The translations under genes and the position numbers were made by a program. A stretch of DNA of 14,993 nt from a virus (lineage: Duplodnaviria > Heunggongvirae > Uroviricota > Caudoviricetes). Below the pieces are notes generated by a model that worked only from the letters and a program-made list of their open reading frames with translations, did not search any database and had not been told where the DNA came from. The stretch lies in the IMG/VR virus record IMGVR_UViG_2563366958_000011. One strand, given 5' to 3'. Positions 1 through 14,993 of this stretch are shown here, in pieces; positions within the stretch are counted from its first letter, which is position 1, and each line of letters starts with the position of its first letter.

Positions 1-1254
1 ATGCTGGAACAAATGGGCATTGCCGCGAAGCAAGCCTCTTATAAATTAGCGCAACTCTCCAGCCGCGAAAAAAATCGTGTGCTGGAAAAAATCGCCGATG
101 AACTGGAAGCACAAAGCGAAATCATCCTCAACGCTAACGCCCAGGATGTTGCTGACGCGCGTGCCAATGGCCTTAGCGAAGCGATGCTTGACCGTCTGGC
201 ACTGACGCCCGCACGGCTGAAAGGCATTGCCGACGATGTGCGCCAGGTGTGCAATCTCGCCGATCCGGTGGGGCGGGTAATCGATGGCGGCGTACTGGAC
301 AGTGGCCTGCGTCTGGAGCGTCGTCGCGTACCGCTGGGGGTTATTGGCGTGATTTATGAAGCGCGCCCGAACGTGACGGTTGATGTCGCTTCGCTGTGCC
401 TGAAAACAGGTAACGCAGTGATCCTGCGCGGCGGCAAAGAAACCTGTCGCACTAACGCTGCAACGGTAGCGGTGATTCAGGACGCCCTGAAATCCTGCGA
501 TTTACCGGCAGGCGCAGTACAGGCGATTGATAATCCTGACCGCGCGCTGGTCAGTGAAATGCTGCGTATGGATAAATACATCGACATGCTGATCCCGCGC
601 GGCGGGGCTGGTTTGCATAAACTGTGCCGCGAACAGTCGACAATCCCGGTGATCACTGGTGGTATAGGCGTATGCCATATTTACGTTGATGAAAGCGCAG
701 AGATCGCTGAAGCATTAAAAGTGATCGTCAACGCGAAAACTCAGCGACCGAGCACATGTAATACGGTAGAAACCTTGCTGGTAAATAAAAACATCGCCGA
801 TAGCTTCCTGTCCGCATTAAGCAAGCAAATGGCGGAAAGCGGCGTGACGTTACACGCAGATGCTGCTGCGCTGGCGCAGTTGCAGACAGGCCCCGCGAAG
901 GTGGTGGCGGTTAAAGCCGAAGAGTATGACGATGAGTTTCTGTCATTAGATTTGAACGTCAAAATCGTCAGCGATCTTGACGATGCCATCGCCCATATTC
1001 GTGAACACGGCACGCAACACTCCGATGCGATCCTGACCCGCGATATGCGCAACGCCCAGCGTTTTGTTAACGAAGTGGATTCGTCCGCTGTTTACGTTAA
1101 CGCCTCTACGCGTTTTACCGACGGCGGCCAGTTTGGTCTGGGAGCGGAAGTGGCGGTAAGCACACAAAAACTCCACGCGCGTGGCCCGATGGGCCTGGAA
1201 GCACTGACCACTTACAAGTGGATCGGCATCGGTGATTACACCATTCGTGCGTAA
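1..1254 (+). CDS. proA: gamma-glutamyl phosphate reductase (glutamate-5-semialdehyde dehydrogenase), full length 417 aa
   Basis: ORF 1-1254 gives a 417-aa protein recognised from memory as enterobacterial ProA ([21 protein letters not shown] ... GIGDYTIRA). The window starts exactly at its ATG. Not verified by search. Confidence 0.96.
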
Positions 1255-1368
1255 ATAAAACCGGGTGATGCAAAAGTAGCCATTTGATTCACAAGGCCAT
1301 TGACGCATCGCCCGGTTAGTTTTAACCTTGTCCACCGTGATTCACGTTCGTGAACATGTCCTTTCAGG

Positions 1369-1444
1369 GCCGATATAGCTCAGTTGGTAGAGCAGCGCAT
1401 TCGTAATGCGAAGGTCGTAGGTTCGACTCCTATTATCGGCACCA
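1369..1444 (+). tRNA. thrW: tRNA-Thr (anticodon CGU), thrW-type; integration target of the downstream island
   Basis: 76 nt GCCGATATAGCTCAGTTGGTAGAGCAGCGCATTCGTAATGCG...GGTTCGACTCCTATTATCGGCACCA. Acceptor stem GCCGATA/TATCGGC, D-loop AGCTCAGTTGGTAGAGC, anticodon CGT in the loop, T-arm GGTTCGACTCC, encoded CCA. Confidence 0.95.
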
Positions 1445-1461
1445 TTCAAACATCTCCCCAA

Positions 1462-1545
1462 GTCTACTAAAGTCTTTCAAAACCCCTTATAATCCGCGTA
1501 TTAAAGCCCCGTTCGTCTTTTGACGTCTACTAAAGTCCCTCAAAA
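1462..1545 (+). repeat. two 21-bp direct repeats (gtctactaaagtcYYtcaaaa) between tRNA and int; probable integrase arm-type binding sites of attL
   Basis: Copies at 1462-1482 and 1525-1545, 19/21 identical, 63 bp apart. Located between the tRNA 3' end (core-type site) and the int start. Confidence 0.55.
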
Positions 1546-1609
1546 TCTACGGTCAGATGGGGGTACTTATGGGGGTATTTGCTGTTCGGTTTAGTGGAGG
1601 TACCCCCAA

Positions 1610-2824
1610 GTGAAACTCAATGCCCGTCAAATAGACACAGCCAAGCCAAAAGAGAAGGCTTACAAGCTGGCCGATGGTGGCGGTTTGTATCTCTTGGTAA
1701 AACCTAATGGAGGTAAATACTGGCGACTTAAATATCGTGTAGCTGGTAAAGAGAAGCTATTGGCACTAGGTGTTTATCCTGAGGTTACTCTAGCCGATGC
1801 TCGGGCAAAACGTGAAGATGCGAAAAGAGGTATCGCTGGTGGTATCGATCCGATGGAAGCGAAACGAGAGGAAAAGATTGCCCGGGAAACGCAGTTAAAC
1901 AACACCTTCAAAGATATTGCCCTTGAGTGGCACAGCAGCAAATTAAAAAAATGGTCTGCTGGTTATGCTTCAGACATCCTCGAAGCCTTCAACAAAGATG
2001 TGTTCCCTTACATTGGCAAAAAACCCATCGCCGAAATCAAACCACTTGAACTTCTGAATGTGCTGCGTCGCATCGAGGGGCGCGGTGCTACAGAAAAAGC
2101 CAAAAAAGTGAGGCAACGGTGCGGGGAAGTTTTCCGCTATGCAATAGTCACTGGTCGCGCAGAGTATAACCCTGCACCAGACCTTACTAGCGCGATGCAA
2201 GGCCATGAATCTAATCATTACCCTTTCCTTACAGCCAAAGAATTACCTGATTTTTTCAAGGCATTGTCCAGTTACTCAGGAAGCGCATTGGTTGTTATGG
2301 CGGCTCGTCTACTGATTATCACCGGCTTGCGGACTGGCGAACTACGTGGCGCATTATGGGATGAAATTGATTTCAACAAGGCTATCTGGGAGATACCCGC
2401 TTCACGTATGAAAATGCGGCGGCCTCATATTGTGCCATTGTCTGAGCAGGCTCTTTCGCTTATTGGGAAGATTAGAGAAATAACAGGCAATTACCCTCTT
2501 ATGTTTCCCGGGCGCAATGATCCAAGGAAAACAATGAGCGAGGCCAGCATAAACCAAGTGTTTAAGCGCATTGGCTACGCTGGACGTGTAACTGGTCATG
2601 GGTTCCGGCACACTATGAGTACGATTTTGCATGAGCAGGGCTATAACACTGCGTGGATAGAAACGCAGCTCGCTCACGTTGATAAGAACTCAATTCGTGG
2701 CACATACAACCATGCGCAATATCTGGATGGAAGGCGGGAGATGCTTCAATGGTATGCCGACTATATGGATTCTCTCGAGCATGGCGGAAATGTGGTGCAT
2801 ATGGTGTTTGAAAAACACGCATGA
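1610..2824 (+). CDS. int: P4-type tyrosine integrase (site-specific recombinase), 404 aa
   Basis: GTG start at 1610 with GGAGG at 1596-1600. N-terminus KLADGGGLYLLVKPNGGKYWRLKYR...LGVYPEVTLADAR matches the arm-binding domain pattern of P4-family integrases. C-terminal catalytic signature present: R (RTGELR), H-x-x-R (HGFRHT), Y (RGTYNHAQY). Sits directly 3' of a tRNA. Confidence 0.93.
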   Translation: MKLNARQIDTAKPKEKAYKLADGGGLYLLVKPNGGKYWRLKYRVAGKEKLLALGVYPEVTLADARAKREDAKRGIAGGIDPMEAKREEKIARETQLNNTFKDIALEWHSSKLKKWSAGYASDILEAFNKDVFPYIGKKPIAEIKPLELLNVLRRIEGRGATEKAKKVRQRCGEVFRYAIVTGRAEYNPAPDLTSAMQGHESNHYPFLTAKELPDFFKALSSYSGSALVVMAARLLIITGLRTGELRGALWDEIDFNKAIWEIPASRMKMRRPHIVPLSEQALSLIGKIREITGNYPLMFPGRNDPRKTMSEASINQVFKRIGYAGRVTGHGFRHTMSTILHEQGYNTAWIETQLAHVDKNSIRGTYNHAQYLDGRREMLQWYADYMDSLEHGGNVVHMVFEKHA

Positions 2825-2890
2825 AACAACTGGACAAGTATACAGAGGTTTACTAAAGTATAAGGGAGTAGATTGATAAAAACTCACAGA

Positions 2891-3220
2891 GGATTGCTAT
2901 TTAACAGTTAGCCATGGAGAAGGGCAATCGCTCTTTTAACAACGAAGATGGAATCTTCTACGCAGCTGAAAAGCTGGATGCTCTTTAACAGCCTTTGGTG
3001 CTTTTCTGATGCAGGAAAGAATAGGGATACATGCACCTTTACAATGCATGTAATGATTCATCCATGAGGCTGCGGAGCGCTGACAAAGCGCAATTGCTCT
3101 TTAACATTGATGTGGGCGGGATGGTTCGTCCCGCAGTGACCGATAGATTTCTATCGGGAAACATACAATGATTCAAATATGAATCTACGGCGCTGACAAA
3201 GCGCAATTGCTCTCTTGCCT
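2891..3220. repeat. intergenic repeat/palindrome array: five GCTnTTTAACA-like motifs, an imperfect ~111-bp tandem duplication and several perfect palindromes
   Basis: Motifs near 2891-2907, 2922-2943, 2977-2993, 3088-3109 and 3199-3220. Exact 24-mer gcgctgacaaagcgcaattgctct at 3077-3100 and 3188-3211. Palindromes gcggga-N7-tcccgc at 3115-3133, cgataga-ttt-ctatcg region at 3140-3157, gattca-aata-tgaatc at 3170-3185. Confidence 0.6.
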
Positions 3221-3475
3221 GCCCACCATGCCCTGAAAAAGGGCGTTCTTTAAAACTACTGGATGTCACGCCTAATAGCGTGATCCTGCCGAAATGCAGG
3301 GTAGCTCTACCCTTGTGGAGCAAACAAACCAAAACAATCTGACTATCTTTTATAAAAGACCGCAATATGTTTTTCATATTGTGGTCTTTGGCGTATTCGA
3401 CATTTGACGCAAATAAAACTCTCGCCATTCGTTGCAGGAGGGGGTTATTGCGTCATTAGTACAGGATATTAATAA

Positions 3476-3679
3476 ATGGCTAATTACAATTCATTAATTC
3501 GTCTCTCTGAAGTTCAAAGGCGAACTGGTTATAGCAAAGCATGGATTTATCGTCTTATTAGTCAGGGGAGGTTCCCTAAACAGGTAAAAATTGGAAGTCG
3601 GGCAATTGCTTTTGTTGAGTCTGAAATAGATGAATGGATTGAGAAGTGTATATTAGAATCTAGAGACGAGGTGGCCTGA
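3476..3679 (+). CDS. alpA: AlpA-family phage/island transcriptional regulator (excisionase-like HTH), 67 aa
   Basis: Sequence LIRLSEVQRRTGYSKAWIYRLISQGRFPKQVKIGSRAIAFVESEIDEWI matches the AlpA/prophage regulatory protein pattern (HTH then a conserved W/E tail). AGGA about 10 nt upstream of the ATG. Confidence 0.85.
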   Translation: MANYNSLIRLSEVQRRTGYSKAWIYRLISQGRFPKQVKIGSRAIAFVESEIDEWIEKCILESRDEVA

Positions 3680-4110
3680 TGGAAAAGAAAAACCGCCCAT
3701 TACAGGCGGCTAATTCAGATATTCGTGTATCTGATGTTACGCCCCTTACAAAATCCCTTCAAGCACCAAAGCGCACACCGAAAAAGCATCGTGCCAGAGT
3801 CTATATGCTGCGTACTGGTATAGAGGGATGGACAGAAAATGACATTCTTCGCTACTGCCGTCTGTCTTCTGGTCGTAACTATGCAACAGAGTTAGAACGC
3901 CAGCTTGGAATCACTCTGGAGCGTATCGACGAAAAGAATCCTGATGGTATCGGAACACACCTTCGCTACCGTTTCTCCTGCCGTGGTGATGTTCTGAAAG
4001 TGATCACTCATGTTAACCATCTTGCGAACATAAATGATCACAACGGACTTTCTCAGCAGGAAATTGCCGACATTCTGAAACTCTACCCGGACGCGTTTAA
4101 CGCCGCCTAA
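3679..4110 (+). CDS. hypothetical protein, 143 aa, basic N-terminus; translationally coupled to alpA (TGATG overlap)
   Basis: ORF whose start overlaps the alpA stop by 1 nt. No family recognised from sequence alone. Confidence 0.65.
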   Translation: MEKKNRPLQAANSDIRVSDVTPLTKSLQAPKRTPKKHRARVYMLRTGIEGWTENDILRYCRLSSGRNYATELERQLGITLERIDEKNPDGIGTHLRYRFSCRGDVLKVITHVNHLANINDHNGLSQQEIADILKLYPDAFNAA

Positions 4111-4122
4111 CGGAGACTGAAA

Positions 4123-4956
4123 ATGAACATCGAAAAAAGCAGATTAATTTCTGAGGCCGCCCCTCATCTGAACGCCTCTCTGGGCACAATTAACGGTAAT
4201 GAATTTGCCGCAATTGTCCCGGTTATTCCTGGTCATATCGGTGGGCGTGAAACCAATATTGTTAGCGCAAAAGCGTTACACAAAGCGTTGGGCGTGGGAA
4301 AAGACTTCTCTACATGGATCACTGATCGCATCTCTGAATATGACTTCACCATTGGGCACGATTACTCAGTCCATAAAACAATTTCCCCAAATTTGGGGAA
4401 AAGCCCGAATGGCGCGGCTTACAGCAAGATAAAGCACTCTGGCAGACCCGGCAAAGACTATCTGTTAAGTGTCGGAATGGCGAAAGAACTGGCAATGATC
4501 GAACGCAATGATCAGGGTCGCGCTATCCGCCGTTATTTCATCCAGTGCGAGGAAGAATTACAGCGTAGCGTTCCTGAAATCGCCGCCCGCTATCGTCGCC
4601 AGCTAAAAGCCCGTCTCAGTGCCGCAAACAACTTTAAGCCAATGTGCGATGCGCTGAATATGGCCCGTGCCGAGATGGGTAAAACGACGCAGCAACACCA
4701 CTACACAAACGAGAGCAATATGATTTCTCGTATCGTTCTTGGTGGGCTAACTGCTAAGCAGTGGGCGCGGATAAATGGCTATTCTGGCGAACCTCGCGAC
4801 CATATGAACGCAGAACAGCTTGAGCACCTCTCATATCTCGAAAGCACCAATATCACGTTAATTGATATGGGCATGGAATATGAGCAGCGCAAAGGAGAAC
4901 TCACCCGCCTGTCGCAACGCTGGCTCGCCAAGCGTCTGGAGGCGGTCCATGTTTAA
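4123..4956 (+). CDS. phage antirepressor-like protein (AntA/AntB-type N-terminal region), 277 aa
   Basis: GGAG SD 7 nt upstream. Segment SAKALHKALGVGKDFSTWITDRISEYDFTIGHDY and following LSVGMAKELAMIERNDQGRAIRRYFIQCEEEL resemble the AntA/AntB antirepressor N-terminal domain as I remember it. C-terminal 130 aa unassigned. Confidence 0.6.
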   Translation: MNIEKSRLISEAAPHLNASLGTINGNEFAAIVPVIPGHIGGRETNIVSAKALHKALGVGKDFSTWITDRISEYDFTIGHDYSVHKTISPNLGKSPNGAAYSKIKHSGRPGKDYLLSVGMAKELAMIERNDQGRAIRRYFIQCEEELQRSVPEIAARYRRQLKARLSAANNFKPMCDALNMARAEMGKTTQQHHYTNESNMISRIVLGGLTAKQWARINGYSGEPRDHMNAEQLEHLSYLESTNITLIDMGMEYEQRKGELTRLSQRWLAKRLEAVHV

Positions 4957-5131
4957 GCCGACAGGAACACCACAACCTCAAAAACGCTACAAAGATGCCC
5001 ACGGAGCACTCGTTACTGTCGAAAGCGTGTCTCACAACCGAGTGACGTTTTATCGCGACGGGTATCAATCGCCATGCGTACAACCGCTGGCGCGCTTCAT
5101 GAAGGAGTTCGCGGAGGTTAACAAATGCTAA
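4949..5131 (+). CDS. small hypothetical protein, 60 aa
   Basis: ATG at 4949 with GGAGG at 4938-4942. Start overlaps the upstream stop (ATGTTTAA). Its stop overlaps the next start. Confidence 0.5.
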   Translation: MFKPTGTPQPQKRYKDAHGALVTVESVSHNRVTFYRDGYQSPCVQPLARFMKEFAEVNKC

Positions 5132-5598
5132 CCGTCCAGAAGAAGATATTTTCACTGGCTGGTATGTCACCAAAATCCAGCAATATGACAGCAAAGTCTG
5201 GCATTAATACAGCAGATACAAGCAAAGTTTATCATTTTCTGGTGGTAGGAGCGGATGCCTTAACTATGTCAGAAATTACGGTCGATGGTGTTAGCGTTGA
5301 GAAGGTCAGCGGCTGCGCCAGAGAATTTCTGGTCGTAGATGGCTTTCTCTGCTCGCGTAGTGACTCCACAAAAACCTTCGTCCATACGCGCGACGTTAAC
5401 GAAATGAGCGCGATGTATTGTGCATCTGGTGCTTCCAATACTGAGTTTTCGGAGTCCATAAAAAAGAGCTTGCCGTTATGCGGCAACACGGTTTATGGTT
5501 ATAAGGCACCTCATAAAACGGGTGCCGGGATTGGCGTCCTGAAAATTCTGAAGGCGACATATGACGCGCCGGGTGATGCTGCCAACTTACTGATTTAG
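5125..5598 (+). CDS. hypothetical protein; last 8 codons and stop are supplied by the IS1 left end, so the native 3' end is interrupted
   Basis: ATG 5125 with GGAGG at 5113-5117, coupled to the upstream gene (ATGCTAA). Frame enters IS1 at 5572 and terminates at the IS1 TAG (5596-5598). Native C-terminus unknown. Confidence 0.5.
5563..5571. repeat. IS1 target-site duplication, left copy (GACGCGCCG)
   Basis: The identical 9-mer recurs immediately after the IS1 right end at 6340-6348. Confidence 0.9.
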
Positions 5599-5626
5599 TG
5601 TATGATGGTGTTTTTGAGGTGCTCCA

Positions 5627-5902
5627 GTGGCTTCTGTTTCTATCAGCTGTCCCTCCTGTTCAGCTACTGACGGGGTGGTGCGTAACGGCAAAAGCACCGC
5701 CGGACATCAGCGCTATCTCTGCTCTCACTGCCGTAAAACATGGCAACTGCAGTTCACTTACACCGCTTCTCAACCCGGTACGCACCAGAAAATCATTGAT
5801 ATGGCCATGAATGGCGTTGGATGCCGGGCAACAGCCCGCATTATGGGCGTTGGCCTCAACACGATTTTACGTCACTTAAAAAACTCAGGCCGCAGTCGGT
5901 AA
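5627..5902 (+). CDS. insA: IS1 InsA (zinc-finger transposition regulator), 91 aa
   Basis: [22 protein letters not shown]...CSHC zinc-finger N-terminus; canonical InsA. Confidence 0.95.
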
Positions 5903-6324
5903 CCTCGCGCATACAGCCGGGCAGTGACGTCATCGTCTGCGCGGAAATGGACGAACAGTGGGGCTATGTCGGGGCTAAATCGCGCCAGCGCTGGCTGTTT
6001 TACGCGTATGACAGGCTCCGGAAGACGGTTGTTGCGCACGTATTCGGTGAACGCACTATGGCGACGCTGGGGCGTCTTATGAGCCTGCTGTCACCCTTTG
6101 ACGTGGTGATATGGATGACGGATGGCTGGCCGCTGTATGAATCCCGCCTGAAGGGAAAGCTGCACGTAATCAGCAAGCGATATACGCAGCGAATTGAGCG
6201 GCATAACCTGAATCTGAGGCAGCACCTGGCACGGCTGGGACGGAAGTCGCTGTCGTTCTCAAAATCGGTGGAGCTGCATGACAAAGTCATCGGGCATTAT
6301 CTGAACATAAAACACTATCAATAA
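5821..6324 (+). CDS. insB: IS1 InsB frame (transposase made as an InsAB' fusion by -1 frameshift at the A6C site)
   Basis: ORF in the -1 frame relative to insA, overlapping its 3' end. AAAAAAC slippery motif at 5878-5884. Coordinates are from the first in-frame ATG of the ORF track. Confidence 0.9.
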
Positions 6325-6339
6325 GTTGGAGTCATTACC

Positions 6340-6348
6340 GACGCGCCG
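6340..6348. repeat. IS1 target-site duplication, right copy (GACGCGCCG)
   Basis: Exact 9-bp match to 5563-5571, directly abutting the IS1 right terminus. Confidence 0.9.
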
Positions 6349-6361
6349 AGCGTCTTTTTTT
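6340..6361 (+). terminator. putative intrinsic terminator (GACGC-GCCGA-GCGTC hairpin plus T7), into whose stem IS1 inserted
   Basis: 5-bp stem, 5-nt loop, then TTTTTTT at 6355-6361. The TSD equals the 5' arm and loop of the hairpin. The stem is short, so confidence is modest. Confidence 0.4.
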
Positions 6362-6369
6362 ATGTCGTA

Positions 6370-6408
6370 GGTCTGACTCACCCATTTTTTGGGCGTTGGT
6401 GTATAATC
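6370..6408 (+). promoter_or_regulatory. putative promoter of the small-gene/primase operon (consensus -10 TATAAT at 6402-6407)
   Basis: Perfect TATAAT hexamer about 160 nt upstream of the first SD-preceded gene. No convincing -35 identified. Confidence 0.35.
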
Positions 6409-6563
6409 CAGCGCCTTTGTCAATCAATGGTGGCTCAGGCGGGGGCTTCTTCGGAAGCGCCGGTATCCTTCAGAGCCGGTTACGCCAACCCTGTCTGGGC
6501 TACCACCAGCGAAATTGGCGTTTCCGGTGGTAGCGTAACCTGCTATCTGAAGGAGGCTGCCAC
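6409..6563 (+). promoter_or_regulatory. structured 5' leader (possible regulatory RNA) upstream of the first small gene
   Basis: Hairpin gcttc-UUCG-gaagc at 6445-6458 and a 9-bp stem gctaccacc/ggtggtagc at 6499-6507 and 6526-6534 with an 18-nt loop. Ends at the AGGAGG SD (6551-6556). Confidence 0.3.
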
Positions 6564-6758
6564 ATGCTGGCTACTACCCCTACCCAAAAACCGCAATTTA
6601 TCTGGATTATCGCCGCAGTTCGCCGCGATTGCCCGACAATTACCGCCAAAATTCATCATATTGCTGCCGAGTCTGAACGCGATGCTCGCCGTTCTCTGGT
6701 GCGCGATCACGTCTGCTTTTTTGCTGGTCGTATCCGCATGGAGGTGGCACATGATTAA
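6564..6758 (+). CDS. small hypothetical protein, 64 aa (first gene of coupled operon)
   Basis: AGGAGG 7 nt upstream of ATG 6564. Stop overlaps the next start (ATGATTAA). Confidence 0.65.
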   Translation: MLATTPTQKPQFIWIIAAVRRDCPTITAKIHHIAAESERDARRSLVRDHVCFFAGRIRMEVAHD

Positions 6759-6969
6759 AACCTACGATGTGCATATGGATCCCCTCGAACGCACAAGCCA
6801 GATCATCACACTGACAGAAGTGATTAACGACATTCTGGTGAGCAACTCTCCCTCACGAGACGAAAGGCTGAAGGCGTTACTCGCGATATTGGATCTCGCC
6901 GTTCGTGACGTTCATTTCCTGCTGGAAGGTGGCGAAATGCCAGGAAAAACGGGGGCAACCAATGAATAA
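6751..6969 (+). CDS. small hypothetical protein, 72 aa
   Basis: GGAGG at 6740-6744, 6 nt before ATG 6751. This is the C-terminal part of track ORF 6427-6969; the short start is preferred because of the SD and the start/stop overlap. Confidence 0.65.
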   Translation: MIKTYDVHMDPLERTSQIITLTEVINDILVSNSPSRDERLKALLAILDLAVRDVHFLLEGGEMPGKTGATNE

Positions 6970-7156
6970 CTCAATTAATACCCCTCGCCTTACGTCCGCA
7001 CTTCAATTAATCGAGCAAGCAGCGGCTGTCCTGGTTGCTGTCAGTCTTTCGGCTGAAGAAATGGACGCTGCTGATGTCGTGGATGCGATTAAAGCGTGCT
7101 CATCTTTGGTTAACGATGCCCGTGCCGAGCTGGTAATTCTTGGGGGTGAAAAATGA
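6962..7156 (+). CDS. small hypothetical protein, 64 aa
   Basis: ATG 6962 overlaps the upstream stop (ATGAATAA). An internal start of track ORF 6905-7156 was chosen to avoid a 60-nt overlap with the upstream gene. Confidence 0.6.
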   Translation: MNNSINTPRLTSALQLIEQAAAVLVAVSLSAEEMDAADVVDAIKACSSLVNDARAELVILGGEK

Positions 7157-7416
7157 ATATCAACTTAATTTATCGTCATCCGTGTGAGCTGGAAATTGAA
7201 TCATTGCTGGGGCGTGAAGAGCCATATCCAGACTCATTCACTCCCGCAGATTGCGCGACTGAACGGCTTACCAGAGCGCGCACAGGTCTGGTTCATGTGA
7301 TGAATGAGATTGTTCCCTCGGTGGGAGGGGAACAGGCGACAGTAATCAATAGCTGGCTACAAAAAGTTACCTCCCTGATAGATATCGGTTTAATCGATGT
7401 GGAGAGTGCGAAATGA
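7153..7416 (+). CDS. hypothetical protein, 87 aa
   Basis: ATGA start/stop overlap with the upstream gene. Uninterrupted ORF. Confidence 0.65.
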   Translation: MNINLIYRHPCELEIESLLGREEPYPDSFTPADCATERLTRARTGLVHVMNEIVPSVGGEQATVINSWLQKVTSLIDIGLIDVESAK

Positions 7417-7634
7417 CCAACATCCAGCTCATTGAAGCGCAATGTCGCATCGAACAGGTTCAGACTGTTTTAGGGTTCTGGCTTGAAGGGGCCAGCCCCA
7501 GCAACAGAGACAAGTTAATGATTGGCGCGGTTATGTCACTGCTCAATGGCGTACCAGAAGCTATTCAGGAAGCGGACGAATTGTTGGGCAAATATGAGTT
7601 ACAGAATCATTCAGGCGAGGCGAAACATGAATAA
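7413..7634 (+). CDS. hypothetical protein, 73 aa
   Basis: ATGA overlap with the upstream gene. Uninterrupted ORF. Confidence 0.65.
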   Translation: MTNIQLIEAQCRIEQVQTVLGFWLEGASPSNRDKLMIGAVMSLLNGVPEAIQEADELLGKYELQNHSGEAKHE

Positions 7635-8229
7635 TTTCTTAACTTTCCATGCAGAAGCAACGCCTGACGGCGTAAACATCATGTACCGCAGCAACGATGG
7701 CATGACAGAACGCGTTGAGGCCGTCTCATATATTGATGCCGTAAATCGTCTGGATGCCGGGGATTATGACGATAAACCAGATGAAGGTATGTCAATACAT
7801 CTCGCTATTGCCGATGGCGGCAACCAGGGATATTTCGATTACACATCACAGCATAACGTCATTATGTGGAGATGGCTGATCGCAACAGTATTCATGCTGG
7901 AAATGAGAGAGGAAAACGGCACTGTCAGCATCATTGATGATACTGGCAATCCTTCCGAAGTGGCTGTTTATTCCAACGGCATCGTCGCCATGCCGCTGTA
8001 TCCAGTAGCAGAGCGCCTCGCTATGGCAAACAACATTGAGGGCGCGATGATAGAACGTTTTGGCATCGAGTCTGGCACAGAACGCGCCATCATTTTCTAC
8101 AGAGCCATGATGGATGTGGAACAAGGAGCACTGACTCCATTTGGTCGTGAAACGCTTGCTGAACTTCACAACAGCTTTATAGCTGAACTGAATGAAAACG
8201 GCATGCCAGCGGAACCAGTGACGCACTGA
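7627..8229 (+). CDS. hypothetical protein, 200 aa
   Basis: ATG 7627 overlaps the upstream stop (ATGAATAA). The longer track ORF from 7522 would overlap the previous gene by 112 nt, so the coupled start is preferred. Confidence 0.6.
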   Translation: MNNFLTFHAEATPDGVNIMYRSNDGMTERVEAVSYIDAVNRLDAGDYDDKPDEGMSIHLAIADGGNQGYFDYTSQHNVIMWRWLIATVFMLEMREENGTVSIIDDTGNPSEVAVYSNGIVAMPLYPVAERLAMANNIEGAMIERFGIESGTERAIIFYRAMMDVEQGALTPFGRETLAELHNSFIAELNENGMPAEPVTH

Positions 8230-8239
8230 GGATGGAGCC

Positions 8240-8581
8240 ATGATTACTAAAAATTTCCGACTGAATGCGCTGGCAAATAAGTATGCGTCGGCACTGTATA
8301 ACCACATTACCTCCACCAGCGGCGGGGACTATTTCATGGTTGATGCGGACGGCGAGGCCGTACGTGTGGAAATCGTCAATGGAGTAAAAGGCGTTCGCAG
8401 CCTGATCGATAGCTACACACTGGCAGCCATGAAAGTGTTCTACCCGCAGTGGGAAACCGTGGGGATCGAGCTTCTTGAGCGTTGCGTCACTAAGGACGGA
8501 TTGACTGACGTCGGGCGTGAGATATGGCAAAGCATGGTTAATGACATGGGCGCAACTGTAGCGGGAGGTTCTCATGCGTGA
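8240..8581 (+). CDS. hypothetical protein, 113 aa
   Basis: GAGG at 8228-8231, 8 nt before ATG 8240. Stop overlaps the next start. Confidence 0.65.
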   Translation: MITKNFRLNALANKYASALYNHITSTSGGDYFMVDADGEAVRVEIVNGVKGVRSLIDSYTLAAMKVFYPQWETVGIELLERCVTKDGLTDVGREIWQSMVNDMGATVAGGSHA

Positions 8582-8945
8582 AAATGCAGAAATGGCGCTT
8601 AGCTCCGCAATCGGAGAGCAGGTGGCAAAGATTGCTGGTGCTGTGTGGATTCATAACCTTCATTCTACTGGTGAAGAGAAAATGGCAATTCAGACGCCAG
8701 AGGGACGCACCATTACTACATCTCTGAAGCCGTCAGATGTTTGTGATCTGATTTGCGCATTCATGTACCCAGCAATGAGGACTGTCCACGGCGATAAGTG
8801 GAAACTTGCGACAACCGCTGAATTTGATATGTGGCTAAACAATGATGGCATGCTGACTGATTACGGAATAACCAAGTGGCAGATGCTGGTTAGCCATATC
8901 GCAAACGCTATAGACCACGTGGGGTACGGTGATGCGAAACATTGA
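8574..8945 (+). CDS. hypothetical protein, 123 aa
   Basis: ATGCGTGA overlap with the upstream gene. 3' end overlaps the primase start by 14-17 nt. Confidence 0.65.
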   Translation: MRENAEMALSSAIGEQVAKIAGAVWIHNLHSTGEEKMAIQTPEGRTITTSLKPSDVCDLICAFMYPAMRTVHGDKWKLATTAEFDMWLNNDGMLTDYGITKWQMLVSHIANAIDHVGYGDAKH

Positions 8946-11688
8946 TCTTATCCGTCAGGTTATCAGTGCGTCTGAAAACAACTGGCCTCATGTGCTGGGC
9001 TGCCTGAACATAAATGTCCCTGACTCTCCGCGCCGTCATGCTCCCTGCCCTGCATGTGGGGGCAAAGATCGATTCCGGTTCGATGACAACGGGCGCGGTA
9101 GCTTCATCTGTAATCAGTGCGGCGCTGGTGATGGGCTGGATTTAATTAAACGCGTAAATAACTGCGACACAACAGAGGCGGCGCTTCTTGCCGCTGATGT
9201 TCTGGGTATTGATTACCGGACAACGGAAACACCAGAAGCCACCAGCCAGAAACGGGAACAACTGGAAACCGAGCGCCAGCGACGCGAACAGGAGCGCCTG
9301 AAAAGGGCAGAGAAGGACGAACAACAAAGACGGGATACGTTTTCCCGTCAGTTTGATGACATGCGCAGAAAGGCTGTAAACGGCAAATCTGATTATCTGG
9401 TTGCGAAAGGGGTAGGTGATTTTACATTCCCCGTGTTGCCCGATGGATCTCTGTTGCTGGCGCTGGTGGATAAATCCGGCGCAGTCACAGCAGCACAGAC
9501 TATTACATCACATGGTGAAAAAAGACTCCTGACAGGTTCAGCAAAGCGGGGGGCATATCACGCCATAAACGCGCCAGAAACAACACAGAGCATCTTAATC
9601 GCAGAAGGGCTGGCAACGGCATTATCTGCCCATTTAATTCGTCCAGAGGCGCTGACAGTGGCGGCGATTGATGCCGGGAACCTGTTATATGTCCCCCAGG
9701 TACTGCGGGATAAATTTCCTTCAGCACAAATCATCATTGCTGCGGATAACGACCACAGCGAAGGAAGACAAAACACGGGGAGAATAGCAGCAGAAAAAGC
9801 AGCTTTATCTGTTTCTGGATGGGTGGCATTACCCCCGACAGATCACAAAGCAGACTGGAATGATTACCACCAAAAACACGGCATTAAATGCGCCACAGAA
9901 GCGTTCAATAAGTCAATGTACCAACCACAGGGTAATGGCGTGAAACATGAGCCACAGACCATTGAGGGAAGCGATTTTAAGGTTATGGATACCGACCCAC
10001 TGAAACCAAGAATAGAAAGCCGCGAGGATGGTATTTATTGGGTATCTCCGAGAGCTGACAGCCAGAGTGGAGAAATCATCAATAACGAAAGCTGGTTATG
10101 TTCTCCGTTAAGCGTTATCGGTACTGGCAGAGACGATAAAGACCAGTATCTCATTCTTCGCTGGCTGTCGTTTGGTTCTGAAACGCCGACAACCGCTGCC
10201 ATTCCACTGGCTGATATTGGTGAACGTGAAGGATGGCGCACACTTAAAGCTGGTGGGGTAAATGTCACGACCAAAAGCAGCCTCAGAGCAATACTGGCAG
10301 ACTGGCTACAACGCAGTGGCTCTCGTGAATTGTGGCGTGTTGCTCATGCCACTGGCTGGCAATGCGGAGCGTACATCATGCCTGATGGGGAAATCATCGG
10401 AACACCTGAAAATCCTGTGCTGTTCAGCGGGAGAAGCTCAGCCGCAGCCGGATATACCGTCTCAGGGAGCGCGAAAAGCTGGCGTGATAACGTGGCGCGT
10501 CTGGCCTTTGGTAACTATTCAATGATGACCGGGATCGGCGCAGCACTGGCAGCGCCATTGATTGGGCTGGTGGGCGCTGACGGGTTCGGCATTCATTTCT
10601 ATGAGCAGTCGAGCGCAGGTAAGACCACCACGGCAAACGTGGCGAGCAGCTTATACGGCAACCCTGATTTACTGCGGCTGACGTGGTACGGAACCGCGCT
10701 GGGGCTGGCAAATGAGGCCGCCGCCCACAATGACGGACTAATGCCGCTTGATGAAGTTGGTCAGGGCGCTGATCCTGTCAGCGTTTCACAGTCTGCCTAT
10801 GCGTTATTTAACGGTGTAGGGAAACTGCAAGGCGCTAAAGATGGTGGAAACCGGGATCTAAAACGCTGGCGTACAGTGGCAATCAGCACCGGAGAAATGG
10901 ATTTAGAAACATTTATCGCTACTTCCGGGCGAAAAACCAAAGCCGGGCAACTGGTGCGACTGCTGAATATTCCGTTGAGTAAAGCAGTACGCTTTCACGA
11001 TTACCAGAACGGAAAACAGCACGCAGACGCACTGAAAGACGCTTACCAGCATCACCACGGCGCGTCCGGGCGTGAGTGGATTAAATGGCTGGCAGACCAC
11101 CAGCAACAGGCTATTAAAACCGTTCGTGACTGCGAAAGCAGATGGAGAAGCCTGATCCCATCCGATTATGGTGAGCAGGTTCACCGTGTAGCCGCGCGAT
11201 TTGCCATTCTGGAGGCCGCATTGTTGTTAGGCGAGGTTGTAACAGGCTGGGATGCTCAGACATGCCGTGATGCGATACAGCACAGCTATAACGCATGGTT
11301 GCGCGAGTTCGGCACAGGTAACAAAGAGCATCAGCAGATTATTGAACAAACGGAGGCATTTCTTAATGCCTATGGGCTTAGCCGTTTTGCACCATTTCCA
11401 TACAGCCCGGCAGATTTGCCCATCAAAGATTTAGCCGGATACCGTCAGCGTGGAGAACATGACGAAAGCCCAATGATTTTCTACACATTCCCGGCCACAT
11501 TTGAAAAGGAGATCGCATGTGGTTTCAACGCAAAACAGTTTGCTGAAGTGTTGAAAAAAGCCGGGATGCTAACCCCACCAAACAGCGGTCGTGGATACCA
11601 AAGAAAATCACCACGTATTCAGGGACGACAAATAAACGTTTATGTACTCAATTACCAGCCAGGAGATTATAACTCATCTGAAGAATGA
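8929..11688 (+). CDS. DNA primase-helicase (P4 alpha-like): zinc-ribbon + TOPRIM primase + Walker-type NTPase, 919 aa
   Basis: N-terminal CPACGG...RFRFDD...CNQCG zinc ribbon. TOPRIM-like motifs ILIAEG and IIAADNDHSEG. C-terminal Walker A-like QSSAGKTT and Walker B-like MPLDEVGQ. Track start is GTG 8929; ATG 8932 is the likelier start. Confidence 0.9.
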   Translation: MMRNIDLIRQVISASENNWPHVLGCLNINVPDSPRRHAPCPACGGKDRFRFDDNGRGSFICNQCGAGDGLDLIKRVNNCDTTEAALLAADVLGIDYRTTETPEATSQKREQLETERQRREQERLKRAEKDEQQRRDTFSRQFDDMRRKAVNGKSDYLVAKGVGDFTFPVLPDGSLLLALVDKSGAVTAAQTITSHGEKRLLTGSAKRGAYHAINAPETTQSILIAEGLATALSAHLIRPEALTVAAIDAGNLLYVPQVLRDKFPSAQIIIAADNDHSEGRQNTGRIAAEKAALSVSGWVALPPTDHKADWNDYHQKHGIKCATEAFNKSMYQPQGNGVKHEPQTIEGSDFKVMDTDPLKPRIESREDGIYWVSPRADSQSGEIINNESWLCSPLSVIGTGRDDKDQYLILRWLSFGSETPTTAAIPLADIGEREGWRTLKAGGVNVTTKSSLRAILADWLQRSGSRELWRVAHATGWQCGAYIMPDGEIIGTPENPVLFSGRSSAAAGYTVSGSAKSWRDNVARLAFGNYSMMTGIGAALAAPLIGLVGADGFGIHFYEQSSAGKTTTANVASSLYGNPDLLRLTWYGTALGLANEAAAHNDGLMPLDEVGQGADPVSVSQSAYALFNGVGKLQGAKDGGNRDLKRWRTVAISTGEMDLETFIATSGRKTKAGQLVRLLNIPLSKAVRFHDYQNGKQHADALKDAYQHHHGASGREWIKWLADHQQQAIKTVRDCESRWRSLIPSDYGEQVHRVAARFAILEAALLLGEVVTGWDAQTCRDAIQHSYNAWLREFGTGNKEHQQIIEQTEAFLNAYGLSRFAPFPYSPADLPIKDLAGYRQRGEHDESPMIFYTFPATFEKEIACGFNAKQFAEVLKKAGMLTPPNSGRGYQRKSPRIQGRQINVYVLNYQPGDYNSSEE

Positions 11689-11711
11689 GCTTCTTCATGT
11701 GCGTAGAAAAG

Positions 11712-11826
11712 GTGTTGGTTCAGTTGGTTCAGTTGGTTCAATTTGTAAAGAGTATTGTTTTATAAGGATTTTATTCTTTTTATTGAACCAACACTGAACC
11801 AACAACACGGTATTTTGAACCAACAC
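11712..11826. repeat. iteron cluster, putative replication origin: three tandem GTTGGTTCA and three inverted TGAACCAAC(AC) copies flanking a 43-bp AT-rich spacer
   Basis: Direct 9-mers at 11714-11722, 11723-11731, 11732-11740. Inverted copies at 11784-11792, 11795-11803, 11816-11824. AT-rich spacer 11741-11783. Immediately 3' of the primase-helicase gene. Confidence 0.6.
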
Positions 11827-12144
11827 AATGTGACTGAATTGATGCGCACAACACCTGGCTGGCATCAGAGAGTGTTTTACGAGACTTTCGTAAAATCCTG
11901 TGTACAAGGGCGTGACGTTTTTGAAAGTGAGCACTACGAAATTTTCGTAGTTCAGAAAACAGCCTCTGAGAAGTTGTTATGCCTGTTCAGCAAACCATCC
12001 GCATAGCTGATCGCGAATCAAATTACCAATGGAGCCAGAAGCAAGGGCAGAACTGAAAAGCGCCTGCCGTGAAGAGTAATGCGACACCATAAATATAGTT
12101 TTTAGAGTCCATAAAAAACCTGTCAAAACCTGACACACAGAACG

Positions 12145-12178
12145 ATGCCACCAGCTACTGAGCGGTGGCATTTTTTTT
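12145..12178 (+). terminator. rho-independent terminator (7-bp GC-rich stem, extended by 3 inner pairs, followed by T8)
   Basis: tgccacc (12146-12152) pairs with ggtggca (12164-12170); inner pairs 12154-12156 with 12161-12163. TTTTTTTT at 12171-12178. Confidence 0.7.
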
Positions 12179-12197
12179 GTGCTATTTGTTTCATATT

Positions 12198-12246
12198 TTG
12201 CAATTACGATGATGAATATTGCGATTTGTGAAACTATAATAACTGT
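12198..12246 (+). promoter_or_regulatory. putative promoter/operator of the small RHH-like gene (-10 TATAAT at 12235-12240; inverted repeat GCAAT-N13-ATTGC at 12200-12222)
   Basis: Consensus -10 hexamer about 35 nt upstream of the ATG. The adjacent inverted repeat could be an operator. Confidence 0.35.
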
Positions 12247-12273
12247 TGTTTTATACAGTTCTAAGGGGGCGTT

Positions 12274-12435
12274 ATGGCTATTTCAGTAAAGCCGGTATTG
12301 ATAAGTGAGAAGCAAATGGAAGCGATAAAGAAAATTCAGGAAGAGCAGCGTAAAAAATCAGGAATTGGAGTAGCGCCAACTCTGCATGAAATTGCACGAG
12401 GGTTAATAGATAAGGCGCTGGCAGGCTGTATGTGA
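12274..12435 (+). CDS. small protein, 53 aa, predicted ribbon-helix-helix-like DNA-binding fold (below the ORF-track size cutoff)
   Basis: AAGGGGG SD at 12263-12269, ATG 12274, stop 12433-12435. MAISVKPVLISEKQMEAIKKIQEEQ...APTLHEIARGLIDKAL shows a strand-helix-helix pattern; the fold assignment is inferred. Confidence 0.55.
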   Translation: MAISVKPVLISEKQMEAIKKIQEEQRKKSGIGVAPTLHEIARGLIDKALAGCM

Positions 12436-12451
12436 AAATGGATGGCATCGC

Positions 12452-12808
12452 ATGGAACTAAAATTTATTGATAACCCTGTGCGATTACAGGCCTTTCTTA
12501 ACGAGCCAGGCAATACCGAAAATATTGTTGAGCCGGGGCACACGTACTACATCAAGCCTGATGCGGTATATCTCGGCATCTACGAAGGATTAGTGCTGGC
12601 TGGCGTTCATGAAGTGCGTAACTTCTGGCATAGCGTTGTTGAATGCCATGCGGTGTACGACCCCGGATTCCGTGGTGAATATGCACTGCAAGGACATCGA
12701 TTATTCTGCAAATGGCTTCTCGAAAACTCACCATTCCTTAACAGCATTACCATGGTTCCTGACACCACGAAATACGGACGGGCAATTATCCGTTTGCTTG
12801 GCGGGTGA
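12452..12808 (+). CDS. hypothetical protein, 3' end truncated by IS1 copy 2 (stop codon lies inside the IS1 left end)
   Basis: ORF begins 17 nt after the RHH-like gene. TGA at 12806-12808 belongs to the IS1 terminus GGTGATG, so the native C-terminus is missing. Confidence 0.55.
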   Translation: MELKFIDNPVRLQAFLNEPGNTENIVEPGHTYYIKPDAVYLGIYEGLVLAGVHEVRNFWHSVVECHAVYDPGFRGEYALQGHRLFCKWLLENSPFLNSITMVPDTTKYGRAIIRLLGG

Positions 12809-12858
12809 TGCTGCCAACTTACTGATTTAGTGTATGATGGTGTTTTTGAGGTGCTCCA

Positions 12859-13134
12859 GTGGCTTCTGTTTCTATCAGCTGTCCCTCCTGTTCAGCTACT
12901 GACGGGGTGGTGCGTAACGGCAAAAGCACCGCCGGACATCAGCGCTATCTCTGCTCTCACTGCCGTAAAACATGGCAACTGCAGTTCACTTACACCGCTT
13001 CTCAACCCGGTACGCACCAGAAAATCATTGATATGGCCATGAATGGCGTTGGATGCCGGGCAACAGCCCGCATTATGGGCGTTGGCCTCAACACGATTTT
13101 ACGTCACTTAAAAAACTCAGGCCGCAGTCGGTAA
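12859..13134 (+). CDS. insA: IS1 InsA, copy 2
   Basis: Translation identical to copy 1 InsA. Confidence 0.95.
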
Positions 13135-13556
13135 CCTCGCGCATACAGCCGGGCAGTGACGTCATCGTCTGCGCGGAAATGGACGAACAGTGGGGCTATG
13201 TCGGGGCTAAATCGCGCCAGCGCTGGCTGTTTTACGCGTATGACAGGCTCCGGAAGACGGTTGTTGCGCACGTATTCGGTGAACGCACTATGGCGACGCT
13301 GGGGCGTCTTATGAGCCTGCTGTCACCCTTTGACGTGGTGATATGGATGACGGATGGCTGGCCGCTGTATGAATCCCGCCTGAAGGGAAAGCTGCACGTA
13401 ATCAGCAAGCGATATACGCAGCGAATTGAGCGGCATAACCTGAATCTGAGGCAGCACCTGGCACGGCTGGGACGGAAGTCGCTGTCGTTCTCAAAATCGG
13501 TGGAGCTGCATGACAAAGTCATCGGGCATTATCTGAACATAAAACACTATCAATAA
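13053..13556 (+). CDS. insB: IS1 InsB frame, copy 2
   Basis: Translation identical to copy 1 InsB. Confidence 0.9.
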
Positions 13557-13566
13557 GTTGGAGTCA

Positions 13567-14316
13567 TTACCCAAATGCCGCAGCCCCCTCTGGATCCGCC
13601 TTTAACATTTGCGCGTATTGATTGTAATTCTGCATTGCGGCTGTTGGTGCATATGCTGACGTTAACGCATTTGCTCGGCTAATATCCTGCCCTCTCGCCT
13701 GAAGTGCTTCTCCGGCTTGATTGCTGCGGATCGTCTCTGCCAACTTGCCACGCTCAATATCCCGACCTTCCATTCGATCTTTGATATCGAAGTACTTCTC
13801 ATGACCGAGAGAAAACAGTGCCATACTACCAGCAAGCCGCTGGAATCCCTGTGGATCATTAACATGCATTTCGGCAACAGACTCAGGAGAAATTCCCAAA
13901 CGACGCATTTCATCTTCGTTATCTGCTATGAATTTTCCAAATGCCCCAGTTCCGAGCGAAGATGCGATTTGAGCACTAGTCGCAAGATGACCAATAGAAT
14001 TTCTCTGGTCGTCATCAATAAAGCCCATCCCTTTCTGAACGCTTTCAAATTCTTCTGGATACTCAGAAATAAGACTGCGCATTTTGTTTCTGTCTCCAGA
14101 CTCAAAAGCCCCGGCATATGCTTTCTGAAACTCTGCTTTACGCTGTTGTTGACGTGCCTGCTGATTAATCTCAGCAACGCCTCTTAGCCCCTGTAGCGCC
14201 ATTAAACCTACGTTTGGCTGCTGCTGATACTGCACAGGCTGAGGAACGGAAGAACGAGGAGCATTATCATTTTGCGGTGCCATGCTAGGCAGCCCGCCAA
14301 GTTGCCATGTCGCCAT
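13567..14316 (-). CDS. hypothetical Gln/Pro-rich protein, 249 aa; stop codon supplied by the IS1 right terminus, so probably C-terminally truncated
   Basis: Minus-strand ORF whose TAA (13567-13569) lies inside the IS1 end sequence. Start overlaps the upstream gene by 1 nt (TAATG), indicating an operon. Confidence 0.6.
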   Translation of the reverse strand: MATWQLGGLPSMAPQNDNAPRSSVPQPVQYQQQPNVGLMALQGLRGVAEINQQARQQQRKAEFQKAYAGAFESGDRNKMRSLISEYPEEFESVQKGMGFIDDDQRNSIGHLATSAQIASSLGTGAFGKFIADNEDEMRRLGISPESVAEMHVNDPQGFQRLAGSMALFSLGHEKYFDIKDRMEGRDIERGKLAETIRSNQAGEALQARGQDISRANALTSAYAPTAAMQNYNQYAQMLKADPEGAAAFG

Positions 14317-14993
14317 TAGAATCCAAGCCCCCCAACAAGACCAATAAGCCCACCACCAATAGCCCCGGCGACATTACCTATACCCGGAACAACGGAACCA
14401 AGTTGCGCACCCGCTAAAGCGCCTGATGCCGCCCCACCAATACCACGCGCAAGACTGGATGGCTGCTGCGCCTGACCTGCACGAATAGCGCCAAGCCCCT
14501 GCAAGAGTTGTCCGGTATTATTGGCGTAGTTTTGCCCTGCTGTTGCCTGCCCTGATGCCGCATTCATCCCGACATTTAGCAGGTTTCCATAATTTTGCAT
14601 TTGCCCACTGAGCCAATTGTTATAAAGCATGGGCGCAATGGAAGATAACTGGTTACTGGTAGCTGTTGAGCCAAGCCCCCCGGTAGCTTCTGCTGAGACA
14701 AGGTTCTGATAACGGGCCTGATCTGCCTGTGTTTTATATAAACCAGAACCAAAGAAATCATTCGCGGCTTTATTCTGCCCTTCCAGAGTCATCAGTCCTT
14801 GTAGTTGTTGTAAAGCAGGCAATCCGACTTCTGCATACGGCTTGAGATTATTCATCACCGTATTCCACTGCTCGCGCTGCAAATCAATTGCCTGCTGCTG
14901 GGCCTTCGCCTGAGCTTTAGAGGCACCACCATCACCGCCTTTTTCGTATACGGCACGATTGAGATGTTTATAAGCTATATGGGTAATTAACAT
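14316..14993 (-). CDS. hypothetical Gln/Asn/Gly-rich protein with a C-terminal glycine-zipper hydrophobic segment; N-terminus may lie beyond the window edge
   Basis: Minus-strand ORF reaching the window end. C-terminus GIGGAASGALAGAQLGSVVPGIGNVAGAIGGGLIGLVGGLGF looks like a membrane-inserting glycine zipper. Possibly a phage ejection or structural protein, or a bacteriocin-like protein; family not recognised. Confidence 0.55.
   Translation of the reverse strand: MLITHIAYKHLNRAVYEKGGDGGASKAQAKAQQQAIDLQREQWNTVMNNLKPYAEVGLPALQQLQGLMTLEGQNKAANDFFGSGLYKTQADQARYQNLVSAEATGGLGSTATSNQLSSIAPMLYNNWLSGQMQNYGNLLNVGMNAASGQATAGQNYANNTGQLLQGLGAIRAGQAQQPSSLARGIGGAASGALAGAQLGSVVPGIGNVAGAIGGGLIGLVGGLGF

Follow-up and report, generated by a model that had tools for sequence, protein, structure and literature searches.

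A thrW-integrated island that is very probably a damaged EcCIMP1-type satellite of P22-like podoviruses

What kind of element follows the tRNA-Thr gene thrW in virus record IMGVR_UViG_2563366958_000011, of which a stretch of 14,993 nucleotides (the window) was analyzed? A first-pass annotation had taken the locus for a phage satellite belonging with P4-like elements or Gram-negative PICIs, inserted at thrW and partly degraded by IS1. Over the parts that they share, the window is 97.7 to 98.4% identical to EcCIMP1 of Escherichia coli MP1 and 99.8 to 99.96% identical to a copy in strain SCU-172, with gene order conserved in both comparisons. EcCIMP1 is a PICI at tRNA-Thr that is induced and transduced by the P22-like phage vB_EcoP_Kapi1 (Pick, Stadel and Raivio, ISME J 2025; PMC11773190). 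Excision, alpA induction, and transduction of EcCIMP1 require Kapi1 as helper as well as int and alpA (PMC11773190), and its transduction is very inefficient. Since EcCIMP1 is a proven PICI and is about 98% identical, the satellite reading stands, and the element is of a kind already described. We conclude with high confidence that the window comprises proA and thrW, followed by some 13.6 kb of an EcCIMP1-type Gram-negative PICI, a satellite of P22-like podoviruses, in a damaged copy (Table 1). Contiguous capsid, terminase, or tail genes ahead of attR are absent from the intact relatives, and conjugation genes, which would point to a plasmid or ICE, are absent from the island. The first-pass annotation was in error on the right boundary, the virion genes, and the number of small genes; these errors alter the anatomy of the island and leave its class unchanged.

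Table 1. Features of the island, with positions in the window
Feature	Position	Strand	Basis
thrW, tRNA-Thr(CGU)	1369..1444	+	ARAGORN, Rfam tRNA
attL arm	1462..1578	+	two 21-nt direct repeats and tandem motif; repeat family D11
P4-type tyrosine integrase, 404 aa	1610..2824	+	Pfam Arm-DNA-bind_3, Phage_int_M, Phage_integrase
247-bp extra stretch, int-alpA spacer	2998..3244	.	absent from EcCIMP1 (alignment)
alpA	3476..3679	+	Pfam Phage_AlpA, E 7e-20
Bro-type zone: 143-aa ORF, AntA/AntB, DUF4222	3679..5131	+	Pfam, PHROGs; zone scheme PMC10111431
Ash-family (P4 eta-like) ORF	5125..6969	+	Pfam Phage_ASH on intact L003 copy; frame and lengths checked
isrK-like element	5506..6361	+	Rfam isrK; terminator scan; target copy
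IS1 #1	5572..6339	+	768 bp, simple insertion
C4/P4-CI-type antisense immunity RNA	6423..6510	+	Rfam RF01695
C4 target sites, then Icd-like ORF	6526..6758	+	complementarity; NCBIfam phage_ICD_like
Six small genes, starts and stops overlapping or near-abutting	6962..8945	+	ORFs
Primase-helicase (Pri-Rep)	8932..11688	+	Pfam Zn_Ribbon_Prim, Toprim_3, DUF927
Replication origin	11714..11824	.	iterons around AT-rich spacer
Conserved 53-aa ORF heading late zone	12274..12435	+	no family match; relatives
P22 gp14 homologue (DUF2824)	12452..12803	+	Pfam, E 2e-45
IS1 #2	12804..13571	+	768 bp, identical to IS1 #1
P22 gp20 homologue (ejection protein)	13572..14316	-	Pfam Inj_translocase, E 4e-59
P22 gp7 homologue (ejection protein)	14316..14993	-	Pfam P22_gp7, E 2e-72

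AlpA is the master activator in Gram-negative PICIs. The tRNA-Thr gene, the P4-type integrase, and the AlpA regulator proposed at first pass were all borne out by the searches listed in Table 1. The att core TCCTATTATC (1428-1437) lies in the 3' end of thrW and constitutes attL; it is identical to the core published for EcCIMP1, which likewise occupies thrW between proA and the yagU side. Integration is thus site specific, with int at one end beside att (thrW, attL, int), as is characteristic of Gram-negative PICIs. Here int is directed away from thrW, whereas in a P22-like prophage (compare the Kapi1 map) it is transcribed towards attL. The coat, portal, terminase, and tailspike genes and the lambdoid regulators of such a prophage are likewise absent. 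Within the attL arm are 21-nt direct repeats, GTCTACTAAAGTC..TCAAAA (1462-1482 and 1525-1545), and a tandem ATGGGGGTA motif (1557-1578); these are probable arm-type sites, to which Int and AlpA would bind. Also as in Gram-negative PICIs, alpA adjoins int and has the same orientation as the downstream operon. The 247-bp stretch in the int-alpA spacer contains two perfect 24-nt direct repeats (3077-3100 and 3190-3213) and falls where EcCIMP1 has its helper-responsive alpA promoter fragment, which spans -449 to +50 (PMC11773190).

No second copy of the 3' end of thrW was found within the window, in agreement with the first-pass annotation; attR lies outside it, together with the whole right arm (alpA_1, perC, attR), which the relatives L002, L003, and L081 all possess. 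In intact relatives, attR is 17.6 to 20 kb from thrW, and EcCIMP1 is 19,963 bp long, as determined from Sanger-sequenced junctions (PMC11773190). The attR sequence TCCTATTATCG-CACCATT stands at the far end of L002 and L003, and the motif ATGGGGGTACTT(A/T)TGGGGGTAT reappears about 80 bp inside attR in both, so that the arm motif alongside attR matches the one on the int side.

Between the integration and replication zones lie AntA, Phage_ASH, C4, and isrK, in keeping with the four-zone scheme for Gram-negative PICIs (PMC10111431). The genes after alpA had been taken for cargo; they are real, but they form the usual Bro-type zone, comprising a 143-aa ORF (3679-4110), an AntA/AntB antirepressor-family protein (4123-4956), a DUF4222 protein (4949-5131), and the Ash-family ORF. 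The last, 355 aa long in intact relatives, is divided here by IS1 #1 into 5125-5571 and 6349-6969, and it overlaps the RNA immunity elements (isrK-like and C4). An operon of overlapping small genes is also present as proposed, but six rather than eight lie between the leader and the primase (6962-7156, 7153-7416, 7413-7634, 7627-8229, 8240-8581, and 8574-8945), in addition to an Icd-like ORF. The six matched only PHROGs of unknown function (1515, 37628, and 20558), and Pfam, NCBIfam, and PADLOC searches with them gave no match.

P4 has a CI RNA with seqA and seqC, and the immI region of P1/P7 has the arrangement c4-icd-ant. What the first-pass annotation called a leader exists and can be specified further as an RNA immunity module of this P4/P1 type, composed of an isrK-like element, a C4 RNA, and an Icd-like ORF, with IS1 #1 inside it. 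The isrK-like element scored 67.8 bits against a cut-off of 50 (Rfam isrK, uninterrupted L001 copy); it contains a seqA-type target copy, TCTGAAGG (5547-5554), and an intrinsic terminator, GACGCGCCGAGCGTC-T7, and is split by IS1 #1 into 5506-5571 and 6349-6361. The C4 RNA was matched over its full length (79.9 bits; cut-off, 45; E 1e-14), one of 31 matches that include EcCIMP1 itself. Its structure is supported by 20 distinct homologues, in which pairing holds for 99.6% of cells and both partners have changed in 13 pairs. The specificity loop, UAUCCUUCAGAG (6464-6475), has target sites at GGTGGTAGC (6526-6534), GCGTAACC (6533-6540), and TCTGAAGGA (6546-6554), the last of which overlaps the Shine-Dalgarno sequence of the Icd-like ORF (6564-6758; 64 aa; phage_ICD_like, E 4e-20). 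Across 25 loci, C4 loop and target covary: each of 14 loop types has a perfect 8- to 10-nt complement over the icd Shine-Dalgarno sequence, and in most of these loci a second target copy lies about 94 nt upstream. No promoter for the C4 RNA was located; a TATAAT at 6402-6407 sits within a conserved hairpin loop, and several relatives lack it.

The module resembles those of P4 and P1/P7 immI in having a processed antisense RNA with target copies on both sides of it, in the position of the downstream target over an icd-type ribosome-binding site, and in preceding a replication operon whose last gene encodes a primase. It differs in that the Icd-like ORF is not in the frame of the Ash/eta-like ORF. 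Matches to C4 and isrK in some Bro zones of Gram-negative PICIs have been reported earlier.

The first-pass description of a zinc-ribbon/TOPRIM/Walker primase-helicase followed by an iteron origin was accurate. The protein has a zinc ribbon (CPAC, CNQC), a TOPRIM domain, and a DUF927 helicase domain, and its translation contains a P-loop-like SSAGKTT motif. Over residues 7-361 it shares 32.6% identity with P4 alpha, the DUF927 helicase part did not align with P4 alpha, and the SCCmec Cch helicase was matched weakly. At the origin, the iteron GTTGGTTCA occurs three times in direct orientation (11714-11740) and three times inverted (11784-11824), six matches versus 0.1 expected, on either side of a spacer that is 84% A+T. 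Pri-Rep followed by two iteron sets around an AT-rich region is the layout reported for E. coli PICIs (PMC6092414).

EcCICFT073-like Gram-negative PICIs (Fillol-Salom et al. 2018; PMC10111431) share this origin design, the succession of int, alpA, Bro zone, primase and origin, and late zone, and AlpA as helper-induced activator. EcCICFT073 differs in using lambdoid cos helpers and Rpp; no TerS, Ppi, or Rpp-like gene was seen in the EcCIMP1-type island. Only AlpA, PerC, the primase, and some of the hypothetical proteins show sequence similarity (PMC11773190). Capsid-forming PICIs are a further class, and five or six of the more distant primase relatives carry capsid, portal, protease, and terminase genes; these genes are absent here and in the E. 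coli relatives.

The island had been thought to end at 12803 and to lack virion genes. That position is only the junction with IS1 #2; the island continues into a P22-type ejection-protein cassette, so the absence of virion genes is not strictly true. The window indeed has no capsid, terminase, tail, or lysis gene, and lysis genes and a full capsid/terminase/tail set are missing from L002, L003, and L081 as well, but the gp14, gp20, and gp7 homologues are virion components, and the three intact relatives have homologues of gp14, gp7, gp20, and gp16 as their only virion genes. These correspond to genes 14, 7, 20, and 16 of P22-like phages (Lederbergvirus), with the order kept; in contrast to those phages, the rest of the virion module is absent from the island. 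The 53-aa ORF at the head of the zone is 52 to 100% identical in many relatives and lies directly 5' of the cassette in Escherichia and in a Leclercia island (L033). In the window, the gp14 homologue retains the first 117 of 153 codons, is cut by IS1 #2, and is 89% identical to Kapi1_055. The gp20 homologue retains its first 248 codons and is inverted relative to the island, mapping to 21541->20797 of L001 on the opposite strand. The gp7 homologue, also inverted, is complete (225 aa) and 100% identical to the SCU-172 copy, and the window stops at its start codon. The cassette proteins are distant from those of Kapi1 (gp14, 83 to 89%; gp7, 57%; gp20, 26 to 35%; gp16, 24% or no match). About one-third of 66 species-level relatives have only helper DNA-delivery genes 3' of the primase, encoding ejection proteins, internal virion proteins, or a tape-measure protein.

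The IS1 degradation noted at first pass is due to two identical copies. IS1 #1 is flanked by a 9-bp target duplication, GACGCGCCG (5563-5571 and 6340-6348), and was found at this site in no complete E. coli genome of the collection. The alpA-side transcription unit and the upstream target copy are thereby cut off from both the C4 RNA and the replication operon. No target duplication flanks IS1 #2, which lies at an inversion breakpoint; it truncated gp14 and gp20 and inverted the segment between them. EcCIMP1 has its genes in the same order all the way from int through the ejection-protein cassette and shows about 98% nucleotide identity in shared parts, with near-identity across int, alpA, antA, ash, and primase. 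It differs from the copy in the window, which has the two IS1 insertions and the inverted, truncated cassette, the 247-bp stretch 5' of alpA, a gp20 of the SCU-172 rather than the MP1 type, and another C4 loop and target (loop UAUCCUUCAGAG here versus UUUCCUUGUACG in MP1).

The composite content of the locus could also be explained by accretion, in which a decayed P22-like prophage at thrW left gp14-gp7-gp20-gp16, with an unrelated int-alpA-primase island inserting ahead of these remnants at a later time. P22-like phages carry exactly this block beside the tail needle gene, the MP1 region was initially scored as an incomplete prophage (PMC11773190), and other E. coli genomes have 97 to 98%-identical copies of the 3' part of gp14 elsewhere. 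However, the cassette is flanked by island-family genes (the 53-aa ORF on one side; perC, a pRiA4b-ORF3 protein, and a 119-aa ORF on the other) that occur in other genera without it, and the arm motif at attR matches that beside int. A Leclercia island whose integrase is 27% and primase 68% identical shares the 53-aa ORF and the gp14-gp7-gp20 order. EcCIMP1 leaves as one 19,963-bp circle, cassette included (PMC11773190), and its excision junctions largely refute accretion, which we consider very unlikely.

A strict P4-family satellite, with P2-like myovirus helpers, capsid remodelling by Sid and Psu, and activation by Delta, would account for the P4-type integrase, the AlpA/Vis-like regulator, the resemblance of the N-terminal primase domain to P4 alpha, and the CI/C4-type RNA immunity within an Ash/eta-like ORF before the replication operon. 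We nevertheless regard it as highly improbable: no homologue of Sid, Psu, Delta, or Epsilon was found by Pfam or PHROGs among the ORFs from alpA to the primase or beyond, the DUF927 helicase domain differs from that of P4 alpha, the late zone contains podovirus ejection genes, and EcCIMP1, at 98% identity, has a P22-like phage as its proven helper (PMC11773190). There is equally little to recommend a plasmid-like or integrative mobilizable element whose spread depends little on phage particles and relies on episomal replication together with conjugative or other transfer. A close relative is a closed 12,152-bp circular record labelled a plasmid, plasmids often carry DUF927 primase relatives (mostly at <60% identity), and no packaging gene was identified in the island. 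Yet the circular record was typed as nonmobilizable, and an excised satellite would look identical; relaxase, coupling protein, and other transfer genes are absent from the island; and EcCIMP1 transfer required the helper phage, while a chromosomal marker did not transfer (PMC11773190).

For an EcCIMP1-type satellite of P22-like phages, EcCIMP1, P4, and P1 together suggest a working cycle. In the integrated state, C4 RNA would pair with the two target copies and keep the operon that runs from the icd-like ORF to the primase switched off, its loop being able to cover the ribosome-binding site of the Icd-like ORF. A lytic P22-like helper would turn on alpA, and transcription driven by AlpA may override the RNA block. 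Int would then excise the island at TCCTATTATC, and the primase-helicase would fire the origin, yielding island DNA to be packaged in helper particles. Judging from the IS1 damage, the copy in the window is probably immobile and no longer inducible or transferable. That relatives of this satellite recurrently carry DNA-injection proteins of the helper phage is a habit that has apparently not been described before.

The window carries a known kind of element, namely, a damaged version of a satellite type for which a description and experimental tests were published in 2025. EcCIMP1 of E. coli MP1 is a 19,963-bp PICI in tRNA-Thr, within the proA-yagU interval, with the core TCCTATTATC; it circularises only in the presence of the P22-like phage Kapi1, its alpA promoter is turned on upon helper induction, and its transduction by Kapi1 requires int and alpA (PMC11773190). 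MP1 has the same gene order as the window, with 97.7-98.4% identity over the shared parts. Hence, the class assigned in the first-pass annotation, a phage-satellite-like island, was correct, and this close identity to an element transduced by a helper supports the satellite interpretation. That annotation as a whole was partly confirmed: the features that it listed were found, whereas its right-hand end and its statement that virion genes are lacking did not hold. The primase gene is present, at a coverage of at least 80%, in 361 of 5,426 complete E. coli genomes (~7%). Two aspects go beyond the published EcCIMP1 description, namely, an RNA immunity switch with many specificity types and, past the primase in this satellite family, recurrent DNA-injection genes of the helper with no other virion gene recognised.

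All of the DNA downstream of thrW is foreign. Six small genes precede the primase gene, rather than the eight originally counted. No function was assigned to these six proteins, to the 143-aa ORF or to a 53-aa ORF by Pfam, NCBIfam or PHROGs, and in a search for defence systems with PADLOC the AntA protein alone had a match, weak and partial, to a candidate family. The authors of the EcCIMP1 study likewise found no known defence system in that element (PMC11773190). The iteron origin was borne out. Directly 3' of the primase gene, GTTGGTTCA occurs in three direct (11714-11740) and three inverted (11784-11824) copies around a spacer of 84% A+T; these are six matches in the window against 0.1 expected by chance, and origins of E. 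coli PICIs have been described with this arrangement of iterons around an A+T-rich spacer. A second full cluster (three plus three copies around a spacer) is present in intact islands, inverted and just upstream of perC, so that the variable late zone is flanked by two inverted origin-like clusters. The window has the first cluster only, and the second has been lost from the SCU-172 copy of the island.

Over its first ~838 nt (8932-9770; zinc ribbon and TOPRIM), the primase gene is 93% identical to genes of other E. coli strains, and those genes run on into a DUF5906 helicase domain, not DUF927. On sequence grounds, this 5' identity with a switched helicase domain points to domain shuffling among satellite primases. 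In the int-alpA spacer, a 247-bp stretch (2998-3244) that is missing from EcCIMP1 falls in the counterpart of the EcCIMP1 helper-responsive alpA promoter fragment. Within it, the 24-nt sequence GCGCTGACAAAGCGCAATTGCTCT is perfectly repeated in direct orientation at a distance of 113 nt, and the motif GCTCTTTAACA is found again near them; the 129-aa minus-strand ORF annotated at this stretch has no family match.

Features of the window and of loci with primase relatives (L-numbers; L002, Ec-050; L003, YJ6)
Feature	Position	Strand	Details
proA	first 1,254 bases of window
thrW	1369-1444		tRNA-Thr(CGU)
P4-type integrase	1610-2824	+	404 aa; Arm-DNA-bind_3, Phage_int_M, Phage_integrase domains
AlpA	3476-3679	+
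143-aa ORF	between AlpA and AntA/AntB genes	+
AntA/AntB-family protein	4123-4956	+
DUF4222 protein	4949-5131	+
Ash-family ORF	after DUF4222 gene, before small genes	+
Upstream C4 target copy	5547-5554
IS1, first copy	5572-6339		768 bp; 9-bp target duplication
Downstream C4 target	6546-6554		TCTGAAGGA
Icd-like ORF	6564-6758		NCBIfam, E 4e-20
Six small genes	6962-8945	+
Primase	8932-11688	+	918 aa; Zn_Ribbon_Prim, Toprim_3, DUF927 domains
P22 gp14 homologue (DUF2824)	12452-12803		first 117 residues
IS1, second copy	12804-13571		768 bp; identical to first copy; without target duplication
P22 gp20 homologue	beyond second IS1 copy	-	first 248 codons; Inj_translocase, E 4e-59
P22 gp7 homologue	after gp20 homologue	-	complete; P22_gp7, E 2e-72
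Two iteron clusters	L002 17964-18074 and 24094-24215
Two iteron clusters	L003 21925-22035 and 29487-29607
Two iteron clusters	L081 19276-19396 and 10736-10856
Two iteron clusters	L083 6540-6650 and 8436-8556
Delivery-protein region	L007 9984-12983
Delivery-protein region	L024 15568-18141
Delivery-protein region	L028 14684-17260
Delivery-protein region	L029 14486-17641
Delivery-protein region	L033 15752-20902
Delivery-protein region	L034 15130-19407
Delivery-protein region	L040 14189-21648
Delivery-protein region	L053 17220-20786

The island had initially been taken to end at 12803 and to have no virion genes. Position 12803 is a mere junction with the second IS1 copy, with a homologue of P22 gp14 on one side of this IS1 and homologues of gp20 and gp7 on the other. 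Since gp7, gp20 and gp16 are virion proteins that build the P22 DNA conduit, the claim was not strictly correct; what stands is that the window has no capsid, terminase, tail or lysis gene. As also noted at first, attR is missing from the window, where a search for a repeat of the thrW 3' end, with up to 3 mismatches allowed, found none. In Ec-050 and YJ6, which have intact islands, the right end adjoins the yagP/paoD side of the chromosome and carries TCCTATTATCG-CACCATT, a repeat of the thrW 3' end. About 80 bp inside this attR, ATGGGGGTACTTTTGGGGGTAT matches ATGGGGGTACTTATGGGGGTAT, which lies beside int at 1557-1578 of the window. The complete unit in these two strains is 17.6-19 kb and contains ejection-protein genes, a PerC-family gene and a pRiA4b-ORF3-family gene.

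The leader proposed in the first-pass annotation is real, and its content is a C4 RNA with its targets, an isrK-like element and the Icd-like ORF. A full-length C4 antisense RNA was detected at 6423-6510 using Rfam (79.9 bits; cut-off, 45). Across 20 distinct homologues, 99.6% of the cells of the Rfam structure were paired, and 13 pairs were changed on both sides; as a control, shifting the partner by 1 to 3 columns gave 32-52% pairing. A model made from the C4 homologues matched 31 copies; EcCIMP1 itself has one of them, and Kapi1 has none. The second hairpin has a hypervariable 12-nt loop (14 types among 25 loci). For each loop type, there is a perfect complement of 8-10 nt that lies 29-34 nt 3' of the aligned RNA segment, where it overlaps a small ORF's Shine-Dalgarno sequence, and most of the 25 loci have a second target copy ~94 nt upstream. 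The isrK family is matched (67.8 bits; cut-off, 50) by the upstream target together with an intrinsic terminator in SCU-172, whose copy is uninterrupted. The logic of the module in the window matches that of the P4 CI RNA with seqA/seqC and that of c4-icd in P1. The loop is UAUCCUUCAGAG (6464-6475) in the window and UUUCCUUGUACG in EcCIMP1 of MP1; given this difference, the two alleles should not cross-repress and are probably hetero-immune. C4 and isrK matches were reported earlier in the Bro zones of Gram-negative PICIs (PMC10111431) and are not mentioned in the EcCIMP1 paper (PMC11773190).

A TATAAT hexamer at 6402-6407 was considered as the C4 promoter and dropped as a firm call; it lies in a hairpin loop and is missing in several relatives. 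The hairpin that carries it is maintained by compensatory changes. The annotated 355-aa "ash family protein" corresponds to 5125-6969 of the window (13125-14192 in the SCU-172 locus, L001). It covers the isrK-like element, the intrinsic terminator, the conserved hairpin, and the C4 RNA and its targets, with the Icd-like ORF in another frame. The Pfam Phage_ASH domain (residues 124-232) falls exactly over these RNA elements, so the signal of the family may partly stem from conserved RNA. We softened a reading of this ORF as a pure mis-annotation over RNAs, given the precedent of P4 eta, where a genuine ORF encloses the CI RNA and seqA.

Degradation of the island by IS1, as first proposed, was evident from the two identical insertions, the truncation of gp14 and gp20, and the inversion of a segment. 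The first insertion, which is in none of the complete E. coli genomes of our collection, is located in the terminator of the isrK-like element; it leaves the alpA-side unit and the upstream target on one side and the C4 RNA and all that lies downstream of it on the other. In the near-identical SCU-172 island, gp14-gp7-gp20 are on the primase strand, and 13572-14993 of the window aligns to that copy in reverse, indicating that the segment from a point in gp14 to a point in gp20 was inverted at IS1. We predict that a partner IS1 in the opposite orientation, along with the part of gp14 that the window lacks (its 3' end), lies immediately past the end of the window.

The mechanism that we propose starts from the observed anatomy, RNA structure and co-varying targets, and from the helper-dependent alpA induction, excision and transfer demonstrated for EcCIMP1. 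As long as the island stays in the chromosome, the C4 RNA would block the operon, which begins with the icd-like ORF and ends with the primase. AlpA induced by the helper would then give transcription from upstream, overriding the block as in P4; Int would excise the island, the primase-helicase would fire the origin, and the DNA would enter helper heads. In the copy studied here, the first IS1 should uncouple the replication operon from alpA, and the second has wrecked the late zone; this copy is thus probably stuck. An RNA immunity switch of this kind could account for the silence of such islands without a protein repressor.

The ejection genes might be read as a prophage remnant beside an unrelated island. 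We rejected this reading because island-family genes flank the cassette on both sides, the arm motif at attR matches the motif beside int, EcCIMP1 leaves as one circle, as judged by its excision junctions, and in Leclercia the 53-aa ORF is likewise followed by this cassette, in an island whose integrase differs. Strict membership of the P4 group also fails: sid, psu and delta, for which a search had been suggested, are absent, although the N-terminal domain of the primase is 32.6% identical to P4 alpha. The affinity with plasmids or ICEs that had been named as an alternative finds no counterpart in the island, which lacks transfer genes. A 12,152-bp closed circle deposited as an E. coli plasmid (NZ_CP148430.1; L083, the whole record; see also CP031370.2, L084) is an EcCIMP1-like island that lacks the ejection cassette and has another integrase. 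There are similar small circular records from Klebsiella, and such records may be excised or episomal satellites.

Primase relatives were found at 77 loci in Enterobacterales and beyond, and we surveyed the late zones of 66 enterobacterial loci at species level. Approximately 18-22 of the 66 have DNA-delivery genes after the primase without a capsid or terminase module in that stretch. P22-type ejection proteins were found in Escherichia, Leclercia and Pectobacterium (3-4 loci), with a fused 1,425-aa gp20+gp16-like protein in Pectobacterium. T7/SP6-like internal virion proteins follow the primase at 3 loci, as sets of 3 or 4 proteins, plus 3 partial loci, and a tape-measure protein does so at 12 loci; it is the sole recognisable virion gene in the two loci checked, L029 and L007. 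Full capsid modules follow the primase in 5 or 6 other relatives.

From these comparisons of sequence, we tentatively suggest, as a possible but rather unlikely reading, that the cassette is a working family-wide adaptation by which the island equips its particles with a matched DNA-delivery set of its own, and that it is neither junk nor a "packaging module." The set may consist of P22-type gp7/gp20/gp16 here and of T7/SP6-like internal virion proteins or a tape-measure protein in relatives. Several observations favour this reading. Delivery genes recur without capsid or terminase modules among the surveyed relatives; the E. coli cassette is distant from the proteins of the proven helper, Kapi1 (gp7, 57%; gp20, 26-35%; gp16, 24% or no match); and 257 complete E. 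coli genomes retain the origin-to-gp14 junction. In published work, P22 virions accept foreign ejection-protein sets, which function as matched gp16/gp20 pairs, and changes in gp16/gp20 escape SieA exclusion, as tape-measure changes escape Ltp-type exclusion; in light of this work, the idea that a satellite supplies a delivery set can be put to the test. The benefit could be injection into cells with helper-type prophages that block entry via SieA-, Ltp- or HK97 gp15-type exclusion proteins. Alternatively, the delivery set could be behind the unexplained share of EcCIMP1 in superinfection immunity. We found no description in the literature searched of a pattern of satellites with ejection or tape-measure proteins, an absence that is no proof of novelty.

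What merits follow-up is the pattern of the late zones and the range of RNA immunity types. If the delivery proteins are used, satellites would tune the entry of their particles into cells, which bears on host range, superinfection exclusion and PICI delivery vehicles.

Follow-up and report, generated by a model that had tools for sequence, protein, structure and literature searches.

How a helper phage turns on alpA, whose product is the master activator of Gram-negative PICIs, has stood as a question since 2018, when the helper-encoded inducer was stated to be unknown and "now under study" (PMC6092414). The 2025 paper on EcCIMP1, a satellite of E. coli MP1 (Pick et al. 2025, PMC11773190), likewise leaves the inducer open and never mentions nut, boxA or antitermination. 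EcCIMP1 depends on the helper phage Kapi1 for its excision, replication and transfer. With an EcCIMP1 alpA-lux fusion (-449 to +50), mitomycin C gives induction in Kapi1 lysogens alone, and does so even when alpA has been deleted (PMC11773190). AlpA of PICIs has also been reported to activate its own expression (PMC6092414; PMC11773190). EcCICFT073 is a classical PICI that is induced by lambda and phi80, and its AlpA did not control int (PMC6092414).

Lambda-like phages carry antitermination signals called nut sites. In lambda, P22, 21, HK97/H-19B/933W, Stx2-1717/VT2 and HK620/CUS-3, nutL and nutR combine a boxA of the CGCUCUU(U)A or UGCUCUUUA type, a spacer that is either short or made of a hairpin and UACG, and a class-specific boxB; each early operon has one site of a single specificity, in cis with the N gene. 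P22 N binds a GACAA pentaloop, and the boxB of phage 21 has a 6-7-bp stem and a CUAACC loop, with that of Kapi1 being alike (PMC12550061). The leaders of rrn operons are long and untranslated, have the order boxB-boxA-boxC and share the boxA consensus UGCUCUUUA (PMC6614797).

Here we analyze the region between int and alpA in a stretch of 14,993 nt, hereafter the window, which is one strand of the IMG/VR record IMGVR_UViG_2563366958_000011 (Caudoviricetes). In our best explanation, the int-alpA spacer would be a transcribed but untranslated leader with seven tandem nut modules, each a boxA followed by a boxB hairpin. The N protein of a helper would load on RNA polymerase at this array and carry transcription through into alpA and the rest of the satellite operon, which we think probable, if well short of certain.

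A satellite island related to EcCIMP1

The island in the window is a variant of EcCIMP1. Its int lies beside tRNA-Thr next to proA, the integration site common to both satellites, and is followed by alpA and by the antirepressor, ash, primase and DUF2824 genes that make up the EcCIMP1-type set. This set is co-oriented, with every gene from alpA to primase in the same orientation, and capsid and lysis genes are absent. AlpA (WP_000035054.1) has the same amino acid sequence as the AlpA of EcCIMP1 (E. coli MP1), whose 427-nt int-alpA spacer is a shorter version of the array described here. Relative to EcCIMP1, the window's island has additional modules (the unit C spacer, D and E), two IS1 copies and an inversion. 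Because there are two IS1 insertions, one of which splits ash, this copy of the island may be defective. The att core sits at the tRNA-Thr end, about 1.4 kb from the array and on the other side of int. None of the 18 island ORFs matches the N family phrog_271, which the N proteins of Kapi1, P22 and HK97 do match. The sites thus have no N gene on their own island and would depend on N supplied in trans by a helper.

Repeats and hairpins between int and alpA

A first, sequence-only reading had described a dense array of repeats and palindromes at 2891-3220. The observation is confirmed and lies far beyond chance, within boundaries that were drawn too narrowly: the feature runs from about 2831 to about 3422. 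The reported cluster of GCTnTTTAACA-like motifs is present, as exactly three copies of GCTNTTTAACA (at 2896, 2980 and 3096) and three further boxA variants (CGCTCTTTTAACAA at 2929-2942, TGCTCTCTTGCC at 3208-3219 and GTTCTTTAAAAC at 3245-3256), all on the plus strand. With at most one mismatch allowed, 0.97 matches to GCTNTTTAACA are expected by chance in the whole window. A relaxed boxA pattern has five matches on the plus strand and none on the minus strand in 2825-3475, compared with one (plus) and two (minus) in the remaining 14.3 kb, and five matches were reached in 0 of 20,000 shuffles. The exact 24-mer GCGCTGACAAAGCGCAATTGCTCT does occur twice, at 3077-3100 and 3190-3213, 113 nt apart from start to start and not the 111 bp first given, and there are at least 10 short hairpins where three near-perfect palindromes had been counted. 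Folded as RNA, 2866-3420 reaches -187.6 kcal/mol, against -140.9 +/- 6.2 for shuffles (z = -7.5).

Suspicion about the minus-strand ORF at 3039-3428 was justified. It has no Pfam or PHROG match, and it is interrupted in close relatives by indels of 224 and 260 nt that break the frame, on which grounds a coding remnant was rejected. The proposal of a non-coding array of binding sites was also right, with motifs and hairpins present and no conserved ORF. The elements of the region are as follows, with boxA, boxB and nut assignments made by likeness to phage and rrn elements.

2831-2859, plus strand: predicted promoter-like site, TGGACA, 17 nt, TAAAGT; 3' of the int stop codon (2824) and 5' of the first boxA
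2895-2925, plus strand: unit A, boxA TGCTATTTAACA (2895-2906), 4 nt, boxB-like GCCAT-GGAGA-AGGGC (2911-2925)
2929-2976, plus strand: unit B, boxA CGCTCTTTTAACAA, spacer hairpin GAAGAT-GGA-ATCTTC (2944-2958), UACG, boxB CAGCT-GAAA-AGCTG (2963-2976)
2979-3091, plus strand: unit C, consensus boxA TGCTCTTTAACA (2979-2990), 86-nt structured spacer, boxB GCGCT-GACAA-AGCGC (3077-3091)
3095-3204, plus strand: unit D, consensus boxA (3095-3106), GU-rich boxC-like TGTGGGCGGG (3111-3120), two hairpins (3114-3134, 3140-3157), nutL segment
3160-3207, plus strand: nutL segment of unit D, hairpin GATTCA-AATA-TGAATC, UACG, boxB (3190-3204)
3208-3244, plus strand: unit E, degenerate boxA TGCTCTCTTGCC (3208-3219), 10 nt, boxB GCCCT-GAAAA-AGGGC (3230-3244)
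3245-3284, plus strand: unit F, boxA-like GTTCTTTAAAAC (3245-3256), 8 nt, hairpin GTCACGC-CUAAUA-GCGTGAT (3265-3284)
3285-3300, plus strand: unit G, boxB CCTGC-CGAAAT-GCAGG, of the HK620/CUS-3/IME10/611R6 class
3304-3321, plus strand: hairpin GCTCTAC-CCTT-GTGGAGC, then an A/C-rich tract with almost no G to 3345
3355-3389, plus strand: predicted terminator-like hairpin, 15 bp, UUUUU loop, between array and alpA
3402-3422, plus strand: conserved 21-mer ATTTGACGCAAATAAAACTCT, containing TTGACG, between terminator and alpA
3476-3679, plus strand: alpA, 67 aa, first gene of the co-oriented satellite operon; Pfam Phage_AlpA, E = 7e-20

Modules and their phage counterparts

All boxA elements, three with the rrn consensus UGCUCUUUA and three variants, and all loops are in sense on the alpA strand, and boxB hairpins with class-specific, GNRA-like loops lie 3' of a boxA. 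Judging from the matches given below, at least four and probably five N-specificity classes are represented: lambda; P22/HK97/933W; Stx2-1717; HK620/CUS-3; and, by resemblance, a phage 21-like class.

The boxB of unit C, the 15-mer GCGCTGACAAAGCGC, is identical to the nutL boxB of P22 and HK97/933W. It sits inside the repeated 24-mer, so the array holds two exact copies of this boxB. The boxB of unit E, GCCCTGAAAAAGGGC, is identical to the lambda nutR boxB (NC_001416 38265-38281). In unit D, the 48 nt at 3160-3207 match the nutL region of 933W, H-19B, HK97 and HK106 at 94-96% identity, where the counterparts are annotated as nutL or boxB in several records; by this identity, the segment is clearly captured phage DNA. 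The boxB loop classes GAAA (Stx2-1717) and CGAAAU (HK620) also match phage sites. Unit B has the architecture of nutL and nutR in Stx2-1717/PhiR63_2 (boxA-hairpin-UACG-boxB(GAAA)), a layout that HK97 nutR shares but with a GACAA loop. The counterpart of unit G in HK620, CUS-3, IME10 and 611R6 is CCCGC-CGAAAT-GCGGG, which follows a boxA upstream of N and downstream of cro; the HK620 record annotates these sites as nutL and nutR.

The remaining modules have looser counterparts. Unit F resembles the boxB of phage 21 without being identical to it, with a 7-bp stem and a hexaloop starting CUAA; scans for the exact hairpin in phages gave only coding-region or terminator contexts and none at a nut position. 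For the unit A boxB (GGAGA loop), two scans of viral contigs gave, among the matches listed, only island copies or chance matches. The stem of unit A is perfect in relatives (GCCCT-GGAGA-AGGGC), and in the window it is therefore broken by a C>A change. BLAST of 3240-3400 against phages found nothing beyond chance, and a viral-contig scan for tandem consensus boxA pairs gave, among the matches listed, mostly coding or giant-virus tandem repeats. Nothing relevant was found in Rfam, either at gathering thresholds or at E up to 5 on 2780-3520. In both unit C and unit D, 83-86 nt separate the boxB from the nearest boxA upstream of it, and the closest boxA of all lies 4 nt downstream, 3' of the boxB, the reverse of the lambda order.

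Conservation, turnover and distribution

Comparison among relatives shows that the hairpins are conserved. In alignment A4 (unit B), 97.5% of cells are paired, compared with 27-52% when partners are slid, and 6 of 10 pairs change on both sides. In alignment A2 the figures are 97.6% and 36-47%, with both-sided change in five pairs (eight helices), a result that was reached in 0 of 500 shuffles. Single modules behave alike: in the tRNA-Gly lineage, a U-A pair of unit G is replaced in a compensatory manner by C-G, and the stem of unit F, whose loop is CUAAUC in that lineage, is kept paired by one-sided changes (G-U to G-C, G-C to G-U). The compensatory and G-U changes preserve plus-strand RNA pairing and not DNA sequence.

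The arrays occur in lengths of 391, 427, 543 and 651 nt and differ by whole modules, which are gained and lost between strains. Unit D is missing from short arrays and from the tRNA-Gly lineage; unit E is present in long arrays and in the tRNA-Gly lineage and missing from the 391-427-nt arrays. Between lineages whose alpA genes share 74% identity, units B-C are 94% and unit E is 100% identical. The 3' part of the array was found in 292 of 5,426 complete E. coli genomes (about 5%), in 279 of these at >=95% identity, and the strains include NC101, 83972 and ETEC H10407. In one strain, an IS3 lies inside the array.

Beyond E. coli, islands of Pantoea septica and Providencia alcalifaciens have analogous arrays before alpA, with the same grammar and with shared loops on different stems. 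In Pantoea, the unit G loop stands on an unrelated stem (GATCAT-CGAAAT-ATGATC). Neither array can be aligned to that of E. coli, and BLAST of the array against 80 AlpA loci found E. coli relatives only. These two are the only AlpA loci from other species with an array among the 80, and the int-alpA spacer of EcCICFT073 has no boxA/boxB array. We therefore rejected a universal route of PICI induction, and a nut array would explain at best one satellite family.

Flanking elements

A predicted promoter and a terminator-like hairpin flank the array at conserved positions, with no conserved ORF between them. Across eight aligned E. coli variants, the -35 hexamer of the promoter-like site is invariant, and its -10 differs by lineage, with TAAAGT (thrW) or TAACGT (tRNA-Gly). 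Promoter-like sites are predicted at the equivalent position in Pantoea (TGGAAA, 17 nt, TATATT) and Providencia (TTGACT, 16 nt, TAATAT), that is, directly upstream of three unrelated arrays. Downstream of unit G, the tract after 3321 (A14 C7 G1 T7 at 3322-3350) is longer by CCAACC in the tRNA-Gly lineage, and 3304-3345 is a possible Rho-loading (rut-like) region.

The hairpin at 3355-3389 folds to -20.8 kcal/mol as plus-strand RNA versus -16.3 for the minus strand, which has an A-C mismatch, and it contains one compensatory U-A to C-G pair. Its homologue in the tRNA-Gly lineage (L007) was called an intrinsic terminator, with 11 bp followed by TTTTTGTCGTG. The window's own U-tract is weak (UUUGGCGUAUU), and the terminator scan made no call there. 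Further on, the 21-mer ATTTGACGCAAATAAAACTCT is identical across island lineages whose flanks are about 78% identical. A good -10 element is absent beside it, which suits an activator-dependent promoter, and the 21-mer is a candidate AlpA-dependent promoter or operator.

A possible route from helper N to alpA

We propose the following route, starting from what is seen directly in the islands: the identity, strand, order and context of the elements, the conservation of hairpins, the turnover of modules and the lack of an island N gene. A promoter at about 2831-2859 would transcribe the array, and in cells without a helper, polymerase would stop before alpA at the 3355-3389 hairpin, or possibly earlier via Rho on the C/A-rich tract. 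Once a lambda-like helper infects or is induced, N, its first early protein, would bind its cognate boxB on the nascent satellite RNA. With boxA bound by host NusB/NusE, and NusA and NusG joining, the polymerase would become resistant to termination and read into alpA and on through the co-oriented operon; helper N and NusB/NusE are the binders expected on the nascent RNA. AlpA would then amplify its own expression, leading to excision and replication. With the N proteins of different helpers acting at their own modules, the array would work as an OR gate, by which one satellite answers many helpers, and modules would be captured from phages and swapped between islands. That these islands form a nut-collecting family, in which any one N, from at least five families of phages, would suffice for read-through into alpA and the operon, seems to us only a little better than an even bet.

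The published reporter data lend indirect support to this proposal, as the -449 to +50 fusion covers the whole 427-nt EcCIMP1 spacer. In its favor, too, Kapi1 encodes an N that is 80% identical to that of phage 21 and has nut sites of the phage 21 type. Several points stand against it. The promoter and the terminator are predictions, and the window's terminator has a weak U-tract. The boxB loops of Kapi1, the sole proven helper, are CUAACC, a sequence that the array does not contain exactly; the loop of unit F, CUAAUA or CUAAUC, resembles it. Additionally, the boxA order of units C and D is reversed relative to lambda, and unit A is mutated in the window.

The modules share their elements and grammar with phage nut sites, and they include two boxB 15-mers identical, and 48 nt near-identical, to phage sequence; on the strand that would be transcribed, they follow a promoter-like site and precede a terminator, both predicted here. 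They differ from the single site of a phage early operon in forming seven tandem modules with at least four specificities, placed before the activator of a satellite that has no N gene, and in that several have boxA far upstream or immediately downstream of boxB. As in helper-embedded PICIs (PMC10111431), expression would be tied to the helper's transcription program and not to a repressor/anti-repressor pair. Those elements, however, are embedded in a late gene of the helper, whose late transcript reads through them in cis, whereas the coupling here would be in trans, by an early antiterminator of the helper on satellite RNA. Another precedent is the exclusion of lambda by HK022, whose Nun protein binds lambda nut RNA and terminates transcription. 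There, too, one element exploits the boxB/nut recognition of another phage, but the satellite would supply the RNA sites and borrow the phage protein.

The nut-array reading provides a concrete, testable molecular hypothesis for alpA induction. If it is true, N would be the inducer from the helper that has long been sought for this class of Gram-negative PICIs, and helper sensing would take a new form, in which a processive antiterminator is borrowed via captured RNA sites in place of a repressor/anti-repressor pair. Nut sites would then be modules exchangeable between phages and satellites, and array composition would predict a satellite's helper range from sequence. We found no relevant paper linking PICIs, satellites or alpA to nut, boxB or antitermination in the accessible literature, which leaves out most subscription journals and is not proof of novelty.

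Alternative explanations

The transcribed array may instead, or also, act as a decoy that soaks up helper N and Nus factors and so delays or weakens helper expression. The effect would be interference or protection from superinfection, instead of or besides switching on alpA, and array RNA would increase once the island replicates. Satellites commonly interfere with their helpers, and a single RNA with seven N-binding-type hairpins of several specificities would suit such a sponge. EcCIMP1, where no known defence system was detected, does add to the immunity to superinfection by Kapi1; however, it alters neither Kapi1 titres after induction nor the infection of non-lysogens, and the published reporter gives a positive, helper-dependent output from the region (PMC11773190). 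A decoy also need not stand directly before the master activator gene, in the same orientation and with a terminator in between. We regard this explanation as unlikely, although the two roles are mutually compatible.

Less probable again, and in our view very unlikely, is an N-independent leader of the rrn type, in which boxA recruits NusB/E, NusA/G, SuhB and S4 for constant protection from Rho with no helper input. The three boxA copies with the rrn consensus point this way, as does the hairpin, boxA and GU-rich box at 3077-3120 (units C/D), which follows the rrn order boxB-boxA-boxC within a long untranslated leader. This boxC-like run occurs only once (3111-3120), and the downstream genes are protein-coding. 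The boxB of rrn leaders is dispensable and neither sequence-specific nor conserved, whereas the hairpins here are exact or class-specific copies of the boxB of distinct phage N families, kept by compensatory change. Complexes of the rrn type counter Rho and are not known to counter intrinsic terminators. They also act constitutively and with no phage protein, but alpA expression is helper-dependent (PMC11773190).

The array might also be a patchwork, now without function, of fragments from exchanges, illegitimate or homologous, with lambda-like prophages. Unit D as captured phage DNA, the mutated unit A and the IS3 within the array of one strain would all be expected of such relics. Against this, nut elements alone have been retained and neighboring phage genes never, all modules point in one direction, and their stems covary. 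The wide occurrence of the array's 3' part at high identity in E. coli and the recurrence of the same grammar in unrelated sequence in Pantoea and Providencia argue likewise, and we give relics a slim chance, slightly below that of an rrn-type leader.

Finally, an array of DNA-level sites (AlpA operators, integrase arm sites or terminase-binding cos/pac repeats), which the sequence-only reading had listed beside the structured RNA locus that came closest, is barely credible: the interval between int and a regulator is a typical operator location for repeats, and the 21-mer at 3402-3422 may be an AlpA site, but the motifs have a single orientation and are identical to phage RNA elements, substitutions keep RNA pairing, the att core lies on the other side of int, and AlpA did not control int in EcCICFT073 (PMC6092414).

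The locus also has a bearing on annotation. Rfam holds no nut family, and PGAP annotates the spurious minus-strand ORF as a protein across the array.

Tandem nut sites between int and alpA

The repeated elements in the spacer between the integrase and alpA genes are almost certainly boxA and boxB elements of the nut type, the textbook N-utilisation sites of lambda-like phages. We refer to the successive boxA/boxB modules as units A to G and to the + strand as the alpA-sense strand.

Features of the int-alpA leader
1610-2824, +: tyrosine integrase (int)
651 nt between integrase and alpA: int-alpA spacer
2831-2859, +: predicted promoter-like site (TGGACA, 17 nt, TAAAGT)
2895-3300, +: units A to G
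3304-3321, +: conserved hairpin, followed by a G-poor A/C tract
3355-3389, +: 15-bp terminator-like hairpin (-20.8 kcal/mol as + strand RNA vs -16.3 as - strand)
3402-3422, +: 21-mer ATTTGACGCAAATAAAACTCT, containing TTGACG; identical in two island lineages, flanking spacer ~78% identical
3476-3679, +: alpA, AlpA-family regulator, 67 aa

In a BLAST search of phage genomes, the spacer matched 88 records, every one at 3160-3207 with 94-96% identity, and the matching phage stretch is the region annotated as nutL in 933W, H-19B-like and HK106 records. The core of a repeated 24-mer, GCGCTGACAAAGCGC, is identical to the boxB of P22 nutL and to that of HK97 and 933W nutL; its loop, GACAA, is the pentaloop bound by P22 N (PMC12550061). 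The lambda nutR boxB is likewise present exactly, as GCCCTGAAAAAGGGC at 3230-3244. Within TGCTCTTTAACA lies the rrn boxA consensus UGCUCUUUA, to which NusB/NusE bind (PMC6614797), and phage nut sites carry boxA as in the array (CGCTCTTTAAC in P22, (T/G)GCTCTTTAACA in phage 21 and Kapi1).

The sequence-only reading had reported GCTnTTTAACA-like motifs, an exact 24-mer repeated 111 bp apart and three near-perfect palindromes. The motif repeats are real: GCTNTTTAACA occurs in exactly three + strand copies (2896, 2980 and 3096), with three close variants at 2929, 3208 and 3245. A relaxed boxA pattern has five matches on the + strand of the spacer, none on the - strand, and one and two in the remaining 14.3 kb; 0 of 20,000 shuffles reached five. 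Both copies of the 24-mer are there (3077-3100 and 3190-3213), with starts 113 nt rather than 111 apart, while the palindromes turned out to be a dense run of short hairpins, not three. RNA from 2866-3420 folds with z = -7.5 relative to shuffles. The minus-strand ORF at 3039-3428 had been suspected to be spurious, and it probably is: no protein family matches it, and it is broken by indels (224 and 260 nt) in relatives that are nearly identical. RefSeq/PGAP places a 129-aa hypothetical protein, WP_248699324.1, on the array at this position (3039-3428, -) in E. coli SCU-172; without conservation or a family match, this is probably a spurious call.

The remaining hairpins were compared with the sequences that precede N and follow cro in phages retrieved as tblastn matches to the Kapi1 and HK97 N proteins. 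Unit B (2929-2976) runs boxA, spacer hairpin, UACG and a GAAA loop closed by a 5-bp stem. Stx2-1717 and PhiR63_2 have this layout at each of their two nut sites; HK97 nutR shares it but has a GACAA loop. When three phage sites and five island versions of this unit were aligned, 97.5% of cells were paired, against 27-52% with slid partners, and six of the ten pairs had changed on both sides. Unit G (3285-3300), CCTGC-CGAAAT-GCAGG, matches CCCGC-CGAAAT-GCGGG, the boxB that HK620 has in both of its annotated nut sites, nutL and nutR; this boxB is also found in CUS-3, IME10 and 611R6. Unit F (7-bp stem, CUAAUA loop) is similar, not identical, to the phage 21 boxB, with its 6-7-bp stem and CUAACC loop (PMC12550061 and the phage sequences compared). 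Unit A has a GGAGA loop on a lambda-like stem, for which scans of viral contigs gave no cognate phage among the matches listed. A C>A change breaks the stem of its hairpin (2911-2925; GCCAT in the window, GCCCT in five relatives), and this module may be decaying in the window's strain.

A possible helper-dependent switch for alpA

No N gene was found in the window's island, although nut sites are present, so any N must come from a helper. In EcCIMP1, a PICI of E. coli MP1, an alpA lux fusion (-449 to +50) is induced by mitomycin C solely in lysogens of the helper phage Kapi1, and induction persists, with a lower maximum, in a delta-alpA mutant (PMC11773190). The reporter fragment covers the entire 427-nt MP1 spacer. 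Kapi1 has phage 21-type nut sites and an N-family protein 80% identical to phage 21 N; its exact CUAACC boxB loop is absent from the array, and the boxA-boxB geometry of units C and D is unusual. Downstream of the units, the terminator-like hairpin has a poor U-tract in the window, and its homologue in a second E. coli island lineage, at tRNA-Gly, is a textbook intrinsic terminator. The 21-mer between the terminator-like hairpin and alpA may serve as an AlpA-dependent promoter or operator.

In the simplest model, helper N would render polymerase resistant to termination as it transcribes the array and so yield the first AlpA, which would then activate its own promoter; these two steps would explain each part of the response seen with the lux fusion. 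We consider it moderately probable that N-driven read-through is the switch for alpA. A Kapi1-like prophage is present in only 2 of 21 EcCIMP1 strains, and diverse helpers have been proposed (PMC11773190), a proposal that an array of multiple specificities fits. It is also possible that the array acts as a decoy for N and Nus factors, which is compatible with a switch role and might relate to the unexplained share of EcCIMP1 in superinfection immunity. A constitutive anti-Rho leader of the rrn type does not explain the array, leaving both the phage-specific boxBs and the helper dependence unaccounted for.

The literature searched, with incomplete coverage, contained nothing linking PICIs or satellites to N or nut, and the terms nut, boxA and antitermination are absent from the EcCIMP1 paper (PMC11773190). 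We found no description of a tandem nut array of mixed specificity on a satellite before its activator, and regard its novelty as provisional.

Conservation and turnover of the modules

Among 5,426 complete E. coli genomes, 292 carry the 3' part of the array. Spacer lengths of 391, 427, 543 and 651 nt reflect the presence or absence of entire modules. Unit D is bounded on both sides by the exact 24-mer, and the tRNA-Gly lineage has a single 24-mer copy and no unit D. Given this flanking repeat, unit D may be either phage nutL DNA inserted by recombination at boxB or a module removable by recombination between the 24-mers.

Between the tRNA-Gly lineage and the thrW lineage, the window's island type, Int is 66% and AlpA 72% identical as protein, and alpA DNA 74%. 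Units B-C (2929-3076) are 94% identical between the two and the boxB/unit E stretch (3190-3244) 100%, so that the nut modules are far more alike than alpA, int or the leader. This difference suggests that the modules moved laterally between satellites or are under strong selection.

Islands of Pantoea septica and Providencia alcalifaciens carry arrays of the same grammar in the same place, not alignable with this one, each with a promoter-like site directly upstream; the Pantoea array has a UACG + GAAA hairpin and also the CGAAAU loop, closed by a different stem. A nut array before alpA is not universal: in a sample of 80 AlpA loci drawn from other species, 78 lack one, as does the int-alpA spacer of the classical PICI EcCICFT073, which lambda and phi80 induce. 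That spacer (L090 11161-11525) has a different repeat system, with GAACAAC/GACACAAC runs, and contains CACTCTTAAAAA, similar to the lambda nutL boxA CGCTCTTAAAAA and followed by no boxB. In E. coli SW07164 (L008 1245-2500), an IS3 within the nut array splits units A-C from the remainder and alpA, a natural disruption usable for testing function.

Eight helices with 55 pairs were scored across eight E. coli variants: pairing stands at 97.6%, compared with 36-47% when slid, and five pairs have changed on both sides, which 0 of 500 shuffles reach. Such stem covariation contradicts the idea that the array is a set of recombination scars without function, as do the single polarity of the motifs, the prevalence of the array and the independent arrays in Pantoea and Providencia. 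The earlier suggestion of DNA operators or a packaging site is contradicted by the RNA-type conservation.

The island and its gene content

The window's island is a member of the EcCIMP1 satellite family. EcCIMP1 lies at tRNA-Thr, with proA on one side and yagU on the other, and has the gene set seen here (PMC11773190); AlpA accession WP_000035054.1 is common to the island and strain MP1. The spacer is 100% identical to that of SCU-172.

Other features of the window
Window start: proA
1369-1444: tRNA-Thr(CGU)
3' of alpA, co-oriented: antA/B antirepressor, DUF4222, ash, small ORFs, TOPRIM/DUF927 primase
12452-12808, +: DUF2824 gene, cut off by the second IS1; 118 aa match positions 1-115 of the 151-position profile
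13567-14993, -: ORFs, counterparts of an SCU-172 hypothetical protein and a frameshifted phage DNA-ejection gene

The DUF2824- and ejection-type genes of EcCIMP1 are like those of Kapi1, and a packaging role has been proposed for them (PMC11773190). Of two identical IS1 copies in the window, the first (5572-6339) interrupts the ash ORF and the second (12804-13574) adjoins a segment, 13572-14993, whose orientation is opposite to that in SCU-172; for these reasons the island in the window may be defective. At 6423-6510 (+) there is a C4 antisense RNA, matched over its full length by Rfam RF01695 (79.9 bits, E = 1e-14), within the region that PGAP calls 'ash family protein' and 3' of the antA/B antirepressor gene. 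Together, C4 RNA and antirepressor look like a P1/P7-style C4/ant immunity module within a PICI.

Follow-up and report, generated by a model that had tools for sequence, protein, structure and literature searches.

A cargo-like gene cluster next to the integrase as probable conserved regulatory machinery of an EcCIMP1-family phage-inducible chromosomal island

What do the four consecutive genes do that follow alpA, close to the integrase gene and up to an IS1 element, in the 14,993-nucleotide stretch of DNA analysed here (the window)? A first-pass annotation read them as a variable int-proximal cargo module, either an uncharacterised defence system or a helper-derepression or interference function, whose last gene had been truncated by IS1. 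On our analysis, the window very likely holds a phage-inducible chromosomal island (PICI) of the EcCIMP1 family, inserted at thrW, in which the cluster makes up the proximal half of an AlpA-controlled operon, the 'Bro zone'. A common region of E. coli islands that resembles cargo would then be conserved regulatory apparatus of a satellite family already described.

The layout of the window points to this identity. The tRNA-Thr gene (thrW, 1369-1444) contains an att core, TCCTATTATC at 1428-1437, and is immediately followed by int (1610-2824), which sits at one end of the island and is directed inward. The coupled gene chain begins with alpA (3476-3679, plus strand; PF05930, E 7e-20), which encodes a master activator/excisionase-type regulator. 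The Bro zone (3679-6969) lies between alpA and the replication genes, with the primase at 8929-11688 and late genes from 12274 on. This order of zones (int, alpA, Bro, Replication, Late), all in a single orientation, is that of Gram-negative PICIs, for which a four-zone plan including a Bro zone has been described (PMC10111431). The closest described element is EcCIMP1 of E. coli MP1 (Pick, Stadel and Raivio, ISME J 2025, PMC11773190), with which the present island has in common the insertion site (tRNA-Thr beside proA), an identical reported att core and a gene set of int, alpA, antirepressor, Ash, DUF927 primase, DUF2824 and DNA-transfer genes. Induction, excision and transfer of EcCIMP1 were found by experiment to depend on the helper phage Kapi1, and alpA at the equivalent position is required for excision and transfer (PMC11773190). 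Unlike EcCIMP1, the present copy carries an IS1 in its leader ORF, together with a second IS1 and inverted late genes. The description of EcCIMP1 does not include the antisense-RNA switch and the terminase gene fragment that are presented below.

All four ORFs of the cluster lie on the plus strand. They are orf143 (3679-4110, 143 aa), a gene for an AntA/AntB-family two-domain 'antirepressor' of the Bro-network type (4123-4956, 277 aa; AntA below), a small DUF4222 gene (4949-5131, 60 aa; PF13973, E 6e-25) and a fourth ORF that, as read into IS1, spans 5125-5598 (157 aa). A GGAG/GAGG-type Shine-Dalgarno sequence is found 8-13 nt upstream of each, and the start/stop overlaps seen on first reading are confirmed: TGATG between alpA and orf143, ATGTTTAA between AntA and DUF4222, and ATGCTAA between DUF4222 and the fourth ORF. 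These junctions, at which start and stop codons overlap or nearly adjoin, support a single coupled unit beginning at alpA. The first-pass annotation had also found only the 277-aa protein recognisable, which holds with respect to orf143, for which no curated family was found, but not for the 60-aa protein (DUF4222) or for the fourth ORF, whose intact form is named 'ash family protein' (355 aa) in RefSeq.

The fourth ORF is the least gene-like member of the chain. Its 5' part (5125-5571, plus strand) is cut by IS1 and resumes at 6349-6969, and PF10554 matches the continuation past IS1 (E 2e-20). No stop codon interrupts the frame in any of the 11 E. coli alleles or in seven distant loci. Substitutions are spread evenly across codon positions, with the third position not favoured and with even counts region by region, and in AshCore we counted 7 synonymous against 46 non-synonymous codon changes. 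Rather than an ordinary protein gene, the fourth ORF is very likely the analogue of P4 eta: its frame is kept open without the product being conserved as protein. Downstream lies an icd-like (P4 kil-like) small gene at 6564-6758 (plus strand), to which annotations of relatives give the name Icd-like. Its frame differs from that of the leader ORF here and in the closest relatives, including locus L008, whereas the two frames agree in 6 of 7 loci that do not belong to the EcCIMP1 type. A further small gene, orf72 (6751-6969, plus strand), has an ATG that overlaps the icd stop codon, and differs from its L008 equivalent at four sites, all of them third-position changes; current annotation treats it as part of the 355-aa 'ash' ORF. 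Under the single RefSeq name 'ash family protein' thus fall a leader frame, two regulatory RNA elements, a stretch that crosses icd in another frame, and a separate small gene.

The two RNA elements make up a putative antisense switch. A C4/CI-type antisense immunity RNA at 6423-6510 (plus strand) matches RF01695 over its full length, scoring 79.9 bits where the gathering score is 45, and coincides with the Pfam Phage_ASH match. Upstream, an isrK/seqA-like element carrying the a1/b1 targets of C4 RNA lies at 5506-5571 (plus strand), with its last 12 nt at 6349-6360 past IS1; at the corresponding place in relatives, both isrK (RF01394) and c4-a1b1 (RF03163) are detected, and locus L001 shows a terminator-like hairpin (GACGC-GCCGA-GCGTC) followed by a T-run. 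IsrK has been reported as a structural homologue of P4 seqA (PMC4825925). The target of the C4 hairpin-2 loop, TCTGAAGGA at 6546-6554 (plus strand), is an exact complement of the loop and overlaps the icd ribosome site, making icd the first gene under C4 control. Both isrK and C4 were present in all related Enterobacterales loci tested, and one Orbaceae locus had C4 alone. Across eight loci with seven loop sequences, the RNA loops and both targets co-vary. Among the 11 E. coli alleles there are at least five C4 specificities, which suggests that the islands are mutually heteroimmune. As for promoters of isrK and C4, a consensus scan found no more sites than in shuffled sequence; a TATAAT at approximately 6392-6397 was noticed by eye.

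By analogy with P4 and P1, C4 RNA in the resting island would pair with both targets and halt expression from icd to the primase. Once a helper phage induces alpA, transcription from upstream, together with coupled translation of the leader, would override the C4 block, a step carried over from P4. In P4, eta, CI, seqA and Kil are nested and translation prevents termination (PMC10111431). The P4 unit (eta/kil with CI RNA, seqA and seqC; PMC10111431) is placed like that of the island, between alpA and primase, and the island repeats its Bro-network gene, its long ORF with CI and seqA homologues, its nested killer/icd-type gene and its coupling to an alpA homologue. In contrast to P4, the island has orf143, antA and DUF4222 inserted between alpA and the eta-like ORF, has in this lineage an eta-like frame shifted relative to icd, and lacks sid, delta and psu. 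The immI region of P1/P7 (c4 RNA, a1b1 and a2b2 targets, icd and ant) likewise has the Rfam families C4 and c4-a1b1 in common with the island. Both show two-site pairing, with the icd ribosome site covered by the second target, and both include a gene of the antirepressor family in the unit. In the island, however, replication genes are under control, and the ant-family gene precedes the RNA switch and is therefore not the gene that the switch represses.

The leader ORF also contains, in antisense, a piece of a phage packaging gene. At 5273-5383 on the minus strand we found a fragment of a P22-type small-terminase gene, identical at 105 of 111 positions (95%) to a variant phage terS. With positions 4-110 of the P22 genome, in which the annotated pac occupies 4-25, it shares 87.8% identity. 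Within it, a 22-mer at the pac position, GAAGGTTTTTGTGGAGTCACTA (5358-5379, minus strand), agrees with the mapped pac at 16 of 22 positions and with the equivalent position of a natural variant terS allele at all 22, the mapped pac being that of P22. The homology to terS starts only 4-9 nt ahead of the 22-mer, which is almost invariant among 11 island alleles. The fragment occurs in 448 of 5426 genomes, which corresponds to almost all islands of the EcCIMP1 type, and every island in which it was found has P22-like ejection genes too. Based on these observations, we tentatively propose that the 111-bp fragment with its 22-mer is a packaging signal of the island, in which case efficient packaging would be carried out only by P22-like phages with a matching TerS allele.

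Such a signal would offer a testable answer to a question left open for EcCIMP1, whose packaging mechanism is stated as unknown (PMC11773190), and it would predict which phages are the real helpers. Kapi1 moves EcCIMP1 at low frequency (PMC11773190); its TerS is unrelated to the fragment and is of the Sf6 type, which under a packaging role would explain the very low transfer. The alleles of the fragment are mosaics of phage terS alleles, and the islands may in that case keep their packaging site matched to helpers via recombination with helper terS genes. A comparable situation is known from the Vibrio satellite PLE, which has no terminase of its own and carries a short copy of the helper packaging site (Boyd and Seed, bioRxiv 10.1101/2024.04.22.590561). 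Unlike the PLE copy, the candidate signal of the island is a 111-bp piece of a helper-type terS lying antisense within the leader ORF, and the sole experimentally known helper of EcCIMP1 has a different TerS.

Quite possibly, the fragment is instead a neutral recombination scar left by P22-like phages, with no part in packaging. It lies in a hypervariable segment that in four other variants lacks homology to phage packaging genes, the mosaic alleles fit repeated gene conversion, and the published helper transfers the island, albeit at low frequency, without a matching TerS type. A neutral scar sits less easily with the retention of the fragment in nearly every such island, with its restriction to islands that have P22-like ejection genes, with a homology boundary placed just before the pac position and with a 22-mer that matches a natural terS allele in full and is nearly constant. 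The four other segment variants, each from a different island type, also speak against a general 'packaging-site cassette': two have no phage match at all, and the sole match of the other two is a gene from vB_KppS-Ant, a capsid-forming satellite. A role of the fragment as an antisense RNA against helper terS mRNA was rated unlikely, because the island would itself be starved of terminase and because Kapi1 contains no sequence matching or complementary to the fragment or its 22-mer.

Of the proteins encoded between alpA and the leader ORF, two are predicted regulators. Homologues of orf143 form 611 clusters across Enterobacterales, and its product, which is basic and conserved, has a predicted winged-helix-like core. 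A resemblance of its C-terminus to the head-binding domain of the P22 tailspike was dropped as non-significant (Pfam E 0.094, PDB E 0.45); a direct pairwise comparison with the tailspike gave E 0.014 with 28% identity over 39 residues, which is insufficient. Residues 47-129 of AntA match PF08346 (E 3e-21), and the protein matches phrog_5817, 'anti-repressor Ant'. An AF2 model of AntA is of low confidence (pLDDT 63.6), and a Foldseek search with it returned only a weak likeness to the DNA-binding protein DdrC (E 1.5e-4, TM 0.2-0.3). Sequence searches against solved structures gave no match for orf143, AntA or DUF4222. DUF4222 is found in most related loci and has moved position in Acerihabitans. 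We predict orf143 (winged-helix-like) and AntA (Bro-network) to be conserved DNA-binding regulators. These two proteins and DUF4222 are conserved and would be induced by the helper.

One version of the helper-interference idea places the target of AntA, possibly together with orf143, in the helper, through derepression of a prophage as by P4 epsilon or repression as by the CapR protein of PLE. AntA-family N-terminal domains are frequent in phage antirepressor genes, Bro-network proteins of satellites can control helper genes (CapR, cited in PMC10111431), and antA would be co-transcribed with alpA upon helper induction. We nevertheless consider a helper-directed role unlikely, given that neither Kapi1 titres nor CI-lux expression are altered by EcCIMP1, that 'antirepressor' is the annotation name of a family and not a tested function, that the likeness to DdrC is weak, and that AntA is equally conserved in islands without any P22-like parts. 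A helper-directed AntA would be compatible with the best explanation of the locus as a whole.

Conservation speaks most directly to the question of cargo. At least 80% of the cluster is held by 481 of 5426 complete E. coli genomes, and relatives free of IS1 reach 100% identity over it. The gene order orf143-AntA-(DUF4222)-Ash-Icd-primase is repeated in Shimwellia, Enterobacter and Acerihabitans, and partly in Orbaceae, and the module also turns up at a different insertion site, beside integrases unrelated to the present one and in the company of different primases and late genes. The cluster is thus constant while its flanking modules vary, so it does not occupy a variable hotspot; the truly variable slot is the one between int and alpA, which is empty in the present stretch. 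In the published comparison of EcCIMP1 the antirepressor, Ash and primase genes are among the conserved genes (PMC11773190). The Bro zone is described as dynamic and domain-swapping, and 'core' is therefore valid for this lineage and not for all PICIs. The proteins that the first-pass annotation took for variable cargo are accordingly regulatory components that related satellites of several genera have in common, an outcome which that annotation had itself named as refuting its reading. No known defence model was matched in the cluster: scans with PADLOC, NCBIfam, Pfam and PHROGs assigned none of its proteins to a defence family, and PADLOC returned nothing beyond a partial match of AntA residues 167-266 to the candidate PDC-S22 (E 4e-11). 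Accessory cargo such as an anti-phage defence system, which that partial match and the increased superinfection immunity to Kapi1 conferred by EcCIMP1 as a whole element (gene not mapped) would favour, is largely refuted by this conservation and is very improbable in view of the gene order kept across genera beside differing integrases, primases and late genes, the otherwise empty PADLOC result, the standing of antirepressor and Ash among the most conserved genes and the location of the real variable slot.

The regulatory unit is interrupted in the present copy. IS1 (5572-6339, plus strand) is a simple insertion flanked by two copies of its duplicated 9-bp target, gacgcgccg, one at 5563-5571 and the other at 6340-6348. 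It had been thought to have removed the native end of the last gene; on the contrary, taking IS1 out restores the 1068-bp ORF of IS1-free relatives. The junction was found in none of the RefSeq complete E. coli genomes. Something is nonetheless probably disabled, as first suspected, because IS1 splits the alpA chain from the C4-icd-primase part and thereby probably cuts the replication genes off from alpA-driven expression. Both IS1 and its duplication are situated inside the terminator-like hairpin of isrK, and a second IS1 elsewhere has rearranged the late genes; together, these two insertions have probably left the present copy of the island crippled.

The locus belongs, as an IS1-damaged copy, to a published satellite family, that of EcCIMP1, a 19,963-bp phage-inducible chromosomal island (PICI) of E. 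coli MP1 that occupies a tRNA-Thr between proA and yagU with the att core TCCTATTATC (PMC11773190). The same core lies within the tRNA of the window (1428-1437), where proA (1-1254) and tRNA-Thr(CGT), thrW (1369-1444), are followed by an integrase gene (int, 1610-2824), alpA (3476-3679, a clear Phage_AlpA member), four ORFs, the last of them interrupted by a first IS1 (5572-6339), a run of small ORFs, a gene for a 919-aa TOPRIM/DUF927 primase (8929-11688), a second IS1 (12804-13571) and, beyond it on the opposite strand, P22-like ejection-protein genes (13572-14993). Gram-negative PICIs are organized into Integration, Bro, Replication and Late zones (PMC10111431). EcCIMP1 needs alpA for excision and transfer and is induced and transferred by the P22-like phage Kapi1, at a very low transfer frequency and by a packaging mechanism that the study leaves open; its antirepressor, Ash and primase genes show strong conservation across related islands (PMC11773190). 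The attL region of one island (L002 12224-12275) shares 96% identity with the P22 attP core (P22 21293-21344), so the thrW site is common to the island and P22-like phages.

The first-pass annotation correctly gave four ORFs with their Shine-Dalgarno sequences and overlaps (TGATG, ATGTTTAA and ATGCTAA): orf143 (143 aa, 3679-4110), AntA (277 aa, 4123-4956), a 60-aa protein (4949-5131) and a fourth ORF from 5125. Its description of all products but AntA as unrecognizable holds for orf143, for which profile scans of Pfam, PHROG and NCBIfam found no curated family, and not for the 60-aa protein, which is DUF4222, or the fourth ORF, which belongs to the ash family. Nor has IS1 removed the native end of the last gene, as had been supposed. 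The element is flanked by a 9-bp duplication (gacgcgccg), and its excision in silico restores the 1068-bp 'ash family protein' gene found intact in IS1-free genomes; the ORF is therefore simply interrupted, not truncated. The C-terminal residues of the fourth ORF and the post-IS1 ORF (6427 onward) match complementary halves of the same PHROG families, and the latter also matches Pfam Phage_ASH.

This fourth 'gene' is an RNA-based immunity region of a kind already known. At 6423-6510, coinciding exactly with the Phage_ASH match, Rfam identifies a C4 antisense RNA over its full length (79.9 bits). At seven related loci, isrK or c4-a1b1, upstream targets of C4, lies 25-62 nt upstream of it, and the start of icd, a kil-like small gene heading the replication genes, lies 51-54 nt downstream; one Orbaceae locus has C4 alone. 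The isrK-like element of the window is split by the first IS1 (5506-5571 and 6349-6360), which sits within its terminator-like hairpin (GACGC-GCCGA-GCGTC, then a T-run). Reading the locus sequences side by side, we found the C4 hairpin 2 loop to be complementary to two targets, one within isrK and the other covering the icd ribosome-binding sequence (loop ATCCTTCAGA with targets TCTGAAGG and TCTGAAGGA in the window; loop TCCTTGTAC with targets GTACGAGG and GTACAAGGA in the related locus L008), with loop and targets likewise co-varying in L007, L009, L011 and L012. A second pairing site in the C4 3′ bulge also co-varies, with ACGCCAA against TTGGCGT (twice) in the window and TTCTCAC against GTGAGAA (twice) in L009. 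The switch parts and their co-variation are directly observed. At least five loop/target specificities occur among 11 closely related E. coli alleles (window 5125-6620 compared with L004, L008, L077, L078 and L081-L086), which suggests that the combinations represent distinct immunity types.

The long frame spans the C4/isrK region uninterrupted at every locus examined, and is in frame with icd in six of seven loci outside the EcCIMP1 type. Between the window and L008, AshCore substitutions number 35, 27 and 30 at the three codon positions, with no third-position bias (7 synonymous and 46 non-synonymous codon changes), and per-region counts over the 11 alleles are also even. Because the frame is open everywhere and its substitutions lack this bias, we read it as a probable translated leader, whose sequence is constrained by the RNA elements within it, in the manner described for P4 eta. 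The ORF that RefSeq annotates as a 355-aa 'ash family protein' (window 5125-6969; 13726-14793 in the IS1-free L001) overlies isrK and C4, crosses icd out of frame and takes in a separate 72-aa gene (6751-6969). In P4, the Bro-network gene eta encloses the CI RNA and seqA, with Kil as a truncated Eta nested inside it; translation of full-length Eta, which prevents termination, occurs only from a late promoter upstream and is coupled to the alpA homologue; the Rfam models C4 and isrK also match several PICIs (PMC10111431). By analogy with P4 and P1, C4 RNA would stop icd translation and cause termination, leaving the replication genes silent, and transcription driven by AlpA, with translation coupled from alpA onward across the leader, would override this block, which would account for the tight start/stop coupling of the ORFs. 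IS1 insertions are polar, and the first IS1 would uncouple the two halves of the locus in this copy.

Within the leader ORF lies the sole feature of the locus for which we found no earlier description in the literature, a directly testable 111-bp piece of a P22-type small-terminase gene, terS (5273-5383, minus strand), that starts 4 bases before the P22 pac position (annotated at 4-25). P22 positions 4-110 align with the opposite strand of window 5273-5379 at 87.8% identity, and permissive gapped alignment does not lengthen the match. At the pac position, a 22-mer agrees with P22 itself at 16 of 22 bases; an exact search of IMG/VR placed the island 22-mer in three P22-like terS genes of one and the same sequence, which share 89.5% identity with gp3 and are followed by terL. 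Compared with this variant allele, the window is identical at 105 of 111 positions and at 22/22 over the 22-mer. The fragment could function as a pac signal matched to one TerS allele, a reading to which we assign somewhat less than an even chance; pac-site mimicry of a helper by a satellite is described for PLE and ICP1 (bioRxiv 10.1101/2024.04.22.590561). Function is favored by the presence of the segment in 448 of 5426 E. coli genomes and by its company: all seven examined loci with the fragment have the DUF927 primase and P22-like gp20-type ejection genes (six also gp14 and gp7), and six loci lacking it lack both. The 11 island alleles are, moreover, mosaics of different phage terS alleles with a nearly invariant 22-mer, and two island types compared in the terS frame show 7 synonymous codon changes and 6 non-synonymous ones, whereas in the leader frame the numbers are 2 and 11. 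The alternative is a recombination scar that persists because the leader around it must stay open. Kapi1 encodes an Sf6-type TerS (142 aa, L076 18704-19132), unrelated to P22 gp3 and without similarity to the fragment; what this phage shares with the window is limited to gp14-, gp7- and gp20-like genes and a 49% identical integrase.

The antirepressor-like 277-aa protein has an AntA domain (residues 47-129) and matches to PHROG antirepressor families. Its N-terminal domain is widespread among phage 'antirepressor' genes and its C-terminal domain occurs separately in some phages; the predicted structure is poor overall (pLDDT 63.6), yet the C-terminal helical domain is confident, and the model gives significant Foldseek matches only to DdrC, a DNA-binding protein, with low TM. 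AntA possibly acts on the helper; counting against this role, EcCIMP1 leaves Kapi1 titres and CI expression unchanged (PMC11773190).

The reading of the cluster as variable int-proximal cargo or a defence module is wrong, though the observation behind it was largely right. At least 80% of region 3400-5572 is present in 481 of 5426 complete E. coli genomes (megablast), and in E. coli the block from orf143 onward also occurs beside yicC, with an unrelated integrase and a different alpA, and paired with P4-family primases and different downstream genes. Beyond E. coli, a species-level AntA scan followed by tblastn of all window proteins recovered the order orf143-AntA-(DUF4222)-Ash-Icd-...-primase in an Escherichia species, Shimwellia, Enterobacter and Acerihabitans, on a contig labelled Chryseobacterium and, in a reduced version, in Orbaceae and Gilliamella. 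The cluster proteins are thus conserved in related satellites across genera beside differing integrases, primases and downstream genes, an outcome that the first-pass annotation had itself named as refuting its proposal. PADLOC matched none of them to a defence model beyond one partial hit, AntA residues 167-266 (window 4621-4920) to the candidate PDC-S22 (E 4e-11), which may partly reflect satellite regulatory genes, not a defence function.

The truly variable position, seen in close relatives (L004 7958-8695; L006 7751-8701; L007 10358-11077; L077 8343-9224), is the one-gene interval from int to alpA, occupied by genes for four unrelated proteins of 239-316 aa, none with Pfam or PADLOC matches, or for a DUF6387 protein. 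The Rfam int-alpA RNA motif (RF02996) directly follows int in the relatives L008 (8198-8265), L013 (7837-7902) and L014 (8365-8430); no copy reaches the gathering threshold in the window, whose slot (2825-3475) holds no gene. This interval carries a direct repeat of ~115 bp with the hairpin GCGCTGACAAAGCGC at 3077-3100 and 3190-3213.

The second IS1 with its inverted late genes is a second sign of decay of this copy. It lacks a target duplication and abuts P22-like gp20 and gp7 genes that run opposite to their counterparts in IS1-free relatives, and gp14/DUF2824 is cut short there at residue 118, likely through IS1-mediated rearrangement. Several island-bearing IMG/VR 'viral' contigs measure 43-76 kb and may be tandem island-prophage arrays. 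A Bro-zone gene is shared by the Enterobacter (L011) and 'Chryseobacterium' (L010) islands and 'phage' vB_KppS-Ant (L079, LR881103.1, 16.5 kb), an induced 'prophage' with the gene content of a capsid-forming satellite (int, regulator, primase, capsid, portal and terminase).

Follow-up and report, generated by a model that had tools for sequence, protein, structure and literature searches.

The closest described relative of the locus reported here is the immunity region of satellite phage P4, in which, as far as the accounts in PMC4825925 and PMC3632133 go, the CI RNA pairs with the seqA and seqC sequences and thereby causes transcription termination; by the summary in PMC4825925, CI terminates transcription prematurely and makes the host immune to superinfection. 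The precursors of CI and of the C4 RNA of phages P1 and P7 are substrates of RNase P (PMC5499578). C4 is a homologue of CI, and the IsrK RNA is a structural homologue of the P4 seqA RNA (PMC3632133, PMC4825925).

The DNA analysed here is a stretch of 14,993 nucleotides, referred to throughout as the window. An initial annotation, made from its letters, had marked positions 6370-6563 as a promoter and structured leader ahead of a replication operon, and had proposed an RNA regulator analogous to P4 CI. On the sequence evidence given below the leader is a known P4-type RNA immunity system, recognised by an existing Rfam model, and not a new regulator. With a probability of about 0.9, we explain the locus as a whole as the immunity locus of a P4-like satellite or integrative island at a tRNA-Thr gene (thrW), built on a CI/C4 antisense RNA and split by an IS1 element.

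The CI/C4-type RNA

When the window was scanned against Rfam at gathering threshold, two matches were returned, a tRNA at 1369-1441 and the C4 antisense RNA family (RF01695, which includes P4 CI) at 6423-6510 on the + strand. The initial annotation had suggested a scan with just this model; with 79.9 bits (gathering score 45; E = 1e-14) the match is full-length, covering model positions 1-87 of 87. Readings of the leader as tRNA-like or as a riboswitch were rejected, no Rfam family except C4 being above threshold in the region. By blastn, window positions 6424-6585 align with the P4 cI region at ~71% identity over ~160 nt; the 'immunity regions' of SfV and N15 are matched as well, as are other prophages. 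The locus is common, with a match in 1,146 of the 5,426 complete E. coli genomes. The RNA and its parts are as follows.

6423-6510, + strand: CI/C4-family antisense RNA gene (RF01695 match, P4 cI homology, fold and covariation)
6428-6444 / 6489-6505, + strand: closing stem of CI (C4 fold)
6445-6458, + strand: hairpin 1 of CI, with a UUCG loop (C4 fold)
6459-6463 / 6476-6480, + strand: hairpin 2 of CI, bearing the recognition loop a' (C4 fold)
6466-6474, + strand: recognition loop a' (UCCUUCAGA), the loop of hairpin 2
6482-6488, + strand: single-stranded segment b' (ACGCCAA) (C4 fold)
6506-6508, + strand: 3' CCA of CI, nearly invariant in alignment A1

The 88-nt core, 6423-6510, has a folding energy of -46.4 kcal/mol, compared with -30.4 +/- 3.4 kcal/mol for dinucleotide shuffles (z = -4.8; 0 of 200 shuffles as stable), and its minimum free energy structure is the C4 fold, a long closing stem around two hairpins. 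The UUCG-tetraloop hairpin noticed at the outset is present at 6445-6458, as GCUUC-UUCG-GAAGC. Two copies of GCCGGT, which had been taken for a direct repeat, are likewise found, at 6459-6464 and 6475-6480, but they are the two arms of the antisense hairpin, able to pair with each other because CCGG is palindromic.

Relatives were collected in two sets, 120 loci from different Enterobacterales species obtained with a 19-nt anchor and 80 viral-contig loci obtained with the Icd-like protein; 83 diverse sequences form alignment A1, on which covariation was counted. In the CI fold 99.7% of the cells of this alignment are paired, where shuffles give 88.5% and slid registers 31-50%, and 14 of the 27 pairs have changed on both sides. 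Covariation of the stems in homologous islands, on which the original proposal had been staked, is thus present for the CI fold, as it is for the 9-bp hairpin described below. Since the Rfam scan is positive, the DNA homology is 71% and the stem changes are compensatory, we conclude that the element is homologous to P4 CI, which goes beyond the analogy first suggested.

Recognition modules and their target boxes

Complements of a' and of b' lie both upstream and downstream of CI, giving four boxes. These boxes, and the hairpin that presents one of them, are listed here.

5531-5537, + strand: upstream target b1 (TTGGCGT), in a hairpin loop, complement of b'
5547-5554, + strand: upstream target a1 (TCTGAAGG), complement of a'
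6499-6534, + strand: downstream hairpin of 9 bp with an 18-nt loop presenting b2 (covariation)
6515-6521, + strand: target b2 (TTGGCGT), in the loop of the downstream hairpin, complement of b'
6546-6554, + strand: target a2 (TCTGAAGGA), the seqC / a2 equivalent, over the Shine-Dalgarno sequence

Throughout the 15-kb window TCTGAAGG occurs only at 5547 and 6546, both of them predicted sites. The calculated duplex energies are -14.2 kcal/mol for a'-a2 (reached by 1 of 500 shuffles), -12.2 kcal/mol for a'-a1 (2 of 500), and -10.0 kcal/mol for both b'-b2 (20 of 500) and b'-b1 (14 of 500). The Shine-Dalgarno sequence AGGAGG, correctly identified in the initial annotation, lies at 6551-6556, 7 nt ahead of the first-gene ATG at 6564; as with seqB and seqC in the P4-type system, CI thus complements a downstream target, a2, that overlaps the translation start region of the first gene.

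The same pairing is found across the family. Exact complements of at least 7 nt were sought in the flanks of 113 distinct loci, drawn from many Enterobacterales species, and they recur at fixed positions. The complement of a' was present in the downstream flank (position +45 after the 3' arm) in 89% of cases for the locus's own flank, compared with 12% for the flanks of other loci, and that of b' (position +14 after the 3' arm) in 98% compared with 5%. The corresponding values in the upstream flank are 76% compared with 13% for a' (position -102) and 99% compared with 12% for b' (position -118). These 113 loci carry 52 different hairpin-2 loops and 26 different 3' single-stranded segments, and among 157 distinct loci there are 70 a types and 30 b types in 91 combinations. 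A candidate b target at GCGTAACC, 6533-6540, an 8-nt complement of CI positions 6478-6485, was rejected; its pairing is not kept in relatives, the conserved b2 being at 6515-6521.

The downstream hairpin is the 9-bp stem of the initial annotation, with arms at 6499-6507 and 6526-6534 and a loop of 18 nt. In alignment A1 (n=83) 95.4% of its cells are paired and six of its nine pairs have changed on both sides; P4, for example, has CTATCGCC/GGCGATAG where the window has the compensated arms CTACCACC/GGTGGTAG. This hairpin and the CI closing stem are mutually exclusive helices, the left arm of the one coinciding with the 3' arm of the other. Co-variation links columns 79-85 of the alignment both to the CI stem's 5' arm and to the downstream arm, and both of the exclusive helices are therefore under selection. 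Such dual selection would be expected of a purely cis-acting attenuator, in which the CI closing stem, the hairpin at 6499-6534 and a small hairpin at 6531-6545 act as a switch and no RNA acts in trans. Alternative helices fit precursor processing or target presentation equally well, however, and a cis switch leaves unexplained both the co-variation of a' and b' with boxes on either side, 30-120 nt away, and the homology to trans-acting CI/C4 RNAs. We regard it as very improbable, and prefer the reading of CI as an antisense RNA acting in trans.

The upstream leader

The structure ascribed to the leader is real, but 6370-6563 is only its distal half, and the unit reaches upstream to 5470. Overlooked in the initial annotation were the end of an IS1 element abutting at 6339 and the system's own terminator, a hairpin and T-run at 6340-6361. 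The upstream features are given below.

5470-5499, + strand: putative PLE-type leader promoter (-35 TTGCCG at 5470-5475, 18-nt spacer, -10 TATGGT at 5494-5499)
5506-5571, + strand: 5' part of an IsrK / P4 'seqA'-type leader RNA, carrying b1 and a1 (partial isrK match)
5572-6339, + strand: IS1, 768 bp, a simple insertion with ends read directly, lying inside the t1 terminator hairpin
6340-6361, + strand: t1-type intrinsic terminator (GACGC-GCCGA-GCGTC then T7), the 3' end of the IsrK/seqA-type RNA

At the place equivalent to 5470-5499 P4 has TTGCCT-18-TATAGT, and in relatives the pattern cTTGCc...TATAGT/TATGGT recurs at a constant distance ahead of the b1/a1 boxes. Likeness to a -10 element, scored over 157 distinct loci, is highest in the interval -160 to -142, at 31%. 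These observations suggest that 5470-5499 acts as the conserved promoter of the leader, which in intact copies lies ~155 nt upstream of the -10 element annotated at first.

An E. coli relative that lacks the IS1 (L002) and is 99-100% identical shows how the unit is organised when whole. There the stretch running from the promoter as far as t1, at 6944-7021, matches the isrK family (RF01394) with 67.8 bits (GA 50), and the second target (seqA) is followed by t1 on the same transcript, upstream of CI. The order is the same in L002 and P4: promoter, small hairpin, b1 hairpin, a1, t1, spacer, CI, b2 hairpin, a2 and ORF. In the window the isrK scores of the 5' piece (42.3 bits) and the t1 piece (15.6 bits) both fall below GA 50, because IS1 interrupts the RNA; the weaker match, at 6253-6360, might be dismissed as noise, and is in fact the t1 half of the split RNA. 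Judged by these matches, the window holds a disrupted member of the IsrK / P4 seqA-type family.

The t1 hairpin was detected by a terminator scan, matches the 3' part of the isrK model and is kept in relatives, and P4 has the same motif (gacgcgccacgcgtcttttttt). In the window it is intact at 6340-6361 because the target duplication of IS1 restores its left arm.

Coding potential of the leader

Annotation pipelines offer a different view of this region, as part of an 'Ash family protein' (PGAP; Pfam PF10554). An ORF does run across it (6427-6969 in the window, 355 aa in L002), the Pfam Phage_ASH model matches with 73.5 bits in the window and 117.5 bits in L002, and a CDS is annotated over it in hundreds of E. 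coli genomes. The Phage_ASH match nevertheless comprises exactly the promoter, the IsrK-like RNA, the spacer, the C4 RNA and the Shine-Dalgarno sequence (L002 nucleotides 6932-7258). Relatives differ by indels of 1, 2 and 4 nt inside the ORF, so its frame is not kept, its substitutions are compensatory for RNA helices, and PGAP itself flags it as partial or as a pseudogene in several genomes. The determinant of P4 cI is likewise an RNA (Forti et al. 1995, as cited in PMC5499578). A protein-coding role is therefore extremely improbable, and the 'ash family protein' CDS placed over the leader is almost certainly an artefact of translating an RNA.

Insertion of IS1

A target duplication of 9 bp, GACGCGCCG, flanks the IS1 element (5563-5571 and 6340-6348), and L002 is collinear with the window across the insertion site. 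None of the 5,426 complete E. coli genomes has the junction between IS1 and the leader, which was found in one IMG/VR contig that starts inside IS1.

The promoter and the a1/b1 boxes are uncoupled from CI and the operon by IS1 in the window copy. The seqA-type parts b1, a1 and t1 are all present, and co-vary in relatives, but with IS1 between a1 and t1 the upstream boxes and the terminator have probably ceased to share one functional transcript. On the sequence, any remaining transcription of CI and the operon can come only from read-through out of IS1 or from a TATAAT at 6402 that is a -10 element only. Most likely, the replication operon is silent in this copy and expression of CI is reduced or lost. 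The insertion may even have rendered the whole unit non-functional in the source genome.

In that case the locus would be a dead relic there, with IS1 polarity and the intact t1 blocking transcription of CI and the operon, and with the RNA conserved only through recent descent. IS1 places the conserved promoter 777 bp from CI and regenerates t1 directly downstream of itself, as this reading supposes, and the segment shares 99.8% identity with the IS1-free relative, which makes the insertion recent, with decay not yet to be expected. A second, identical IS1 at 12804-13571, without a target duplication and with an inversion beyond it, points to ongoing IS1-driven rearrangement. Against this, CI could still be made from the TATAAT or by read-through out of IS1, and t1 of P4 is inefficient without CI-seqA pairing nearby. 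We hold it somewhat more probable that the copy is not dead, the odds being not far from even. The question concerns the activity of the window copy and leaves the identity of the element as a P4-type immunity locus untouched. What is new here is specific to this copy, namely that IS1 has cut the promoter and the upstream target off from CI and the replication operon.

The TATAAT box and the spacer hairpin

The consensus -10 of the initial annotation is read at 6402-6407, in the spacer between t1 and CI, where it forms part of a hairpin.

6392-6415, + strand: spacer hairpin GGCGTTGG / CCAGCGCC (arms 6392-6399 / 6408-6415), whose 8-nt loop contains TATAAT (6402-6407)

Because two loop lengths coexist, and a count in a single register gives 64.8% paired, this hairpin was evaluated by folding each sequence separately, with chimeras as the control. 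All 48 distinct spacers, with 43 distinct arm pairs, fold at -6 kcal/mol or below, with a mean of -12.9 kcal/mol compared with -8.8 kcal/mol for the chimeras. In 20 of the 48, all of the E. coli-type subfamily, the loop contains TATAAT. The box is hard to put down to chance, TATAATCC being kept with differing stem arms in viral-contig relatives. We consider the hairpin and its TATAAT to be a candidate secondary promoter or RNA-level element.

For the box as a promoter the evidence points both ways. Its hexamer is a perfect -10, yet the family's conserved promoter lies elsewhere, the box sits in a hairpin loop, and a sigma-70 scan finds no promoter at 6402, there being no -35, to which the silence of the scan is due, and no TGn extension. 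Should it function nonetheless, TATAAT would be a secondary promoter driving CI and the replication operon as a self-contained unit, with a start near 6414 and a 5' leader of ~13 nt for RNase P to remove. The retention of the box in those 20 spacers despite differing flanking arms is consistent with such a role. So is the -10-likeness at -34 to -16, which across the family exceeds, at 22%, the 0-10% background and is comparable with that of the upstream promoter interval, and in the IS1-split copy TATAAT is the sole candidate promoter left before CI. The hairpin co-varies, however, and its loop, although U/A-rich, is other than TATAAT in Serratia/Yersinia/Erwinia-type relatives, which suggests a constraint at the RNA level. 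In short-spacer relatives t1 lies directly before CI, with neither spacer hairpin nor TATAAT, and the family therefore does not need the box. In Gifsy-1, a homologous system, the C4-like RNA is moreover lost on deletion of the isrK promoter (PMC4825925). A search of the literature for transcripts or transcription starts of C4-type RNAs in E. coli islands turned up only work on P1. On this balance, we think a functional secondary promoter possible and rather doubtful.

A more speculative extension, which we think unlikely, is that in E. coli-type islands TATAAT is a dedicated, PLE-independent promoter for CI, that crippled islands act in trans as an 'immunity decoy', and that the freely reassorting a and b modules make up a combinatorial code. 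If this were true, the immunity RNA would be made even where, as with IS1 in the window, the main leader promoter has been disconnected; incoming satellites of the same specificity would still be met in trans by a crippled island; and free reassortment of a and b modules would provide a combinatorial immunity code across the Enterobacterales.

Operon and island context

Two genes of the operon bear on its identity.

6564-6758, + strand: Icd-like cell-division inhibitor, 64 aa, first gene of the operon (NF033153, P4 homology)
8929-11688, + strand: primase/helicase, P4 alpha-like, distal gene of the operon (Pfam Zn_Ribbon_Prim, Toprim_3, DUF927)

The 64-aa ORF matches NCBIfam NF033153 (phage_ICD_like) with 71.7 bits (cut-off 25), is labelled 'Icd-like' by PGAP in relatives, and is 44% identical to the 65-aa ORF that follows cI in P4, which we take to be the kil of the P4 literature. 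The counterpart of the primase in L002 is annotated as a TOPRIM and DUF927 protein. The gene order is proA, tRNA-Thr, integrase, AlpA-type regulator, AntA/B-family protein, DUF4222 protein, leader, Icd-like ORF, small ORFs and the TOPRIM/DUF927 primase. The leader is thus that of an operon ending in an alpha-type primase, the location expected of a P4-type CI system, and since the primase belongs to the same operon the leader controls replication. In the collinear, IS1-free L002 no Sid, Delta or Psu is annotated between integrase and primase; because the island is then not a complete P4, the 'immunity' may serve only to keep a cryptic element silent.

Proposed mechanism

That the RNA belongs to the family and has its fold, that the four complementary boxes exist and co-vary, and the context of genes are established directly. 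The processing, stability, terminating action and immunity function of CI are those that homology with P4 CI and P1/P7 C4 would predict, and it is on this homology that the following model is based.

In the intact layout a constitutive PLE-type promoter would give one leader transcript, containing in turn the IsrK/seqA-type RNA (b1, a1 and t1), CI, the b2 hairpin, a2 over the ribosome-binding site of the Icd/Kil-like gene, and the genes up to the primase. RNase P would release CI from this leader by a cut at the closing-stem base, followed by trimming of the 3' end near the CCA. The acceptor-like closing stem followed by CCA at 6506-6508 is consistent with cleavage by RNase P, resembling other hairpin substrates of that enzyme (PMC5499578). 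Once excised, CI would accumulate as a stable RNA of ~80 nt, and its a' (in the hairpin-2 loop) and b' would pair with a2 and b2 on new transcripts. This pairing would sequester the Shine-Dalgarno sequence, block translation of the first gene and end transcription prematurely, largely through Rho, ahead of the replication genes. By acting on a1 and b1, a' and b' would also enhance termination at t1, so that CI would regulate its own synthesis.

Since the stretch from CI to the first gene shows no intrinsic terminator, the termination step would depend on Rho or on an atypical site; P4 termination is likewise Rho-dependent or at an atypical site. The details of P4 immunity that concern t1, t4, timm and Rho are said to have been worked out by Briani and colleagues in 2000, by Sabbattini and colleagues in 1995 and by Forti and colleagues from 1995 to 2002. 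While the locus leaves knowledge of this mechanism unchanged, the matched variants of loop and target form a natural mutagenesis table that can be used to study the specificity of satellite immunity.

Comparison with known systems

The Salmonella RNAs IsrK and STnc1160 of Gifsy-1, and the IsrK-like/C4-like pairs of Salmonella P4-like prophages, resemble the present locus in that a terminated IsrK-type leader RNA lies directly upstream of a C4-type processed RNA. The IsrK-type RNA of the window differs in being split by IS1, with its 42.3-bit match remaining below threshold. The activating role of IsrK has been described for Gifsy-1.

The immI operon of P1 and P7 (c4-icd-ant, with a1/b1 and a2/b2) shares with the locus the Rfam family and clan of its antisense RNA, which is an RNase P substrate (PMC5499578). 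In both, two modules, a' and b', face one pair of targets upstream and one over the ribosome-binding site of an icd-type gene. The upstream region of the window also matches the Rfam c4-a1b1 motif weakly, at 19.1 bits, and likeness in sequence to P1-type targets stays below the threshold of that family. The controlled operon ends in an antirepressor in P1 and P7, whereas in the window it ends in a primase.

The likeness to CI, seqA, seqB and seqC of P4 is one of homologous sequence (71% over 160 nt) within the same Rfam family, and extends to the order of promoter, seqA boxes, t1, CI, hairpin, seqC over the Shine-Dalgarno sequence, Icd/Kil-like ORF and, eventually, primase. The t1 hairpins of the two are nearly identical (GACGCGCC..GCGTC then a T-run). 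The differences lie partly in layout. The spacer between t1 and CI is ~45 nt shorter in the window and carries the TATAAT hairpin, and the P4 model gives no account of this conserved box; the relative L002 is without annotated Sid, Delta and Psu between integrase and primase; and in the window copy IS1 parts the promoter and seqA from t1 and CI. The others are in the recognition modules, a' being UCCUUCAGA in the window and UCCUGUGAA in P4, and b' being ACGCCAA and UUCUCAC respectively, from which an immunity specificity distinct from that of P4 is predicted.

Annotation of the leader as a protein-coding gene

The region of the leader and its C4-family antisense RNA (CI) is spanned by an open reading frame in both the window and L002, the IS1-free, collinear E. 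coli relative:

window 6427-6969 (L002 6563-7630), open reading frame over the leader/CI region; PGAP 'ash family protein' CDS, Pfam PF10554 'Phage_ASH'

In L002 the span of the Pfam model (nt 6932-7258) coincides exactly with the promoter, the IsrK-like RNA, the spacer, the C4 RNA and the Shine-Dalgarno sequence, and alignment of the relatives reveals indels of 1, 2 and 4 nt within the stretch that the CDS covers. Phage_ASH, and with it the 'ash family protein', looks like an artefact of translating an RNA. The label is repeated across >1,000 E. coli annotations.

Diversity of the recognition modules

Among the relatives (L005-L204), the a and b recognition modules of CI (window 6466-6474 and 6482-6488) reassort: 157 distinct loci carry 70 a types and 30 b types in 91 combinations, and 14 different a loops are seen together with the b type of the window (TACGCCAA). 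The a loop varies rather little at its start (UCC), since these nucleotides base-pair with GGA in the Shine-Dalgarno sequence; the specificity of the loop lies in the ~6 nt that follow.

Alternative helices and flanking elements

From the CI closing stem up to the a2 box, the target of the a loop, the helices at window 6489-6545 form a mutually exclusive chain, in which the hairpin 6499-6507 / 6526-6534 shares nucleotides on its left with the CI closing stem and on its right with a third, small hairpin:

6489-6505, 3' arm of the CI closing stem
TAGC 6531-6534 / GCTA 6542-6545, third small hairpin, immediately before the a2 box

Seemingly compensatory variants of the third hairpin (AGCTG/CAGCT, GGGA/TCCC) were noted by eye in relatives, at a point where the alignment register is unreliable.

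Two further elements lie upstream:

6384-6399, T5-7 run (CCATTTTTTG), between the terminator t1 and the spacer hairpin
5470-5486, minus strand, terminator-like hairpin from the terminator scan, TTGCCGCATAACGGCAA then GCTCTTTTTT

The T5-7 run is nearly invariant in most long-spacer relatives, with columns 19-23 of the spacer alignment (A2) invariant; its candidate roles are a weak second terminator, a site for Hfq or RNase E, and an UP-like element serving the TATAAT box. The minus-strand hairpin overlaps the leader promoter at its -35; it may be a chance occurrence or act as a bidirectional element.

Island architecture

The interval between the integrase and AlpA-type genes contains ~240 bp (window 3003-3244) without counterpart in L002, where the gap in the blast alignment corresponds to 14 bp. 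The island has a variable spot here, for cargo or regulation, with two features overlapping or near it:

3039-3428, minus strand, 129-aa open reading frame, overlapped by the ~240-bp stretch
3331-3374, AT-rich palindrome, near that stretch

The right part of the window carries another insertion sequence:

12804-13571, second IS1 copy, with the sequence and orientation of the first

This copy has no target duplication, its flanks being different (TGCTTGGCG versus CAAATGCCG). Beyond it, window 13901-14993 is inverted relative to L002 (L002 14659-13567), and a DUF2824 gene is truncated, which indicates inversion or recombination mediated by IS1. Positions 6340-12803, comprising CI and the entire replication operon, are flanked by the two direct IS1 copies, an arrangement that resembles a composite transposon.

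Follow-up and report, generated by a model that had tools for sequence, protein, structure and literature searches.

What is the meaning of a long open reading frame (ORF) that runs, in another phase, across the whole of a small gene with an SD motif of its own? The question is posed by positions 6564-8945 of the IMG/VR record IMGVR_UViG_2563366958_000011 (here, the window is the entire 14,993-nucleotide stretch of this Caudoviricetes DNA that was analysed), where eight small genes are chained into a primase gene. The first-pass annotation, made from the sequence alone, took the frame to be either a product of chance or a true overlapping gene. We arrive at a different answer, to which we assign a probability of about 0.7, namely, that the small genes form a P4-type, RNA-switched early operon and that the long frame is a read-through ORF of the P4 eta type broken by an IS1 insertion.

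The satellite island and its chain of overlapping genes

The window carries an island at tRNA-Thr (thrW) that is a satellite of the Gram-negative PICI/P4 type, and 6564-8945 is its immunity-controlled early (replication) operon. The island consists, in order, of int (1610-2824, facing inward), alpA (3476-3679), a Bro-type zone, the small genes, the primase and, 3' of the latter, captured P22-like late genes (DUF2824, gp7 and gp20), and all four zones of the Gram-negative PICIs (int with AlpA, Bro, primase, late) are present in the window in this order. Upstream of the C4 region described below lie an AntA-type gene (4123-4956) and a DUF4222 gene (4949-5131, + strand; Pfam PF13973, 87 bits). 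[quoted passage not shown] Among the window proteins scanned, none matched PF25738, Psu or Delta, and the P4-like-satellite markers in the window are limited to int, AlpA, a DUF927 primase and one match to PF10554 (Phage_ASH), a family that has also served as the epsilon marker in finding P4-like satellites. The island in the window is damaged by two IS1 elements.

The start/stop junctions, the SD motifs and the long frame-1 ORF were all found as described in the first-pass annotation. Successive genes meet at ATGATTAA (genes 1/2, 6751-6758), ATGAATAA (genes 2/3, 6962-6969), ATGA (genes 3/4, 7153-7156), ATGA (genes 4/5, 7413-7416), ATGAATAA again (genes 5/6, 7627-7634) and ATGCGTGA (genes 7/8, 8574-8581), and gene 8 overlaps the primase gene by 14 nt (ATG 8932) or 17 nt (GTG 8929). 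The sole non-overlapping junction, passed over earlier, is that of genes 6 and 7, a 10-nt gap with GGAG. Purine-rich SD motifs are located 5-10 nt 5' of every start, not only of most starts. The chain does not begin at 6564, as had been supposed, but runs back upstream to alpA at 3476 through further overlaps, ATGA at 3679, ATGTTTAA at 4949-4956 and ATGCTAA at 5125-5131.

Gene 1 (6564-6758, + strand, 64 aa), the first translated gene of the immunity-controlled operon, matches the NCBIfam profile NF033153 (phage_ICD_like) along its full length (positions 1-48 of 48) with 71.7 bits, compared with a cut-off of 25, and aligns with P4 Kil at 42% identity (alignment A1). By these matches, the gene 1 product is homologous to both Kil of P4 and Icd of P1, and the previous statement that none of the eight proteins was recognisable is wrong in its case; the predicted role is that of a Kil/Icd-like inhibitor of host cell division. 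The remaining genes, all on the + strand, are less familiar. Gene 2 (6751-6969, 72 aa) lies in the frame of the long ORF and shows a pN/pS of 0.18 in its own frame; gene 3 (6962-7156, 64 aa) is present only in Escherichia alleles, with few substitutions; and gene 4 (7153-7416, 87 aa) has syntenic homologues with 38-53% identity in other genera. Gene 5 (7413-7634, 73 aa) belongs with phrog_20558 (E 2.9e-9; homologues at 33-53%) and gene 6 (7627-8229, 200 aa; pN/pS 0.32) with phrog_1515 (E 5.7e-47; 550 homologues). The C-terminal part of gene 6 weakly resembles P4 ORF106 (DUF5375; hhalign probability 20%, E 0.0011), and its AlphaFold2 model is unusable (pLDDT 52). Gene 7 (8240-8581, 113 aa; phrog_37628, E 1.2e-49) is likely a distant paralogue of gene 8, judging from a comparison with the gene 8 family (hhalign probability 51%, E 1.6e-4, 93 columns). 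For gene 8 (8574-8945, 123 aa; 21 homologues), a helix, a beta-hairpin and two further helices are predicted (AlphaFold2, pLDDT 87.8), and a Foldseek search with this model gave no fold match (best E 0.55). The last gene of the chain encodes a primase-helicase (8932-11688, + strand) with a zinc ribbon, Toprim and DUF927 (Pfam), which was found in 19 of the 19 related loci at 47-81% identity.

An RNA switch upstream of gene 1

The long frame crosses an element that the first-pass annotation overlooked, an 88-nt gene for a C4/CI-type antisense immunity RNA at 6423-6510 on the + strand (Rfam RF01695, 79.9 bits against a gathering score of 45, E 1.1e-14, model positions 1-87 of 87). Across 47 distinct relatives, 17 of the 28 base pairs of this RNA show compensatory changes. 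A C4 match lies about 140 nt 5' of icd, the counterpart of gene 1, in all 18 relatives searched, and an isrK match is found in 17 of them; L003, the nearest relative, whose size kept it out of that search, carries both.

The isrK/seqA-like leader occupies 5506-5571 (+ strand) and contains the upstream C4 targets a1 (5531-5537) and b1 (5547-5554). In the window, IS1 stands in place of the terminator, and the match to RF01394 (isrK/P4 seqA leader) consequently reaches 42.3 bits, short of the gathering score of 50; in the IS1-free allele, the score is 67.8 bits (L001:6918-6995), and therefore the ancestral element belongs to RF01394, and the window copy is a disrupted member. The terminator hairpin, GACGCGCCGAGCGTC followed by a T-run (6340-6361, + strand), is regenerated 3' of IS1 by the target duplication; on the intact allele, the terminator scan places it at L001:6975-6989, at the 3' end of the isrK model. 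Upstream of the leader, a putative -35 hexamer TTGCCG (5470-5475) and a -10 hexamer TATGGT (5494-5499), separated by an 18-nt spacer, suggest a constitutive leader promoter at 5470-5499 (+ strand) equivalent to P4 PLE, in which the hexamers at the equivalent position are TTGCCT and TATAGT. A strict promoter scan did not list 5470-5499; the transcription start predicted from the hexamers is near 5506, where the isrK model likewise begins.

The downstream C4 targets (6515-6556, + strand) comprise a2 (6515-6521), a segment at 6533-6540 and b2 (6546-6554), the last of which overlaps the SD motif of gene 1 (GGAGG, 6552-6556). The C4 loop at 6466-6474 is exactly complementary to 6546-6554 and to 5547-5554, and the C4 stretch at 6482-6488 to 6515-6521 and 5531-5537; both target pairs thus have exact complements of 7-9 nt, and the 3' pair extends over the ribosome site of gene 1. 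Cognate loop/target duplexes have predicted energies of -30 to -43 kcal/mol compared with means of -21 to -32 kcal/mol for non-cognate ones. In most of 21 loci the cognate duplex is the best or tied with a few alleles, several of which have an identical loop and target, and in 10 of the 21 no non-cognate duplex matches the cognate one. At the sequence level, loop and target covary across the relatives, and the architecture of the switch (leader, two target pairs, terminator, C4 RNA) is shown.

From their counterparts in P4, P1 and Gifsy-1, we infer RNA processing, termination and translation of the long ORF in the island. A leader transcript starting from about 5470-5499 would contain a1/b1, the intrinsic terminator and the 88-nt C4/CI-type RNA, followed by a2/b2. 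As in P1 c4-icd-ant and P4 cI-kil, the processed C4 RNA would pair with its targets, stop translation of gene 1 and cause premature termination, and the coupled chain down to the primase would therefore be off in the resting state. The start/stop overlaps would hand ribosomes on from each gene to the next, and thus the first ribosome site would decide for the whole chain.

In the window, this switch is broken by IS1 (768 bp, 5572-6339, + strand), which is flanked by a 9-bp target duplication, GACGCGCCG, at 5563-5571 and 6340-6348. The insertion divides both the leader terminator hairpin and the long ORF, and it separates C4 and the operon from the proposed promoter, a1/b1 and the terminator. 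The window copy is probably regulatorily dead. The IS1 junction does not occur in any of 5,426 complete E. coli genomes.

The long frame and its conservation

The 5' part of the long ORF comprises 149 codons (5125-5571, + strand), after which IS1 interrupts it between two codons; as annotated, the 157-codon ORF runs on into IS1 and ends there at 5598. Its start has an SD motif, GGAGG, 7 nt upstream, and the ATG at 5125 overlaps the TAA stop of the DUF4222 gene (5129-5131, ATGCTAA), the upstream coupling partner. The 3' part, previously noted as the long open alternative frame and indeed open from 6349 to 6969 (+ strand, 206 codons and a stop), runs through the C4 gene and a2/b2, passes over the whole of gene 1 in its +1 frame and then continues in the frame of gene 2 to the stop that both share. 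When IS1 and one copy of the duplication are removed, the frame is continuous with the 157-codon ORF, as noted before, and the two join exactly at the codon boundary to give a 355-codon ORF from 5125. The ORF is intact in an IS1-free E. coli strain, where PGAP annotates it as a single gene for a 355-aa ash family protein.

By the comparison of its layout with that of P4, the long frame is shown to be the equivalent of P4 eta: its start, coupled to the preceding gene, lies 5' of the proposed promoter, which falls inside the ORF, and one open frame spans this promoter, the leader, the RNA gene and the targets, with the same phase at the C4 start (+1) in P4 and in 81 of 81 loci. By analogy with P4, translation of the ORF would require induced transcripts whose start lies farther 5', towards alpA. 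The translating ribosomes would prevent RNA folding or pairing and protect the transcript from termination, and therefore induced transcription would ignore immunity. Unlike P4 eta, the ORF here is not in frame with kil but in the +1 frame of icd (spacing of 141 vs 142 nt). What is new in this lineage is the spacer 5' of the gene 1 ATG, 1 nt shorter, which places the ORF, without stops, over the entire gene 1 and on to the gene 2 stop. The two halves of phrog_6928 are matched separately, profile positions 34-149 by the long ORF and 138-194 by gene 1, and therefore the halves of an Eta-type protein lie in different frames here.

Among the 81 distinct relatives, the frame is open through icd in all, from at least 207 nt 5' of icd to the icd stop; 37 loci have the P4 arrangement, with the frame in phase with icd, 44 have it in the +1 frame, as here, and none has it in the +2 frame. 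Over about 290 nt, from 150 nt 5' of the C4 gene to the icd start, 80 of the 81 loci have no stop in the equivalent frame, and, summed over all loci, this frame carries 2 stops and the remaining two carry 405 and 242. In the +1 class, 44 of 44 loci have no stop in the +1 frame of icd, compared with 9 of 37 loci of the in-frame class. When the +1 class is clustered at 10% divergence or more, all 11 clusters are open vs 4.5 expected (joint P 4e-6, without phylogenetic control; per-locus chance of an open +1 frame, 0.03-0.66), and tight linkage of the 1-nt spacer difference to icd means that the lineages in these tests are not independent. Homologues of gene 2 (39-45%) were found only in loci of the +1 class (L012, L013 and L017).

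These data bear on the explanations that compete with a read-through ORF. That the frame is open by chance above a genuine small gene, and without biological meaning, might be suspected given that synonymous resampling of this icd allele alone leaves the +1 frame open with a chance of 0.33 and that PGAP sometimes skips the frame, calling Icd and a hypothetical protein; yet the stop counts, the 11 diverged open clusters, and the SD motif and stop overlap at the ORF start make it extremely improbable. Decay of eta, whereby a frameshift inactivated an in-frame Eta-Kil ORF and stops in the +1 frame of icd have not yet been acquired, would agree with the difference from P4 of a single nucleotide between SD and ATG and with the IS1 damage to this island. 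We nevertheless consider it unlikely: the +1 class comprises 44 distinct sequences from several genera, with icd identity down to 68%, none of which has a stop, whereas the +1 stops in the in-frame loci are at 10 different positions, so that stops arise readily in the absence of selection. Furthermore, the two classes intermingle on the icd tree: the 21-locus set requires at least 3 switches between them, and the Fitch estimate for the 81-sequence tree is 12. Of the 44 +1 sequences, 42 have an ORF that extends to the stop of the next gene or past it (in the other two, it ends just past icd).

A third possibility is that the product of the long ORF is an Ash protein or transcriptional repressor whose conserved Phage_ASH domain acts at the protein level, gene 1 being spurious or secondary. 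Amino acids 124-232 of the IS1-free ORF match PF10554 with 117.5 bits, above the gathering score; PGAP names the product accordingly; the PHROG families are labelled transcriptional repressor or regulator; and over the N-terminal 106 codons (5125-5442) pN/pS is 0.38 in the frame of the long ORF vs 1.47 and 0.94 in the other frames. This constraint implies that part of the product may have a protein function. However, the DNA under the PF10554 match is exactly the promoter, the isrK leader, C4, a2/b2 and the start of icd, and therefore the Phage_ASH "domain" appears to be translated regulatory RNA; in this regulatory stretch pN/pS is 0.7-0.9 in every frame, and the changes track RNA pairing. 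The same ORF in P4 is the old "cI/ash" ORF, and the immunity factor there is an RNA (PMC4825925). Across gene 1, which scores above the NCBIfam cut-off, the minimum numbers of substitutions by codon position are 50/36/101, and those in icd of the +1 class are 28/26/67, so that, by this measure, amino-acid constraint exists only in the icd frame. A repressor encoded by the long ORF is thus improbable. Evolutionary support for frame 1 alone (dN/dS), which the first-pass annotation had named as evidence against its small genes, was not observed, because only the icd frame shows codon-position constraint over gene 1. Of the two options originally offered for the overlapping frame, chance is excluded by the comparative data, and a conventional protein gene across gene 1 does not hold either.

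What, then, keeps the P4-eta-type ORF open? The avoidance of stops in whichever frame reaches icd fits, indirectly, with translation that prevents immunity-dependent termination. Given that the +1 peptide over gene 1 appears to be free of amino-acid constraint, selection would preserve the transit of ribosomes rather than this stretch of the product. At even odds, the long ORF is a "ribosome track", kept not for its product but as a stop-free path that leads from the upstream gene over the promoter, the leader, the immunity RNA gene and the entire Kil/Icd gene, in whichever of two frames the spacing sets, with repeated switches between in-frame and +1. If so, the families denoted Phage_ASH, "ash family protein" and "transcriptional repressor" in PHROGs would largely represent a translated regulatory RNA cassette, and about 195 nt of a Kil gene would be read in two frames, only one of them constrained as protein. 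The eta-type interpretation explains two incompatible pipeline annotations of the locus, one 355-aa "ash family protein" vs a pseudogene, an Icd-like protein and a hypothetical protein, and it calls for caution, in that PF10554 matches would mark the RNA immunity cassette and not the P4 epsilon derepressor.

Comparison with known immunity systems

The immI region of P1 and P7 (c4 RNA, icd, ant1/ant2) likewise encodes an RNA of RF01695. In P1, each target of the c4 RNA has two parts (a1/b1 and a2/b2), the 3' target extends over the ribosome-binding site of a gene of the Icd family, and the genes downstream of icd depend on icd translation. We know of no description of a long read-through ORF across c4 in P1. 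The genes that follow differ: in P1, an antirepressor lies downstream, whereas the island has small proteins and the primase there and an AntA-type gene upstream.

In the isrK-orf45-anrP region of Salmonella Gifsy-1, the isrK leader, which carries an intrinsic terminator, precedes STnc1160, a stable C4-like RNA (PMC4825925), an order that resembles that of the island. The same article describes CI/seqA/seqC and shows that orf45 is translated, overlaps the C4-like RNA and is conserved in nucleotide but not in amino-acid sequence; orf45 is coupled to the next gene by AUGA (PMC4825925). The island ORF begins about 380 nt 5' of the leader and extends, out of frame, over the next gene, in contrast to orf45, a short ORF with its start 3' of isrK.

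With the Gram-negative PICIs, for which the portion of PMC10111431 considered here gives the Integration, Bro, Replication and Late zones, the island shares int/AlpA, then AntA, DUF4222 and an eta-type gene with C4/isrK, then the primase, and finally P22-like late genes. That portion of the article places C4 and isrK matches inside Bro-zone genes and does not describe an out-of-frame overlap with a Kil homologue.

The analogy with the genes preceding P4 alpha, drawn in the first-pass annotation, is borne out. The P4 left operon consists of PLE, seqA, the cI RNA, seqC, nested kil/eta, epsilon, orf151, orf106 and alpha, and both the C4 and the isrK matches are present in the P4 sequence. The two elements share, in the same order, an isrK-like leader, a C4/CI RNA about 140 nt 5' of the gene for a Kil/Icd protein of 64-65 aa, and then small genes and a primase; they also share a long ORF that begins on an upstream stop (orf88/alpA in P4) and crosses the promoter, the leader and the RNA gene in the same phase to that gene; and 8-nt start/stop overlaps, which in P4 extend down to orf151 and give way to short gaps before orf106 and alpha. 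They differ in that no homologues of epsilon (PF25738) or orf151 were found in the island and the likeness to orf106 is weak, the primases are 32% identical over part of their length, sid, psu and delta are absent from the window, and the N-terminal extensions of the long ORFs are unrelated. In P4, kil lies in the eta frame and the two share a stop, which makes Kil a C-terminal truncation of Eta, in contrast to the island ORF, which is +1 and ends at the gene 2 stop. According to the account of Forti et al. 1999 in PMC10111431, translation of P4 eta makes induced transcripts insensitive to RNA immunity; the island and its relatives provide a comparative test of an idea shown genetically for P4 alone, namely, that translation across the immunity RNA region, and not the Eta protein, bypasses RNA immunity.

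A coupled gene chain within the island

The window opens with proA (1-1254) and tRNA-Thr(CGT) (1369-1444), after which the island carries, on the plus strand, genes for a tyrosine integrase (1610-2824), an AlpA-family regulator (3476-3679), a 143-aa unknown protein, an AntA-domain protein (4123-4956) and a DUF4222 protein (4949-5131). Then come the region analyzed here, the gene for a zinc-ribbon/Toprim/DUF927 primase (8932-11688, plus strand) and the P22-like late genes DUF2824, gp7 and gp20. Judged from the gene content, the zones follow the Integration, Bro, Replication, Late order that PMC10111431 gives for Gram-negative PICI satellites. The 2.6-kb region of interest is present in 1,158 of the 5,426 complete E. 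coli genomes and is nearly full length in 257. The stretch 2825-3475 contains a 129-codon ORF on the minus strand (3039-3428) without a family match; the int-alpA RNA (RF02996), which 10 related loci carry between int and alpA, gives no hit in the window at a cut-off as loose as E 0.1.

The eight small genes at 6564-8945 are chained into the primase gene as the first-pass annotation described, each of the six overlap junctions that it listed being found in its place. The overlap into the primase gene, put at 14-17 nt, is 14 nt with the ATG at 8932 and 17 nt with the GTG at 8929. The sole junction without overlap is that of genes 6 and 7, a 10-nt gap with GGAG inside. Shine-Dalgarno (SD) motifs had been reported at most starts; a purine-rich SD is present upstream of every one. 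Start/stop overlaps also extend upstream of gene 1 (at 3679, 4949-4956 and 5125-5131), so that the coupled chain starts at alpA. Two sister islands (L023 from 4802 onward and L024 from 4841 onward) share genes 1-6, lack genes 7 and 8 and encode another replication protein (DUF5906); thus, the small-gene chain and the replicase are modular.

The claim that none of the eight small proteins is recognizable has to be given up for gene 1 (6564-6758; icd hereafter), which scores 71.7 bits against the NCBIfam Icd-like cell-division inhibitor model (cut-off 25) and aligns lengthwise with P4 Kil (65 aa). It holds for genes 2-8, which have no Pfam or NCBIfam assignment, no credible match in a PADLOC search for anti-phage defence roles and no direct similarity by tblastn to P4 epsilon, orf151 or orf106. 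Syntenic homologues in other genera are found for genes 4, 5, 6 and 7 (33-78% identity) and, in one case, for gene 8 (54%), and genes 5, 6 and 7 belong to PHROGs of unknown function. The 550 database homologues of gene 6 are all without a name, and its hhalign profile match to P4 ORF106 is weak; no member of its alignment matches Pfam DUF5375, and its AF2 model (pLDDT 52) is too poor for use. Homologues of gene 4 (87 aa, 7153-7416; L023:3713-3976 and L024:3752-4015) are labeled "nicotinic acetylcholine receptor subunit beta" in several RefSeq genomes, an evident name-transfer error.

Descent of genes 2-5 from tandem duplication is unsupported (BLASTP E of at least 0.13, hhalign probability below 1%). 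Genes 7 (8240-8581) and 8 (8574-8945) are probably diverged tandem paralogues, given BLASTP E 8e-4 and an hhalign match over 93 columns (probability 51%, E 1.6e-4). The AF2 model of gene 8 (pLDDT 87.8) consists of a helix, a hairpin and two further helices, and the fold has no match in the PDB (best Foldseek E 0.55). A phmmer search of the PDB with this protein returns polyubiquitin chains at E 3.8e-15, a value that sums nine repeat matches of about 5.5 bits each; a single ubiquitin gives E 0.62, and the local motif GRTITTSLKPSD resembles GKTITLEVEPSD of ubiquitin. We reject a ubiquitin-like identity because the score is a summed-repeat artefact, the AF2 fold is not a beta-grasp and all Foldseek E values are at least 0.55.

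The long frame and the RNA cassette that it crosses

The long open frame starts at 5125, ends at the gene 2 stop (6969) and is interrupted by IS1 (5572-6339), which is flanked by a 9-bp target duplication (5563-5571 and 6340-6348). Its continuity with the upstream ORF, proposed in the first-pass annotation, is borne out: once IS1 and one copy of the duplication are taken out, 149 and 206 codons join exactly at a codon boundary, yielding an ORF of 355 codons. Exactly the same ORF is present in the IS1-free allele of E. coli SCU-172 (NZ_CP054353; L001), where PGAP names it "ash family protein"; in a second strain with the same intact sequence, PGAP calls an "incomplete" pseudogene, an "Icd-like" protein and a hypothetical protein. 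The PGAP calls of the intact ORF are mutually incompatible (L001:6537-7604 versus L002:6825-7604 and L025:2501-3357). A search for exceptions to the open frame among strains with a PGAP ash pseudogene found none, the ORF being intact, with no stop codon in any of them.

Within this frame, at 6423-6510, lies a gene for a C4 antisense RNA (RF01695, the Rfam family that includes the P4 CI RNA; 79.9 bits, gathering score 45). The IS1-free allele has an isrK-type leader (RF01394, homologous to P4 seqA; 67.8 bits) about 60 nt upstream of C4; in the window, where IS1 sits within the terminator hairpin of the leader, the match drops to 42.3 bits. The loop of C4 hairpin 2 (6466-6474, UCCUUCAGA) is the exact complement of 6546-6554 (target b2), which overlaps the SD of gene 1 at 6552-6556, and is also complementary to 5547-5554 (b1) in the upstream leader; the single-stranded stretch after the loop, 6482-6488, has its complements at 6515-6521 (a2) and 5531-5537 (a1). 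Among 47 distinct C4 sequences, compensatory double changes occur in 17 of the 28 predicted pairs, and almost no pair is broken. The loop and tail sequences vary between loci and the targets vary with them, cognate duplexes having energies of -30 to -43 kcal/mol versus means of -21 to -32 kcal/mol for non-cognate ones. Together, the compensatory pairs and the loop/target covariation show that selection acts on the C4 RNA and its targets at the RNA level.

Among the Escherichia alleles compared (L003, L023, L024 and L025), the regulatory stretch 5443-6563 is by far the most diverged segment, with pS of about 0.18 versus 0.013 in the adjoining icd, and at least four loop/target specificities are found beside near-identical icd genes. 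This pattern looks like cassette-like exchange or diversification, under diversifying selection, of immunity specificity.

The same cassette underlies a Pfam match. Pfam Phage_ASH (PF10554) covers aa 124-232 of the long ORF, and the underlying DNA (L001:6906-7232) comprises the proposed promoter, the isrK leader, C4, a2/b2 and the first icd codons. In P4, the profile matches the old "cI/ash" ORF inside eta (L022:4169-4765, minus strand); the P4 epsilon protein proper is PF25738, which has no match among the window proteins. One survey of P4-like satellites took PF10554 as the epsilon marker; since PF10554 maps to the RNA cassette and epsilon is PF25738, the marker picks up the RNA immunity cassette in place of epsilon. 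As read from these coordinates, the Phage_ASH "domain" is a translated regulatory RNA cassette that happens to stay open.

Two reading frames across icd

Relative to C4, the long ORF and the P4 ORF share one phase ("C4 start +1"), and both have a coupled start. The C4-to-icd spacing, however, is 141 nt in the window versus 142 nt in P4, the missing nucleotide lying between the SD and the ATG (GCCAC-ATG versus GCCACC-ATG), and therefore the long ORF enters icd in the +1 frame, remains open across all 64 icd codons and ends at the gene 2 stop. In the PHROG family that includes the P4-type Eta, the long ORF covers profile positions 34-149 and gene 1 positions 138-194, a match that directly shows, at the sequence level, an Eta-type protein split over two frames.

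We distinguish an in-frame class of loci, in which the long ORF is in frame with icd as in P4, and a +1 class, arranged as in the window. Substitutions in icd by codon position are 28/26/67 in the +1 class and 36/26/82 in the in-frame class. In both, most changes fall at the third position, which indicates protein-level constraint on the icd frame but none on the +1 reading that overlaps it. The first-pass annotation considered that conservation might support only the long frame; the codon positions favor the icd frame. The first 106 codons of the long ORF have pN/pS of 0.38 in their own frame versus 0.94 and 1.47 in the others, and the regulatory stretch of the Escherichia alleles has 0.7-0.9 in every frame. 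Genes 2, 6 and 7 have own-frame values of 0.18, 0.32 and 0.12, respectively, and genes 3, 4, 5 and 8 show few substitutions among close alleles; a wrong-frame signal in gene 4 is an artefact of 7 variable sites counted repeatedly.

The overlapping frame, which the first-pass annotation took to be either chance or a true gene, is conserved as an open frame. With the Icd protein, we gathered 19 loci from other Enterobacterales genera and 80 from IMG/VR, and C4 lies about 140 nt upstream of icd in all these relatives. The set analyzed for open frames consists of 101 loci with 81 distinct C4-icd sequences. In all 81, no stop interrupts the frame "C4 start +1" over a span that begins 207 nt or more before icd and reaches the icd stop or beyond; this frame is in frame with icd in 37, in the +1 frame in 44 and in the +2 frame in none. 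Over the roughly 290 nt that separate the icd start from a point 150 nt before C4, the long frame is stop-free in 80 of 81, whereas the other two frames contain 405 and 242 stops in total. Within icd, the +1 frame is stop-free in 44/44 loci of the +1 class versus 9/37 of the in-frame class, where the stops fall at ten different positions (Fisher test between classes, 3e-14, uncorrected); the two classes are interleaved on an icd tree that is short and poorly resolved, and because of this and of the tight linkage of the spacer difference to icd, the open-frame figures are not a proper phylogenetic test.

Chance openness was addressed more strictly by taking one sequence per cluster at a nucleotide divergence of at least 10% and resampling synonymous codons. 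All 11 clusters of the +1 class are open versus 4.5 expected (joint probability 4e-6), as are 8 of 8 at a divergence of at least 15% (P 2e-4); there is no such excess among the in-frame clusters (6 of 18 open versus 3.5 expected). The resampling supports selected openness of the +1 frame less strongly than the Fisher test, but still clearly.

A proposed read-through switch and its counterpart in P4

The sequence comparisons demonstrate the parts and their order, the complementarity of the RNA to targets over the gene 1 ribosome site together with its covariation, the coupled chain and the conserved open frame; the working steps of the switch are modeled on P4, P1 and Gifsy-1. At rest, a leader would be transcribed from a promoter near 5470-5499 and would mostly end at the leader terminator or shortly thereafter. 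The C4 RNA, arising by processing, would pair with a1/b1 and a2/b2 and hide the gene 1 ribosome site; the untranslated transcript would then be exposed to termination, and the chain down to the primase would be silent. Upon induction, transcripts from the alpA side would, through coupling, bring in ribosomes that translate the long ORF, unfolding the leader and the C4 region as they go and covering the RNA through icd. Translation would then pass to genes 2-3 and those after them, so that the replication genes could be expressed despite immunity. The requirement would be ribosome transit rather than a product, which fits both the two usable frames and the unconstrained peptide across icd.

In the window, everything upstream of IS1 (promoter, a1/b1 and the initial 149 codons) is cut off from the remainder, and a terminator hairpin has been regenerated shortly before C4. 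This IS1 junction is found in 0 of 5,426 complete E. coli genomes. A second IS1 (12804-13571) truncates the DUF2824 gene at 12803, and the sequence past it (13572-14993, with P22-type gp20 and gp7 genes on the minus strand) is inverted relative to SCU-172, corresponding to L001:14953-13532, a pattern that points to an inversion mediated by IS1, perhaps accompanied by a deletion. The island in the window is probably a decaying copy.

The open alternative frame seen in the first-pass annotation is thus real, and it is a conserved eta-type read-through ORF that IS1 has broken in the window. The proposed analogy with the genes preceding alpha in P4 was right and can be made precise, as P4 carries both RNA families (C4 and isrK) and an ORF of the eta layout. 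The P4 ORF, in the phase "C4 start +1", starts on the stop of orf88 (an alpA homologue), crosses the PLE promoter, seqA, the cI RNA and seqC, and ends as Kil; this ORF is eta. PMC10111431, citing Forti et al. 1999, states that P4 Eta is translatable solely from the late promoter upstream, that translating it averts the RNA-dependent termination by which transcripts from the internal constitutive promoter are halted, and that the internal transcript yields the truncated form, Kil. Unlike P4 eta, the ORF of the window enters icd in the +1 frame and ends at the gene 2 stop. Such out-of-frame nesting of eta and kil, and evidence for the avoidance of stops in whichever frame reaches kil, appear not to have been described before. 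The arrangement in the window is a variant of the known P4-type mechanism rather than a new kind of system.

What the first reader, a model, noticed from the sequence alone, without database searches (positions are those of the whole stretch)
11679..11830. Iteron origin immediately 3' of the primase gene, upstream of a strong terminator
Seen: a 7-bp inverted repeat spanning the primase stop (11679-11697); 3 tandem GTTGGTTCA repeats; a 43-bp AT-rich spacer; 3 copies of the same 9-mer in inverted orientation (two as the 11-mer TGAACCAACAC). Inference: iterons bound by the primase-helicase flanking a DNA-unwinding element, i.e. the island ori. The terminator at 12145-12178 lies beyond it, so operon transcription would pass through the origin.
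Basis: partly seen in the sequence, partly recalled or inferred. Interest (0 to 1): 0.45.

Follow-up and report, generated by a model that had tools for sequence, protein, structure and literature searches.

The report
Phage-satellite island replication origin (iterons)
The repeats just after the primase-helicase gene are very probably the replication origin of an E. coli phage-satellite island (a Gram-negative PICI), a layout already described for such islands, so this is a well-supported but ordinary example.

Summary
GTTGGTTCA occurs three times in tandem (11714-11740) and three times inverted (11784-11824), around a 43-bp spacer with 16% G+C. The first copy lies 26 nt after the stop of a 918-aa Zn-ribbon/Toprim/DUF927 primase-helicase. 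The 9-mer occurs nowhere else in the window.

The island has a tRNA-Thr attachment site, an integrase, AlpA, an antirepressor zone with a C4 RNA, the primase and P22-like late genes. That makes it a Gram-negative PICI. Published work already places PICI origins immediately 3' of pri-rep, as two iteron sets flanking an AT-rich region.

In 76 Enterobacterales species, the C-terminal motif [YF]QRKSPR goes with at least three GTTGGTTC copies after the stop in 42 of 43 loci, against 1 of 33 loci without the motif. Alleles with other C-terminal segments have other iterons in the same layout. The modelled C-terminus most resembles the SaPI Rep initiator and a winged-helix oriT binder.

Caveats:
- The hairpin across the stop codon is no better than chance.
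- Intact relatives carry a mirror-image second iteron cluster in front of perC, which this window lacks.
- This copy of the island is damaged by IS1.

Novelty: a new member of a known kind.

The parts
8932..11688 (+). Primase-helicase (Pri-Rep) gene, 918 aa. It has a Zn ribbon (CPAC...CNQC, residues 39-63), a Toprim domain (E225, DND 272-274), a DUF927 helicase (P-loop SAGKTT 561-566, DE 606-607) and a C-terminal DNA-binding region.
   Evidence: Pfam: PF08273, PF13362 and PF06048. PHROG 1139, DNA primase, E 1e-177. Motifs. phmmer against the PDB hits 8tch (SaPI replication initiator), E 1.5e-11.
11521..11649 (+). Coding region for residues 864-906, the predicted winged-helix-like recognition segment. 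YQRKSPR is residues 889-895, nt 11596-11616.
11679..11697 (.). 7-bp inverted repeat across the stop codon; probably chance.
   Evidence: z -1.9, and 10 of 200 shuffles fold as well. Not conserved in relatives.
11714..11740 (+). Left iteron set: three tandem GTTGGTTCA copies with a 9-bp period.
   Evidence: Copy number is 2, 3 or 4 in near-identical strains.
11741..11783 (.). 43-bp AT-rich spacer (16% G+C), the presumed DNA-unwinding element.
   Evidence: In 42 species the spacer has a median length of 45 bp (measured between 8-mer cores) and a median A+T of 78%.
11784..11824 (-). Right iteron set: three inverted copies at 11784-11792, 11795-11803 and 11816-11824, spaced 11 and 21 bp.
   Evidence: The same 11/21-bp phasing is seen in relatives that have different iteron sequences.
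11842..12143 (+). Non-origin spacer module. It contains a 54-aa ORF (11842-12006) that looks like a remnant of a P22-like anti-repressor, and two TACGA-N5-TCGTA palindromes (11878, 11935). The part from about 11871 onward is shared with islands that have a different replicase.
12144..12178 (+). Strong intrinsic terminator closing the replication-gene transcription unit.
   Evidence: -24.4 kcal/mol, z -6.7. Also called by the pattern scan.

Best explanation
Window 11714-11824 is the primase-proximal replication origin of a Gram-negative phage-inducible chromosomal island (PICI) integrated at tRNA-Thr. The island's own 918-aa primase-helicase is the initiator. Its C-terminal winged-helix-like segment (around YQRKSPRI, residues 889-896) reads the 9-mer GTTGGTTCA. 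Initiator assemblies bind the three tandem copies on one side and the three phased inverted copies on the other. They melt the 43-bp AT-rich spacer between them and load themselves as helicases, and the Zn-ribbon/Toprim domain makes the first primers. Shown here: the anatomy, its conservation, and the covariation between protein segment and iteron. Inferred: binding, melting and self-loading (by analogy with SaPI Rep and P4 alpha), and read-through transcription from the primase operon up to the terminator at 12144-12178.
For: (1) The six copies are exact, all within the 111-bp stretch 11714-11824, and above chance. The spacer has 16% G+C.
(2) Island context: tRNA-Thr, integrase, AlpA, AntA/Ash zone with a C4 RNA, Pri-Rep, and late genes. 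This matches the published GN-PICI layout, in which the ori lies downstream of pri as two iteron sets flanking an AT-rich region. The EcCICFT073 pri-rep-ori module was shown there to be functional (PMC6092414; PMC10111431).
(3) The same layout follows the Pri-Rep genes of EcCICFT073 (GTCTACC-type iterons) and EcCIRM13514 (TGTTCACC-type).
(4) All nine E. coli DUF927-primase alleles examined have iterons starting 21-32 nt after the stop, with one of six different cores.
(5) Natural 'swaps'. L011 shares with the window only the DNA for the C-terminal two-thirds of the primase plus the ori, and it has the same iteron. L010 is 94% identical in the neighbouring helical bundle but reads QGRV-RE instead of QRKSPRI, and it has GTTGTCTCA.
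(6) A prediction made in advance held: a Providencia protein with QRKSPRI is followed by GTTGGTTCA/GTCGGTTCA iterons.
(7) Survey of one genome per species: the motif goes with at least three GTTGGTTC copies in 42 of 43 loci, against 1 of 33 without the motif (Fisher p 4e-19, not corrected for phylogeny). Both orientations are present in 42 of 42, and the first copy is at a median of +26.
(8) Islands with a DUF5906 replicase share the downstream DNA but carry their own iterons (CCTGTACCACC) next to that gene.
(9) In a diverged copy (L003) the 9-mers are exact while the spacer and flanks have drifted.
(10) The C-terminal model resembles SaPI Rep and TcpK. SaPI Reps bind iterons through a C-terminal winged helix (PMC9371898).
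(11) A 12,152-bp circular record (NZ_CP148430.1) is a complete relative of this island carrying the same ori. This is compatible with an extrachromosomal form.
Against: There is no experimental evidence for this element. The structural model is only moderate (pLDDT 73.8; Foldseek E 0.15 for the best hit). The covariation statistics ignore shared ancestry. This copy of the island is damaged: IS1 sits in the Ash gene and in the gp14-like gene, and one segment is inverted. It also lacks the second iteron cluster that intact relatives carry, so the site may not fire in this genome. One QRKSPR locus (L075) showed no iterons after the stop, and neither did a Salmonella relative with a different C-terminal segment, on a short contig (L020).
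Confidence: 0.82

Rival explanations
1. It is an origin element, but only one half of a two-part origin and not sufficient alone. The functional origin needs the mirror-image cluster B, which lies next to perC in intact islands and is contiguous with cluster A in compact relatives. The window copy would then be a non-firing relic.
For: Cluster B exists in cq9 (L001 22257-22377, 8.1 kb away), in the 12-kb circular record (L026 8436-8556) and in O111:H8 (L003). Compact relatives have both halves within about 300 bp, with 11-12 iterons. Most E. coli genomes with the island match the query at two places. From my own knowledge, P4 needs both ori and crr in cis.
Against: Short forms with only five or six iterons, followed directly by ssb, occur beside intact primases (L014, and many species: the patterns '++---' and '+++---' account for 17 of 42 loci). 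Published PICI and SaPI origins need only two sets flanking one AT-rich region (PMC6092414, PMC9371898).
Confidence: 0.25
2. The repeats are operators. The primase, or another island regulator, binds them to control transcription, for example read-through into downstream genes or promoters beside the repeats, and they are not used to start replication.
For: In relatives, cluster B ends 17 nt before a TATAAT that precedes perC or ssb. Initiators of iteron plasmids often autoregulate through such repeats (my own knowledge).
Against: The consensus scan calls no promoter at cluster B or in the long-form ori, nor on the + strand around cluster A. The fixed AT-rich spacer between opposed sets, at a fixed distance from the initiator gene, is the published origin layout. 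The equivalent EcCICFT073 region was needed for replication (PMC6092414). A regulatory role could coexist with origin function.
Confidence: 0.06
3. It acts as a structured RNA or DNA hairpin (an attenuator, a processing site or a cruciform), because the two repeat sets can pair.
For: As RNA, 11708-11830 folds at -50.2 kcal/mol, z -8.7.
Against: The arms are out of register: tandem copies at 9 bp against inverted copies at 11 and 21 bp. Copy number changes on one arm only, from 2 to 4. Spacing differs between clusters while the 9-mer units stay exact. There is no T-run after the structure. Rfam gives only a meaningless sub-threshold match there.
Confidence: 0.03
4. It is a packaging (pac/cos) site or a partition site recognised by a terminase small subunit or a ParB-like protein.
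For: Such sites can be made of short repeats. Some PICIs carry terS.
Against: No par or terS gene was found among the window ORFs that I scanned. The repeats covary with the primase C-terminus and move with the replicase gene, not with the late-gene module.
Confidence: 0.02

Closest known systems
Gram-negative PICI origins, e.g. EcCICFT073 pri-rep-ori (Fillol-Salom et al. 2018, PMC6092414)
   Same: The island type is the same (int, alpA, pri-rep, unidirectional genes). The ori lies immediately 3' of pri-rep, as two iteron sets flanking an AT-rich region.
   Different: The initiator family differs: here a 918-aa Zn-ribbon/Toprim/DUF927 protein, against the 584-aa 'DNA primase family protein' of CFT073. 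The iteron differs: GTTGGTTCA against CTGTCTACC. The cargo is P22-like ejection genes instead of capsid genes. I could not see that paper's Fig. 2a, so I cannot say whether a DUF927-type origin is drawn there.
SaPI Rep/ori of Staphylococcus aureus (PMC9371898; PDB 8tch)
   Different: The iterons are 9-mers rather than penta- or hexanucleotides. The primase is of the DnaG/T7 Toprim type and is fused to the helicase. The host is Gram-negative.
Satellite phage P4 alpha protein with ori and crr (my own knowledge; mentioned in PMC6092414)
   Same: The initiator is a fused primase-helicase with a C-terminal iteron-binding domain. In intact relatives of this island there are two iteron clusters kilobases apart, which recalls P4 ori and crr.
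Classical iteron plasmids (pSC101, R6K, P1, RK2)
   Same: An initiator encoded next to repeated binding sites and an AT-rich unwinding element.
   Different: Those origins use 17-22-bp direct repeats in one orientation, a WH1-WH2 Rep protein, DnaA boxes and host DnaB/DnaC loading. Here there are opposed 9-mers, no DnaA box, IHF site or GATC in 11650-11900, and a helicase-primase as initiator.

Membership tests
Gram-negative PICI replication origin | Lies immediately 3' of the pri-rep gene | tested here: met
   The first iteron starts 26 nt after the TGA. The median is +26 in 42 species.
Gram-negative PICI replication origin | [quoted passage not shown] | tested here: met
   Three direct and three inverted copies around a 43-bp spacer with 16% G+C.
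Gram-negative PICI replication origin | Island encodes int, alpA and pri, transcribed in one direction | tested here: met
   Integrase at 1610-2824, AlpA at 3476-3679 and primase at 8932-11688, all on the + strand.
Gram-negative PICI replication origin | A pri-ori fragment drives autonomous replication | not testable with these tools
   There is only a hint: a 12,152-bp circular record of a close relative with the same ori.
Gram-negative PICI replication origin | Helper-phage-dependent induction and packaging | not testable with these tools
   P22-like late genes suggest a Lederbergvirus-type helper. This is inference only.
SaPI-type Rep/ori | Initiator is a self-loading helicase with a C-terminal winged-helix domain | tested here: met
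SaPI-type Rep/ori | Iterons are penta- or hexanucleotides | tested here: not met
   The repeat unit is a 9-mer, extending to an 11-mer in three copies.
P4 ori/crr | Type I iteron TGTTCACC bound by the alpha protein | tested here: not met
   The iteron is GTTGGTTCA. TGTTCACC-type iterons occur instead in EcCIRM13514.
P4 ori/crr | Two cis-acting iteron regions kilobases apart | tested here: inconclusive
   This is present in intact relatives (L001, L026). There is no second cluster in the window. Whether it is required is unknown.
Classical iteron plasmid origin | DnaA box(es) beside the iterons | tested here: not met
   TTATCCACA does not occur within two mismatches in 11650-11900.
Classical iteron plasmid origin | 17-22-bp direct repeats and a WH1-WH2 Rep initiator | tested here: not met
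   The repeats are 9-mers in both orientations, and the adjacent gene encodes a primase-helicase.

The most novel reading that the evidence does not exclude
The cluster at 11714-11824 is one half of a split origin. In the ancestral compact form, two mirror-image units (a tandem trio, an AT-rich spacer and a phased trio) sit side by side after the primase gene. In this island lineage, captured P22-like late genes were inserted between the two units, leaving the second unit 2-8 kb away directly in front of perC. The two halves would then cooperate in cis through initiator-mediated looping, as P4 ori and crr do. Initiator occupancy of the perC-proximal half could tie expression of PerC, a regulator family linked to LEE virulence genes, to island replication.
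Probability: 0.2. Interest if true: 0.5.

Novelty: new member of a known kind. Interest (0 to 1): 0.28.

Why it matters
It fixes the position of the origin, and the likely recognition determinant, for a PICI family found in roughly a tenth of complete E. coli genomes (574 of 5,426 matched the ori-flanking query, which also contains a module shared with islands carrying a different replicase). These islands mobilise accessory and virulence-regulator genes such as perC. The table pairing C-terminal segments with iterons (QRKSPRI with GTTGGTTCA, QGRV-RE with GTTGTCTCA, KKKALxxxGGKQH with (T/A/G)(G/C)GGGTTA, and others) is a ready-made set of predicted orthogonal initiator/origin pairs. It also gives a simple rule for annotating origins in satellites. 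None of this changes current understanding of how such origins work.

Tried and rejected
- Stop-codon hairpin (11679-11697): present, but within chance, so dropped.
- Rfam: nothing meaningful at the ori.
- DnaA boxes, IHF sites and GATC clusters: none found.
- Conserved CTGGCTGG about 165 nt after the stop: seen in some relatives only, and the flanking 9-bp inverted repeat (11655/11854) is within chance. Not pursued.
- Sigma-70 promoter at the iteron clusters: the scan called none.
- P4 alpha origin-binding domain as the closest fold: not among the top hits.
- 'Orphan ori' in O111:H8 (L003): this turned out to be the perC-proximal cluster B of a decayed island at the same tRNA-Thr integrase site.
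- Source genome: no complete E. coli genome has the window's IS1 arrangement.
- Iteron sequences in the PICI paper's supplements: not listed there, and Fig. 2a is not held. EcCIED1a could not be fetched.
- Phage collection: no phage carries this ori, apart from one weak Klebsiella phage match.
Full report
OBSERVATION

The sequence reads as follows after the primase stop codon (TGA, 11686-11688):
- three tandem GTTGGTTCA copies at 11714-11740;
- a 43-bp spacer at 11741-11783 with 16% G+C;
- three inverted copies at 11784-11792, 11795-11803 and 11816-11824, spaced 11 and 21 bp.

All six copies are exact. No other exact copy exists in the window, and none of 200 shuffles reached the observed count. 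The 7-bp inverted repeat over the stop codon exists but is not better than chance: z -1.9, with 10 of 200 shuffles folding as well. It is not kept in diverged relatives. The terminator at 12144-12178 is strong (-24.4 kcal/mol, z -6.7). Nothing terminator-like lies between it and the primase stop on the + strand.

CONTEXT

The window holds an island inserted next to tRNA-Thr (1369-1444). In order, it carries:
- a P4-type integrase (1610-2824);
- AlpA (3476-3679);
- an AntA/Ash 'antirepressor' zone with a C4 antisense RNA (6423-6510, 79.9 bits);
- several small ORFs;
- a 918-aa primase-helicase with a Zn ribbon, a Toprim domain and DUF927, all catalytic motifs intact;
- the repeats;
- P22-like gp14/gp7/gp20 homologues.

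Two identical IS1 copies (5570-6339 and 12802-13571) interrupt the island, and the DNA after the second copy is inverted relative to intact relatives. The layout matches published Gram-negative PICIs: int, alpA, pri, 'an ori downstream of pri', a Bro zone with C4/isrK RNAs, and a zone of captured late genes (PMC10111431). [quoted passage not shown] They showed that the EcCICFT073 pri-rep-ori module maintains a plasmid and that deleting either part reduces this (PMC6092414). I confirmed the same layout after the Pri-Rep genes of EcCICFT073 and EcCIRM13514, each with its own iteron.

COMPARATIVE TESTS

The 661 bp around the repeats match 574 of 5,426 complete E. coli genomes. Within near-identical strains the tandem set has 2, 3 or 4 copies, as expected for slippage in functional repeat units.

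A diverged copy in O111:H8 keeps every 9-mer exact while the spacer and flanks have drifted.

Islands that share the downstream DNA (from about 11871) but encode a DUF5906 replicase have different iterons (CCTGTACCACC) beside that gene. The repeats therefore belong to the replicase module.

All nine E. coli DUF927-primase alleles examined are followed, 21-32 nt after the stop, by the same architecture, with one of six different iteron cores.

The iteron tracks a short C-terminal segment of the protein:
- QRKSPRI goes with GTTGGTTCA.
- QGRV-RE goes with GTTGTCTCA, in an allele that is otherwise 94% identical in the neighbouring helical bundle.
- KKKALGxIGGKQH goes with TGCGGGTTA.
- GWQIRTPRLKH goes with TTGTCCCA.
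- An allele with an unrelated N-terminal part that shares only window 9999-11825 has the window's iteron.

A prediction made in advance held: a Providencia protein with QRKSPRI is followed by GTTGGTTCA/GTCGGTTCA repeats.

In a survey of one genome per species (76 usable Enterobacterales loci), [YF]QRKSPR goes with at least three GTTGGTTC copies within 400 nt of the stop in 42 of 43 loci, against 1 of 33 loci without the motif. Fisher p is 4e-19, but this is not corrected for shared ancestry. All 42 positive loci have both orientations. The first copy is at a median of +26, and the spacer has a median length of 45 bp and 78% A+T.

STRUCTURE

MECHANISM

The most likely mechanism is the SaPI/PICI one:
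1. The C-terminal domain of the primase-helicase binds the opposed 9-mers.
2. The spacer melts.
3. The protein loads itself as a helicase.
4. Its Toprim domain primes DNA synthesis.

Shown here: the anatomy, its conservation and the covariation. Inferred: binding, melting, loading, and transcription through the site. No DnaA box, IHF site or GATC is present, which fits a host-initiator-independent origin. A 12,152-bp circular record that is a complete relative of the island is compatible with an episomal form.

Intact relatives have a second, mirror-image cluster (B). It consists of three copies spaced 21 bp, a 43-bp AT-rich spacer and three tandem inverted copies, directly upstream of perC. 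It lies 8.1 kb from cluster A in strain cq9 and 1.9 kb from it in the circular record. In compact relatives A and B are contiguous (about 300 bp, 11-12 iterons). The window has no cluster B, and its close relative SCU-172 lost that end to IS1. Short forms with only five or six iterons are nevertheless common beside intact primases, so cluster A may be sufficient. This remains open.

RIVALS

- An operator role: the scan finds no promoter at either cluster. Such a role could coexist with origin function.
- An RNA or DNA hairpin: the arms are out of register and vary in copy number on one side only.
- A packaging or partition site: no such genes were found, and the repeats travel with the replicase.

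All three are much less likely than the origin.

VERDICT

The feature is a new member, in a DUF927-type initiator family with a 9-mer iteron, of an already described kind of origin. Interest is modest.

Noticed in passing
window 5570-6339 and 12802-13571; 13572-14993: There are two identical IS1 copies in direct orientation. The first splits an Ash-family gene and an isrK-like RNA match. The second cuts the DUF2824 (gp14-like) gene. The DNA after it is inverted relative to intact relatives, and no complete E. coli genome in the collection has this arrangement.
   Followed up: partly
L001 22257-22377; L026 8436-8556; L003 5008-5137: A second, mirror-image iteron cluster lies directly upstream of perC in intact relatives, 2-8 kb from the primase-proximal cluster. 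It is contiguous with that cluster in compact relatives and absent from the window. This recalls P4 ori/crr.
   Followed up: partly
window 6423-6510 and 5493-5615: There is a C4 antisense RNA (79.9 bits) and sub-threshold a1b1/isrK-like matches. This is P1/P4-style RNA immunity in the antirepressor zone, and its upstream part is disrupted by IS1.
   Followed up: no
window 11842-12260: This module is shared, from about 11871 onward, with islands that have a different replicase. It contains a 54-aa ORF with a 26-residue match to a Lederbergvirus anti-repressor (probably a gene remnant), two TACGA-N5-TCGTA palindromes 57 bp apart, the strong terminator, then a 17-nt dyad and a TATAAT ahead of the late-gene-like operon.
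   Followed up: partly
window 12274-14993; L001 14674-19220: The island's cargo consists of homologues of the P22 gp14/gp7/gp20/gp16 ejection proteins rather than capsid genes. This suggests a P22-like helper and possible tampering with DNA ejection.
   Followed up: no
NZ_CP148430.1 (L026), CP031370.2 (L027): Small circular 'plasmid' records (12-22 kb) in E. coli and Klebsiella are whole PICI-like islands with integrase, antirepressor and this type of ori. They are probably excised episomal forms deposited as plasmids.
   Followed up: partly
L002 3115-3150; L028 12353-12370; window 11714-11740: The tandem iteron copy number differs (4, 2 and 3) between strains whose primase genes are 99-100% identical.
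   Followed up: yes

Follow-up and report, generated by a model that had tools for sequence, protein, structure and literature searches.

The locus raises the question of why only one of two identical IS1 copies in a single genomic island carries a target-site duplication, and whether the other copy marks a place where DNA has been lost and joined to foreign sequence. The window (the whole 14,993-nucleotide stretch of DNA that was analysed) starts inside proA and carries a genomic island integrated at thrW. Besides the integrase and the primase (Table 1), the island content comprises an AlpA-type regulator, AntA, a DUF4222 protein, an ash-family gene and several small ORFs. The primase gene, in which the window has a private SNP (9694C), is followed by a P22-like gene block consisting of DUF2824 (in the gene 14 position), gp7, gp20 and gp16. 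In all references without the rearrangement described below, DUF2824, gp7 and gp20 lie downstream of the primase gene on the same strand.

Table 1. Features of the window, with the inverted segment delimited according to the reading considered very probable in the text.
Feature	Position	Strand	Remarks
proA	1-1254		Adjoins left end of island
tRNA-Thr(CGT)	1369-1444	+	Left end of island
Tyrosine integrase gene	1610-2824	+	Left end of island
IS1 copy 1	5572-6339	+	768 bp; simple insertion in ash-family gene
Intervening island segment	6340-12803	+	6,464 bp: ash 3' part, small ORFs, TOPRIM/DUF927 primase gene, DUF2824 5' part; native position
Primase gene	8932-11688		918 aa; Zn-ribbon, Toprim and DUF927 domains
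Truncated DUF2824 (P22 gene-14-like) ORF	12452-12808	+	117 native codons of 153
IS1 copy 2	12804-13571	+	768 bp; left boundary of inverted segment
Copy 2 insA ORF	12859-13134	+	Pfam Zn_ribbon_InsA and HTH_Tnp_IS1
Copy 2 insB' frame	13053-13556	+	Pfam DDE_Tnp_IS1
A6C -1 frameshift motif TTAAAAAAC	13108-13116	+	Intact in copy 2; at 5876 in copy 1
Truncated P22 gp20-like ejection-protein gene	13567-14316	-	Pfam Inj_translocase; 248 native codons of 472
In-window part of 1,534-bp inverted segment	13572-14993	-	Island's own downstream DNA
P22 gp7-like gene	14316-14993	-	Intact, 225 aa; inside inverted segment

Both IS1 copies lie on the plus strand with a start-to-start spacing of 7232 bp, and they are identical at 768/768 positions; perfect identity within a short-read draft scaffold is weak evidence when taken alone, and finished long-read relatives show 0-1 differences between IS1 copies. 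In size and terminal repeats copy 2 is an IS1: its IRL reads GGTGATGCTGCCAACTTACTGAT, its IRR terminates in ...AAGTTGGAGTCATTACC, and the inverted repeats of 23 bp match at 18/23 positions. The A6C motif is the -1 programmed frameshift signal of IS1, linking insA and insB'. Judged by their reading frames, both copies look functional, because the insA and insB' frames and the TTAAAAAAC motif are present in each.

Their flanks differ. Copy 1 sits between the two halves of a perfect 9-bp duplication, GACGCGCCG (5563-5571 and 6340-6348). At copy 2 a direct 9-bp duplication is absent: TGCTTGGCG on the left (12795-12803) and CAAATGCCG on the right (13572-13580) agree at only 4/9 positions. A hidden duplication of 8-10 bp, allowing for error, was ruled out as well, there being no shifted repeat. 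The preliminary description of this DNA was correct on this difference, as it was on an identical, directly oriented pair around 6340-12803. Its statement that copy 2 cuts genes on both sides holds for the plus-strand DUF2824 gene and for gp20, both of which are truncated. It had also placed the stop codon of the minus-strand gene in the right flank; that codon (13567-13569) lies inside the IS1 right end, outside the flank. On the other side, the final Gly codon and the TGA stop of the DUF2824 ORF are supplied by the IS1 left end.

The origin of the right flank was traced in E. coli SCU-172 (NZ_CP054353.1), the best-matching complete genome. Window positions 1-12803 without copy 1 match this genome in a stretch ending at 1107431. 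Positions 13572-14993 are 100% identical to SCU-172 1107535-1108956 on the minus strand, a match that begins 104 bp after the left break. Because the match is to the minus strand of the same region, copy 2 does not adjoin foreign DNA on its right. From an inverted right flank it further followed that an IS1 of opposite orientation, accompanied by the reverse complement of TGCTTGGCG, should lie about 100 bp outside the window.

Scaffold KE137071.1 of assembly GCA_000408425.1 (L021) is identical to the window (14,993/14,993 positions) and contains the predicted element. The first 112 bp of scaffold past the window are the reverse complement of the missing 3' end of DUF2824 (103 bp) and of the 9-bp target copy, so that this end of the gene is found, inverted, directly outside the window. 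These 112 bp end in ...GCGCCAAGCA; IS1(-) comes next, followed by GGGTGATTAATGGCT, with which the gp16-like gene starts, and by the remaining island. This third IS1 is in minus orientation and starts at window-equivalent position 15106 in both L021 and L004. It adjoins CGCCAAGCA (window-equivalent 15097-15105), the exact reverse complement of the copy 2 left flank. The target duplication is present, then, as inverted copies, one per element: TGCTTGGCG next to IS1(+) and CGCCAAGCA next to IS1(-). The search for a matching half-duplication on another IS1, which the preliminary description had proposed as a check, ended at a distance of only 112 bp from the window end. The same structure is seen in a second assembly, GCA_000408405.1 (L004/L009). 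The inverted orientation is read from two draft scaffolds, apparently of one sequencing project, and the third IS1, which lies outside the window, contains a 565-N scaffold gap.

Comparison with undisturbed islands gives the same picture. In the IS-free E. coli 042, TGCTTGGCG, CGGCATTTG and GGGTGATTA occur once each at the expected positions, and the TGCTTGGCG site is single-copy at this place in DUF2824 in 042 and also in L028. An in-silico reversal of the rearrangement took out copy 2 and one of the target copies, turned the 1,534-bp segment round and also took out copy 1 and its duplication. The product (13,551 bp) is collinear with SCU-172 at 99.9% and restores an intact 153-aa DUF2824 protein.

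Copy 2 is very probably one of two oppositely oriented IS1 elements between which 1,534 bp of the thrW island lie inverted. Its missing duplication reflects this rearrangement and is no argument against IS1 identity, because the duplication exists as an inverted pair shared with the third IS1. The earlier suggestion of a footprint of IS1-associated rearrangement, with inversion among the options listed, agrees with the third IS1 and its inverted half-site. The rearrangement that formed the left junction of copy 2 lost no DNA, because the gp16-like gene and the remaining island continue after the third IS1. At the level of sequence comparison, the inversion and the swapped half-sites can be regarded as demonstrated, and the same grade applies to the ancestral arrangement and the older deletion that emerge from the relatives.

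In the collection, 180 blocks list the junction that joins gp20 codon 248 to the right end of IS1. It occurs in an un-inverted island with IS1(-) and an intact DUF2824 gene in L002/L025, L003/L026, L005/L029, L006 and L028. From this distribution the two junctions of copy 2 differ in age, the right (gp20) junction predating the inversion. The arrangement with a single IS1, CGGCATTTG/IS1(-)/GGGTGATTA with intact DUF2824, is found in L002/L025 and L028, and its flanks form no duplication. On this comparison L028 and L002 represent the immediate ancestor of the window arrangement.

The one-IS1 state itself carries traces of an older event. In E. coli 042, GGGTGATTA occurs once and spans the gp20 stop and the gp16 start. 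In SCU-172, L023, L031 and L032 a full-length gp20 ending in GGGTGATTA is joined to the same end of IS1(-). The half-sites of the older insertion are split, as GGGTGATTA/IS1 in SCU-172 versus IS1/GGGTGATTA in L002 and the window lineage, which shows that an earlier adjacent deletion was the work of this same IS1.

These observations can be arranged in three steps. In the first, an IS1(-) would have inserted at the gp20/gp16 boundary and duplicated GGGTGATTA. This is the simplest reading, and a genome with both GGGTGATTA halves around IS1 was not seen among the genomes compared. In the second, in the lineage of the window, an adjacent deletion by this IS1 took about 670 bp of the gp20 3' end. 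The state before the inversion, which is seen in relatives, was primase, DUF2824, gp7 and truncated gp20, followed by IS1(-) and gp16. In the third, the resident IS1(-) may have undergone intramolecular replicative transposition in "trans" configuration, its ends attacking TGCTTGGCG in DUF2824 at a distance of 1.5 kb within one chromosome. Copying of IS1(-) by replication would yield a second, oppositely oriented IS1 (copy 2), the DNA between the two copies would flip, and the target would be duplicated as an inverted repeat, all in one step. Each IS1 would be left with one old and one new junction, and because of this neither would have a direct duplication. The adjacent deletion and the inversion creating copy 2 are supported by the comparisons among relatives.

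Whether the inversion took place in one step is a separate matter. Homologous recombination between inverted IS copies gives rise to chromosomal inversions in E. coli and Shigella. On a two-step route, IS1(+) would first insert into DUF2824 with a direct duplication of TGCTTGGCG, and RecA-dependent recombination with the inverted IS1(-) in truncated gp20 would then flip the 1.5 kb, giving exactly the observed structure. Both routes lead to one and the same end product, so that the structure alone cannot separate them. Several features of the locus are in keeping with two steps. IS1 flank swapping is extensive, as recombination between IS1 elements would produce: in L007 and L008 (finished genomes), L010 and L017 the right flank that goes with TGCTTGGCG/IS1(+) is another one, TAAGTTTTA from the ykgO side, and CGGCATTTG/IS1(-) has any of three right flanks among the relatives. 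Recombination between direct copies is documented in L018 and L014 (see below), and copy 1, at a distance of 7 kb, shows the duplication of a plain insertion. Against two steps, the route needs one event more, and an independent insertion would have to land only 1.5 kb from an oppositely oriented IS1. Its un-inverted intermediate with a direct duplication was not found in the long contigs read or in 5,426 RefSeq complete E. coli genomes, an absence that is weak evidence since few assemblies span IS1 copies. The two-step route is a serious possibility that falls somewhat short of an even chance.

A single step by intramolecular replicative IS1 transposition is given about an even chance. It is favoured because it needs one event fewer, because the same IS1 had made an adjacent deletion before, and because the intermediate was not found; the preference is weak, given how few assemblies span the IS1 copies. 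IS1 yields more simple insertions than replicative events, which counts against the one-step route. So does the presence of many possible donor IS1 copies in the genome.

It is unlikely that the inversion is an assembly artefact, that is, that the true genome is un-inverted, copy 2 being a simple insertion with a direct duplication, the old IS1(-) sitting in truncated gp20, and the 1.5-kb piece having been mis-oriented by the draft assembler. The two arrangements do not differ in the four IS1 junction sequences, so that linkage across a 768-bp repeat alone decides between them, and both the source and the sole other example are short-read draft scaffolds of one project with N gaps in IS1 copies. 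The arrangement is in no finished genome searched: junction-spanning searches of the 5,426 RefSeq complete E. coli genomes returned none of the left, right and partner junctions, and an exact-pattern scan for the left junction gave no match in a contig collection with one genome per species. Short metagenome contigs break at IS1 and give no orientation. Nevertheless, two separate assemblies that differ by a SNP agree on the orientation, and the source scaffold runs without a gap from one flank through copy 2 into the other. Mate pairs leaving a unique 1.5-kb segment should also give its strand unambiguously. In the L028 scaffold, whose accession and scaffold-name series are taken to indicate a shared project and pipeline, the neighbouring arrangement was assembled in normal orientation.

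The idea first put forward, that an IS1-mediated deletion or recombination took the rest of the island and fused copy 2 to unrelated DNA, would suit a copy without direct duplication between two truncated genes, and relatives do have deletions (the loss of about 670 bp of gp20; the L007 type, in which copy 2 abuts ykgO-side DNA), but it is almost certainly wrong, being refuted by the SCU-172 match, the source scaffold and the in-silico reversal: the right flank is adjoining DNA of the island itself in inverted orientation, the 3' end of DUF2824, the partner half-site and the genes from gp16 onward are all present in the source scaffold, and the reversed sequence is fully collinear with no missing bases.

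The inversion that remains the preferred reading has close parallels. It resembles the inversion "in trans" described for IS26 (He et al., 2015, PMC4471558; IS1/Tn9 listed in PMC9330008) in its pair of opposite IS copies bounding the inverted segment, its target duplication as an inverted repeat beside each IS with no direct duplication, and its single-IS ancestor with the same old junctions. Both the signature of such inversions and the ambiguity of their route have been described for IS26 (PMC4471558), and IS1/Tn9 is listed among the elements that make such deletions and inversions (PMC9330008). In contrast to IS26 in resistance plasmids, the element here is IS1, its target is 9 bp (8 bp for IS26), the setting is a chromosomal island and the single step is an inferred one. 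Inverted IS copies that recombine end up in this structure too and likewise exchange half-duplications; this process differs in needing a prior insertion with a direct duplication, a state not found here. The older event fits an IS1 adjacent deletion, with about 670 bp of the gp20 3' end missing beside the IS1 right end and the original duplication GGGTGATTA surviving alone on the other side. Turlan and Chandler are said to have described, in 1995, a replicative route for such IS1-promoted adjacent deletions. The rearrangement at the left junction of copy 2 differs from an adjacent deletion, as it lost no DNA.

The direct pair formed by copies 1 and 2 raises separate issues. In L018 (GCA_964044255.1) a single IS1 lies between the left flank of copy 1, GACGCGCCG, and the TAAGTTTTA flank, and the 6,464-bp module has been lost together with one IS1. 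L014 (GCA_964055605.1) has the same outer flanks and the same loss, its IS1 being about 7 bp longer than 768 bp. Judged by these flanks, the losses stem from recombination between direct IS1 copies in a sister arrangement and not in the window's own. The expectation that the bracketed segment of 6.5 kb would be prone to loss is thus borne out in natural isolates.

Movement of this segment as a composite unit, which had been suggested as well, was rejected. The unit made of copies 1 and 2 has GACGCGCCG and CAAATGCCG as outer flanks, with no 9-bp duplication. The 6.5-kb module is always in its native island context in the E. coli genomes compared, and an IS1-bounded copy was found in none of the plasmids or phages searched. 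The likeness to a Tn9-type composite transposon lies in the identical direct copies bracketing 6.5 kb and in the recombinational loss of the segment. The differences from Tn9 are the lack of a duplication around the whole unit, a passenger that is part of a native island, and the failure to find an IS1-bounded copy elsewhere. The direct bracketing of the module is incidental. Recombination between copies 1 and 2 is highly unlikely to turn the satellite-type replication module into a mobile replicon. A circle of about 7.2 kb, holding one IS1, the primase gene and a putative origin, might by analogy persist as a plasmid or re-insert through IS1; in this the hypothetical circle would resemble the translocatable units of IS26. 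A 12-kb circular record (NZ_CP148430.1) represents an IS-free relative of the island.

The IS1-bounded inversion is a known, textbook insertion-sequence rearrangement, an ordinary event in an already decaying island. An IS copy without a duplication at the edge of a window should not be read as DNA loss or foreign fusion; it is no proof of loss, because here the partner half-site sat 112 bp outside the window. IS1 flank swapping is relevant for synteny-based typing and for short-read assembly of these genomes. The region from the thrW island to ykg is a hot spot of such swapping in this E. coli lineage, where the effects of IS1 include inversions, adjacent deletions and loss of the replication module.

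The region spanning the thrW island and ykg is a hot spot for IS1 flank swapping: across loci L001-L031, the records of relatives compared with the window (matching positions 12795-13580 and beyond), identical IS1 junctions are found with partners that differ from genome to genome. Where CGGCATTTG is joined to IS1(-), the partner on the right is GGGTGATTA, GGATGATGG (within ecpC') or CGCTTTGCT. When GGGTGATTA is itself the left flank of IS1(-), it is followed by either GAATAAACG or GGTGCTGGG, and TGCTTGGCG joined to IS1(+) leads into CAAATGCCG or TAAGTTTTA. Another inversion, distinct from that of the window and extending from gp16 into the DNA downstream, occurs in L005/L029. At L014 10448-11222 (GCA_964055605.1), a lone IS1 is left after a deletion between copy 1 and copy 2; its length exceeds 768 bp by about 7 bp, which reflects an indel within the element or else a fault in the assembly.

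Two differences provide useful lineage markers. The first, 9694C, is a private SNP at the first base of primase codon 256 that occurs only in the source strain of the window. The second is an extra T at window position 12171, which the window shares only with a contig from a gut metagenome (L011) and with L004/L009, the other assembly of the inverted type. One relative (L002 and L015; OZ039268.1, ~1.40-1.43 Mb) harbors a Mu-like prophage that interrupts the 200-aa gene lying upstream of the island's primase gene; this prophage has Mor, GemA, Gam, transposase-like genes, tail-fibre genes and a Gin-like resolvase.

A satellite-type module, consisting of integrase, AlpA and primase, and a P22-like ejection-protein block (14/7/20/16) are combined in one island (window 12452-14993, continuing into the source scaffold, L021). 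The DUF2824 part displays 95-98% identity to podophages, for example vB_EcoP_Kapi1. A related element, NZ_CP148430.1 (L033), is a 12,152-bp circular record deposited as a "plasmid" of E. coli Z1323CEC0013. It contains AntA, DUF4222, an Icd-like protein, PerC, an integrase and a primase region that is ~97% identical, and carries neither IS1 nor the P22-like genes. This record may represent an excised or episomal form of the satellite-like island family.

Regulatory-looking spots of the window hold short direct repeats (table below), among which the 21-mer pair may correspond to arm-type sites.

Short direct repeats in the window and their genetic context
Repeat	Positions	Location	Identity between copies
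24-mer	3077-3100, 3190-3213 (and 2911-2934)	between the integrase and alpA genes	two identical copies
21-mer pair	1462-1482 and 1525-1545	between tRNA-Thr and the integrase gene	
22-mer	5444-5465 and 12097-12118	within the ash gene and 3' of the primase gene, respectively	91%
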